Positions 1 to 64,000 are shown, counted from the stretch's first letter. The stretch: 64,000 nucleotides of DNA from Asterias rubens (GCF_902459465.1 NC_047067.1:5704001-5768000); one strand, 5' to 3'. Notes: generated by a model not told the origin, from the sequence alone. Translations and numbers: made by a program.

Positions 1-3000
1 CTTGTCTCATGACAGCTAACCTATTGCGGGCGTATTTCGTGTCTCATACAGAGGCATAACAGCCACCTCAGACTTGAAATCAAGTCTATGGACGCTGAGC
101 ATGAAAGTGCTTGAGTTTGTATGCGACTCTATGGTGTCATAACTAAGAGATACGCTTAACAAAGCATAGTTGAAGCTAAAATGACTCCAGGATGGTGAAA
201 GCAGAATTTCTTCAATCTTATTTGTACCAGCTTACTCGCCATACAATTAATATTAATCGCTTATACCCATTCTTTAATTTTGCAAGTGCATTTTTTATAC
301 TACTATTTTACTTATTTCTTATTAATCCTGCCAACATAATACGGGCTTAATGGTGCAATCCCCCACCCCTATCAAAAGACAGATAAAATACAAAAGTTGC
401 CTGTGTGTGTACTTATGTGTTAACACGCTGTACTCGGCAATAAATAATAATTTATTTAATGCACAATACAGTTAACCACCATCCCGAACCCTACAAAACA
501 TCATTACTGATTTCCTAGTAATTTAAACTTTTTCCCGCAACCAAACATAATTGACTGTCAAATGCCATCATAGTCAGACCCCCACCCCACCCCCACACCC
601 ACCCCAACAAAAATACTTGCTGAGTTAAAATCTGTTTTAATGCACTACTCAGTTATAAACGCATATCCAATGTCTTTTGATATTTAAAACATCATTACTG
701 ATTTCCTAGTAATTTAAACTTTTTCCCGCAACCAAACATAATTGACTGTCAATTGCCATCATAGTCAGCCCCCACCCCCCACACCCACCCCAACAAAAAT
801 ACTTGCTGATTTAAAATCTGTTTTAATGCCCTACTCAGTTATAAACGCATATCCAATGTCTTTTGATATTTAAAACCTCATTACTGATTTCCTAGTAATT
901 TAAACTTTTTCCCGCAACCAAACATAATTGACTGTCAATTGCCATCATAGTCAGCCCCCACCCCCCCCCCCCCCCCCCCACACCCACCCCAACAAAAATA
1001 CTTGCTGATTTAAAATCTGTTTTAATGCCCTACTCAGTTATAAACGCATATCCAATGTCTTTTGATATTTAAAACATCATTACTGATTTCCTAGTAATTT
1101 AAACTTTTTCCCGCAACCAAACATAATTGACTGTCAATTGCCATCATAGTCAGACCCCACCCCACCCCCCACACCCACCCCAACAAAAATACTTGCTGAT
1201 TTAAAATCTGTTTTAATGCCCTACTCAGTTATAAACGCATATCCAATGTCTTTTGATATTAACAGTCCTGTAAAAGCATTATCTCCTAATTTAAAAGAGG
1301 AAAAAAAATTACGAAATTAACTCAGACAATCCCGGCCAAATCTCGTTGGGCCCCCCTGCCCCCTTTCAATGTTGGTTCCATTTGCCGACTGTCTTCCGAA
1401 TTCAGGCAACATTGAGCGGGGGGCGGGGGCGGGCAAATGTTTTTAATGTGAATGTGAATGGGAAGTGCACAGGGAACTGTTATTTCAGGAAAGGGTGGCC
1501 CAAGCATTTTGGCCGGGATTGTCTGAGTGATTTTTTGAAATTTTTTTACATGCAAAGAACGCTTTGGAAAGATAACTAATGTCCAAACAAAGTGAATTTC
1601 TAATTTTAACAGTGATTATTTTATGGGGGTAGTGGTGTTTTGTTTTTTTGCGGGGAGGGGTGGGGGTGGGGGCGGGCAAATGTCTTTAATGTGAATGTGA
1701 ATGGGAAGTGCACAGGGAATTGTCGTTTCAGGAAAGGGTGGCCCAAGCATTTTGGCCGGGATTGTCTGAGTGATTTTTTGAAATTTTTTTACATGCAAAG
1801 AACGCTTTGAAAAGATAATGAATGTCCAAACAAAGTGAATTTCTAGTTTTAACAGTGATTATTTTATGGGGGTAGTGGTGTTTTTTTTTTTTTTTGCGGG
1901 GAGGGGTGGGGGCGGGCAAATGTCTTTAATGTGAATGTGAATGGGAAGTGCACAGGGAATTGTCGTTTCAGGAAAGGGTGGACCAAGCATTTTTTTTTAC
2001 ATGCAAAGAACGCTTTGAAAAGATAATGAATGTCCAAACAAAGTGAATTTCTAATTTTAACAGTGATTATTTTATGGGGGTAGTTGAATGCCCACAGTAT
2101 GGCGCTAAGCAACTCGTACGAGCATCATTGTGTGAGGCGAAATTTTATTACCCTCTCTTTGGCGCTAAGCAAAAGATTTTACGACTGCTTTTCTCACACT
2201 GCATATTCATGCTCGCTGAAATGGACTCCTTGACATGACTTTGCTTTACTCGCTTTAACAAATAAAACATAACTATATTTATGGGTTACACCTAAATTAA
2301 TTATGTAAGTTGGCTTGCATCTTGTATTGTTGGATATAAAGTCCGTAAAATAATATAAATGAAGCATGTGTAACTGCCGAATAACCTGCATTGCCTTTTA
2401 CTGTCAGGCGCGATGACGATTCCTGACACGAGCGCCTTGCGCCTGCGCACACAAATAATGTACCTGTCCAATTTAGTTGCTTGCGTTCATGTCTGACGGT
2501 TCACCACACGGATAACCACAGCATTTTGACTGCTAACTTACCGGCAAATGTCTGTTTTTCAACACGAAGATGCCATTACAGTCCACAAATAACACATAAC
2601 CTGTTGTTATTTATTCAACCACCTAATTCTTTTTTTTTTTTTACACAAACTCAAACGGTTAACCCTTTATATCAAATAGAAAAGAAAATTCATTAATTTC
2701 CTTATTTACTTTACTACGGTGAACCGTGTAAACTTGATTCAAGCCTGCAATCGTTTCTTCCAGTCAACTTGATAGCAAATACAGTATTGCCCCAAATAGC
2801 GCCCTATCGTTACCTTGTCTCATGACAGCTAACCTATTGCGGGCGTATTTCGTGTCTCATACAGAGGCATAACAGCCACCTCAGACTTGAAATCAAGTCT
2901 ATGGACGCTGAGCATGAAAGTGCTTGAGTTTGTATGCGACTCTATGGTGTCATAACTAAGAGATACGCTTAACAAAGCATAGTTGAAGCTAAAATGACTC

Positions 3001-4573
3001 CAGGATGGTGAAAGCAGAATTTCTTCAATCTTATTTGTACCAGCTTACTCGCCATACAATTAATATTAATCGCTTATACCCATTCTTTAATTTTGCAAGT
3101 GCATTTTTTATACTACTATTTTACTTATTTCTTATTAATCCTGCCAACATAATACGGGCTTAATGGTGCAATCCCCCACCCCTATCAAAAGACAGATAAA
3201 ATACAAAAGTTGCCTGTGTGTGTACTTATGTGTTAACACGCTGTACTCGGCAATAAATAATAATTTATTTAATGCACAATACAGTTAACCACCATCCCGA
3301 ACCCTACAAAACATCATTACTGATTTCCTAGTAATTTAAACTTTTTCCCGCAACCAAACATAATTGACTGTCAAATGCCATCATAGTCAGACCCCCACCC
3401 CACCCCCACACCCACCCCAACAAAAATACTTGCTGATTTAAAATCTGTTTTAATGCCCTACTCAGTTATAAACGCATATCCAATGTCTTTTGATATTTAA
3501 AACATCATTACTGATTTCCTAGTAATTTAAACTTTTTCCCGCAACCAAACATAATTGACTGTCAATTGCCATCATAGTCAGCCCCCGCCCCCCCACACCC
3601 ACCCCAACAAAAATACTTGCTGATTTAAAATCTGTTTTAATGCCCTACTCAGTTATAAACGCATATCCAATGTCTTTTGATATTTAAAACCTCATTACTG
3701 ATTTCCTAGTAATTTAAACTTTTTCCCGCAACCAAACATAATTGACTGTCAATTGCCATCATAGTCAGCCCCCACCCCACCCCCCCCACACCCACCCCAA
3801 CAAAAATACTTGCTGATTTAAAATCTGTTTTAATGCCCTACTCAGTTATAAACGCATATCCAATGTCTTTTGATATTTAAAACATCATTACTGATTTCCT
3901 AGTAATTTAAACTTTTTCCCGCAACCAAACATAATTGACTGTCAATTGCCATCATAGTCAGACCCCACCCCACCCCCCACACCCACCCCAACAAAAATAC
4001 TTGCTGATTTAAAATCTGTTTTAATGCCCTACTCAGTTATAAACGCATATCCAATGTCTTTTGATATTAACAGTCCTGTAAAAGCATTATCTCCTAATTT
4101 AAAAGAGGAAAAAAAATTACGAAATTAACTCAGACAATCCCGGCCAAATCTCGTTGGGCCCCCCTGCCCCCTTTCAATGTTGGTTCCATTTGCCGACTGT
4201 CTTCCGAATTCAGGCAACATTGAGCGCGGGGCGGGGGCGGGCAAATGTTTTTAATGTGAATGTGAATGGGAAGTGCACAGGGAACTGTTATTTCAGGAAA
4301 GGGTGGCCCAAGCATTTTGGCCGGGATTGTCTGAGTGATTTTTTGAAATTTTTTTACATGCAAAGAACGCTTTGGAAAGATAACTAATGTCCAAACAAAG
4401 TGAATTTCTAATTTTAACAGTGATTATTTTATGGGGGTAGTGGTGTTTTGTTTTTTTGCGGGGAGGGGTGGGGGTGGGGGCGGGCAAATGTCTTTAATGT
4501 GAATGTGAATGGGAAGCGCACAGGGAATTGTCGTTTCAGGAAAGGGTGGCCCAAGCATTTTGGCCGGGATTGT
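1..4573. repeat. Complex tandem repeat, unit about 2.8 kb (one full unit plus a partial second), with internal ~185-200 bp and ~240 bp sub-repeat arrays
   Basis: The sequence from position 1 (cttgtctcatgacagc) recurs at 2814 and similarity persists to 4573 (offset 2813 falling to 2808). C-rich sub-repeats starting aaaacatcattactgatttcc occur 4 times per unit. G-rich sub-repeats with gggcgggcaaatgt occur near 1427, 1669 and 1909. Confidence 0.95.
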
Positions 4574-5468
4574 AGACTAGAGGGGTCCGTTTGATGTTGA
4601 AATTACCGTGCAAAATATACGCAGGCGAATACAAAATTGATGAAGAAGCCCACAGGCCGGATTCCAAGCTGAGGTTCGTAAAAGGCCCACTGGCTTCGGC
4701 CCGTACAGAGCAGAGATTCCTCAGTTTAAAATGGCTGCCTTCCGAGCAACTTTACATAATGTACGCGTATTTAAGTCCTTGCGATGAGCTGTGGCTGAGA
4801 AACTCTTGTACTTTAAAAGTCTTCCTTTTGCGTAGTTGGTTGCCTCCGGGTTGAATGTCAAACTGCACTGTCTATGTGACAAGGTCCTCAGTTGAGACAT
4901 ATGGGGAACCAGAAAATCGTCTTTGCTTACCATAAGGGGGCTCCCTGGAATACATGTTGAAGCTCCGAGAATAAAACTTGTCTTTTGACTGACTTAATAT
5001 TATTTGGTTTGCGGTAACACCATGTGTGTTTGCCAAGTATATGGATTTGTTCTTTTAAAAACTTGTCTTGCTTTTAATCTACTATACCGCGGAGTAGATT
5101 TTGGGAATTCGGGAAACTTCTCAGTTCTGAAAAGAACTGTCCTGCTTATTAACTACTATATCTGGGCGGAAGGGCGAAAATCAGCCGAGACTAACTTCAA
5201 GCATTAGTGGAACGAGGGGACTTCTCTTTGTAAACTTCACTGCCGCAGAGTGATTCTTAATTGGTCGTAACGTTTCGACTAGCTTGCTCTATTCATCGTC
5301 AAGAGACTGCAGCCCTTTATAATATATGCTTCGTTTTTGAAAGGGCAAGGGTGCCAAGGTAAATTTCTACCAGACCATTTCAAGGGCACCAAGGCAAATA
5401 ATGACCAGGGGCACGTAGGCAATCACCTTCTTTGCCTCCTTGAAGTATCATGTCTGAGACTGACTTAC

Positions 5469-5736
5469 CTTTGCATAAAAACTTCATGTCAGCAACATTT
5501 CCAAGGGTCAGGTAACTCGCAATAGTCGTCACCATCTTCCTATAACGCGAGTGTCTTTTCTCTCGTCCACGGCCTCTCGTAGCGGCCCTCTGCCAGACCG
5601 TCTCATGGGGGGTGGATGTGTGCTGCTCAGCTCCTGTTGTGAGCTTGATTGGTGGCAGGAAATGAAGAGGTTTGGACGGCCTGAAAGAGCGGCCGCGATG
5701 GAAGTAACGAATTTCTAGTTCACGAGTGTGAGGCAT
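5469..5736 (-). CDS. Probable first coding exon (89 codons + 1 nt) of an unidentified gene continuing beyond the left edge
   Basis: On the minus strand, acceptor ttatttttcacaatcacag lies 5 nt before ctaccATG. The open frame MPHTRELEIRY...IASYLTLGNVADMKFLCK ends at a perfect donor g|gtaagt at 5468. No downstream exon was confidently found in the window. Confidence 0.6.
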
Positions 5737-6104
5737 GGTAGCTGTGATTGTGAAAAATAAAGTACAGTAGGAAAATAGAACTATATTGCCCGTTGTATCG
5801 ACTTGGTTTTATTTATTTATATTTATTTGGTTCTATATTTATTTGCCTTTTTAAATTAGTTCCAATTGTTTTCGTTGTTGTGCTGGTTAATTGTTATTAT
5901 CAACCCGTTTTCTTTATTCTCTCTAATGTCTTTTTTTTAATATAATGACTTTTTCTAAGTAATTTTATCAAATGTTTATTCGTGGTATCAGCATTCGAGC
6001 TGCTTCCATCGAATTTGTCTTTTTAATAAACCATTTCAATCAATCAACCAATCAATCAATAGTGTTGCCAACCAAAAGGGCCTATGGTATAGTCGCAAAA
6101 ATAG

Positions 6105-6503
6105 TTAAAGACACTGGACACTATTGGTAATTGTCAAAGACTAGTCTTCACAGTTGGTGTATCTCATCATATGCATAAAATAACAAACCTGTGCAAATTT
6201 GAGCTCAATCGGTCGTCGAAGTTGCGAGATATTAATGAAAGAAAGAAAAACGCTCTAGTCACACCATGGTCACACGAAGTTGTGTGCTTTCAGATGCTTG
6301 ATCTCGAGACCTCAAATTCTAAAACTGAGGTCTCGAAATCAAATTCGTGGAAAATTACTTCTTTCTCGAAAACTACGTCACTTCAGAGGGAGCTATTTGT
6401 CACAACGTTTTATACTATCAACCTCTCCCCATTACTCGTAATCAAGAAAGGTTTTATGACAATAATTATTTTGAGTAATTACCAATAGTGTCCACTGCCT
6501 TTA
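6105..6503 (+). mobile_element. TTAA-flanked MITE family A (~380-400 bp; Kolobok/T2-like)
   Basis: Ends are ttaaagacactggacactattggtaatt and attaccaatagtgtccactgccttta. The internal sequence is shared with more than 10 copies in the window. Confidence 0.9.
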
Positions 6504-7547
6504 CTGGCCGGACGTTTTGACTCTATATAGCAGAGTTTTTCTCTATCAGGCTAAACCAAAAACAAAGCCGTCGAGAAAGACTCTGCTTCTGTCGAAAAGT
6601 AGGCAATAAACTATGGTTTGCAAGAGTGTGCAAATTATCACTTAAACGATGTATATTTATAGTTACAACAAAACATTTTGAAACTGTACTTGGTAAATGA
6701 AATGGTGATTACCGGGCACCTTTCTTGACATTATTTTTTTGTAAAGATTTTTCTTTTAGTTAGTAACAAAATTTGCAACCAAATGTATACATGTACTATC
6801 AATTTTATTAGCCTTCGAGAAAGACTCTGCTAGGGTCGAAACGTCAGACCATTTACAATGTTTTTGCATTTATACCATCGGCCCATTTGGTTGGTAAGGT
6901 TTTTTTTTTGCAACAGCTAATTTTATTTTCTCATCATTTATTTGTGGTAGAAGCTCTCAAGGTTGTATGCTCCTATTTTCTGGAAAAACGAAAGATTATT
7001 AAACAAGCTTTTGTTTTTGATTGTTTTGTTTTTCAAAGTCAATAACAAATCTTTTAGCGGTCAGTTTGTAATACGTCATGGCAATAACAATTCCTCGTAA
7101 GGCCCAATTAAATACACCTGTTAGCGTCGTAGAAACAATTCTTCGTAAAGCTCAATTAATTATAACTAGGCGAAACCACTTGCGTCATTACATAGATTGT
7201 GGCTTCAGTAAAGACTTCGTTCATCATTCTGTTCACGTACATCTGTAGTTATTTTATCATAGAAATGCGTCGGTTGAAAATGACTTGTGCCATTGTTTTC
7301 ATGTACATGTATTGGTACTTGGTACTTGGTTGGTTTCCTCCTGAAAGCACCCTCTGGCCATGGGATCTTGGCTAGTAGGAGGTCAGTGACATGATCTTCT
7401 CTCACATCGGATCAGTCTTTAGCTGGATTTATCTTCCAGTGGGTGTATCCTTCCAGTGCTGTCGTCCCGTATCGTCGTTTCATAAATACCACGGAATTCT
7501 ATACCACACCCGCGTATGTCGTCAGTCTTCGTATCCTTTGCCACGGA

Positions 7548-7720
7548 TGTCAGACACTTCGTACCCGTTGGTCACTTTCGTATACCCTGGTCACTTCGTA
7601 CTTTGGTCTCGTCACTTGGTCACTTTGTACCTTTGTGTTTCGTCGTACCATGGCAAAGTTGGTCACTTCGTACCTTTCCTATTTTCATTGACCACTTCGT
7701 ACCTTTGAATCATTTCGTAC
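7548..7720 (+). repeat. cacttcgtac(c) minisatellite-like repeat (related patch at 58155-58285)
   Basis: Multiple ggtcacttcgtacc variants occur at both sites. Confidence 0.8.
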
Positions 7721-10056
7721 AGTCAGTGCATGGAGGTGGTTTGAGTCATTCACGTACAAGCCGTATCCTTCCCTATAATTCGTACGTCCTTCTAGTGGTG
7801 TATTACATCAGTAGAATCTTAAATATTTAATGGTTTGCCACACTTACCTCAAACCTTTCATTCCATTTCTCTCTGCCCCACACGAGTTTCCAAAACCGCC
7901 AAGTCCCGTTCAAACACCGGCATAAACCTGCCTAACGATTGCTACTAAGGGCCTATAACTTCTACTGTGTTTGGCCATACGTATCCTCCATGTTCAACCA
8001 AATCAAACAAATTTCCCTATTTTTCATGAATCTAAACTACAAACTACAAAAGTACAAGTGTATAGACGTTTGGTAAAATGGGGTATGACTAGTGTACCCC
8101 TAGGCTATATACTGTGTGACGCTCGACCTCACTTGTTTGTTGCTAAGTTTTTGGATGGCCTTCCCGCATTACAATGGACGGGTCTTTTTCATCGAAGGCT
8201 AACAATGGGTAATCGGATTGTACCATTGCGGTTCGGGATGGATTAGTTACAGGGATAGCAGATTTGTAAATGTAGAGTAAACTGTTACCTTTTCAACGAA
8301 ACGTGATTCAAGTAGGCCCCCTACACTAAGTGGCGGCGCAGTCAAAGGTTATATTGGCCCCGGTCTGTGGTGCTAGTCTTAACTATGAAATTAGTTTGTT
8401 TTTGATGCAGATTGAAATAGAGATAAAAAATGGAGATCAACAAAATAAATACGCAATATAAATAAGAATTGATCTGTTGTTAAAACATTGTGATAACAGC
8501 TATTTAAAAGTGATGGTACGCTCATTATGGTGGTACGCTGATTGTTTTCGTCAGAATTGTTTGATGGTGTTGTTCCTTTTCTTGATCGTTCTTCTCCATT
8601 CTTACGGCTAATTGCACAACCAAAACTTGAATTTATTTAAATGCGTCTCGAAAATTTGCAATGCATATTTTGTATCAATTCTCCCCTTGGTTAGTTCGGT
8701 CTGATTAGTATAACAAAAACAGGAGTCTGTTCAATAAATTTCACCAGTGAGAAGTCTCCCGAGTTCCAAAACCTACTCCTCGGTAGTAGAATATAAATCT
8801 CATAAATAAAAATTAGTAGTTGTTGTTTCTTATTGTTACTGCTGTACAACTTAATGTTGCGCTTTTGAAATACATGATTTGCACCATCATTACATAGGCT
8901 TCTTGAACACTCAGGGGGCCCTAAATCTGTCTCAAATAAATATCAAATAGCACCATGCTGCTGATGAATGTTATTTTGTATTTAAACCTCTGGTTCTATA
9001 TGCCTTCTTTTTGAAAGAAGAATTTGTTTTTACAGCAAACAACATGGCTAGTTCGCACGTAAGTGTGAATGCAATGGAACTATCGCGGTCCACGCATGTG
9101 CTGTGCTCACTATCATCCTGCGCGAACACTTGCACGAGTTTGTTGATATTTACACCCGTTCCTTGGTAACTAATTGATTGGGCCTTTAATGCAACCAATG
9201 TGTATTGCATGTATTTTAAAACAAAAATAAATAACTAACTGTTAAGCAAATAGTTAATTAAATATTCAAATATGTCACAATAATTTTTAATGTTAAAATA
9301 TTGATGATTTAACAGGTTATTTGTTTTAAAACAAATAATACTATGTTATAAAGAATTGAACGAGTACAATTGCGGTACAAAGGTCATACATGCCAAAAAC
9401 ACTGTATCCAAATAACTGAATGGTGAACGTAATTTCTGTAGAAAGTGACTGTTTTACGGAGATTAACTGTCGAAGATACGGTAAAGCAGAATATATCATT
9501 GCAATATAGTATACTTTTAATCATATTTTTGTGAAATGACTTTATTTATAATCGTAAAATGTGAGGGAATCAGTTTTTATTGGTGGAAAACAAGACGACA
9601 ACAACGAATATGGACAGCCGACAGTCAATCAGTTCACACATCAAGAAATTGTCCAGTCAATGATGGACGGACTGATGTGTGGGTCGGACCATGGAGGACG
9701 TACAGTTATGAAGAAAAGCTTGACAAACACCGGTTGATTGGCATTGCGTAGATTGCAGAGTTGGTGGTAGTTTAAGCATGAAGGAAAGATTTAAGCATAG
9801 AGAAATAATAAATTTGGGGGGTACAATTGACAGCGTTTACAATTTTTAATAAAAAGAACGCTAAAAAAGAAAGTAAAAGTCAAAAATAAAATGTCAAATA
9901 AAAATCTGCATCTTCTAAGTTTTATCATAAATAAATAAATATGTCATTGCCAATGTCCTCTGAAGTAACCATCATCATTGTTTTAAGAAAGACTTCAGGC
10001 CTGAAGCCTTTTTAATTAAGACATAGTCTGAAGTGAAACTAGCACACAAATTTGTG

Positions 10057-10188
10057 GGAAAAGTTTCCGTATGGCGCCACCACTTTTTCATTCGATATGA
10101 AATAATATAGTATCTAATTTACCTCAATGAGATATCCTTTTTTGTAAAAAAGGGTGAAAAAGTGGTGGCGCCATACGGAAAGTTATCC
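10057..10188. mobile_element. Short MITE with ~30-bp TIRs
   Basis: tttccgtatggcgccaccactttttca and tgaaaaagtggtggcgccatacggaaa are exact reverse complements. Confidence 0.8.
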
Positions 10189-10502
10189 AATTTGTGGAAC
10201 AAGAAGTGTGTTTTTTTCTTTCATTATTCTCTTGCAACTTCAAAGACCAATTGTCGAAATGGGTTGAAATTTGCACAGATTTGTTATTTTTATAAATTTA
10301 TGCATTTATATGCTCGGCTACACTTTGTACTGGTCTGTAACATCTGCTGTAACTTTGTACTGGTCTGTAACTGGTGCCTGTAACATCTATGAAAACAACC
10401 CAATGCTTTTGTTGTGTACTCTTTAACCATTTTTTTTTTTTTCTTTTTTAAAGGACTGAATTGCAGAAGCTGTGCTAGACTAGAGCTTGACGACCCGGCA
10501 CC

Positions 10503-13500
10503 ATGCCTTCTGCTGGTGCCATTGGTGCACCAAGCATCATTCCTCTCAGAGTACCTCAGCCTGGACGGACTGCAAATCAGATTGATACAAATACACTCAT
10601 TGAGATCAAATCAGGTACAGAAATGCTTTCGTTTTAGGGGCAACAATGAAAGTTGTCATTCAGGCTTGGAATTACACACAGACCGTGGGGGTGGTGGTCT
10701 CCGTTTTTTTCTGGTCTGTGCCCCTTCAAAAGTTTCCCATTGACTTAAAGAGTGTGTAATTTGAGGCATTGCATGGTGTGATCTATATGAGATAGGAGCA
10801 GGACAGTTCTTTAAAAACCGAGAAGTCTTCCGATTCCAAAAAACTAATCCGCGGTAGTAGAAAATAAAGCAAGACTTGAGTTCTCAAAAGAACATAATCT
10901 ATCGAAATACAATTATGCAAACCAAATACCAAATAAACGGTACATACTGATGAAAATTGTTTTACATTATCACATTTAATCGTAGGTTCTAATTTTATGA
11001 TGATTGAATTGCAGCAACCCCGGATGCCATTATCTATATATCTACCAATGGCAACCGACCTGATCCTTACCGGAAAGGAGACAAGAACACCATCAAGTAC
11101 AAAGGACCATTTCTCCTTAATGAAGGAAAGAGAGCTATCAAAGCTATTGCAGTCTCAAGGTAGTTCTTATAACTTAGAATATTATCAAAATTAGTTTGTA
11201 ATAAAAAAAATCTAAATTTGATATAATTTTGTGTAGATTTTAGGTTGGAAATGATTCCCGTGTTTTCGATGCCAAAAGGGCCTGTCAAGTTACAGATTAG
11301 ATATTAGGGCGATTGTGTGTTGATGCAGTGTAACGTACAGCATTGTTTAGTGAGAGTTATTATTATTATTATTATTATTATTTGTGGTTTATTAAAGGCA
11401 GTGGACACTATTGGTAATTACTCAAAATAATTATTAGCATAAAACCTCACTTGGTAACGAGTATAGGGGAGCTGTTGGTAGTATAAAACATTGTGAGAAA
11501 CGGCTCCCTCTGATGTAACGTAGTTTTCGAGAAAGAAGTAATTTTCCACGAATTTGATTTTGAGACCTCAAGTTTAGAATTTGAGGTCTCGAAATCAAGC
11601 ATATGAAAGCACACAACTTAGTGTGACAAGGGTGTTTTTTACTTTCATAGTTATCTCGCAACTCCGACGACCAATTGAGCTCAAATGTTCACAGGTTTGT
11701 TATTTTATGCATGTGTTGAGATACATCAAGTGGGAAGGCTGGTCTTTGACAATTACCAATAGTGTTCATTGTCTTTAAATACAGCTGCTAAAAGACGAAA
11801 TGTACAGTTTATACAAAAATAGTCATTAAAAATAATACTATATTACAAAAAAAAGAATGAAATATCAAAGATATAAACACACAGGCAACAAATTTGTGAC
11901 AGAAAAACATTAAAAAGAGCACAAAAACATTTTGATTAGATTAAAAATGCAACCATTGCTCATGATCCAAAGAGCCTCGCCACACTGATAACAGTTTTGA
12001 AGTGGGGGAAAAGGTAACCTTTTGTAAACCCAATATTGCATTTGACATAACAATTGGGTATATCTTCATAAACGTGCATGTTGGCTAGTGGCTGCAAGTT
12101 CATTACCCATATTCGCAGTGTCAAACCTCTGGGTAGCAATTGTCTGTTACTGGTGAGAAAATAATGTTTTAAATTATTATTTGTATTTTGTTTTTATGTT
12201 TCTTTTTCATCCGAGTCCCCCGACAGAGGGCATTCACCAATTGATATTTGTGACCCTCTTCATGACATGGGTACAAACACGCAATGCATAGCCTTGACGA
12301 TTTGAGCTTGCAGCAGAACTGCAGCACATAGTTTGAAAGGGTAATACTTGAGCGAATTGCCAAATACAAATAACGCAAAACTTGCAGAAAACCTATCTAG
12401 CTAGAATTCTGTGATGATTAAAAAAAAAATGAAATCCTAAGACTGCGTTAAATTTCATCCTTTATTTGATTTGCTTCCTCCAGTGACAGGCGAAGTGAGA
12501 GCCATGTTGTCAGTAAAGTGTTTTCTGTGACTTATGCCCATCCCGAGCCGGAACCGTTTGAAGATGATGATGCAAGCTTCATCATGGACTCCAGGCCCAA
12601 GAGCTCACTAAGGGTAAGCAAAGACGCTTAAGTGTTGTAGTAAAACCAATTTTAGTGGTGGGCTCTAAATCCAATTTAGTCAACTAAGGGTTCAACAAAA
12701 TTATTCGTGTTTAGATATGGGGCCATCATTGCTGCAGGGCAACCTGAGGGAATTTATTAGTTCTGGGCAAGCCTGCCCGGCACTGCCCACCGTGGCTACA
12801 ACACTGGACCCCCTTGCATAACGCGAAACGCTTCAGGGATGCTGAGGGCATGCGGACATTTTTATGTACCAAATCAAAAAACTGAGATCTGAGAAACGAT
12901 TCTTGCATGAGCCATTTCTCAGATTCAAATTTTGGGGTGAAATATTATCCAAACCATATTACATCAAAATAGTTTATACTGTCAACAGCTGCAGGGCTTC
13001 TCACCTAAGGTGTCTATAATATGGTCATTAATGGGAGACTTTCTGGGACGATAGAGGGCAGCAGACTTACCGGGTAAATCCATTGTTCTCAGAATTATGC
13101 GCATGTTCAGAACTACGTAAACAATGGAAATTTACCCGGTATGTCTGCTGCCACCTAGCGTTGGAAAGTCTCCTATTGTGGGAGTATTTACCAATCTGTG
13201 ATCTGACCTTTAACATTCCTCCTTTGAAGTTATCTGGATTTGGATATATATTCTCGACGATCTAATTAGAGCCAATCGATAAGAGAAGATGACAAGGAAA
13301 TTTCAGTTTTAGATGTGGGAGGACAACCCCAGAGATTTATTCCAGGGAAAACCCATACAGTCAAGTAGGGACTGAAAAACCCACTCCACATAGTGCCCCC
13401 GGTGGGATTCGAACCGGGGTCCCAGAGTTGGAAGGCGATGCAAGACACCACTACACCAACCTGACAGCTATCGTTATATTAGCTAATGCTTCTTTTATAT

Positions 13501-16500
13501 GCTTCTCTCATCTTTGGTTTCATTTCCCCAGAGATCTAATCAGTTTAGTGACGTTGATGACTACATTGACCTCACGAGATCAAGCAATAACTTCAATGCA
13601 TCCAAATCATATGTGAGTTGAGTGGATATTTTTTACTTTAGAAGTCTAGTTATGAACAGATGATACAGCCTGCGAAAATTTTGGCATATTTTAAAGGAAC
13701 ACGTTGCCTTGGATCGGACAAGTTGGTCTATAAAAAGCGTTTGTAACCGTTTTTTATAAAATGCATATGGTTGGAAAGATGTTTTAAAAGTAGAATACAA
13801 TGATCCACACAAATTTGCCTCAAAATTGCGTGGTTTTCCTTTTACTGTGCGAACTAACACGGTCGGCCATTTATGGGATTTTGTTTTTAGTCAACGAGGT
13901 AAAAGGAAAACCGTGCAATTTAGAGGCATGTTTGTGTGGATCATTGTATTCTACTTTTACAACATCTTTCTACCCATATGCATTTTATAACAAACGGTTA
14001 CAAATGCTTTTCAAAGACCAACTCGACCGATCCAAGGCAACGTGTTCCTTTAAGGGAGCAGCCCAAAAAAAACCATTCTAATAGACTGTATCGAATAACC
14101 TCTTTGTTGCTGTGAAAGTGGCTATATTGTAGGGCAGGCTGTATGCGCGTCTTAACGCATACATCAATGAATCACGCAGCACGCAGAATCCCCAGTTTGA
14201 TTGTTTTGGCACACAGCATGTACACGCTCACAGAAGCCATGTTTTTGGCAGGTATTTGAATGGTAATGTCATATTCGATACGGTCTTTTGGATTGGATGA
14301 GTAGTCAAGTACATGCACCATTTCATTAAAATACTCATTAAACCTGTGGTCGTGTGCGCACAAGATTCTTTTGTGCCTTGAACCTGCCTCATTAGAGCAT
14401 ATCTCAACACTCAACTTTCAGTAAAATCTCTCTCGTCAATGGGAGACTTTGGAACGCTAGGTGGCAGCATTGTTTACAATGTTCTACGCATGCACAAAAT
14501 ATTGAGAACAATTAATTTTACCCGGAAAGTCTGCTGCCACCCAGCGTCCCAAAAATGCCCCATTTCCTCACTCTCAACCCAATGGTATACCCTTAACCAC
14601 AATATAAAGATATACTTTCTTTTACGCTCTCTTCACAGCAGGTGACTGCTAATTCAGGAGCCACGGTGCCCTACAATGCATGGGGTGCTAGCACTGGTCC
14701 CCGTCAACCTCAGACAGTCGGCAACATGCAGACCAACCCAGACTACATGTTCCAGTAAGTCATTTTGTAACTCTCTATCATAATTTGTTTGGTTCCCATT
14801 ACATGACCTACCCCCCTCCCCCCCCCCCCCCCCCCCCAATCAAACTATCTCATAATACATACCTCAGAGAGATTTGCGATAATGCTGTGTGAATATCTCT
14901 TTTGAGTAGTGTTGGTTCTCAAAAGAACCGGTGGTTAACGACTCAAAGAGATATTCACACGGTGTTACCTCAAACCTCTCATAGTTATACTTCCACCAGG
15001 CAAAGTTTCAATCTACTTTACTCATATAAAAAAATACCTACATTTTGCACTCCAACCCACTTAGCCTATCTATATTGTCACCCCACCATGCAAAGTTTCA
15101 AAACAAACTTTTGCAGCATCTGCAACAGAGTCCAGCATTCTTCTGAAGACGATCAGAGCATACTGATCAAAACGTTGCGTCTTTAAGTGCCGGTTCTTTT
15201 CAGAACCAACACTACTCAAAAAGAGATATTCACATGGTGTTACCTCAAATCCCATGCAAAGTTTCAGATCCTACTTAAAACCAAATTGATTCTTGTTTTG
15301 CCTGTTTTCAGTTATCACATGCATCAACAAACGAGCCCCAGACAAGCACAGCCTCCTGTACAGTATCGGCAGCCACCACCCCAACAACAAGTGCAACCAC
15401 CTGTTATTGTTGATGTGAGTCACCTCAACCCCGTCACTCATCCCCATCTCCCCCAAGCATGGCAAAACACATCATCCCTTCATGTACACAGTTTGCAGCC
15501 ATTATTTGTTTCTCATCTGTACAAATCACTGTAACTATAGACACCTTGCATTGTCCGCCATTTTTTAATGAAACGTGCACGTGTGAAAAGCTATCACACA
15601 GTACACAGCGCATAAGTGGGGTCCAGACATGGTAAGTGGGGTCCAGACATGAAATCATTGTGTTGGTGCAACAAGGTATTAAAAAAGCGTATACGTGAAC
15701 TCAAATTTTAGAAGGTCAAAAAGTTGAATCTCATTTGAAGTGATTCGGATATTCACACAAAACTCAATGGACACTGAAATACAATTTCTGACTTTGTTTC
15801 ACAATGTAGTTACATCCTTGTTGCACGATGAATTGCATTTCATTCAATTGCATTTACATGTAAGTGTAACAGAGCTACTGCTGTCATGGGAGGATACAAT
15901 CTTGAAAGGAATTGACTTAGGAATCCGTCTCTCATTTCGATCCTTAGCCATACACAAACAACTGGCGCCCCGTCAGTGTTCCCCTACCAGCAGTACTCAA
16001 CCAGCACATCGGTACCCAGACCGTCGGTCTCTTCTACCCGACCCACGAGCAGCTCGGTCGGCAGGAGCGAGACGTTGAAGAAGTGAGGGTGATGAGAGAT
16101 GCATCCTCGTCGATGGTTAAGTCTGAGCCGAAGCCGAGTCTGATGGACACGAGCCCTGGGAAGGGGTACTGGAAGAAGCAGCTTGCTCATGTCGTGGCTC
16201 ACCTTGAGGCCTTCACCCAGAGGGAGGCGGAGTTCAGAGCGGATATCGGGAAACCCAAAATGGGAAAGGTCAGTTTGAAACAGAAATGCTTAGTCAAATT
16301 TCAGATTGTTCGCTTTCTCATGACCTTAAGTGGTGTTTAAAGGTGTGAAAAATGTTTATCTAGGTTTTTTTCTTTCTCTGTAATTTCTTTTAATAGTATT
16401 TTAAATGTTTTAATAGTATTTTGGGGGAATTTCTTCCATCAAGTATTTTGTTTTTGACTGTCTGTGTAATACCTAATGTTTGATTTTGTAAGCATGTAAT

Positions 16501-19500
16501 TTTTAGTACTACTTTGTGATACCACTGACCATGTTGTGCATTTTTAAACTAAAGTTAGTAAATAAATAAATAAATATTTATTGATTTTTTTAATTTTTTT
16601 TTTTAGATTACTTCAGCCAGTGCCGAAGACGATGGGGTGGACGTGACAATCACAATAAGTTTTGAATCACAGACTGAATCTCCTAACGTGAGGCCTAATA
16701 GGGCCTCAATGGCAAGAAAAGGTTAGTGTTACAGTTGTATTAAAGACACTGGACACTATTGGTAAATGTCTAAGACCAGTCTTCTCACTTGCTGTATCTC
16801 AACATATGCATAAAACAACAAAACTGTGAAAATTTTGAGCTCAATCGGTCGTCGAAGTTGCGAGATATTAATGAAAGAAAAAAAACACCCTTGTCACACG
16901 TAGTTGTGTGCTTTTAGATATTATTTTATGTAATGACCAATAGTGTCCACTGCCTTTAAGTCGCTTCAACAGCATTGTATTTACCAGGCATGCAACTTTT
17001 CAGCTGATCGGCTGACTTCCTCTTTTTCTTATCAAAAACAGTGCCATAGAAAATTGAAAAACACTGTACACAAGTCAAGTGTGATCGTCCATTTCCTCTT
17101 TTTTTTGCAATTAGAAAGGTGTATGTCTGATGTACACTACAGTCTCAATTTTCTTCTAATATCAAATTCACAAAGAAGGATTCTGAAGGGAAAATTGCTT
17201 ATCACTGGGTAAGGCATACCAATCTTATTTAAAGGAACACGTTGCCTTGGATCGGTCAAGTTGGTCTATGAAAAGCGTTTGGAACTATTTGTCTATGATT
17301 AAAAGTAGAATATAATGATCCACACAAGTATCACTCGAAATTGCGTGGTTTTCCTTTTACATGGTCGACTAACACGGTCGGCGATTTATGGGAGTAAAAT
17401 TTTTTACTCCCATAAATTGTCGACCGTGTTAGTTCGCAAAGTAAAAGGAAACCGCGCAATTTCGAGGCAAATTTGTGTGGATCATTGTATTCTACTTTTA
17501 AATCATCTTTCTACCCATATGCATTTTATAACAAACGGTTACAAACGCTTTCCAAAGACCAACTCGATCGATACAAGGCAACGTGTTCCTTTAAGTCCAA
17601 ACAATTTGGTGTGGAGTGACATAGAAGAGGAAATTGGATGATTGAGAACACACTCCAGCCAAACTGCCTCGCCTGTAAGAATTCAATGTAACGATTGAAT
17701 TGTGGACAAAGCATAGTATCCATACACCAATGTGTGATACACTCAACTCGCATTGTTTGAAATGCAGAATGTCTTATGTCTATGCTTATTTTATCTGTCT
17801 TGAAAATATTGGTGCATCACAAGGCAAAACAAGGATGGAGTATATCTGGCCGATTTCTCATCAAATACAAGAGCCACACAAATCTCAGTAACAAATTGTT
17901 TCCTTTCGCTTCTTCTACAGAGGCTCTACTGGCAAAGTCTCTCAGTGAATCAGGTAAATTAATGTTAGTGTAGCTTTTTAAGCAACTGAACTGAGGTTCC
18001 TGTTGTTTTACAGTCCTTTGAAGATAGTTTTTTTAACTTTTCAACTCAATTCAACTCAACATTTATTTCCATTTTATTTCAAAATGAACATCATTGAACG
18101 TAATGAACATAATAATGAAGATGGTCTATTGAACAAAGAGGTACAAAGAACTGCTAGAATAATAATTAAAGGAGACACAATAAACAAAGAGGCAAATATG
18201 GAGACATATTCAAAAGACAAATCTTGTGTAGTAATGCCTAATAAAACATTTATTGGACTTCAGAACAGAGCTTAAGTTACAACAGAATGACAGACAAGGA
18301 CGAGACAAACAAATAAAACGCTTCTCAAAGATTCTGGACACTATTGATAATTGTCAAAGACCAGCCTTCTCAATATATGCATAAACTGACAAACCAGTGA
18401 AAATTTTAGCTCAATCGGTCATTGAAGTTGTGAGATAATAATGAAAGAAAAAAAACACCCTTGTCACACGAAGTTGTGTGCTTTCAGATGCTTGATTTCG
18501 AGACCTCAAATTCTAAATCTGAGGTCTCGACATCAAATTCGTGGAAAATTACTTCTTTCTCAAAATCTACATTATTTCAGAGGGAGCCGTTTCTCACAGT
18601 GATTTATACTATCGACCTCTCCCCATTACTCGTCACCAAGTAAGGTTTTATGCTAATAATTATTTTGAGTATTTACCAATAGTGTCCACTGCCTTTAACG
18701 AGCTAGGACGGAACAAGATGGTGAACCAAAACTAAAAACTCAAAAAGGTGAACGACGAAAAAGAGAAGAAGCTCGTCAAGATAAAGCCAAGATTATTTCT
18801 TGTAAGAGTTATACATTTAAAAAAACAGATGACCCTGCCCTAGATTTGCCATTGATACTATTCCAAAGACGAGGTTCGTAAAATCCCAAGGTGTTCAGAA
18901 TAGGTGGTGGGTGCAAATGGAAGAAAAATATTGAGGTCTGTAATGTAACTCTTGTGTCTGAATGAAATACAGACTCGCCATACGGTAAAGCCAAGAAGAA
19001 ACCGATCACCAAGAAACTTGCTGCCAAGAAGAAAGCTGTGGAAGACGAGAGGTTGTCTGTAAGTATGTCTGTCGGTCTGTCTGTTTATTAATAACTAACG
19101 CAATAATAACGTCTGCCCTCACAGGTACCCATTTATACCCCTGGGTGAAGAGAAGCAGTTATAGTAAAGCATCTTGCTCCAGGACACAAGTATCATGATT
19201 GGGATTCGAACCCACACTCCATTGACTTTACCACCAGAACTTGAACTCGATGCTCTTAACTGCTCGGCCGTTACAACCTGGTTGAGTGTGATATGATTGA
19301 AACAATAGTTAGCTGTTGAAGGAGACTAAAAATTTTTAGTATCAGGTTGTCTTTGCTTTCCGGATTGATTGGGGATTTAGGTCTGGGATTTTGATTTTTC
19401 TTCTTCTCTCTTACTTTTTCATGTCTGTCATTTTCCCCAGTTTTTCTGTCTTACTATGTGTGGGATAGCATGATTCCAAGCATAATTTACTTATTTTTGT

Positions 19501-21028
19501 CGTCCCTTTTTTTATTTGCAGAAAATCCCTGGCAATTTTTAGTCCTTAGAATTGTGTTTATTTTTTTGTTGATATAGGAGGAGGACCGTCACCTTTTGAA
19601 AGAACTTGGAGCTAAGGGAGACGGGGACCCAGACAATGTTCAGGATCTTCTAGACGACGGAGCAGACCCAAATTGCGAGAATAAAGATGGCGTCCATGTC
19701 CTCATTGAAGCCACCATAAATAACCACGTGGAGTGCCTGCCTGTATTGATTGATGCAGGGTCAAAGGTCAATGCTAAAGCTTCAGTCAGGTAATGGAAAG
19801 AAAAAATTGGGTTTAAGGGTGTATCCGAATGGCGGCTACAACTACGGCTCCGACTGTTGTCAAGGGTGGTGTTAAGGAAGGTCTATGCCTCAACGTATGA
19901 TGACGCGGAAACCTAGTTGTAGGCGCCAAATCGGACACAGGCTTTTATGTAGCGTAAATCTTCCATGTGTGGCACCCAAAGTGCTTTGATGCGGTGAGAG
20001 GTCTTAATCCAAACCTTGTGAAATGCCACCCTTTCAGCTTTCACCTATAAAAAAAATCTGCAAGAAACCTCCGTTCAACAAACAAAGACGCCTTTGTTAT
20101 TCTAACTATTGCCACCAAAACATATGTTAAATGTAGTTTTCAGTGTGCTGGACTTCATTTATGGAACAATCTCCCTCTACACATCAAATAAGCTACCACT
20201 GTCTCACATTTCTCAAAACAATTCTGTTCAAATCGTCGTACATTTAATTTTCTTTTTGTTCTTCTGAGCACCTAGACACTTTATTTTGAAGGTGGTAGGC
20301 ACTATATAAACACTGTTAATACTGTTATTAAAACCTGGAGGAATTTGACTTCGCCTTTTTTTTTTTAATAGTTGAAAATGTTTGTTCTTTGAGTTTATAG
20401 CACATCCACAGGATTAACAGCTAGCATGTTGATCCAAATATTCTGACCCTTTAGGATAACAATTTGTCCAGTCATAATGGACTTTTCTCACTGTAAGTGT
20501 ATGAGTCATGTTGTCAGATTCAAGCATTCTTTTTAAGGCACCTTTGGTAATTGTTCAAGACCAGTCTTCTCACTTGGTGTATCCCAACATATGCATACAA
20601 TATTACAAACCTGTGAAAATTTGGGCACAGCTGGTCATCGGATTTGCAAGAGAATAATGAATTTGGTAATTCCTCACTGATGAGTATCTTGCATCTTCTG
20701 ACACAGGAAGGGTAACACGGCCCTCCACGAGGCAGTGCTCTTAGGACCTGACGGCCAGGAGGCCATAGAAGCCCTTCTTGAGGGAAGTGCCAACCCCAAG
20801 GCCAAGAACGCCAAGGGAGAAACGCCCTACGATCTCGCCGTCAAGAACGGCTACGACAGCATCGTTGCCCTGTTCGCCTCCAGTCTTGGCCAGGACATGC
20901 TGGATAAGATGTCCGACACCAAGAAGGGAGGCAAGGCAAAGGCCAAGAAGAAGGCAAAGGCTGAGAGTGACGATGAGGAGGAGTTTGTGGTGAAAAAGAG
21001 GAAGGCCTACAAAGAAAAACTGCCAAAG
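10503..21028 (+). CDS. DZANK1: DZANK1-like moiety (exons 1-11, 565 codons): CHB_HEX_C_1/Fn3-associated domain, conserved middle block, ankyrin repeats
   Basis: PSIIPLRVPQPGRTANQIDTNTLIEIKS, IKAIAVS, TQTVGLFYP, SPGKGYWKKQLAHVVAHL, KPKMGKITSA, EDRHLLKELG..LLDDGADPNC and NTALHEAVLLG..GETPYDLA match, in order, blocks I recall from vertebrate DZANK1. The symbol denotes family; this may be a paralog. Confidence 0.85.
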
Positions 21029-24000
21029 GTATGTTCAGTTCATGCAAATATTAAGTTCTTTTAAGAATACAGCCCTGGGGAGGCCCCGGGAGTTAATTTT
21101 TGTTACCCCAACGTTACCCTGAATACTTTCACATACTATCCCCGCCTGCAGCCCGTATTCCACTGGGTTCTGGATGAACCTTTCAAGAATAGCCCAGAGT
21201 TTTACTCACTGGTTGAAATTCGAAGCCAACAAGCTTTGCATTGCTAGAGCAGCTGGCTTGCCACTAGACCACCGAGCTAGCCTGGTGGCTAGAGACACTT
21301 TGATTTTTATGTGTAAGCAACAGTACACATCGGTGTAAAGATCAACAAATGAATTGTATCCTTTATCCTGCAAAAACAACCTCTATTGAATAAACTTTGC
21401 CGAGTACAGCAACTATTTGCTTCACAAAAAACGATGACAGCATATTATTGTTTGTGACTGATCGATTAATCATTTCTAGCTGACAACAAAATCAGTAACC
21501 CCATTTTTTCTGCCTGGTGATGAATGACAGTCTAGGTTCATTGTGCCATTTGTAAAGACCATCATGATTTTAATTTCTGTTTCTTTGTTGATTCAGGACA
21601 AAGGATCTGTTGTCGCTGCGTCATCCTTCGATGCCCAAGCGGACTCGGAGAAACTCAGAAAAGCTATGAAGGGATTAGGTGAGAAAGATACAACTCTGTC
21701 AACCTTGTTTTTAAATAATTCATGTATTACTATCTATGCCCAATGGGCGTTTATGATTGACACATACCATACCTTTCACTTAATGATTCTCCCCCTTCAA
21801 AAAGTTAATCATAAATCTAGAGAACTTTAAATTTGATTCATGACCTTTGAAAGTAGATCATTTTTATAACTAACTGAAATGGCGTCCAGTGCACATTTCA
21901 CATTTCATCCTAAGTTTCCTATCTTGTGCCTCTGGTGCTCTGCAATCTGTGCTGTTTTCTAAAGCATGCGGTGCCTGCAAGTGACTCCCTAGATAATTTT
22001 TATAATTAACTGAAATGGCGTGAAGTGCACATTTCACATTTCATCTTGAGTTTCCAATATTGTGCATTTTGTGCTCTGCAATCTGTGCTGTTTTCTAATG
22101 CATGCGGTGTCTGCCAGTGACTCCCTAAAGGTTTTTAAAAAGTACTTTAAAAAGATATTCTCATGGTGTTACCGCAACAACTTTCTATGGTATACAACTT
22201 AAAATGTACTTAATTTCAGCAATGGATTTATAAACACAGGTACGGATGAGAAAGCTATTATAGAAGTGGTCACTCAACGAGCCAATCAACAGCGACAGAA
22301 GATCTCCAAGCAATTCAAACAGATGTTTGGAAAGGTCAGTTGGTTGTAAGGGAAAGAATGCATATAGTTGGAGTTATGTTGTCTTTATGAATAAATATTT
22401 ACATGGAAGAATTGTGGCTTGCGTAGACTATGTAAGTGGATGGAATCTTGGTTTACTAAGAGTTATAACAAAGATGTAAAGATGTTATAAATTATTATAT
22501 ATTTTCTTTCCCTACCTCTGCAGGACTTGATGAAAGAATTCAAGGGTGAGCTTGGTGGAAAGCTCCTGGATGTTGTCAGCGGGTTGATGATGACCCCAGC
22601 AAAGTATGACGCCTACCAACTACACAAAGCCATCAAGGTACAATTTTAGTTCTTTGAGGAAAGAATTAAGTAGGATTTGAAACTTTGTATGGTGGAAGTA
22701 TTGTTTAGTAAAAAAAACAAACACAAAGAAAAAAATCAAGAATAAATGGAATTTGAGGCATTGCATGTTGAGGTATCAATATATATTTGGTTTGCGGTAA
22801 CACCATGTGTGTATCTACTTCCCAGGTAGATTTTGTTCTTAAGAGAACTTTCTTGCTTTATATTCTACTACCGGGGAGTAGATTTTTGGAATTCGCATTA
22901 CTTCTCAGTTCTGTAAAGAGCTGTCTTGCTTTTTAACTACTACATGTACCTAGGCAGAAGTTAGAAAATCGGCCAAGACTACTGCTCAAGCTTTTAGTGG
23001 ATCAATTTTAATTTCACCACCAAGGAGTGAAATCTTAATTGGTCTCCAAGAATATTTGTGCTTATTTTATTTCCCCCTTTGTTCTTTTTTGTCAGGGTCT
23101 TGGCACAGATGAAGCTGTTCTGATTGAGATCCTCTGCACTAGGAGCAATGCATCCATTGATGCCATCAAAGATGCTTACGAGACAGGTCAGTTTCTTATC
23201 CCTCATCCCAAGACACTGATCTCATTCAGGCCGCCATTAGTGGGTTCCCTACATCCAACTGATAAACTATTAACAATGATGAAAATGGGTCTTTTTATTC
23301 TTCATGCAGCCTTGGTTTTAAATGCATGTTAAAGAATAACAATACTTCAAAATTCTTGCATTTTACGCTGCGCACCTGCTGTTCACATTATTGACCATTT
23401 GCACCATTGCCGGAAGCACCATACACAAGCTCTGGTGTTTCTGATCAGCAGAGTGTGGGTTTGACTCCTTGTCATGACACTTGCTTAAAGTCACCTGGAA
23501 GTGGTATTTTTTCAAAATAAAGCTTTTGTCACTAATATATGTGTTTTGATGAGTGGAATGTGAATAAACAGTTAACTAAGGTTTTAAAAAATCAGTTCTT
23601 ATGTTATTTACAAATTTAAGAGTAGACCCCAACCCGAGAGGGCGCTGTTCGTGACGTCAATCGAGGCAAACTTTGCCTGTAATGCGTAGAGTAAACACAA
23701 TTGCAAAGTACATGTACGGACCAAGTCGTGAGTTTGTACGTTTTTTTTCAGTTTTTTTTTCGGCAATGCCGACCAGGTGTATTGCTGCTGAATGCAGAAA
23801 AACACTTTTTGAAATGTACCAACTCACGACTTGGACGTTCATGTACTTTGCACGTGTGTTTACTATACGCATTGCAGGCAAAGTCTGCCTCGATTGACGT
23901 CACAAAAGGGGTAGGCGGAGTCAGCCCCCCAAACAACTTTATATATATAAATCGTGACAAACAATTACTAAAAAAAATTGTTTTATTGGTCGTTAGCAAT

Positions 24001-27000
24001 ATACTCTTATGTTTGAAAGAAAAACAAATTCTATTTCCAGGTGACTTTAAGGACACAAGGGTCATGACCGGGACTTGAACTCACTCTCTCCTGAACAGAC
24101 ACACCAGAGCTTGAGTCCTGTGCTGTTATCTGCTAGGCCTCAGCATGCCACAATAACATGCCTGTAATTTCGCACTTCATCCTTGGCAGAGTTGAGATAT
24201 TCTTGACTGTCATCCCTACCTTTTCTTCCCTCTCGTAGCTTACAATAAAGATCTTGAAGAGGATGTTGCCGACGACACGTCCGGATGCTTCCAGCGGATG
24301 TTGGTGTCTGTCCTCCAGGGGGCCCGCCCGGAAGGAGATGAAGTTGATCCTGACAAGGCAGCCGCTGATGCTATGGTAAGTCTAGCATGAACGTCTGACG
24401 CCACACTTTGTGGCTCGAGAATTACGCCAGATATCTGCCTTGAGCGTACTCGCAATCGGTGTGTCATACATGGGGTGGATTTCACAAAAAGCTAAGACTA
24501 CTCTTATGAGTTACTCGTCGTAACTTAGGACTAGTCTTAAGTTTTTAATATCTCCTAGGACTAGTCCTAACTCTTTGTGAAATCCATCCCTGCTCCTACA
24601 CTATGTCACCAGCCATCTGCTTTATAGCCCTGCTAGTTTATACATCTCTCATAGCAACCCAGTCTGTTTTTAATAAGGGAATAAAAGGGTAGCGACGAGT
24701 TCTTACACGGCCGTTTAAAGCCGGCAACGTCGAATTGCCGTGTGATAAAAGCCCGAGCTGAAGTTGAGGTCCTTTATCGCATGGCAATTCGACCCAGCAT
24801 GGTTTTAAACGGACGTGTAAGAACGAGTCACTACTCTTTTATTCCCATTCATAAATGCCCTTCTGTTAAAAAACGTTAACAAAATACAATTACAGACACT
24901 TTGACAGTTGAAAATTTGAGGTTGAATTTTTATTTTTTTTATACTTTGTGAAGAGTATGTTGCGTGTGGGTTGTGTGTATTCGCGCGCATGCGCTTAAAA
25001 ATAGATTACGCTTGTGCGCTTAGAAATAGATTACGTGCTGTTACATAGCTATTAACCGCGCCTTCTGCGTGATAATCTTGCGCGCCGACACACGGAAGCC
25101 AGCCGGTTATAAACACTGGTCATTTTCAACCGATTAAACACGCCCACGTGACACGCTCTCCACCAATAGGAGTAGAAAAACTGTCTGGGGTATTTATGAA
25201 TAAATGTTTTCTTGTTCCCTGTTTGTCTTGTCTCGTTGTTTGTAGAGTGTCTGTCTAGGCTGTCTTCTACAAGCCTTGGCTTAATCTGACAGCCTCATAT
25301 TTTCTTTATTATGTTTTACATAGATTAACTATTTTCCCTCCATCCTCTGTGCTTATTGTTTTGCTTATCCATGTAATATTTTGTATACTCTTGTAGATGC
25401 ATTCACCACATCATATCATATGTTTTGTATGTTTGTTTTATGATACCAGTTGTTATCATATTGCAGGCAATTGGTAGCATATCATTAAAAAACACTTGGA
25501 TGATATTGAACAGTCAGACAGTAGGAGGGTTGACTGTGTACTGTGTAGATGCATTCACCATGTATAACTTTTCATCATATTGCAGGCTTATTGATAGTTT
25601 TTCATTACAAAGCAAAGTGGATGATATTGTATGGTTGGACATCATTGCAGTTGACTGTGTACTGTATAGATGCATTTCCCACATGAGATCATATTTTATG
25701 GTATCGGTTTTTTTCATATTGCAGGCTTATTTGTAGCTTATCATTACAAAACATAGTGAATGGTACCAATTGGTTAGACAGTAGAAAGGTTGACTGTATT
25801 GACCCCTTGCACGAGCGTCACACACGGCGACTTATGCCACGTTAACCACCATGCTGTTGGTCAGTTAGGTTTACGTGTATTAATGTCGCGTCACCTAAAA
25901 TGTGCACTTCACTGCATAACGCAGGGCATACAGTTATGTATATATAAAAATGCACCGTGAAATTGCCCACCAGTATGGCGCATTCAAGATTTTTCTGATG
26001 ATGACGTCAGGTGAAATGGGTCAATACTGTGTATAAATGCATTCACCACATGATATTATATTTGTTATTGGCATAGATATAATTACATTTTACATGTGAC
26101 AATAAAACATTATTTATACTTTATTTATTCCTAAACACAGCAGCTGTTTATTTATTGGTCAAACAGTAGGAGGGTTAAGACTTGTAATAACGGTGCAAAC
26201 TTTCTTGATCATTGTTAGTGGTTAAAGGCAGTGGACACTATTGGTAATTACTCAAAATAATTATTCGCATGAAACCTTTCTTGGTGACGAGTAATGGAGA
26301 GAGGCTGATGGTATGAAACATTGTGAGAAACAGCTCCCTCTGAAGTGCCATAGTTTTCGAGAAAGAAGTAATTTTCCATGAATTTGATTTCGAGACCTCA
26401 GGTTTAGAACTTGAGGTCTCGAAATCAACCACGCACACAACTTCGTGTGACATGGGCGTTTTCTTCTTTCATTATTATCTCGCAACTTTGATGACCGATT
26501 AAGCTTAAATTTTCACAGGTTAGTTATTTTATGCATATGTTGAGATACAGCAACTGTGAAGGCTAGTCTTTGACAATTACCAATAGTGTCCACTGCCTTT
26601 AACCCTATACAGCAACTGTGAAGGCTAGTCTTTGACAATTACCAATAGTGTCCACTGCCTTTAAGACCTCTGTGTGTACATGTACTTCCAGGCCCTCTAT
26701 AAAGCAGGAGAGGATAAATGGGGCACAGATGAGTCACGCTTCAACGCCATTCTGATCTCGCGCAGCTACGCTCAGCTACGAGCGACGTTTGAAGAATACG
26801 GGAAAATCTCTAAGAACGACATCGAGCAGGCCATTAAGAAGGAGATGAGCGGAGATGTTAAGGAAGGAATGCTGACAGTGGGTAAGTTGTAAAAATTTGA
26901 AGTAGGATTTGAAACTTTGCATGGTGGAATTATGATCAAGAAAGGTTTGCGGTCAAACCATGTCATGATAATCTCTCAGTGAGTTTGGGTGGTTTCTGCA

Positions 27001-28529
27001 AAGAACCGTAGGTTTCAACTCGACATTTGGATCAGCATACTCTGATCGTCTTCTGGAGAAGAGTATACTGATCGAAACGTCGAGTTGAAACCTACGGTTA
27101 TTTGCAGAACCACCCTAACTCAGTTAGAGATTATCATAACATGGTATTAGCGCAAACCTTATTAGATTGTAAATTTCTACTGGAGCGTTTCAAGGGCACC
27201 AAGGCAATAACCAGGGGGCATGGAGGCAATCACCTTTGTTGCCTCCGTGAAGTATTCAGGACTGACCTCTGTGTGTTTAATTGCTTATACTGCCCCTGTG
27301 GTTTTTCAGCTGCACTGGGCTTTCAGATTGGCTCAGTGCTTTCTCTGTTGCATTTCATCTTTATGGGCTCGCTTAATGATTGTTGGTAGTTTTCAGTCTT
27401 AACAATGCTTTAATAACCTTCTTTGTTTTGTCTTGCCAGTGAGATGTGTCCGCAACAAGCATAAGTTCTTTTCCGACAGGCTCCATAAGTGTATGAAGGT
27501 ACGTGCATCTTGCAACTTCTCCTCCTTAAAAAATATAATCATGCCTCTTCCCAAAACAATCGCATTGATATTTGAGTCGTTGCTTTGTAGAATTTTTGTC
27601 TGACTTCACTATTATTATTAATTTTTTTTCTGTGATCAGGGCGCTGGAACCGATGATAATACCTTGATGAGGATCGTTGTATCTCGCTGCGAGGTGGATT
27701 TGCAAAACATCAAAGCAGAATTCCAATCGGCATTCAACCAAACTCTGGGCAAATTCATCGCTGTAAGTATCCTTCACTCTGGGAGCCTCAACTATTTATG
27801 GCAGGGGTGGCTAGTGGTAATGCCATTTTTCACATGAATGCTAAATCGTGTCTTTTTGTTGAGGAATGGACATTTTACAATTTTCTAATGTACATTTTTA
27901 ATATTGCTGGAAATTACTTGTGTCTTTATTTTGTATTTTTTATTTTGTTTAATTGTGTGCAGTTGTTTTGTTTTCACATTTTACTGTGTTTTTGTGTATT
28001 GATATTTTATATAATTATTGAGAGGGTATCATTTAATTTTGAAGCTTTGGATTTAATAAAGTTGTATCTAATTTAATCTAGTGTGTAACGCACTCTCATC
28101 TCACCACTATGGTGCTGGTTCGATTCTCATATGGGACAAGAGTTGGGGAGGCCCCTTGGAGTTCCTTTTACCTCACACTTTCACACTGCCCTTCCTAGGC
28201 CCCTATGCCACAGGGTTTTCGATGGCACGGTTTTACCGCTTACCCCTACTCCAGAGTAAGGGTGAAAATTCCCTGGGGTGGCTCTTCCCCGGGGTATGCC
28301 CATTTGCCGAGGTAGATCAGGGGTAAAGTGAACCAAGTGTACTACGACTGGCCGTTATTCCCCCGGGGTTGGCCCCAGGGATAGAGTAGTGTGAAAAGGG
28401 CTTCTTTGCCACAGTAACACACTTGTACCCCTACTCATAAGAGCCATTCATTTTTCTTTCCTGATACAGGGAGATACGTCTGGAGATTACAAGAAGATCT
28501 TACTGGCCTTGGTCGGAGGCGAGAACTAA
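10503..28529 (+). CDS. DZANK1-like (zinc-ribbon-less) ankyrin protein fused to a complete annexin core; 20 coding exons, about 881 aa
   Basis: Exons: 10503-10614, 11015-11159, 12484-12613, 14639-14754, 15312-15414, 15948-16268, 16607-16721, 17921-17953, 18973-19058, 19578-19789, 20707-21028, 21597-21678, 22240-22334, 22524-22637, 23096-23186, 24239-24375, 26692-26881, 27440-27498, 27640-27762, 28470-28529. All introns are GT-AG and all phases match. The summed length is 2646 nt, one frame ending in TAA. Confidence 0.85.
11392..11778 (-). mobile_element. MITE family A copy
   Basis: ttaaaggcagtggacactattgg...caatagtgttcattgtctttaa, reverse orientation relative to the 6105 copy. Confidence 0.9.
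13029..13178. mobile_element. ~150-bp MITE with TIRs aatgggagactttc (second copy 14437-14564)
   Basis: Inverted ends aatgggagactttc/gaaagtctcctatt and a shared interior between the two copies. Confidence 0.8.
13263..13461 (-). mobile_element. tRNA(Gly-TCC-like)-derived SINE
   Basis: The minus strand reads ggttggtgtagtggt (A box)...ccttccaa...ggttcgaatccc (B box), followed by a non-tRNA body. The anticodon stem does not pair. Confidence 0.75.
13691..14053. mobile_element. TTAA-flanked MITE family B (~365 bp)
   Basis: TIR TTAA|AGGAACACGTTGCCTTGGATCGG at both ends. Long internal inverted arms. Confidence 0.9.
16740..16959 (+). mobile_element. MITE family A copy with internal deletion
   Basis: Both TIRs are present; about 170 bp of the interior is missing. 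Confidence 0.85.
17229..17594. mobile_element. MITE family B copy
   Basis: Same TIRs and TTAA flanks as the 13691 copy. Confidence 0.9.
18325..18698 (+). mobile_element. MITE family A copy
   Basis: Degenerate left TIR, intact right TIR gtgtccactgcctttaa. Confidence 0.85.
19122..19277 (-). mobile_element. tRNA-derived SINE (fragments also near 23420, 24060, 40720)
   Basis: The minus strand has gggttcgaatccc (B box) and cacccaggggtataaatgggtacc, resembling the conserved central domain of deuterostome SINEs. Confidence 0.7.
21597..28529 (+). CDS. Annexin core (exons 12-20, 316 aa, four repeats)
   Basis: Four endonexin folds are present: AMKGLGTDE, IKGLGTDE, GEDKWGTDESRF and MKGAGTDD, with the C-terminus GDTSGDYKKILLALVGGEN*. 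Subfamily cannot be assigned from memory. Confidence 0.97.
21861..22130 (+). repeat. Intronic tandem duplication, period about 138 bp
   Basis: tttttataa..aactgaaatggcgt..gtgactcccta occurs twice. Confidence 0.85.
23485..24050 (+). mobile_element. Non-autonomous TTAA-flanked DNA transposon with a THAP-like N-terminal remnant (Kolobok-like)
   Basis: TTAA|AGTCACCTGGAA...TTCCAGGTGACT|TTAA. MPTRCIAAECRKT begins at 23766. Internal inverted repeat at 23651-23734 and 23821-23903. Confidence 0.75.
24740..25200 (+). repeat. Dispersed ~460-bp repeat (second copy about 38735-39194), unclassified
   Basis: Shared aagaacgagtcactactcttttatt...gccagccggttataaacactggtca...ggggtatttatgaat. Inverted motif attcataaatgccc/gggtatttatgaat. 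Confidence 0.8.
25394..25810 (+). repeat. Diverged ~120-150 bp tandem repeat (3 copies, a fourth fragment near 26030)
   Basis: Recurrent agatgcattcaccac...atattgcagg...gttgactgt. Confidence 0.7.
26222..26664 (-). mobile_element. MITE family A copy with a duplicated 58-bp terminus
   Basis: The element spans 26222-26602. Segment 26545-26602 is repeated exactly at 26607-26664. Confidence 0.9.
26942..27160. repeat. Intronic palindrome with ~100-bp arms
   Basis: aaggtttgcg...gatcagcatactct mirrors agagtatactgatc...cgcaaacctt, with a spacer of about 20 nt. Confidence 0.85.
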
Positions 28530-31350
28530 AGGAGTCAACTTGTTCATCTCATCAATTCATTATCCTTCAATACCCTTTGAAGATTTTACGTACACTTTAA
28601 CTTTTTAACTAAAATGACAATCTCAGGCAGATAGACTTCTAAGGATGTGTGGTACCCTGACTATCTAGCCAATTACCATGTTAATTTAAACTACTCAACC
28701 CAGAGCTGAGTATTGAGAGTTGGGCCAATCCAAAAACTGTGTGCGAACACAAGGTGCCAGACTATTCTGCACACTTGGTTCCAGACTAGACTGCACATTG
28801 GGTTGTGCTACAAATTGATCAAAAGTGGCGTAAAGCAACCATGTGACCAAAGAAAACTAGTCCCACCATACTGCAACTCTCTCAAAAAAAAGCTCTGATG
28901 ACCTAACCAAAAGGATCAAGTTGTGAATATTATTAATGCATGTGCAAAGTTTGTGTAATGTCTTAGTCTACACAGAGTACTTAAAAAGAATCTGTGATCA
29001 AAGCCAATTTAGAAATAGAAATCATCAGCTGTATTTTTTAGTATTTATGTGACTCTGATAGATGTTGATAATTGACTTTGGTAATTTTAAAATATAGTAA
29101 GTGTCTGTCTGGTCAAGAAGATATATTTTTTCCTTTTAATTACAGTATGTATATTTTTGTGAAGTTGACTGATTTGTATATTTTGCTCTGTATGACCGCA
29201 ATCCTTCAAGCAATTGAAACAAGCTTTGCAAAGTAGTAAAGGCAGTTAGTTAAATATTTGAAGATACTGCATTGTGAAAACTATACCAGATTAATTTAGT
29301 CCCGACCCCTTTACCCTTTGGCCCAAGACGTCACTTTCTCATACACGTAACGTAACCAATAACCCGCCCAGTAGGCGCGCTTTTTTTCGTGAACTCATTT
29401 TGGTTGACAAAAGCTGGAAAATGGAACTTTATCTGGATTTGTTCATTGCAGTCATTGTATTGTATTGTGTCCTGCTGTAGAACAGACTTGTTTGATAAAT
29501 ATGTTGACTATTTTTGTAGATGAAGAACTCAAAAAGTACTTCATGTATATTATCGATTGTTAATGTCCATGTACATGTACATGTACATTTAATCAGGGAA
29601 AAAGAAATTCCTTAACAAATTCCAACAATTTCTTGTAGAGAACACATTTGATCAGGTAAAAAGAAATTCCTTAATACATTCCAACAATTTCTTGTAGAGA
29701 TTACATTTACCTCAAATGTTAAAATATTTCTCCTCTCAAAGTAAAAGTGTGAATTTAAACAGACATGGAATTTCACCTTTGAGAGGGAAAGGCCATTTTC
29801 AATTTCCAAAGGAATTTCTGATGAAAAAGCTTGAAGTGTGGAGATTTGTTGAAGGGGCACCGAGGACAAGACCAGAGACCAATTTCATAAAGGTGTTAAA
29901 GGATTTGGGTACGTTTTCAAAAGTCCATAGATTTACCTTAAACTTACAGGGTTTGAAGATAATGATAGTGGAAAGCTTCCCTTCAATTATTACTTACTAT
30001 GGTGCTGTAGTTTTTGAGAAATTAGTAAAACAATGTCATGAAAATACGTTTTTACTGCTTAAAATAATTTCCGTCTCATGAGACAAAAATTATTTTCATT
30101 ACATTCCCAAAAACTGCAGCACCTCAGCACGTAATATTTTCAGGGAAGCTTTCTTCTGTCATTATCTTCGAACTGTGTAAGTTTAGTGTAAATCTGTGGA
30201 CATTGTGTTTTTTGTCCTACAAAAAGTACAATCTACATACACCCTTTAAGCAGAAAATACTGCTGGACAAATTTCTTTGCTAAGTGATAATTGAGTCGGG
30301 CACAAGCCACAACAAGAATGTAATTTTGGCTCTTAACCTGTTTTAAGCCATTAACTATTTTTGGCTGTTTCTGTTAAGCAATACTTTTCTGTGCTAAGCA
30401 AATTGTTGTGCTTACATTATAGGCTCTGTGAAATGTGGCCCTGGGCAACCTCACCAACCTCCCTGTAATTCCAGGCCTGTATTTTAAATAAAGTTAAACA
30501 ATTATTGTCAGCTGCAATACAAACAAACTTGGCTACAAAAAAAAACATAAAACCCACCAATTTTTAAGGAATGAATACATTCTTTAAAATTTGCGATATC
30601 AAGAAAAACATTAACAGAATAAATATAAATGTATAAAAAACAAACCATCACCCCAAGGAGATTTCTTTTCTTTTAATCACTGTTAGTAACAATAATTTTA
30701 TGCAGCTTTAACCACTGTGTGTTTTAACACATGACATCTTCGATTGTCTTAGGAGTTGTGAAGAATCTTTCTGAAAGCCCTGGGCCATACATCCTGCGAA
30801 GGGAATTTTGGTGGCGCAGTAATTGGTAGGCGCTATTCCAATTGTGACGCAAGTAGGCCTGATTTGCCCCCTGTTCATTGCCTTGGTGCCCTTATAATGC
30901 TCCAGTAGAAATTGACAATTTCCTCATAGGGTGCTCTTTATCAAGGAGAAAATACCTTGGTGCCCTTGCCCTTTCTAAAATTAAGCATACAGGCCTGCGC
31001 AGGGAAAAACGCGTCTCAGAAGCATTTGCAGGAAGTGTGAACCGGGCTTTAGGCTATTGATAATCCATTTACTGTAGCCTTGAATACAGATTTACTTGCG
31101 AGAACATTCAACCTGCCGTGCAGTATGTCTTCACCGCGTCTCAGCTCGTCTCAAATCACATAATCCTCACTTAAAAGAGATTATTCCGTCACCAGGGGTT
31201 ATGAATTAAAGATCAATTGTTCAGATCGAACTCGTCCTCACTTCTTTTTCAAGAAATTAGTCAATCTTGAACAGTTTTTTATCTTGCATCATCCCTGTAG
31301 TGTTTCTATGTCAGTTTGATGACTGGCGCCAACACGTCACTGATGGGATC

Positions 31351-34300
31351 TTAATCAGACACGGTTTCCATCATTAATTCCTCCATTACCTGAATTGCCT
31401 GGGGGGAAAAACAAAACAAATAAAATGTAGTGTATAGACGATGTGACCTTTGTTTACATTCAAACCGCCCTCTGTTGACAAAACGCTGTACATGTCATGT
31501 TTCGTCGGGCAAAAAGCAGGTAATCATGGTAAGCTGGCGTGTACATTGTACTTTCTAGCTGGCTGCCAAAACACAAAGGTTTTGCTTGGCGGTATGTGCG
31601 CGAATCCTGTTATGGTTTTCAAGTGATGTCACATCGTCTATACGTTTGATAATTAATGGCTATTAAAAGCCTTTGGTAAAAAGCATAAAGCAGCGTTTGA
31701 TAGTGTAAAGTATTTTGAGAAACATTTCACTTCGAAATAATGTGGATATTTAAACAGATTCCCCAAATTTTGAGTTTCTGCCCACGGATTGTGCATGGAC
31801 ATATTCCACTCTGGATTTTCAGGGGTTATCTCAAAAACATAACCACATTTTGAAATGATAATTTCAGCTGTTCCAACATCTAAAGGTACAGGCCTGGAAT
31901 AACACACAGGGCACAAAAGCCATGGCCTCCGTTGCCCCTGGTCTTTGCCTTGGTGCCCTTTCAAAAGTTTCCCATTGACTTTTAGATTTTCAAATGAAAA
32001 TGGCCTTGCCCTCTCAAAGATGAAATTCCAGACCTGAAGGTATAAATTGCCTTTACACTCATGAGCAATTACCATACATGATTGCAACAAATAAATGTGA
32101 TTTTAGATGTGTTTGGTATACACAAAATGAGGAAATCAGGAATCAATATGAAAAGAAACGGTCACATAACAACTTAACATGTCTGTGTGATTGGATGTTT
32201 CAAGGTATGAAATCAGACATGGCAAACTCGTCTACAGAACTTCACTCACCTTCATCCCTCCTTTCTTGGCAAACCCTTGAAGAAACGTCTCCACCAATCC
32301 TCCAAGTATACCAAAGCCTTTGATGTGCAGACCCCCTGATTGTTTTAACTGAGTCCTGTGGATAAGAATAAAATCAGAGTACATGTATTTAGATTTGAGA
32401 CTGTGCAAAGAGACTTCTCTGGTCTGTGCTCAATCCCTTTTCCCATTTGTATAATTACCGCTTGTTTAACAAACTATTGGAAATAAACTTGGGAGAAAAA
32501 TTACAGAAAATGTTACAGAAAAAGCCAGGGGTTAATTTTGTACAGCTGTTTTACGGCCGATTTTGTGCTTACTGTGTGAGTTCCATTTTATAGCGCTGCT
32601 AACCGCATGCACACGAAAAATAATTCTAACAGTCTAGTGCTTACTGCAAGAAAATGAATGACCTAACAAATGCAATGCTAGCTGGCTGCCTAATTTTCTT
32701 GCTACCCTGTGAAATACGCTTACACTCTTGAAAGCACAATTTTCCACTATGGAAAATGACCCCCGAAATCCAAACAAGTAGCTTTTCAAAGGTCAAAAGG
32801 AGTCCAACTCCCACTTCTCCCTTTCCAACTCTGCAGTGGATTTCACAAAGAGTTAAGACTAGTAATATCTCGAGTTTGGACAAGTTACTCATCCTAACTT
32901 AATTCTAGCCATAAGTTTTTTTTATAACTTCTTTGAGTCTTATTATTAGGACTCTTAAGTTAGGACTATCTTTGTGAAGTCAACCCCTTGGCTCGTACCA
33001 TTTCTCATTCTCTGGGCAGATGGAAAACTCTGACTCCTCCCATGAATCTGCATATTTGTTCCATGTCAGACTTCTGCTCTTGACGTAGAGCTTCTTATGT
33101 CGCCGGTCGTACCAAGTTTCCTCTTCAAGATACACAGCCTTCTCATTGAGAACCTGTATCTACATAACAAAGATTGCAAAAAATAGTGACATTATGTTTC
33201 AAACCTAGCAGAGTCTTTCTCCATAAAAGATCATAAAACTTCATGTCCCGATTAAAACCAGTTTTATGAAAAAGACATTCACAATTCATAGCTCAGTGTA
33301 ACTATCCTAGTTGGAATAATGCGTCTACCCTGTTTGGAACCCTCTTACCATGATCAAGATATTAATGATCTCCAATCAAGGACAATTTGGAAAATAGTAA
33401 TAGCTTGTGCCTTGGCCAATTTGTCAACCATACTATGCCGATTGGGGTATACTTCTATCCAAACTGGGAGCCTCTCCCCCCAATGTAAATAATTAGTCCT
33501 TGAATCAATGATAGCCTAACATTTTCTAACCTAGCTAGCTTGACAACCGTGCCCTTATTCATGGCTCTGCTTACCAAAGGCAAAGAATCAGCGCTTACGG
33601 AAGCAGGGACTTCCGCACTAAGTGTATTCAGAGGCTAGCTGTAGCAGAGAATCTTTGCTTGTGCACTTGCCTATATACTAGACATTCTTTGCTTACAATG
33701 CTAGTACAGAAATTCAGCGCTTGCCCTGTAAGCGATGATTGCGATGAAAGAATGATGATTGAATTGAAAGCACAGAATGCGGTTAAGCAGTCAGTCATGA
33801 AATTGGGCCCAACAAAGCTATGTTAAATGAACGTACCCTTCTAAATATTGAGGGAAGTACATTTTTGCAGGATGCTATTCTCCGCTTGTATTCTATACCT
33901 GTTTTAAGATCTGTAACCATGGAAACAAACATAAATTTAAAGTTTTTAAGTGAACAGTCAGCTGTAAACATTTTGCACACAAAAAAGGTCATTATTTTCA
34001 ATTTTGTAAAGGTTACACAAGTTCTGAACAATAGTCCTCAGGCAAGTTGGTTTAACTCAATGTATGAACAGAAATAGACATACCTTTAATTTAAAAAAGA
34101 AAAACAAAAGTATAACAATTATTTTTGATTAAATGTCAATCAACATTCAACACTTCTGTAGTAAATACCTGATATTTCTTCAACCGTTTTCATTCCAGTA
34201 ACATTCTGCTCTTTGCTCGTTGGGTACTAATTTAATCAAAAAGTAAAAAACATTACATTTTATTTTTGAAATAATTATTTGACTTGGAGATGATACTTTT

Positions 34301-34679
34301 GGGCAATTAGGAATTAGTTTTTATTGTCACTCCAAAGTGTGTTGCTATAATCACTAACCTATGTTGAAATATAACTGTTATTCCCAATAAAGCAACTCAT
34401 ATATTTACTAAAAAATATGCTGCTTTAATTGTTCTGTAACTGGAAAAAGTGTGTTCACTATAGTTGCAATAACGATCGCACCTATGTTCACACTAGAGAT
34501 AATTATTAGAAAAATTACCCAATATTATTTTTATCTTTTTAGTTTCCAATATTGCCATTTTCAAATTCCACATCACAGTGGCACATTCCAAAACCATGTG
34601 TTCCTACCTTTGCAAAATGTGTCCTCGCCACAAGATCAAATGGAAATTTGTAAACATGATTAATAATAATCTCAAACAT
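31351..34679 (-). CDS. PRELID2: PRELI domain-containing protein 2-like, 170 aa
   Basis: Exons 34679-34608, 34226-34169, 33910-33837, 33153-32999, 32355-32250 and 31398-31351 are phase-consistent (513 nt). The peptides MFEIIINHVYKFPFDLVA, YPTSKEQNV, TGIEYKRRIASCKNVLP, LEEETW..SLTWNKYA and CPENEKWTQLKQSG align with PRELID2 as I recall it. Confidence 0.88.
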
Positions 34680-35159
34680 TGCAATTCAAAATCCAAACAT
34701 AAAACACCAGAAAGTCTTCAGACGGAATTAAAAGGTACAAGATTCATCTGTGACTGGCACTGGCAGACTCAAATCTTTCAAAGGAAACACAGTGCAGTCA
34801 CTGGCTGAGTCAGTAATTGATTAAAAACAACGCGATAGTAAGATCATAAGATCAATGATTTGGTAGCTCTCGCAGCCAGTGTTGCAGTAAAAAGCACAAC
34901 AAACGTAGTGCAACACCTGTGTACTCATGTGTTATCACTCCGTGTGTACATTCTGTATGCAAATTTTCAAAGTTGCATAACACCTCCAAAACAACATTAC
35001 ATAATCGCCACCGGCGCTTTAGACTAGCAAACCATGCCTAAAGTCTAAACCAACGACTGACGTTGCAGCGCGCGACGGAAGTCAACGAAGCATTCAACTT
35101 TTTCTGAAGATTGATAGTCATGATGTAAACATAAATAATATTTAAAATATGTAACCTAC

Positions 35160-35331
35160 CTTGTTCTATCATGTTTCTTATTGTTGTTGAAGATCAATGC
35201 CGTGTGTTTCTACACCACCAGTAGTTTGTCAAAAGTGAGAAAATAAAAGTCGTGAGAAACAACTTGTCTAACAAGCGTTTTTAAACTCTTGAGGGCGCTG
35301 TTTAAAAATCAGTTGGTGAAATTTACAAAAA
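35160..35331. promoter_or_regulatory. Compact bidirectional promoter and 5' UTR region shared by PRELID2-like and GSKIP
   Basis: A minus-strand donor (g|gtaggt at 35159) marks a non-coding first exon of PRELID2-like. The GSKIP ATG is at 35332, only 172 bp from that exon end. Confidence 0.6.
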
Positions 35332-38300
35332 ATGGCAGACGACACGAGCGGCTTGCCTACTCCGGACACCGATGAAAAATTGATGAAAATCGAGGCAAAA
35401 TCAGCTGTCCGTGAGGTTAAATTTGCCGTTGACTATGTGGACATTTCAGAGAAGCTGGACAATACTGATGAACAAGCTTACCTCAACGTAAAGACGAAGG
35501 AAGGCGATATGTTTTGCGTGGAACTCACGTTGCAAGGTTTTCGGGTGAGTCGAAATTTCTACGCTGTCACACGTACTTGTGCACGGCGGCAGACTTTTAT
35601 TTAGGAATGTTGGTACGGACACGGCATGGTTTGATGTACGGTGCACGCTGCTAGTTGCAACTCAGAGCGCAGAGAGGCTAAGGGCAAACAAAAAGTGACT
35701 CATAAGAAAACCACATGTTGGAATGTGCATGAATGGTGAAGCATGGGTGAAGAGCCCTCGAGGCAACTCATTTCGTTTACCCTACACAAGTTGAAGTCGA
35801 CCTTACTAAAAAAAAATTAATTAGCATGATTTAGGCTTTTCACTTGCAGACGATCAGTTTCAGTTTGACTAATGATTTTCTCTTTAGTTGAGGCCCCCTA
35901 AATAAAATGATATTATTAATATTACATTTTCTATTAATAAGTGACATGAAAAGACCTTGGAACGACCTCTCTTTTTTAATTTACAGAGTGTTTCTCAGAA
36001 CCAAATGAGGAAGGAAAATCACATAATATTATTTAATGGTTACAATTGCATTCTGAAATGTCAACAAACTAGTTGATTCTGTGTGGAAATATTTAATGTT
36101 AAAAAAATTGTATACACCCAGATCAGCCTTTTTTATATAGAAATACCCATGTTTACCATAGTATAAGTAGGATAAATATTTGCAAATTCATTTTCTAGTA
36201 AAAAGGAAAGACAGCAGTTTTCTTTCCGGTACGTCCTGAGGAATTTATTTATTTTGTTTATATCAATCATTCCAATTCATGGCAGGCATGCAACTTTTCC
36301 TCGGATCAGCTGATTTCCTCTTTTTTTCCTTTTTTCTTTGTTTTAATTACCATTCAAAATTGAAAAATACTATATACAAAGTCATTGAAATTTTGTAGTT
36401 TAATCTGTTTTGATTAAGTTACAGTTGCATGCCTGTCATGGATCAAAATGTTAACGGATGGGCTGTTGGATAGTCAACGTAGGGCCATCTTGTTATCTGC
36501 TGTTTTAAAATAAAGGAAAAAAAGTAAAATAAATAGTTAATTGCCCGACATTTCAACCCTAGCAGAGTCTTTCTTGGAGGCTAAATGGCAACACAACAAA
36601 CATGGACAGGTAATAAGCAGTGAAGTGGATCATACAAAAGATAGATATTTTTTAGCATGGGAACATTTCCTGAAAGACCTTGGTAAAACGATCAAGCATG
36701 ACACTCAACACAATAATCATAGCTGTGACTTCCAGGGTTGTGGGAACCCTATACTCTTAAATTCAACAATTGATCATCTATTTTTATATTAGAAATGGTT
36801 TCAAAGGCAACTACACAATAGATCACCTCTTTTGTCATCAGTCCTCTGCTACATGTAGGCCTACGTTTGTACATCAGTCAGGAGCAACAGACAATGGCTT
36901 TATTTTTCTTACTTGGTTGTGAGGGTTTGGGGGTTTTGTGTTTTTATTTTATTTTGTTTTATTTGCTCATCATTTGCTCTTTACTAATTACCTCATAAAA
37001 CACCAATGGATAATGCTGACTGATATCACTCAACGGTTGCTATGAATGGCTTTGTGAACTAAGACTGTAATTGCTGTATGCACTTTTTTATCTTGCTGTA
37101 ATGAGCACATGTCAAGTTTGTCTGACAGTAATCTGGGGCTTGTATGCCATTCTTGACAAATAATGACTGCAACACATGCAGAGTAGAATTTGTTGTATAA
37201 TTTATTTAACACAAAACAAGGTCAGACTACACTACACACACACTCCTACTAAACAAACATACCGTTAACCAAACTTGCCCAAGCCATTTGTGTGTAAATA
37301 TGGTACTGTGATGTGGCTTAAATCTTAACTAAATTTGATGTGTATGAGTTTTCTCAAAATTTGAGAATACAAATGCTGAGATAATAGGTCTAACTTGTCA
37401 ATTCAGGCTGGTAGGGACAATCAATGCACATTTTTGTAAAAAGCACACATTTTTTTTCAAATTGTCAGTATCTCTTAAATCTTTACCAACAAAAATCGTA
37501 CAAAAATTGTAAAAACACAGTTTTTGTCTGCAGCTTGCGCTTTAGAAGAACGCTTCCCCTGGTAAAAGCATTCTGTGTTCTGTAATGGAGGTATGCCTCA
37601 TGCCTGGTTGTTGTCAGATGAGTAGTTGAGACAGGTAAGGCCCTCGGCTCATACCAAGTGCATCATCAAAATACCAGAATGTGCACTCAATTTTCTTTAA
37701 TAATTCAGTTAGTAAGTTCAGGGTTTTCTTACTATTTTGTTGCGTTGGGTTTTTTTTTTGAGGGGGAGGGGGGTAATTGGGGTATTAGTTGTGGCGGATG
37801 TGTATATATTTTTATTTGTTGGGGTGTGTAAAAGTGGTGTTTTTTTTGTGGTTTTTTTTATATAAAGGATCTTAGCCTTAAATTCCATTGATACAAATCT
37901 TCAAAACTTTTTCTTCACCAGTTGGTGGACTCATTAAATACACTGTCACTAGTTACTTTGGCATACTGTACAGCCAAACACCTTAAAAGGCCAAACTGAC
38001 TGACAATATGATGGTTTTCTACACACATTCTGCAGGATCTTGATGAACTTGTTGTCATATGCAGGAATAAATGTAAATGTTAATTTATTTCTCAATCTCT
38101 GAGATTGTGTATAATTCTAACATGCCTGGATTTGTGGAATATATCCTCCTTGTTAGAAATGTAGCTTCAATTAGTACTGCAATTGAGCTTACAGTGGTGT
38201 ACTCCAGGTTGTGCACGTTTCCCCATTCCATACTCAAGTGCTTGCGTTGGAAGTTCAAATTGTTTGGCTTCTCCTTGCCAAACACTTCAGCCAGACCCTG

Positions 38301-41129
38301 GCAGTGAATAAAATGGGAGTCACGATCAAATTTGATTTGTGTTTGCTTGCCCTTGAGCCTTGACAGTTTGAGTTTTGTAAATGAAATGTGGTCAACGCTC
38401 TACACATTCTGTACAGTGTTTGTAGCTCTTTGAAAACTGTTTCCGCTTGGAACCACAAATGTGAAATTCTTGTGAAGGAAAATGCTGTGGTGTTTCCATA
38501 CATCAATACTGTGAAATTTGACTTTAAAGACAGCGGACACTATTGGTAATTGTCAAAGATTAGTCTTCACAGTTGGTGTATCTCAACAAATGCATAAAAT
38601 AATAAACCTGTGAAAAATTTAGCTCAATTGGTCGTCGAAGATGCAAGATAATAATAAAGGAAAAAACACCCTTGTCACACGAAGTTGTGTGCTTTCTGAT
38701 GCTTGAGCTCAAGGAGTTTTCAAAGACAATTTCTGACTGTGTGATAAAGGCCCGATCCTAAGGCGAGGGCTTTTAGCGCACGGCAACGACCCTGCAAGGT
38801 TTTATGGACGTTTAAGAACGAGTCACTACTCTTTTATTCTTATTCATAAATGCCCTTTTGTTAAAAAACAGTTAAAAAATACAATTACAGATACTTTGAC
38901 AGTTAAAAACTCGAGGTTTGAAAAAGGGTTGATTTTTTTTTTTTACTTTGTGAAGAGTCTGCTGCGCATGGGTTTTATGTATGCGCGCGCGCTTAAAAAT
39001 AGATTATGCGCGCGCGCTTACTGAAGTAGGTTACGTATAGCTGTTACGTATAGCTATGAATTGCGTTCCGCGTGATCATCTAGTGCGCCTGACACGTGCA
39101 AGCCAGCCGGTTATAAACACTGGTCATTATCAACCGTTTAAACACCCCCTACCATTAGGAGTAGAGAAACTATCTGGGGTATTTATGAATGTAATATTAT
39201 TTATTCTGAATGGCCCCTTAGGGTTTTTATTGCATTTAAATTGACTAGCCCCCCCCCCGACCCAACCCAACCCCAGGCAAATTTGTTTTTACCCCACATC
39301 CAAATATATTCTCTGTGTGACCCCCTGATACAAAACTGCACAAAAAGGCCATGACCTGAAGTAGTCCAGTATCCATCGTACAGTATGACAACTATTTTTA
39401 AAATGATATTGCCTGGGCATGTTACACCCTGGCATATGCTGATGACTGGTTGATAGCGTTTAGGTCTAGCCTGCCCTGACTGTTCCATAGCAGAAATATT
39501 TGCCACCTAAGCTGTCAACTGTTATATTTTATTAGAATAAAACGTGTCAGGTGATAGACTCCCTGCTTCTGCTTCGGTAGTTGCTAGACCACAGAGACAA
39601 GCGAGTATAAAGTTACTGAATTTGAAACTCAGATGAGCAGTCTCGGTTCAAAAATACAAAGGGCATTACCTCTATGTCCCTGATCCAGACATGGACACCC
39701 GTAGTACGTTTCCTTGCAAGACATTCTGGAATAACACATGGGCCTATGTTGCCCTGGTCTTGGTTTTGGTGCCCTTTGAAATCTTTCCTAAAATATTAGA
39801 GACTTTAAGATTTTCGCAATGGAAGTGGTATATTGCCTTCTCAAAGATGAAGTATAAAATTCCAGTCCTAAACAGTGTCTGTATGACAATTATCTTGCAT
39901 CAGTGTTGTGCTAGTCAGTGCAATTCCATATATAGTATGTGCTCCTTTTGTTGTTTGATTAGATTCAGTTTTTGTGCATAATTTAATTGACAATTGTATA
40001 ACCTTTCCATTTTGTGCACATATGACTGAATGTCATTATTAAAGACTACTAAACAATTCTCAAAATATATTACACTAAATACTAACACTTTTCCTGTTTG
40101 TGCACATTATTTGTTCATACACTGTGCAAAAAATGATGTTTACTCCAAGTAGAAAACCCATCCAGACAGTTTTAACTCCCCAAATGTATTGCATTTGGTC
40201 AACACATTCCAGTAAATTACACATGCATTCTGTTGATAGTCATATTTTGTGTTCGAATAATTTTCCAGTCTAATCGGTTCTCCAGGCTGTGTTATGCATG
40301 CTGAGTTTGACCATGGAGTCCAGTGAATAATATTATTCATAGAGGCTTCCATGGTTCATCAAATCAAGCTGTTCATTAATTAGAGACACTCTGCAGACAT
40401 TGTCACCAACATGCCTGAATAATTAATCATCTTAGTTTATTACTTCAAAACCTTGGGGACATTTTGTTGTCTGGTGGAAAGTCATACATTAATACAATGT
40501 TAATGTTATTACCTTTAATTTTAAAGGCACTGGACACTATTGGTAATTACTTAATATAATAACTTTTAGCATAAAAACTTACTTGGTAACGAGCAATGGA
40601 GAGCTGCTGATAATATAAAAAATTGTTAGAAACACCTCCCTCTGAAGTAATGTATTTTTTTAGAAAGCAGTAATTTCTCACTCAAATATTAAAAGACTGA
40701 ATCCTTTTTAGGCATGACTGGGATTCGAACCCACGCCCTGATGACTTAACCACCAGAACTTGAAATGTTATGACACCCTATAAAATTATTAATGGTTCAA
40801 TCAATAAACTTTCTCCTTGGGCTACATTGCTACGTGTGCCGCTACAACATCAATTTTCCCAATATTGGCTTGAATATTTCTATCACAGATTTATAAAGAA
40901 AAAACACTGGTTTCCTTTTCCTCAGATTGTTGGCTCCACATATGATTCCGTCCAAGATGCGGACAAGACGTTGCCGTATTATGAGACAATCTATGCCCTC
41001 CTGGACAAGCACAGCCCCCAGTACAGACTCACATTCGGAGAGGCTCTAGCCGACAAACTTCAACTCCTCCAGAACGAACAGAAGGATGTCGAGGAGGAAA
41101 GTTGTGCCGATGTTAACAGAACTAACTGA
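35332..41129 (+). CDS. GSKIP: GSK3-beta interaction protein (DUF727), 138 aa, 2 exons
   Basis: Exons 35332-35544 (donor gtgagt) and 40926-41129 (acceptor ttttcctcag), phase 0. Motifs EAKSAVREVKFAV, YLNVKTKEG..FCVELTLQGFRIVG and YETIYALLDKHSPQYRLTFGEALADKL are typical of GSKIP. Confidence 0.93.
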
Positions 41130-41888
41130 GGAATGTCATTCACTCTCAAGAGTTCTTGTGGAGAGGAACCTTGACATCTTCTTTGGCATTGCCTTGTACA
41201 ACTGCTTGCCTTTCGAAACTTTGCCACATTTTGCCTAGGATCAACTGTTGGACAATGTACTACGTCATCAAAGCCCTTCTGATGTGATAGTTATACAGCA
41301 TCACAAATTTTGTTTGGCCTTGCCTTGTACCAATACCTTTCAAAATTTGTCTGTAAATGAAATATAAGTTTTTATAATTTGATTGTAGAGATGCTCATAC
41401 TCGGAGCAGTCTACTGTTCTTAGAACTGACACACTTAGTTACATGTACCTGTCCATGTTTGTTGTGTTGTCATTTAGCCTTCGAGAAAGAGTCTGCTAGG
41501 GCCAAAAATGCAGGCAGTTAACTATTTTTGACATAAAAGTGAGACATGGAAACAGTGCATTGGAGACAATGCTCACTTTCAGTTAAAACACTGATCTGTT
41601 TTTCCGGACTAAACTTGCAAATCACCAAAAAGTCTTTCCTACAGGGAACACACACAGCTCCCATAATAAAATGAATCTAAATGCCATAAAGTCCCCTCCT
41701 TGCTCGTTTCCCAACAGGCATTTCTTACATCGTGTCACCCAAGCCCAGAAGCAATCAGAAAACTGATGCAAATTAAAATACCCATGAGATCTTTCGGTCA
41801 CAGGAAAAACAAGTCCACAGGCTAGGGCCATAGCTCTCTGCATAATGTCAAAACGCTGTTTGAATGCACTATAGTTAAAGGGACTCTA

Positions 41889-42059
41889 GGGTGGATTTCA
41901 CAAAGGTAGTCTTAACTTAGGACTTGTCCTAGGCAATGCTAAGAGATAGGACCAGTCCTAAGTTAGGATGAGTTACTGGTCCTAACTTAGGACCAGTCCT
42001 ATCTCTTAGCATTGCCTAGGACTAGTCCTAAGTTAGGACTACCTTTGTGAAATCCACCC
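41889..42059. mobile_element. Second copy of the 171-bp palindromic MITE, nested in the end of a family A MITE (diverged relatives near 24474-24590 and 32836-32987)
   Basis: Differs from the 53460 copy at 3 positions by my comparison. Confidence 0.88.
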
Positions 42060-45000
42060 AAGGACACTTGGTAATACTCAAAATAATTGTTAGAGAAAAA
42101 AAACTAACATCTGAAAGCACACAGATTTATGCACCAAAGGTGTTTTTCTTTCATTATTCTCTTGCAACTTCGATGACCAATGGAGTCCAAAATTGCACAG
42201 GTTTGTTATTTTATGCATATTATGTTGGGATACGCCCAGTGAGAATACTGGTCTTTGACAATTACCAAAAGTGTCCACAGTGGCTTGAAAGGGGGATAGA
42301 TCAGCGGTTTGGGCCGAGTGTTAGTTCTCATCATGAGAACGAACACTCGCGTCATATTGGTTTAAACAAACTCACCAATCTTTGAAAGTATTATCAATTT
42401 TGGTGGTCCCGTTTCAGTGAAAGCACCAGAATAACCAGGGGAGTAAGAGTGAAAATTCTATGCATTATCCGATATGGCTTCATTCACTCGTTTCATTCAT
42501 TTATTATTCTTCATCATGATATAAAAACATGAAATTCCATATCCTGTTTTTTTTTAATAAGACATCACTTGTTTCGCATGAGGAAGTCAAGCTAGGCAAT
42601 GGTGACTTTTGACTACAGTCAAAATTCAGTTGTTATTTTCCCAACTTTACAAGGATTTCAGAAAGAGTAACATGTACTGCTTTTGAGGATTTTGTAATTT
42701 TTGTCCTTTAAGGTATGTTTATGATATCCAGTCTTTCATGACTAAGTGCTGGATTTAATTTGTTAATTTAGCTGCATCTTAATTACATGTTTAGGGTAAA
42801 TGATTAAGGTTTTGTATTCAACTTGAATTTATATAGCTGTTGATTTATGCGTGTTTGCTATGAAATATGTCTTACAATGTTTTATGTTGCTTAGTCAATA
42901 CAAGTATGAAACTGTTGGGGGAAAAGTCACGTAGGATGTTCATTTGCAACATTATTTGGTGTAAGGTTGATGACTGGTGTCTTACTTGTAATTGTTAAGC
43001 AAGTAAACAAAGCAATGTTTAATAAATTGTGTTTGTACATAGTTAAGTATTACATGCTTTCATTCTCAAAAAACTCTGCTTACATCTGAAATATTTTTTT
43101 ATACTTCACACTGCTACTTTGTTTTTGTTTTCAGCTACCCAAATTATGGATAAACGTGTATATTATCAATGCAGTCCAGAAGATAAACAGCTGAAATTAA
43201 TTTTTCTCATCTTAAAAATGTGTTCATCTATTTAAAAGGTCGCATTTTGTTGAAGTTTAAATGTTGTGGAAATCAATTTAACAGAATATTGTGAAAGGTA
43301 CTATCTCTGTTAATTACGCAGAAAGTACTAAATTTAAAGAAACATAGACATGGAGGTTTGGTCTTTTAGAGTTGACAGAATTTGAAAAATATTATTTTAC
43401 TGATTGCACAGACACACTCATTGGTTACACAATACTTTTGCTGTGTCCATTTTATGAAAAACCACTGATATAACAGTTATTTCAGAGTCATTTATGTATC
43501 AGTTAACAATCGCTGTGCCAATACTGAATAAAAAGTGCTTGAGTTTGTCGAATCTAAGATCTGCAAAGAGTTACCCCAATATTTATTTGTTGATCGTTTT
43601 GTGCATCTTCTAATTGTAAACAAAAATGTACACAAAGTTGTGGCTTTGCACTTTCCCAGTAATAACTGGGGCTTTGTACTCATTTTAACAATTTTGACAT
43701 TTGCATCTAGTACTGCAAATGTCAAAATTGTTAAAAATGAGTACAGCGTCCCGGTTACTTGGTCTAGCTGTTTACCTGAACATGACTGTAGTTTTCATTG
43801 AATATGTCAGTCATTACCTGTTTTCTGTCTGGAATTCCCAGGGTCTTTGGCGATATTTTTATATCCACGGTGCCTCTTGAGATAGCTTTATTTGTTTATA
43901 AATAGCTTCCCGTGTGTGACGCACGGGCAGAATATCGGTCTTTAGTCGTGGATTTGTGGATGAGACCCACTGAGAATCACTGCTCTTTTGCTCCCAAAAT
44001 TCACACGAGAGCAATTTAGCAAGTATCCCCTGATAAATTTTAGCACGGTTGAAAATTTGCACAAAAATGTACATTGTGTGAAATTTCAACATGGTTGTTT
44101 ATATGAGAATTTGGCCCAAGTAGGCCTACAAATACTTTTATCCTTTCACATGAGTTACAACTGTGCTACAATTTAGCATGGGACCCTTAAATTGATCTTG
44201 TATGAACGGAGCAATTTACAATATCGGTTCTGTTTTGAAGATGAATGGCGTACTTTTGTTTGGCAATTTAGTTTTGGCAAGTAATATTATAGACAAGTTT
44301 CTTCACTTGTCTCGTCAGATATGCTGGTTTTGTGTTTATTCTGGAGTTTACATTGAAGGAGAAATACGGAAATAAATATAATTCTCTGTGAACATCTATA
44401 GCAGCTGTATTTTTGTATTATGATGTCGTTGCATGTACCATAGAGGTCCTTTCTCTATGCATGTACTAATGTAAACAAAAAACAAATGAGGTTGAAAAAA
44501 ACCCACCTTAAAGGCATATTGTTGGATGTAGTATAAAACAAATGGGATTGGGAAAAAAACAATACACAGTGAGGGCTTATATGCCTTTCCAACGACAATT
44601 GTGTTTCATAATAAATTGTGTTTCTGTTTCAATTTGGCAGCTATATATAGCGCTTTCGTTAATCCATGATTCTGCAAGCTTCTCTGTACTGATTCCGAAG
44701 GAGCTGTAAGCGTGACACTCGTTTTTAAAGTTAACGCACGTTTTTTAATCAAACATCCAGGATCTAGTCGATTGTCGACAATTGTCACGAGTCAGTTCCA
44801 CAAGTTGACGTGCGTTGATTACAAATCTTACATGTGAAATACAGTTTGTAGCATAACCATGCCAACGAACCAAAGCTAAACACCCGCGTGACCGGGCTCG
44901 CTGAATCTTCAGTGGAGGAAATATTGCTCAAGCCCCGGCAGGCTGTATCTCAGTTCTGGAGCGGCTATAGAAACGTCTTCGGGCTAGAAACGTCTTCGGG

Positions 45001-46377
45001 AAATGTCTTCGCAAGGGCCGGCGCAAAAGTCCTTACCTACAAATTGTGCACGATCAAGTACAAGCTACAATCGTAAAAACATTGTGAAATATTATTGTGA
45101 AGTGTTTGCAAATTATTATGGTTGTTTGTTCAGTCTTTATTCCTCCATGGTTCAGTCTGATATTTTATCTCAACTAAGATTTTTTTTTTTTACAAATTTA
45201 AAAGAAATTGGCGATAGTGGACACACAACAATTGATTAGAAAGCAATTATTAAAGCCTGTATAAGTCACGCATGATAAAGCAAAACCGTTACAATTTACA
45301 AGCGATTTCATTATAAGTATTAGAGAGCGGGTTGATCAGTTATCATTGTTCGTATTTGATCAAAAGAGGGCGCTAACAGCTTTCGGGGTTTGGTCAATGA
45401 TTTTTTGAAACTGAACACAAAATTTATGTCGTTGGGACGCAGCGCCCTCCGTTGAAGAAATTAATACTTTCGCAAACACGACGGTCGAAACTGTAGGGGG
45501 CGGGGATAAAATACTCGAACCCAGAGGCCTTCCACCTTGTCGTTTCAATATCAAAGGAATATGAGGACTTTTTCATGAAAACAAAGGCTCCAACTACCAA
45601 ACCATAACCTTTGTTCACTCAACTGAGTTGAGTTTTTAACCTCCCCAATCCCGTTAGATTACTTTTTATAAATACATCAAAAACAGCAACAAGACTAACA
45701 AATTGTCCCTCTCAAAACTCGGTTTAGTTACAACTTTACAATGAAGGACAGTAAAACCGGATACATCATAAACATTATTCTTCCGTTCACTTGAAATCCA
45801 ATGCTCTCTTGAAACTGTTCGCTTGTTCATACACCCTTTGAAATTGAACAAAGATTCGTTCAAATAAAAGGCAGTAAAGTTAGACCTGCCACGAAGGCTG
45901 TGTTAACTGTCTCAGTATTCGCCCGTTGTATTTATGCGGTTCGAGTGTGTAAGGAACATAAACACTTTACGTCGGTCAGCAAATAGCTAAATGAATATCA
46001 AATATTTACACGAGTCGTAAACCGATAGTTGCTGCTTTTAGAGCAAGCATTAGCCACTTTATGGCTTTTAAACTGGAGTATACTTTAAAGAATGGCGTAC
46101 CGTACCTATCCTATTAAAGCGAAACCATTTCTCAATATCGAATATGAAGCTCTGTATATTATTATGTTCATGTATTCGCAATAGTTTTTAAAAGAATCGG
46201 TGGTGTATGATACAGCACGCTGGTTCGAATTCGATCAGTGATCAGATTGTCTATATCAAAACATTTTGAGCCTTTTTTTTCATCAGAACCACCCAACTCA
46301 TAACGAGATATTGTTTTCGTGTAACGGTCTTACCGAAAAACCTTGCTAGATTGTTACTCCGCGCGTGCAAATTCTTT

Positions 46378-46747
46378 TTAAAGAAACTGGACACTCTTTG
46401 GTAATTGTCAAAGACCAGTCTTCTCACTTGGTGTATCTCAACATATGCATAAAATAACAAAAGTTTAGCTCTATTGGTCATCGGAGTTGCGATTATGAAG
46501 AAAACACCATTGTCACACGAAGTTGTGCGCTTTCAGGTGCTTGATTTCGAGACCTCAAATTCTAAATCTGAGGTCTCGAAATCAAATTCGTGGAAAATTA
46601 CTTCTTTCTCGAAAACTGCGTCACTTCAGAGGGGGCCGTTTCTCACAATGTTTTATACTATCAACCTCTCCCCGTCACTCGTTACCAAGTGAGGTTTTAT
46701 GCTAATAATTATCTTGAGTAATTACAAATAGTGTCCACTGCCTTTAA
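46378..46747 (+). mobile_element. MITE family A copy
   Basis: TTAA-bounded with both TIRs. Confidence 0.9.
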
Positions 46748-48441
46748 GGAGGTGTACCTTTGGTTTTGGAACCGTTTTATTGTTTAAGCATATTAAATAT
46801 TAACTAACCTGTTAAAACTTAAACTCCAAACGTGGTCGCGTTTATGAGATAACGCCGAAAATATGGAGCGTGCAAAAATGTATGTCAACGCAGGAAGAAT
46901 AATCCGTTATTTGAATACACAATCTGAGAGAGACATACTTCACGCGTCTAAAATATATTTCTATAACCACCTTACTTCGAATTGTAATCTTTCTCAAAAT
47001 GTTGTATACATTCGAAAGCTGTTGTACTTTTAACCAAATGAGTTTCTGTATTGCCATAAACTTTAGGGGTGATTTCCAAAATGTTTATTAACAAGGAAAA
47101 CGTTTACTCCCTGAAAGATGGTTCACGATTGTATTCGTTTACTTTCTCTTGTCGAATATTAGAAAGAAATCAGAGTTTTCAAAAGGCTAATGCGAATTTT
47201 AATGAGAAGTTCATTGTTTACTAGCCTTCCTTTCAATGAATAATATTGTTTTAAAAACATTTTCATGTGGACAAACTGACCATTAAAAAAAAAAAATTAT
47301 AAGGTCAAGAAATAATAATTGAGCTAATCTTTGTCCCGCTGTCATGCGACTGATCAATTTAAACGTATTGGTAAAGTGTTAATAATTACTTTTGGTGGAG
47401 TTAAAAAGTACCGTCACACGAAATAACGGACCTATAAGACTTCGAATATTGTGATTCAATTTATTTTGAACGCCATATTGGCGTTCATTTTTATTTACAC
47501 ACCAATAGTAAAATAATATCAAAACAATGTCATAATTTTGAAAAATTAATGTTCAAAACCAAACCAAATCTGCGTGTATGTTCACTGTGTGTGCACATGT
47601 TTATTTTGCATCATAAATCGTGTGTGTGCTTCGTACTTTATGCATTTGCGTTATCAACTCCATTTCCTCAATTGTGTAGTCTTGACTAAGCCTATGAATA
47701 GAAAATCATATTTTGAGGAAATTTGCGATAATTTTAGATTAAAGTTTGTGCTCATGGTGAGTTTCACACCTAAGCTTAGCATGATGAAGTTTATCTCAAA
47801 TAATAATACGTGCATCTAATTAGACACGCATCTTTAAAAGTCGGGCTTAAGTGATAACAATTTGATTGCGTTCGAGATTAAATAAAGCGCTATCCATTCT
47901 AAATTTTGTGAAGCTGAATTCAATTTAGGGGGGTTTAGGCAAACTTTATGTGAGTCAAAAAAATGTGAGTCAAAGTGGTCTGGTGCCGTTTAAGGTCCTG
48001 TTTATACCATGTTAAATGGACTGGATACTTGACCTTGGTTGTATGCGTAGGCATGTTATCCTTCAACTATGAAACTTAAGACGTTTAGAGACAGAAATTT
48101 GTTTGTCTCGAGTGTAAAATAAAAATTACCCATTTTCAAAAGTGGTTGATTTAGAAATTCATTTAGAATGACAAAAATTAACTGTTTAAAATAAAATAAG
48201 TAGGTCTAACAGTAAAAAACACTCAACAAAACCTAACAAAACTTTTTTATTTTTTATGAATGAACATAATCCAGTTTCCAAAAGTGTTTGAATTAGAATT
48301 TTTTTCAAAAAAGAGAGAGTTTAAAACAAGACAAGTAACAGTGTGTAGGATTTGAAACAAGTAACAGTGTATTTCAAAAAGTGAAAACAAATATTTTTAA
48401 AAAATGTACAAACTCCTTCTCAATTCGAAGTCTTTGGAAAT

Positions 48442-50028
48442 CTACTTGATATATCTCCACTTGACGAGATCTGCCGGCGGGATTCCCGTTCTGCGCTTCT
48501 TGTTGTCTGTCACACGTGAGAAGAAGAATCCACAAGTTGGCTTGGCCAGGGTGGCAAAGGGGGCAACGGAATTGGTCTTTATCCCTCCTTCTTGGAGGCA
48601 GTGGGTGAGAGGTTGTGGTGATTCATACGGTATCTAATATGAAACAGATTTTGTGACAAATATTAAGTTGAGTTTCGGATGAAATAAGGCTTGTTTGGTT
48701 TGTAGCTTGAACGTGTAGTTTTTGAGAAGGTAGTTTCACACTCAATACTAAAAGACTTAAGACCTTTTTTAGGCATCTGAAAGCACACAAATTCGTGCAA
48801 CAAAAGTGTGTTTTTTTGGGGGGTGCAACTTCGATGACTAATTGAGTCCAAATTTCACAGAGATTTTCTTCTATGCATATGTTAGGATAGGCCTGCACCA
48901 AGTGAGAATACAGGTATTTGACAATTGTCGAAGGTGTCCAGTGCCTGTCTGCAAGAAAAGCACCACGAAAATTTCGCCTCGTTGGCGCCTCAATACAAAC
49001 ATGAAATCGTGTGCAATTTCGACACCATTGTAAACAGAAAATAGGTTGGTGTGGGAGTTGATTTGAACCTGAAGGGCATGTCTTATTGGGTTAAAGGGGA
49101 GTTCCAAGTAATAATTCCACTATTTGAAGGTTGGAAACTAAGGTTATGTCAACTGTTTGACTTTGAGACACGAAACGCAATACCTCCCACGAGGGGAACA
49201 GTCTCTTTGTCTGCTTAAGTAAGGCTGGAGCGAAGGGTGTTGTTGTCAAAATAATTGCAATCATACTTATTGTGAAAATCCTTATATAATCTGAGATTTC
49301 TTTATAAATCTGAGCTAAGTTGTTCTTCAAACCTTGAAAAATTTTGTAGTATTTTTTTGTGGTATGGGAATAGTAGATGAATAGTATGTGAAATCAAAGT
49401 ATCGTGTTTTGTATACTTTTTCTCTGCACCAGGGGCCAATTTCTTACACTACAGCAGAAAATACTGCTCAGCAATTTTCTCTGCTAAGTAAAAATTGAAT
49501 GGAGAACAGTCACAACAATGTAAACTGGTTTAACATTGGTTGGCAACCTATTCCTGTTAAGCAATACTTTTTTGTGTTAAGCAAGTTTTGGGTGGAACCA
49601 GTCACAACAATGTAAACTTTATGTACAATGTTGTCTGGTAACCTTTTCTGTTAAACAGTATTTGTTTGTTTGTGCTAAGCAATGTTTGTGTTAAAAAGTT
49701 ACAGGCTCTGTGAAAGGGTCGGCATTGGATTTACCTCAGATGTTGGGCTTGGTCCTCTTAAGTTCGGCCACATCATGCTGTTCACCGGAGACGACGAGAC
49801 ACCGACCCCAGCTAGTGGGTCACTCATGTTCAGATGACGGGAGTACTTGCTTCCACCACGCATCCCACCGCTCCTCCGGGCCGGCTGCCCTCCCGTGATA
49901 TACGCGTGCCAGAAGGCCGGGTTAGGGAGGTTGGACTGCCCGTACTTCTCACCCGGTGGAAAGGCAGCTTCCTTGGAATCCCCGTAGTAATGTTGGTTGA
50001 TGAGCCCCTGGTAGCCGGAGTTAGGCAT
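48442..50028 (-). CDS. Uncharacterised 161-aa protein, 2 coding exons
   Basis: Exon 50028-49735 (MPNSGYQG...PTSE|gtaaat) joins in phase 0 to exon 48633-48442 (acceptor catattag; IPYESPQ...AKPTCGFFFSR...KWRYIK*). Both exons are GC-richer than their flanks. I do not recognise the family. Confidence 0.7.
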
Positions 50029-51176
50029 GGTGGATAGTTGGTGGTTTGAACTGACACTTCTTGGTTGGGAAAGGTGGCGTTGGTGTAGCTGATAACTCTA
50101 CCAGGTTCTTGTGACAGAGGTGTACATGTATGTGCCGCCTACAATCAAACACAACATGCACACACGACCAACCCTACAAAAAACAAGTACCGAAAACGTC
50201 TCCAGATGCTATCTTGTCTGAAACTTCTCAGTTGGAACCGTTGGTAGAATCCTCTGTAGTTGATGAAGAAGCTACAAGATTTTTCTCCTGATTTTTGGTC
50301 CAAAAAATCACTAAGTGTGGCAACGAAGTTGGTTAAAGCTTCGCTCTCGACACACGCTGTCTGACAAACTGATCCGTTGACAGTAGCGCACTAGTTGCTA
50401 ACGTGATGTAACGACAAGACAACTTATTGTACTGTATTGATTATGCGTCAATCATCGTGTATGCGTACCTCCTAGAGAGTGAGGTGAAGCGAACACACGC
50501 ACAGAACGAACTGTACACAAAGTTACATTGTGACGAAACAGGAAAACATAGATTGGTCTTTTGCCTGTGCGCAAACTCTTTACGCATGCAAGCAAGCGTC
50601 AAGGCCACTCTTTCTATGGTGGCATTGCTTCAAAAAGTTTGTATACATGTACAGAGCGATACATGTGTAAGTTATTCACAGAATTGGCAGGAACTCTTAT
50701 AAGAGAAATGAAAATTGTCTGAAAAGTTTGGTAATCCTTGTCTAATTTTTCAATTCCACACACACACAAAAGTAAATGACCGCGGTGTCTAGGCTAGGTT
50801 CGGCACTGTGTAAATTTCATTCACAAAAAAACGCGCAACCGTACGCGCAACGCTCTTGTTGTTACCCCCCGTTCACTACGTCATCAAAGCATGGGTCAAA
50901 ATGACGCGCAGTGGGTAAAGCCACGCCCACATATGTAAGACAATGATATGCAAATGAGTTGTGAACGCGCCAAGTTCAGTTGTTGTTTGTGTTGACAAAA
51001 ATTTGCCGTTTTGTGGTAGAGCACTTGACATACACCAACCACTGCAGGGCATTAGGGTGGAGTTTTCTGCTCTCGTCTACGTCCACTTTTAGGGCAGGCT
51101 TTCTTGTTTCGTCTGAGAATCCTTGGTCTCGTTTGCCGTTATCTGCGGCATTGCGAATGGGGATCCTGCAGTCGCG

Positions 51177-54100
51177 ATGGCTCAAGCAGGCGTGGAGGAC
51201 GTCCGTGGTTCACATCCACCACCAAGCATTGACATCATAGACGTATCTCGAACAGTCCAGTCCACTGATCTGTTTACTCCGTACAGGGAGCCAAGAGTAA
51301 CACTGCCTACTATCGGGTGAGTTCTTATTCACTTAAAGCTTGTCGATTCTCCATTAGGGGGCCTTTGGCATAGGCATACGCCTAGATCTCTGTTAGTTAT
51401 AGTCATTCCAGCCCCTACATTATGTCATCAGCCATAGTCCTTCTAAGTTCTAGTTTATACACAACATCCCAACCCGCTTTTTGATTTGTTTTTCGCTCCC
51501 TGTTTGTCTTGTTTCCTTGTTTCTAGTGTGTCTGTGTAGGCTGTCTTCTACAAGTCTTGGCTTGATCCGACAGCCTCTTTATTTGGTTATAGATTAACTT
51601 TTTTTCCCCTCCATCCTCTGTGCTTATTATTTTGCTGTTGGTGTAATATTGTATTTACGTTATATCTTAAGAAGAGTATGAAGTAGAAGTTGCATTGATT
51701 TTATTTTAATTTTAGTTTTAAATTGAAGAACAAAACTACGCTAAAACTTTGGACAACATAGCTACCGACATTCCCATACTCTTATCCCAGTCAGTTTAAT
51801 CCTTATTTTAATTCTCATTCTCAATTTAATTCTTAGAAAAATCAGAAGAAAATTCAGTCATTTTCCGGCAAACATTATTGTCGGTGATCATCATCTTTTC
51901 CCAACAGAGAGTTCCAGCAAAACGCTCTTCCGTTCGGCGGTAAATACTGGGGTGGACCCTTGACGGAGTACGGTGGGATAGGCGACCTGTCATTCCGTAG
52001 TCGACAGCGAGTGAGAGACTTAGAAGTTACACGAAGTCACAGGCATTACAGAAGTGGATTCAGTCAATAGTAAGGATGTTTCTAATGAGCGACTGTGGCT
52101 GCGACTCGACCATTGGCATTACAATAAGCGGCTGCAGCCATAGCCACCAATTCGGACATTAAAACCACCTACACCTGTGACTTAAACATTTTGATCGAAG
52201 TCATTGTTTTCTAGGCCCTTTTCATAGAGCTGCTTAAGCACAAACATATGCTAAGCACAACAAAATATGCTTACCAGCATTAGGATACCAGCCAAACTAC
52301 TAGGTCACTTGTACCATGGCTGGTATCCTGGTTATTTTTGCGTTGCAGAAACATGTTAAGCAATCATTTCTGCTCTATGAAATTGGGCCCATAGCTCTGC
52401 TTTCCTGCAAGCACAAAAACTTGCTACGCACATAATAGTATTGCTTAGCAGAAATAGGTTAGACCAAACCTACATTAAGTTTTAATTGCTTGTGGTTGGT
52501 GCCACACTAAACTTTTGCCTAGCAAAGTGATTCGTCAAGCAGTATTTTCTGTTTAACGGCTTTATGAAATAAAAACCCAGTTATAATGCTTTGTGAACAT
52601 GTGCAAAACTCCGCGGTAACAAAGCCAAGAAATTAAATCTTGGGTTTGAGTAATGGGATACTTATATGAACCTCATCCTCGTAATTAATTTGAACATTAA
52701 TTTTTTCTGGGGAAAAACGGGCTGCTAGAGAGACACATATTTTGACTTAACAATTCTCGAGTCAGCTGAGGCCTTATGTACTTGTTTACTGCACTGTAAC
52801 TTGTTTCAATGATGCCACGATTGTAAGATTTTAGTTTAAAACGTTTTACTACATTAAACTTTTGTGAAAAGCTGCTTCTTTCTCCTTTTCCTTCTGTTCA
52901 GCCTGACGGATATTCAGCCGTATCGACGAACAGAACTTCATCTCAGCGAGTGTCGTCTCAATGACCAAATGTGAGTCTTCTTTATGCAATCTCTATAAAA
53001 TACGAACATTATAAAAAGGCAAGTTTTAAGGAAATGCTCATTCTTGTTTTTATAATTGTTATTTCTTTGTATATTTGTTCTTTTATAGACTACCTGCTCC
53101 TTTACAAGCAGATATCAGCAGGTACGTTTACCATGTAAAGTCGTTGATTTTAAGATTGAACGAATTTGTCACCAATCGGCATTATTTTGAAAATACCAAA
53201 AAAGACTCAAACTGCACAAGACAGTGGTGTTACAACCACTTTGGGGGTTAGAGGGGTTTGAGCTCAGAGCTTTTGATTAAATTCAATTAAAATCAATTCA
53301 TTTGATCATCGTTGTGAAAACATATTAAATTCGTTTTCCATTGTACAGCATCTAAAAAAAAGTACAATAAAACTACACCAAGAGACACTAAAATCCACAA
53401 CACGAAGTTTATTATATATAAATTGAGTAGAGTGGCCATTCCATCGGGTATGGTATCAGGGGTGGATTTCACAAAGGTAGTCCTAACTTAGGACTAGTCC
53501 TAGGCAATGCTAAGAGATAGGACCAGTCCTAAGTTAGGATGAGTTACTGGTCCTAACTTAGGACCAGTGCTATCTCTTAGCATTGCCTAGGACTAGTCCT
53601 AAGTTAGGACTACCTTTGTGAAATCCACCCCAGGCCTATTGTTCACTGTCTTTATGATACAAACTCCTTCGAAACTTTCACGGCTTATTTGATGATTGAC
53701 AATGTTGTACCTGTTTTCCCTTCTTCATCTTTGAGATTGACCTGGCAGCGCGAGCACCCATGGCCGGACAGCCGAGCGTACGGGACTCACCACTCTATCT
53801 TCGAAGTTTTCCCGCCCGTCAAACCAGAACTTCCGCTAACAGAAAAAGGTTTGCGCCAAATTTGATTATTGGTACTTTACATTAAGCATACTTGATAACA
53901 CTTATTGACAGTGATAATAACCAAACCTATGTTTTTCCATTATTTTCAGAACCGCATCATAACTACAGAAGCCGAAATGCGCAGGTAAGTGCAGCAAATG
54001 GAACTCCGGGAGTCCAAGAATTAATTCAACTGACAATTATTGTTCAGAAAATCCATGACCACGTCCTTTGGTAAAGGACTCGAAAGTCATTGTTAACACT

Positions 54101-55533
54101 GCTGTTGCAGCCACTGGTGTACCGTGTCCGAAGTTGCCTCATTCAGAAAAACAAATTATCAGTGTTTCGCTTTACATTCATATGCTGTTGGTACCCCTGA
54201 AATAAAACATTTTCTATGAATATACTAGTATACGAGTTTTACCTCCTTCTGTTCTGCATCAAAAAACAACTTATATCTTTGTGTTACATTTGGAAGAAAA
54301 GAGATATTCTCAATATCAAACATAATGATTCCATAAGATTCAGTTTCTCTTTTTTAAATCTCACAATTTGTTTACTTTTTCATTTCACTCATTTTTACAA
54401 CGAAGCCGCTCGTGAAAGCAACACAGAAAGCGCTACTGGAGCTAAGCAGGAAACTCTACCAGTCTACACTCTACCAAGATTCATACCTCAATTATTGTAA
54501 ACCGCGCCAAAACTCTAGCACGACAGCCTCACTATTGCCACGACAACCGGGACAGCTTCAGCCACACCAACCTAAGGATGACATTTCAGATACTATTACG
54601 TCATCTACCCCACTCGCGAAGTCAGACTCTTCAGAGAAAGACGAAGAGAATGAAGAAGACGAAGAACAAACGGGTGATCAAGAGGAATGTCTTAGCGGGG
54701 ACGAGGAGGAAAATGAAGAGGATGGCAATGGGGAGGAGGGCGAGACCAATGACGTCAGCTCCGATGAAGTCACCACAGATGACGACCCTCAAACCCCCGA
54801 GACCACTATTCGTCACTTCGAGATCACACCCAACAAACAAATGACAGGCATTGGGCCGTGTTGGCCTCCCGGCTCAAGCTACGTCATCGAAAACATCAAT
54901 GGGGCCCAGATGTTGGAGCGAAGGGACATCGTCTGTTGCCATAGCAACGCCACGCCCTTGGGAGAGAAGAAGCAGCAACAGCTGATGTCTGCAAGACGAA
55001 GACTATCAAAACGATATGAGGAAATCGTTGCTGGGAGTAAAAACACTGGGAGCTCATCGTCCTTAGTTGCCAATTTGAAGTCAAAAGACGCCATCTTGAA
55101 ACAGAAGTTGCAGCAATTGCTGGTTCCTAACCCACTCAATCAAACACAAGAGCCAACTTTACAGACCAATCACATCACCGCACCCCTGCCTGGTGCAGAC
55201 CGTGACGTCACAACTGGAACTGCCTTAAGACTGCCAGCACTTCACAGCAGTCAGAAACTTGACTCCTATTCTCCCTTTCTCATCCCAACAAGCTACCACG
55301 ACAGGCTAAGAAAACTGAACAGTTTACCCTGGTCACCGTACCACCGCGGCACAGACGTGCAAACAGAACCCACCATTGAAAAGAGCCTCCTCGCACCACC
55401 AGGAGTGACGTGGAAGGGGAAAACCCAGCTAGTTCTTCCCCCAGCTCCGCTAGCTGACTGCCTGTCATCATCTGGAACCCGAGTTCCTCATAAACTGGGG
55501 TTGAGATACAAAAGTGAAGCTCACAAACGGTAA
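51177..55533 (+). CDS. Uncharacterised 505-aa protein with an acidic low-complexity tract, 6 exons
   Basis: Exons 51177-51316, 52902-52970, 53089-53121, 53736-53848, 53950-53984 and 54406-55533 are phase-consistent (1518 nt). The last exon is the 373-aa ORF in the track. Two acceptors are the less common GAG and AAG type. Confidence 0.72.
53460..53630. mobile_element. 171-bp near-perfect palindromic MITE with CAG target-site duplication (PIF/Harbinger-like)
   Basis: CAG|GGGTGGATTTCACAAAG...CTTTGTGAAATCCACCC|CAG, with arms of about 80 bp. Confidence 0.88.
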
Positions 55534-56869
55534 GGTCAAATTCTGGTTTCCTCACATTAACAGTTGGCCCTAAATGCTAAACTCAGTCACTTTTATATTT
55601 GTCAACAATAATCGGTAGCAATGATTTAGCCGGTAACCTTTTCTTCTTTGTTACAGTAAAATGTTACCGAGGGAAAGCGGACTTTTGTTTGCTATTTATG
55701 CAGGGAAATGTGTATTTATGTAAAAGTGTATTTCATAGCCCCAAACCAAAATCATTTGAAAGCTTGTGGTGGGCGTTGGCAACAAAATAATTTGCTTGCA
55801 CCGTTGCTTTCCTTATGGCCTTTCTGCTTGCACGAAACAGTGAAGAATCAAGTGCCTTTTGGTGTTTATTTTCACAGCTCTGTGTCATAAAACTGAAATT
55901 ACAATCCGTATCTGTTATTGATCTTTCTTGTTGATAGGTACCACCTAATGCACCCGGACATTGTACCAGATCTGAGAACCAAAGAAGGGAAAAAATACTT
56001 CTTTTGCGGTTTCCACTCCTCCGTTTTCAGAGGGTAGTTTATCACAAGAGGGCGCTCTACTATGTTCATCAGAGTGAAAGTGGACATTAAAACACACGAG
56101 AGGGCGCGATTTTCAGACATCAACATACACTTTTTATATGAAACTTATGTACATCATCAAAGTATAGGCCGATATCGTGTTTGCTAAAGTTCATTGTCCG
56201 AATGTTTGTCTTTGAAAAAATTACAGTTCACAAAACAAAACATTACATTTTGGACATTTTTTGCACATGCACTCGAGCACAGGCTCTTTTATAAACTATT
56301 AATCACATTTTCTGCAGTTGGACACCCTAGGCTATAGGTCGATGACATTGTTTGGTACAGGTAATTTCTTAGCAAAATGTTTGCTAAAGATTCACAACTG
56401 CAGTCTCGAACACTCATCGTTTGATGCTTTGAAAAAAAATGTCTAGTCGTTTCGTTTATATCCTCGCAAATTAATGTTTGACACTTCAGCAGTATTAAAA
56501 GGGCATAACATTAATTTGTCTTACATTCTGTAAGCTGTTTCTTAAAAACTTCGGGAATCTAGTTGTTGTTTTTTGGTTTTTCAGCCACTCTCTGGATTTC
56601 AGTATGTCCTGCTATAGTCGGCAGACTGTTTTAGATAATCATTTTTTTATCGACTACAAAAAATGTTGTTACATTCCGCAGCTATGATTTCGGTATTTTA
56701 AAAACAGTTATAAAATCCAAACCGGTTACGATAGTCATTTCTGGCGTGCCTTCATTGTTCAGTGTTTCAATTTCATTTCGTTTCCTTATTATTTTTTCCA
56801 AAGCGAATTGAGATAATACAAATTATCTTCCTTTAAAACATTACTAAACCCAAGGGACCGGATGTTGTG

Positions 56870-57147
56870 AAATTCATGAGCTTGGAGACAATAGCATTTG
56901 TGAAAATTAGTTCATGAAATGAAGTAAATGACTATGAGGAAACGGATATTTGGGCTGGAATTGTCGAGAAAGATGTCTCAGCACTGGACTCGAGGGAACA
57001 TGCAGACTTGAAATACATTATTTCCAAGGACCTCCATCACGAAACCCAGACCGTACCGTCAAAACCACATGCTCACCCCGTTCCTCCTGCCGGTGCCGGC
57101 CCCGCACACACGCACGTACGTCAGCGGCTCCCGTCGAATCGATCCAG
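56870..57147 (+). other. Candidate first exon of a gene whose remainder was not identified
   Basis: A GC- and CpG-rich patch ends at a donor-like ccag|gtaccg followed by T-rich intron-like sequence. The 5' boundary is approximate. Confidence 0.35.
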
Positions 57148-58399
57148 GTACCGCTGTGCCCTTTAATGTTTTTGAGTTAAAACTTTTTTGTCTGGTTTTG
57201 ATTAATTGTTTTCTTTTGCCAATTGGGAGGGTTTTATCATTTTGTTTCTTCTGGATGGGTTGCTATAAAGAGTAGCCATAGGAATTCACCATGGTTCGGT
57301 TGAGTTTGACTTGACCCGTTCCCAGCGAAATCCCGCCGATGCCTTTTGGTTTTGGACCATCCAGAACCGCCACTGTCTGAGTTTGACTGTATGTTACAAA
57401 AGTAATGCCGGAAAACAGTATAAACTGTTCCAAACTGATTACCAACAAAACCAACCTATTGTGTATAAAAAAATATTATAAATTTGTTTGTATGGTCTCA
57501 CGCCCGACCCCTTTATGAGAGTTCCAAACGCCACCCCTCTGGTAAAGTAATAGCCTTGAATTTCTGTGTGGTGAGTGTAAACGGTCATTCGGTTTAACGT
57601 TTGTGCACACTGTATTTTGTGATTGCGTGTTGAGAATTGTTCGCTGAACTTTGTGTGGAGTATAGTATTGTTGGTTTCCTGTCAAAAGTTTGCACGCAAC
57701 ATAACCCGTTACAAGTTTTTATTCTGGACATTTTAACTGACTGTTATCAAGCCGGTAAGTGTTGTCATTTCGTTCATATGATTTACGACCACCATCTTTC
57801 TTGTTATAATAAAAACTTATTTCGAACAGTCACTTTTTGAACGGTAAACAATTGATTGAACGTTAATTCTGTGTTGTGTTGTGCGTTAGGTTCAAATGTA
57901 TTGCCATGCAAATGTACCTTAACCAGTTGTGGTATGGATTCGAAGTAGAGTTGGTGTTATTTCTTTCCACTTTGACTAAAACTGTTTAAAATTGAATTCC
58001 TTGTTCCTAATAAATGTATAAGACTAAGCTAAAAATATAAATTTAGTGGTTAATTTAAACATTTTGGGGAGTAACTTTAATGCTCAAAGAAAAATACGAA
58101 CCCGTTCGCCAGTTTTCACTTTAGTACTAGTTTTTAGTAGTATAAAATACAGTGGATGTCGGACACTTCGTACCTTTGCCACTTCGTACCCTGGACACTT
58201 CATACCTTCGGGACACTTCGTACCGTACCCAAATTGGTCACTTCGTACCGTGGGCGGGGTACGAAGTGACCATCAGATAAGTCACTTCGTACCGTCAGCC
58301 GAGTAGTATACGTCTGGGTTTTATTGCTCTGCTTTTTGAACTGATTGAAGAAGTTAAATTTGGATGGAGAAGAGTTTGTGAAGATTTTGATACTTCTGA

Positions 58400-59125
58400 A
58401 TTACTTTTGTCAAAGACTATTCTTCACAATTTTAAACCTCGACATACGCATATATAAAACAAAACATGTGAAAGTTTGAGCTCAATCGGTCGTCGAAGTT
58501 GCAAGATAATAATGAAAGAAAAAACACCCTTGTCGCACCATGGTCACACAAAGTTGTGTGCGTTCAGATGCTTGATTTCGAGACCTCAAATTCTAAATCT
58601 GAGGTCTCGAAATCAAATTGGTGAAAATTACTTCTTTCTGGAAAACTACATCACTTCAGAGGGAGCTGTAATCAAGAAAGGTTTTATGATGATAATTATT
58701 TTGAGTAATTACCAATAGTTTCCACTGCCTTTGATAATCCTGTTAAAGGCATTGGACACTACTACTCAAAATTATTATCAGCATAAAACCCCACCTGGTA
58801 AAGAGTTATGGGGAGAGGTTGATAGTATAAAACATTGTGAGAAACGGCTCCCTCTGAAGTGACGTAGTTTTCGAGAAAGAATTAATTTTCCACGAATTTG
58901 ATTTCGAGACCTCATAAGTTTAGAATTTGAGGTCTCGAAATCAAGCATCTGAAAGCACACAACTTCACGTGACAATGATGTTTTTTCTTTCATAGTTATC
59001 TCGCAACTCCGACGACCAATCGAGCTCAAATTATCACAGGATTGTTATTTTATGCATATATGTTGAGATACATCAAGTGAGAAGACTGCTCTTTGACAAC
59101 TACCAATAGTGTCCAGTGTCTTTAA
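58400..59125. mobile_element. Two adjacent MITE family A copies in opposite orientation (about 58400-58733 plus, 58743-59125 minus)
   Basis: Family A interior on the plus strand is followed about 10 bp later by a full TTAA-bounded minus-strand copy. Confidence 0.85.
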
Positions 59126-61029
59126 TAAATACTTTTACTACGCTCACTTTCATTTACAATTAAATGTAGTAACTAGTTTATAAAATATTCAGTCATCAAT
59201 CAACATCAATAAATACATTACCCAGGATTATATTTATTAAATGAAAATTACTGCCGGGAGTCGTGAATTACTTGGTTAGTCCCAACATTCTCTGAGGGGT
59301 TCCAGAGTATTGTCACTATGATGGCAGGGCATGATTTGGGATTTGTATCCCTAGACTTACTTTTACTCTGTTTTCTTTTCTTCTTTTTTCCTCAGAAAAT
59401 TAAGACTGTTTTATTAATAATCAGGCCTGAAAAGTATAAAGATAATAGTGTAATATCTATAGTGTAGTTCAGGTCTTTAATACAGTTATAATACTTGATA
59501 ACAATGTTCAGCAAGTTTCATGCCTGTTTTCCCACGGTAGGGCTATAGTTGACTTGCAATGATCGTAGATCAAGAATTACAATCATCGCAACTGTAGTTG
59601 ACCTAGTAAGCTTGGGCGCTTTTTGTCGTCTTAAAACTAAAAATAAACTTACATCCTCACTGCAGATTTCAATTTTTGTTTTATTAAAGGACCACAGGGC
59701 CGCCCCAGTTACTGGGTTTATGGTAAGCTAACAGTGCCGTATTCGTTAACTGTGTTTTCACTTGAGATCATCTTATCTTGGGGAAAAAGTAATTGAGTTA
59801 AAGTTGATGGTTTAATCATGTTGATACATAGGCCTACATCTCATTTTTATCTTACGGTTCATCATGGTTAAAATGGGCTAGTCCATCTAACTCATGTTTT
59901 GATACATGTATCTTTGAAGTGTTGGTTCTATTCCAAGTCAAGGTTCTGAACAAAAAGTGTTTCATAGTTGTAACCCAGGTGTAAATATAGGGACCTACAT
60001 GTATTAAGAGGACTGAGAGAGATTTGTGTTGGATTAACCTGCTATCACTAATTTAAAAGTAGCTTGAGATTGTACACTCCAGAGGGAGTTGAGAACGTTT
60101 TAGGAATGGTCTTTAGTAATGCATGGTGAACAAAAAAGGTAAAGTAATAATAGCTGTAAAAGCACCTAGGCTACTAAATAAGCTTACTTCCCCATTTTAC
60201 AATTAGGAGATGCCATTCATTGTGTCAATTTTTATAAAACATTTGCTTGCTTTATTTTCATGGATTGAATAGTTCTAAATACTGACAGTCTGAATATCAC
60301 ACTCTAAACCAGACAGAATTATGACACATTTGTTTAACCGCACGACTAGTACCGGTACTTAGAATTATGTACGTAATGGGCACATGCTTCATGATGCAAA
60401 ACCAATGTTGTGACGATAACATTCTATAACCTAAAACCACAGAGGAGGGCAGAAGTCTAATTTCCCCCCTCCATGTTTTAAACCATGTACCTCTGCTATC
60501 CTCCATTGCCCTCTCTATACAAAAAGTGACTGGTTCAGCGAAAAGAAGAATGCTGCTCTTCTATATGATGACTACGTGGGAAAAAATTCATATGAAAGGG
60601 AAAATCACTGATCTGTGTCAATATTTCTTTGTTGAGCCACTACGAGGGCGCACAGAAATGTCTATCATACACTCTCTGTACTTCGAATAGTGGGTCCTTC
60701 GTGGTGGAGCATTGTATTTGGTTGTTGACTGTATTGTGAAGCATCCATACATAACCTGCCTACACATTACATACCATGGCAACCTAACTTTGCTGTGGAT
60801 CACTCGAATGTATTCAAGAACTCAAATGAACCCAGGACACCCACAGTGTTTTCCATGGTGCCCTGTGCTTTGCAGTAGTTTCCCAATATTTTGCACATAT
60901 TTCCTAATACAAGTTTACATTTTCCTCAGACATTTTTAAAGAGGAAAATCACTGTGCCCCTTCGTATTGAAAAATGTGAGACGGAGTAGAACCATAGTCA
61001 GAACTGATTTGTGTCAAATACTCTGACAC

Positions 61030-61384
61030 TGGAGTCTGGACACTATTGGTATTTGTCAAAGATCAGTCTTCTCACTTGGTGTATCTGAAAATCTCAATTG
61101 CATAAAATAACAAACCTGTGAAAATTTGAGCTCAATTGGTCGTCAAAGTTGCGAGATAATAATGAAAGAAAAAACACCCTTGTCACACCAAGTTGTGTGC
61201 TTTTAGATGGTTGATTTTGAGACCTCAAATTCTAAATCTGAGGTCTCGAAAAATTAATGGAAAATTACTGTCACTTCAACTATGTCACTTCAGAGGGAGC
61301 TGTTTCTCACAATGTTTTATACTATCAACCTCTCCCCATTACTCATCACCAAGAAAAATTAGCAATAGTGTCCACCGCCTTTAA
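61030..61384 (+). mobile_element. MITE family A copy (further partial copies near 20520, 38524, 40521, 41875-42280, 48690-48950)
   Basis: ctggacactattggtatttgtcaaaga...gtgtccaccgcctttaa. Confidence 0.85.
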
Positions 61385-63566
61385 TGTCACCACCTCTTTT
61401 CAGAATAATTTGAAAGACCAACTGTTAAACAAAAATTCAATTTTTAAGCTTTGCATGGTGTGCAAAAATGAAACAAATTTTATTACACAAAATTAACCAT
61501 TAGCCTGTGGAAAGGCCTACTTACATGTTTGACTAAACAACAATCTTTTCCATTGAATTCAAATAAGTTAAACTTCAACCTACATGTAGTCTATGATAAA
61601 CTTAGTGTCTGCCTTCGAAAGCCAACAACAATCCTATAAATAAAAGTATCTTATCTACATAAATCTACACAATAGACCAGTATTGCCTTGTAACAAGGTT
61701 GTTCCGGTGGCAACGCCCACTTTAAACAAGAGATAGTATCATCTTATTTTGGAGTTGGTTCTGGACATGGTTCTGGACAATCACAATGTCCTTGTGTACA
61801 TGTGTAGAATAAGGAGTAATGACCACTAAGTCACTCTGCCTTTTATATGTTTTTGTTGTTGATACTGTTTGTACTAGTTAGTACATGTAGGTAATTACGA
61901 GCCCCCCATCCACTTTGCACAATAGTCCTTGCTCTATACACAAACAGCATATCAAGGACGTAACAGCTTACATAAATTTGTTTATGGCTCAAATGAAATA
62001 AATTACTGGTATGCTAACTGCATCCAAAGAGTTATACAATACAAGGATACAATTCATGTTCATATTGTATTGTAAACAATTTTGTACAACCTACACACAA
62101 CTTCTAGAAGGAACATTTGGAATTGTAAATGGTATTGTTGCGACTCTTGAGCAAAAACGAAGGCCATGACCACAATAGTATCTGAACTTAAAGACTTTTT
62201 AAAATTCATTTATCTTTTGGGGGCAAAAACAATCTGGGCTTTGAGCAGTGTCTTTGAAGGAGGAAAACAAGACCCTTTGCATTTTCATTAGTTTTTGTTT
62301 TATATAAATTATATAAATTGTACAATTAATTGTCAAGAATCACTAAATAAAATTGCTATTACTCCAGTGGAGAGTAGTAACTTTAATAATTGACTACAGT
62401 GTACAATGTACATAAATACAGTTATTGTAAGTTGATTGTTTATTGCATTAAAGTATACCCTACCCATCACCTCAGATAAAGTTAACTTGATTTTAATTTG
62501 TTTTCATGTCAAGCAAATTTACATTGAATCAATGTTGATAAGGCACTGTATGATTGAAGATTAGAATACATTCTACCACTCTCAAGTGCACATTAGACAG
62601 GCTTTACAAAAGTACATGTACAGAGTTTACAGAAATGATTAAATTCCACTCTAATTGATGTATGTAAACATGATAAGTTGATCAACGAATTTGGAACGGA
62701 ATTGTAGTATCCCTGTTCCTGACAATGAATTGCTACGCTATTGGCAGAGGATCTAATCAATCCAGTACTTTACATTTAAGAAATGAAGGCAAACTTTGCA
62801 TTCATGCCCCCTGGATGAAATATAGACCTGTGTGCACCAGTGTTGTTAGCCACAGTGGGAGGTGCCGGGCGGGCCTGCCCAGAACTAACAAATTTCACCC
62901 ATCACTCTGAGCAAAATACACTGCGCTGCCAAGCACAGATTTCTCCCAGATTACACTTCAGCAATTATGGCCCCATATCTTAATAACTTGACAATTTTTT
63001 GTTGAACTGCTCGCCCTTAGTGGACTAAATTGGATTTAGAGACCACACTAAAATTGGTCTAGCTACAACGCTGGTGTGACCCATTACATGTCTCAGTAGA
63101 CATTTTGTTTTCCCTTTAAGAAAAGTACGAGCTTAAGTTATACATTGTACAGGTACCCTTAGGAAAAAATGCCTTGCTGTTACAAGAATGGAGTGATGTT
63201 CCTATGGTGTATCATATTGGTGTTATAAGAATATAGTACGTAATCCCATGTAATTCTATAATGTTCAGCAATGTTCCAGGGGGAGTAAGTCATTCAAAGG
63301 GTTTTGATGACGGATTACTGGAATAACCCTTCAGACCCTTCACCAAATATTTGTCAACTTGATTGAGACATTCGTCTTTCAAGTGCGTAATGAATTTCTT
63401 TATGCAACATGAGTTTTTAGAGATGAAAATGCCTGAGTGGCAAGATGTTATCTGCACCCAGTAATGATCTGAAACTATTTTAGTCTTGTATCAATAATCC
63501 CCATCAGCTGGGAGGGTAATATTGTATAGAGTGGGAGCAAAAGCAGCATGCTACACACAGTAAGCA

Positions 63567-63940
63567 TTAAAGGAACACGTTGCCTTGGATCGGTCGGGTT
63601 GGTCTTTGAAAAGCGTTTGTAACCGTTTGTTATAAAATGCATGATTACAAAGATATTTTAAAAGTAGAATATAATGATCCACACAAGTATCACTCGAAAT
63701 GGTTTTCCTTTTACCTTGTCGACTAACACGGTCGACCATTTATGGGAGTCAAATTTTTTACTCCCATAAATGGCCGACCGTGTTAGTTCGCAAAGTAAAA
63801 GGAAAACCACGCAATTTGTGTGGATCATTGTAATGTATTCTACTTTAAAATCATCTTTCTAACCATGCATTTTATAACAAACAGTTACAAACGCTTTTCA
63901 AAGACCAACTCGACCTATCCAAGGCAACGTGCTCCTTTAA
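63567..63940. mobile_element. MITE family B copy
   Basis: Same TIRs and TTAA flanks as the 13691 copy. Confidence 0.9.
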
Positions 63941-64000
63941 AGTGGTTTAATACTTTTTGTAGATCAAGTTTTTGGCCATGACATGAATCCCTACTCACTG

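Follow-up and report, generated by a model that had tools for sequence, protein, structure and literature searches.

A DZANK1-like ankyrin protein joined in frame to an annexin core in the starfish Asterias rubens

Does this locus of the starfish Asterias rubens encode one protein, in which a DZANK1-like ankyrin part runs on into a complete annexin core, or have two neighbouring genes been read as one? The window analysed is a stretch of 64,000 nucleotides (GCF_902459465.1 NC_047067.1:5704001-5768000), and a RefSeq protein of A. rubens, XP_033629438.1 (P0001 in our protein set), is a 100% identical database match to it. Spliced mapping of this protein was exact, with all introns GT-AG and a translation equal to the database protein. 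The features are collected in Table 1.

Table 1. Features of the fused gene, in coordinates of the window.
Feature	Position	Strand	Description
Whole coding region	10503..28529	+	ATG to TAA; 21 coding exons, 908 aa, isoform X1
Exons 1-3 (10503-10614, 11015-11159, 12484-12613)	10503..12613	+	Start codon and N-terminal Fn3_assoc/CHB_HEX_C_1 beta-sandwich, aa ~10-105
Exon 4	13532..13612	+	81-nt phase-0 cassette exon, 27 aa
Exons 5-6 (14639-14754, 15312-15414)	14639..15414	+	Pro/Gln-rich, predicted disordered; in place of the DZANK1 zinc ribbons
Exons 7-8 (15948-16268, 16607-16721)	15948..16721	+	Conserved DZANK1-family core: TQT motif, helices aa 262-282 and 304-329, beta-hairpin 337-355
ACC CAG ACC (T252-Q253-T254)	16014..16022	+	Candidate LC8/DYNLL-binding anchor within GTQTVGLFYPT
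Exons 9-12 to ankyrin end (17921-17953, 18973-19058, 19578-19789, 20707-20911)	17921..20911	+	Basic spacer, then ankyrin repeats aa ~403-553
Exon 12, 3' part	20912..21028	+	Lys/Glu-rich linker, ends YKEKLPK, no stop; phase-0 donor AAG/gtatgt
Intron 12 (junction intron)	21029..21596	+	568 nt
Exons 13-21 (21597-21678, 22240-22334, 22524-22637, 23096-23186, 24239-24375, 26692-26881, 27440-27498, 27640-27762, 28470-28529)	21597..28529	+	Complete four-repeat annexin core and stop codon

Skipping of exon 4 gives a protein of 881 aa, and isoform X3 of A. amurensis (881 aa) equals X1 minus exactly those 27 residues. This is the length given by an earlier, sequence-only reading of the locus, which had missed the 81-nt exon and counted the ankyrin exon as number 11, where it is exon 12 of the full model. 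A tandem acceptor at 14639/14642 yields isoforms X1 and X2, and the protein P0270 maps with the acceptor at 14642.

The two halves of the protein meet at a splice of which both sides are phase 0: ...CTG CCA AAG/gtatgt at 21028/21029 and ttgattcag/GAC AAA GGA at 21596/21597. The database protein carries the junction as ...KAYKEKLPK/DKGSVVAASSFDAQ, so that mapping and sequence both reproduce the in-frame splice from 21028 to 21597 first proposed in that reading. The frame stays open through the whole ankyrin exon (20707-21028), and reading through its donor gives 11 further codons followed by TAA. The linker before the junction contains 14 lysines in 39 residues, with AF2 pLDDT < 50 for aa 558-580. 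Its sequence varies, yet all aligned fused proteins conserve the last residues, the starfish peptide YKEKLPK/DKGTVV being conserved in the alignment as Y[KR]EK[LR][PA][KQ]/D[KN]G.

Our case for the starfish fusion is built on gene models and comparative genomics, and automatic prediction might have merged a DZANK1-like gene with a neighbouring annexin gene whose mRNA has its own first exon. Such a merger would agree with the lack of a start ATG in the exon after the junction (annexin genes usually have none in their first core exon), with the single AATAAA in the intron at 21389 (an estimated ~0.4 are expected by chance), with the stop soon after the donor, and with the contig searches, in which no echinoderm transcript or cDNA contig across the junction was found. 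Homology-guided prediction could also propagate a fused model between species; the conserved intron phase and the absence of a stop are properties of the DNA, and these argue against a merger. The reading frame stays open across the junction, from ankyrin exon to annexin, in all aligned fused orthologues (11/11), and the donor of the ankyrin exon is phase 0 in each of the four genomes mapped. In these genomes the junction intron is identical in position and phase, its length being 292 nt in Patiria, 314 nt in Acanthaster and 560 nt in S. purpuratus. An intron of 292-314 nt has no room for the 3' end of one gene plus the promoter and first exon of another. Furthermore, the Asterias intron has no significant similarity to the other three and no mini-exon in common with them; of its five ATG...GT phase-0 mini-ORFs, none is conserved in the three other echinoderms, which agrees with the earlier observation that a separate ATG exon for the annexin is absent from this intron. 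The conservation of the residues just before the junction also speaks against separate genes, as do the unfused relatives P0005 and P0308, which stop 25-30 residues past the ankyrin domain, and the oysters, where a homologous fusion is a real mRNA (see below). Additionally, protein searches returned no annexin-only or ankyrin-only product of the starfish locus or its orthologues. We consider a merged gene model highly improbable, and have little doubt that the starfish fusion is a real single gene.

A real fused mRNA could still be accompanied by shorter products. An annexin-only form might start at Met549 or Met553 (ATG 20897/20909) if intron 11 or exon 12 held a promoter, and an ankyrin-only form might arise, together with it or instead of it, by retention of intron 12 and polyadenylation near 21389. 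The two in-frame ATGs would leave a basic tail of 40-44 residues, which is a typical length for an annexin N-terminus, the AATAAA and the short read-through tail would suit the ankyrin-only form, and the sea urchin does have alternative N-terminal isoforms (770-aa X2). However, the two methionines sit in a conserved C-terminal helix of the DZANK1 family (MLDKM, against LMDRM/LMDRL in unfused paralogues) and need not be starts, the polyadenylation-signal hexamers of the four junction introns are at unrelated positions, and in the protein searches such a product was not found for any species. A locus with this kind of dual output is in our view unlikely.

The annexin half is complete. Pfam PF00191 matches it in four stretches (E 3.8e-92, aa ~605-905), and AF2 predicts an all-helical annexin core with pLDDT mostly 93-98. 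Repeats 1, 2 and 4 each have an intact Ca2+ motif (type II), KGxGT and then D/E after 38 residues, and four other fused proteins have it in the same repeats. In repeat 3 the sequence reads KWGTDE...E, and its acidic cap is in register. By sequence and structure-database searches the core is closest to annexins of the A4/A5/A6/A7/XII type, with full-length HMMER matches to the solved annexins A4, A5, A6 and XII. It shares with the canonical single-core annexins (A4, A5, A7, A11, A13, XII) four repeats of the usual length, type II Ca2+ motifs and a Trp-containing repeat-3 loop, at 47-57% identity over the whole core (BLASTP). The N-tails of canonical annexins are short or of low complexity, whereas the N-terminal part of the starfish protein has ~590 residues and three folded modules. 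Vertebrate annexin A6 is the best solved structure by summed score, but it consists of two fused cores, one A5-like and one A10-like, with no extra N-terminal domain, and in the tree its halves group with A5/A4-type annexins, apart from the starfish clade. Identity with annexin A6 was therefore rejected, the starfish protein having four repeats instead of eight, extra domains and a separate tree position.

The N-terminal half opens with a beta-sandwich (Pfam PF13287, 4.4e-10, plus PF13290; AF2 pLDDT > 90 for aa 11-100), which aligns with residues 2-128 of DZANK1, one chain of PDB 11xu. The full alignment of P0001 to this chain covers residues 2-128 and 417-745 with an E-value of 1e-85, skipping 129-416. 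AF2 pLDDT is < 50 over most of aa 110-262, and no Pfam match to the double zinc ribbon (PF12773, DZR) was obtained in P0001, in a scan where most canonical DZANK1 proteins were positive. A search with the core encoded by exons 7-8 matched 176 DZANK1-family proteins; the core has invariant columns across the fused and unfused proteins aligned, and its helices and hairpin are those of the AF2 secondary structure. The ankyrin domain (Pfam Ank_2/Ank/Ank_4) has an AF2 pLDDT of ~90 or more over aa 411-540, and in 11xu it aligns with residues 600-745 of DZANK1. The Pfam scan gives the architecture that the earlier reading described: Fn3_assoc/CHB_HEX_C_1, ankyrin repeats and four annexin repeats.

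All features of the wide DZANK1 family are present in the starfish protein, i.e. Fn3_assoc/CHB_HEX_C_1, the motif TQTxGLF[YF]P, the SPGxGYW...FRA helical motif and C-terminal ankyrin repeats. The TQT motif lies within an AF2-disordered segment and is found in 11 of 11 fused proteins checked, in 11 of 12 canonical DZANK1 proteins checked, and in none of the protostome annexins with an Fn3_assoc domain that are described below. It is a candidate LC8/DYNLL-binding site, and we infer the binding of LC8 from it.

Is the N-terminal half then DZANK1 itself? The canonical protein shares with it the Fn3_assoc/CHB_HEX_C_1 beta-sandwich, TQTVGLFYP, the SPGKGYW...AHL...EFRA helical motif with its hairpin, and C-terminal ankyrin repeats with a ...FASS.GQ..D.. 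helix. It differs as follows: where the double zinc ribbon sits, the starfish protein has a disordered Pro/Gln-rich stretch, and past the ankyrin domain the starfish protein has no stop and the annexin core comes next. Canonical zinc-ribbon DZANK1 is present in A. amurensis, Patiria and Acanthaster, in the first two on a separate contig from the fused gene. These three canonical proteins fall in the DZANK1 clade of the tree, and the fused genes form a clade of their own with 99% support. Orthology was rejected on the missing double zinc ribbon, the separate clade and the canonical DZANK1 elsewhere in starfish genomes. The N-terminal half is an ancient DZANK1 paralogue, in which the double zinc ribbon was lost or never present; the DZANK1 likeness noted before holds for the modules, as those of a paralogue rather than an orthologue.

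A link to NINL is not supported, because the zinc-finger part by which vertebrate DZANK1 binds NINL (PMC4617706) is missing. The TQT motif of the family has been kept, and this leaves a link to the dynein light chain LC8/DYNLL plausible. In mammals DZANK1 co-purifies with DYNLL1/2 (LC8) (PMC4617706). A DZANK1 dimer and an LC8 dimer have been assigned as MAPs on the outer surface of ciliary transition-zone microtubule doublets, in a preprint whose assignment leans on AlphaFold fitting (bioRxiv 10.64898/2026.06.11.731632).

Every one of the five echinoderm classes has gene models with this architecture, as does one hemichordate (acorn worm); the echinoderm species number at least 15. The caution that the architecture might already stand in automated annotation was justified. 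Fused models exist for Asterias (2 species), Patiria, Acanthaster, Amphiura, Holothuria, Apostichopus, Diadema (2), Lytechinus (2), Strongylocentrotus, Antedon, Anneissia and the hemichordate Glandiceps. At least two of them come from the depositors' own non-RefSeq annotations (KAJ8032451.1, PIK56255.1), and the sea-urchin locus LOC587473 has had fused models over several annotation releases. In our trees the fused proteins form one clade in which the hemichordate branches outside the echinoderms with 99-100% support, and on our explanation the fusion predates the echinoderm/hemichordate split. Public gene models already hold the fusion, and a literature search found no published description of a DZANK1-like/annexin fusion.

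Related proteins occur in protostomes as Fn3_assoc-annexins of 1050-1290 aa, named 'annexin A6-like' in RefSeq (Crassostrea P0168/P0525, Pecten P0158, Owenia P0172, Priapulus P0152, rotifers P0216/P0234). These share an N-terminal beta-sandwich, a central helical motif and a basic linker followed by annexin, but are without ankyrin repeats and the TQT motif. Their annexin repeats number eight (in Priapulus eleven were matched), against four in the starfish. Membership of the starfish protein in this family was rejected on its ankyrin repeats and single core. In the oyster the protein is encoded by one uninterrupted 3333-nt ORF on 4.2-kb intron-free RNA-type contigs from three sequencing runs; 38 blocks of the searched collection list them. 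In both trees it is the protostome cores that lie closest to the starfish annexin core. Support for the sister relationship is weak, with SH-aLRT 83 in the quick tree and, in the careful one, a bootstrap of 84 and SH-aLRT 27; the N-terminal tree does not decide it (AU p 0.37). The shared modules and nearest annexin cores suggest, at this level of support, common descent of the protostome and starfish fusions, and the starfish fusion may share its origin with this family of Fn3_assoc domain, helical motif and eight repeats.

Read from the N- to the C-terminus, the protein begins with the DZANK1-type Fn3_assoc beta-sandwich. A disordered Pro/Gln-rich segment carrying the TQT motif comes next, followed by the helical motif and beta-hairpin, the ankyrin repeats, a short flexible Lys/Glu-rich linker and the complete four-repeat annexin core. 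The annexin end would bind acidic phospholipid membranes as Ca2+ rises, and the N-terminal module would behave like DZANK1. The whole would be an LC8-dimerised, Ca2+-regulated tether from a microtubule- or dynein-light-chain-associated complex to a membrane, without the NINL-binding part. The earlier idea of a Ca2+-switched membrane adaptor seems reasonable, since the annexin Ca2+ sites are intact. The mechanism is one that we infer at every step, and the tether as such is tentative and rather doubtful. Against it stand the protostome relatives: they have neither TQT nor ankyrin repeats, so the common property of the family does not need these parts. The explanation that we find probable overall is one gene, with an ancient DZANK1 paralogue permanently fused to an annexin, combined with this tether.

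A real gene might also act away from cilia, as a general cytoplasmic Ca2+-dependent membrane scaffold in repair, exocytosis or vesicle aggregation like annexins A6, A7 and A11, the ankyrin repeats and beta-sandwich merely recruiting partners. This is a serious possibility, if short of probable. It would fit the type of the annexin core, the absence of the NINL-binding zinc ribbons, and the protostome relatives, which have two cores like the membrane-bridging annexin A6 and neither TQT nor ankyrin. Against it, the beta-sandwich, TQT motif, helical motif and ankyrin repeats are all specifically DZANK1-like, and the known settings of DZANK1 are the basal body, the transition zone and dynein light chains (PMC4617706; bioRxiv 10.64898/2026.06.11.731632).

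The tether could also be much older. An ancestral bilaterian DZANK1-like/annexin fusion might have survived in echinoderms, hemichordates and many protostomes while chordates lost it; where TQT was kept the protein would be LC8-dimerised, it would sit on ciliary or centriolar doublets as DZANK1 does, and a rise in Ca2+ would let the annexin clamp the overlying membrane. We regard this extended form as a long shot; if true, it would mean a Ca2+-regulated microtubule-to-membrane link at the ciliary base.

We used a 107-residue exon (15948-16268) as query against 1.84 billion representative proteins, and this search returned P0001 (XP_033629438.1, 908 aa) with 100% identity. Spliced mapping reproduced P0001 exactly as 21 GT-AG exons from 10503 to 28529. 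The G+C content of the window is about 35-44%, runs of N are absent, the exons are short and the introns long, which marks the window as genomic DNA of an animal. Pfam matches obtained on single-exon frames are listed in the table. On the whole protein, Pfam found Fn3_assoc, CHB_HEX_C_1, ankyrin families and four annexin stretches (E 3.8e-92), and no double zinc ribbon.

A sequence-only reading of the window had joined a DZANK1-like ankyrin protein to an annexin at a phase-0 junction. The window does read AAA CTG CCA AAG/gtatgt at 21028 and ttgattcag/ followed by GAC AAA GGA from 21597 (a slash marks the splice point), and the frame opening with GAC AAA GGA gives DKGSVVAASSFDAQADSEKLRKAMKGL; donor and acceptor are both phase 0. 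The ankyrin exon carries no in-frame stop, as that reading had it; when the donor is ignored, the frame continues for 11 further codons and then meets TAA. P0001 holds KAYKEKLPKDKGSVVAASSFDAQ, which is the same in-frame junction. The exon boundary had been placed correctly, but the exon called 11 is exon 12 of the mapped model, and the length of 881 aa belongs to the form lacking cassette exon 4, the full mapped form having 908 aa. The 881-aa form is annotated in A. amurensis as isoform X3. In isoform X2 the mapping places the exon 5 acceptor 3 bases downstream.

Features of the window and of the fused gene, in window coordinates
Feature	Position	Strand	Remarks
Tandem segmental duplication	1-5600		Period ~2.8 kb; 1-300 = 2814-3113 at 100%
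Arrays of ~190-nt units	385-1260, 3198-4068		One in each ~2.8-kb copy
94-aa open frames	1295-1576, 4103-4384		One in each ~2.8-kb copy; no Pfam match
Interspersed repeats	6255-6508, 18449-18702, 46498-46751; 11392-11778, 26222-26602, 58736-58945		
Fn3_assoc/CHB_HEX_C_1	11008-11160		Pfam, single-exon frame
Exon 4, phase-0 cassette	13532-13612		81 nt (27 aa, disordered region); skipped in 881-aa isoform
Exon 5 tandem acceptor CAG/CAG	14639/14642		908-aa and 907-aa isoforms
TQT of starfish protein	16014-16022		T252-Q253-T254; in disordered segment
Ankyrin	19578-19790, 20702-21028		Pfam, single-exon frames
Annexin repeat	26665-26889		Pfam, single-exon frame
GSKIP-domain gene, two exons	35320-35601, 40764-41126	+	Pfam PF05303, E 1.8e-16, 4.2e-11
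Open frame, 391 aa	54358-55530	+	Ser/Glu/Asp-rich; no Pfam match

The case for one gene rests on comparative evidence, which we judge strong. The fused architecture, with 867-934 aa, is present in protein models of asteroids (Asterias rubens, A. amurensis, Patiria, Acanthaster), an ophiuroid (Amphiura), holothurians (Holothuria, Apostichopus), echinoids (two species each of Diadema and Lytechinus, and Strongylocentrotus), crinoids (Antedon, Anneissia) and a hemichordate (Glandiceps). For two of them the model is a GenBank annotation by the depositors, not a RefSeq prediction. In the alignment the residues flanking the splice point, Y[KR]EK[LR][PA][KQ]/D[KN]G.V, are kept from crinoids to acorn worm, and the linker after the ankyrin domain is variable in sequence and Lys/Glu-rich in every aligned fused protein. 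The unfused hemichordate paralogues P0005 (Glandiceps) and P0308 (Saccoglossus) end 25-30 residues past the ankyrin domain.

For Patiria (L084), Acanthaster (L085) and S. purpuratus (L086), each species' own protein was mapped on its genomic locus. In all three the junction intron lies at the codon boundary used in Asterias, with a length of 292, 314 and 560 nt, respectively. An intron of about 300 nt is too small for the 3' end of one gene together with the promoter, first exon and first intron of another. No mini-exon is shared across the four junction introns (those of Asterias, Patiria, Acanthaster and S. purpuratus), and their ATG...GT mini-ORFs are unrelated. No significant similarity of the Asterias intron to the other three was found; Patiria and Acanthaster, the sole pair with any match, have one of 28 nt. 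A separate start exon for the annexin, which the sequence-only reading had not seen either, was rejected, since the candidates in intron 12 arise by chance and none is conserved. The AATAAA at 21389 was considered as a conserved polyadenylation site and is not supported, such hexamers having unrelated positions in the four introns. A bacterial promoter/terminator scan of the junction was discarded as not meaningful for an animal gene.

Separate products of the locus were also looked for. A search with residues 470-720 of P0001 gave no annexin-only product (138-439 aa), which would top every match there, and neither the homologue search nor the 90% cluster of P0001, where it would be expected, held an ankyrin-only product (~600 aa). 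A junction-crossing echinoderm transcript contig was found neither in the 470-720 search nor in a metagenome/metatranscriptome scan. The best 120 matches of the former were plain annexins and one genomic ankyrin-exon ORF (P0397), with no junction-spanning fragments, and in the latter, run with the junction alignment, 80 of 80 loci matched the annexin half alone.

Relatives outside the ambulacrarians were found by a search with the annexin part limited to long proteins, and domains were assigned by Pfam. Proteins of about 1050-1290 aa combining Fn3_assoc/CHB_HEX_C_1 with annexin occur in molluscs, the annelid Owenia, Priapulus and rotifers, in most cases under the name 'annexin A6-like'. By BLASTP they have both the beta-sandwich and a central motif in common with the starfish protein (SPGnGdfKgnirHiyAHmleFakdnrdFRlrvaePKiGr vs SPGKGYWKKQLAHVVAHLEAFTQREAEFRADIGKPKMGK), but carry eight annexin repeats (eleven matched in Priapulus) and neither ankyrin nor TQT. 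The oyster member is one uninterrupted 3333-nt ORF in Logan contigs of 4.2 kb. Three separate sequencing runs supplied these contigs, and the ORF is indexed in 38 blocks of the collection. These contigs are of the spliced RNA type, so the oyster fusion is real at the mRNA level. A pure gene-model artefact would have to account for this homologous mRNA, for models spread widely across ambulacrarians, for a conserved junction peptide, for a small intron kept at one codon boundary without a shared mini-exon, and for protein searches in which unfused products of the locus are missing; we regard it as very improbable. The fused gene is real and old, and the locus may also yield shorter products by use of internal start or end sites.

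The alignment of P0001 with DZANK1 (PDB 11xu chain G1, 752 aa) had E 1e-85 and covered DZANK1 residues 2-128 and 417-745, skipping the zinc-ribbon part. An AlphaFold2 model built on a 77-sequence alignment (mean pLDDT 77) was confident, mostly at pLDDT 90-98, in three parts: beta-sandwich (about 10-105), ankyrin domain (403-554) and annexin core (about 590-908). Values were intermediate for the helices 262-282 and 304-329 and the hairpin 337-355, and below 50 for most of residues 110-262 and for the linker 558-580.

In the N-terminal tree the fused genes form a clade of their own (99%). A second clade (100%) comprises canonical DZANK1 from chordates, ambulacrarians and lophotrochozoans, among them zinc-ribbon proteins (768-772 aa) from A. 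amurensis, Patiria and Acanthaster. As starfish thus have canonical DZANK1 elsewhere and the clades are separate, the starfish fused gene is a DZANK1 paralogue, not the orthologue. Mollusc proteins of ~600-655 aa without zinc ribbons were tried as orthologues of the starfish N-terminal half and rejected, because the tree nests them in canonical DZANK1. The hemichordate pair P0005 and P0308 represents a third DZANK1-family gene of ~630 aa, without zinc ribbon and without annexin, in a clade apart from both others. The evolution of DZANK1 is clarified to this extent: the zinc-ribbon-less mollusc proteins belong to the canonical clade, and the fused genes and the hemichordate pair to separate clades.

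In annexin-core trees the cores of the fused ambulacrarian proteins group as one clade (100/99). Nearest to it stand the two halves of the protostome proteins and not the other echinoderm annexins. This sister relation is weakly supported: the quick tree gives it SH-aLRT 83, the careful one bootstrap 84 / SH-aLRT 27. On a shared origin of the fusions in ambulacrarians and protostomes, the N-terminal tree gives a four-way split. The AU tests do not reject a joint clade of the fused and protostome proteins (p 0.37), nor one of the fused and the unfused hemichordate proteins (p 0.24). It is therefore possible that one fusion arose in the bilaterian ancestor and was later lost in chordates.

In the usual description an annexin consists of a conserved Ca2+/membrane-binding core and a short regulatory tail, and such a core binds reversibly to acidic phospholipids when Ca2+ rises. 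Judged by its motifs, the C-terminal half of P0001 is a standard annexin core. KGxGT followed by 38 residues and D/E is complete in repeats 1, 2 and 4, with KWGTDE...E in repeat 3, and the motifs of repeats 1, 2 and 4 recur in four other fused proteins. The solved annexins A4, A5, A6, A7 and XII match the starfish core over its full length. In the starfish protein the 'tail' is folded and roughly 590 residues long, and it is related to a ciliary transition-zone/dynein-light-chain protein.

The pattern [GAS]TQT[VAT]G[LM](F/Y)(Y/F)P is present in 11/11 fused proteins, in 2/2 unfused hemichordate paralogues and in 11/12 of the canonical DZANK1 proteins checked. Two annotated isoforms of the sea-urchin orthologue, S. 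purpuratus LOC587473 (P0513/P0515, 770 aa), have an alternative N-terminus; Fn3_assoc is missing from them and the TQT kept. LC8/DYNLL-binding motifs are classically anchored by a TQT that lies in a disordered stretch, and the starfish TQT is a candidate LC8 site. DYNLL1 and DYNLL2 co-purify specifically with DZANK1, and NINL is bound by its zinc-finger part, residues 244-317 (PMC4617706). A 2026 preprint assigned a DZANK1 dimer with an LC8 dimer to the A-tubule outer surface of ciliary transition-zone doublets, with one DZANK1 helix between protofilaments (bioRxiv 10.64898/2026.06.11.731632); DZANK1 chains are present in PDB entry 11xu.

We infer the function of the fused protein throughout. 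The protein is modular, a flexible basic linker joining the ankyrin domain to an annexin core with complete Ca2+-site motifs. Every DZANK1 module is kept except the NINL-binding one, so a NINL link is not supported. It is conceivable that LC8 dimerises the protein, that the protein sits on a complex associated with microtubules or dynein light chains, and that its annexin end clamps a membrane when Ca2+ rises. The 'Ca2+-switched membrane adaptor' of the sequence-only reading is a fair hypothesis. A general Ca2+-dependent membrane scaffold without ciliary role is an equally simple one, and agrees with protostome relatives that lack TQT and ankyrin and have two cores as in annexin A6. That the combination has been kept since before the echinoderm-hemichordate split argues for a joint role of the two halves. 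If the adaptor mechanism is true, it would be a direct Ca2+-controlled link from a microtubule-associated complex to a membrane. The fused gene suggests a testable connection between a cilia-associated microtubule protein and Ca2+-dependent membrane binding, and sea urchins and starfish have excellent ciliated embryos suitable for this.

It had been allowed that automated annotations might already contain the architecture, and RefSeq and UniProt do hold it for at least 16 ambulacrarian species, with the related Fn3_assoc-annexin form in databases for dozens of protostomes. In the literature outside subscription journals we found no paper joining DZANK1 ('zinc ribbon and ankyrin') to annexin in one protein, and nothing on Fn3_assoc with annexin or on LOC587473. 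The protein is not new to databases; it is an annexin with an unusual, folded, conserved N-terminal partner. Half of it is missed by each of the names 'DZANK1-like' and 'uncharacterized' in starfish and 'Annexin A7' in holothurians, and dozens of protostome 'annexin A6-like' names conceal a DZANK1-type N-terminal module.

The annexin stop codon is followed at about 7-12 kb by the GSKIP-domain exons, and this gene could serve as a synteny marker of the locus. The 391-aa frame may belong to an uncharacterised gene as one large exon. At its start the window carries a tandem segmental duplication. Two families of interspersed repeats of 170-250 nt, with 87-91% identity in one and 71-89% in the other, include several copies within introns of the fused gene. 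Short open frames that resemble one another (...SHEVVCFQMLDFETSNSK...) occur on both strands of these repeats, which are probably SINE- or MITE-like elements.
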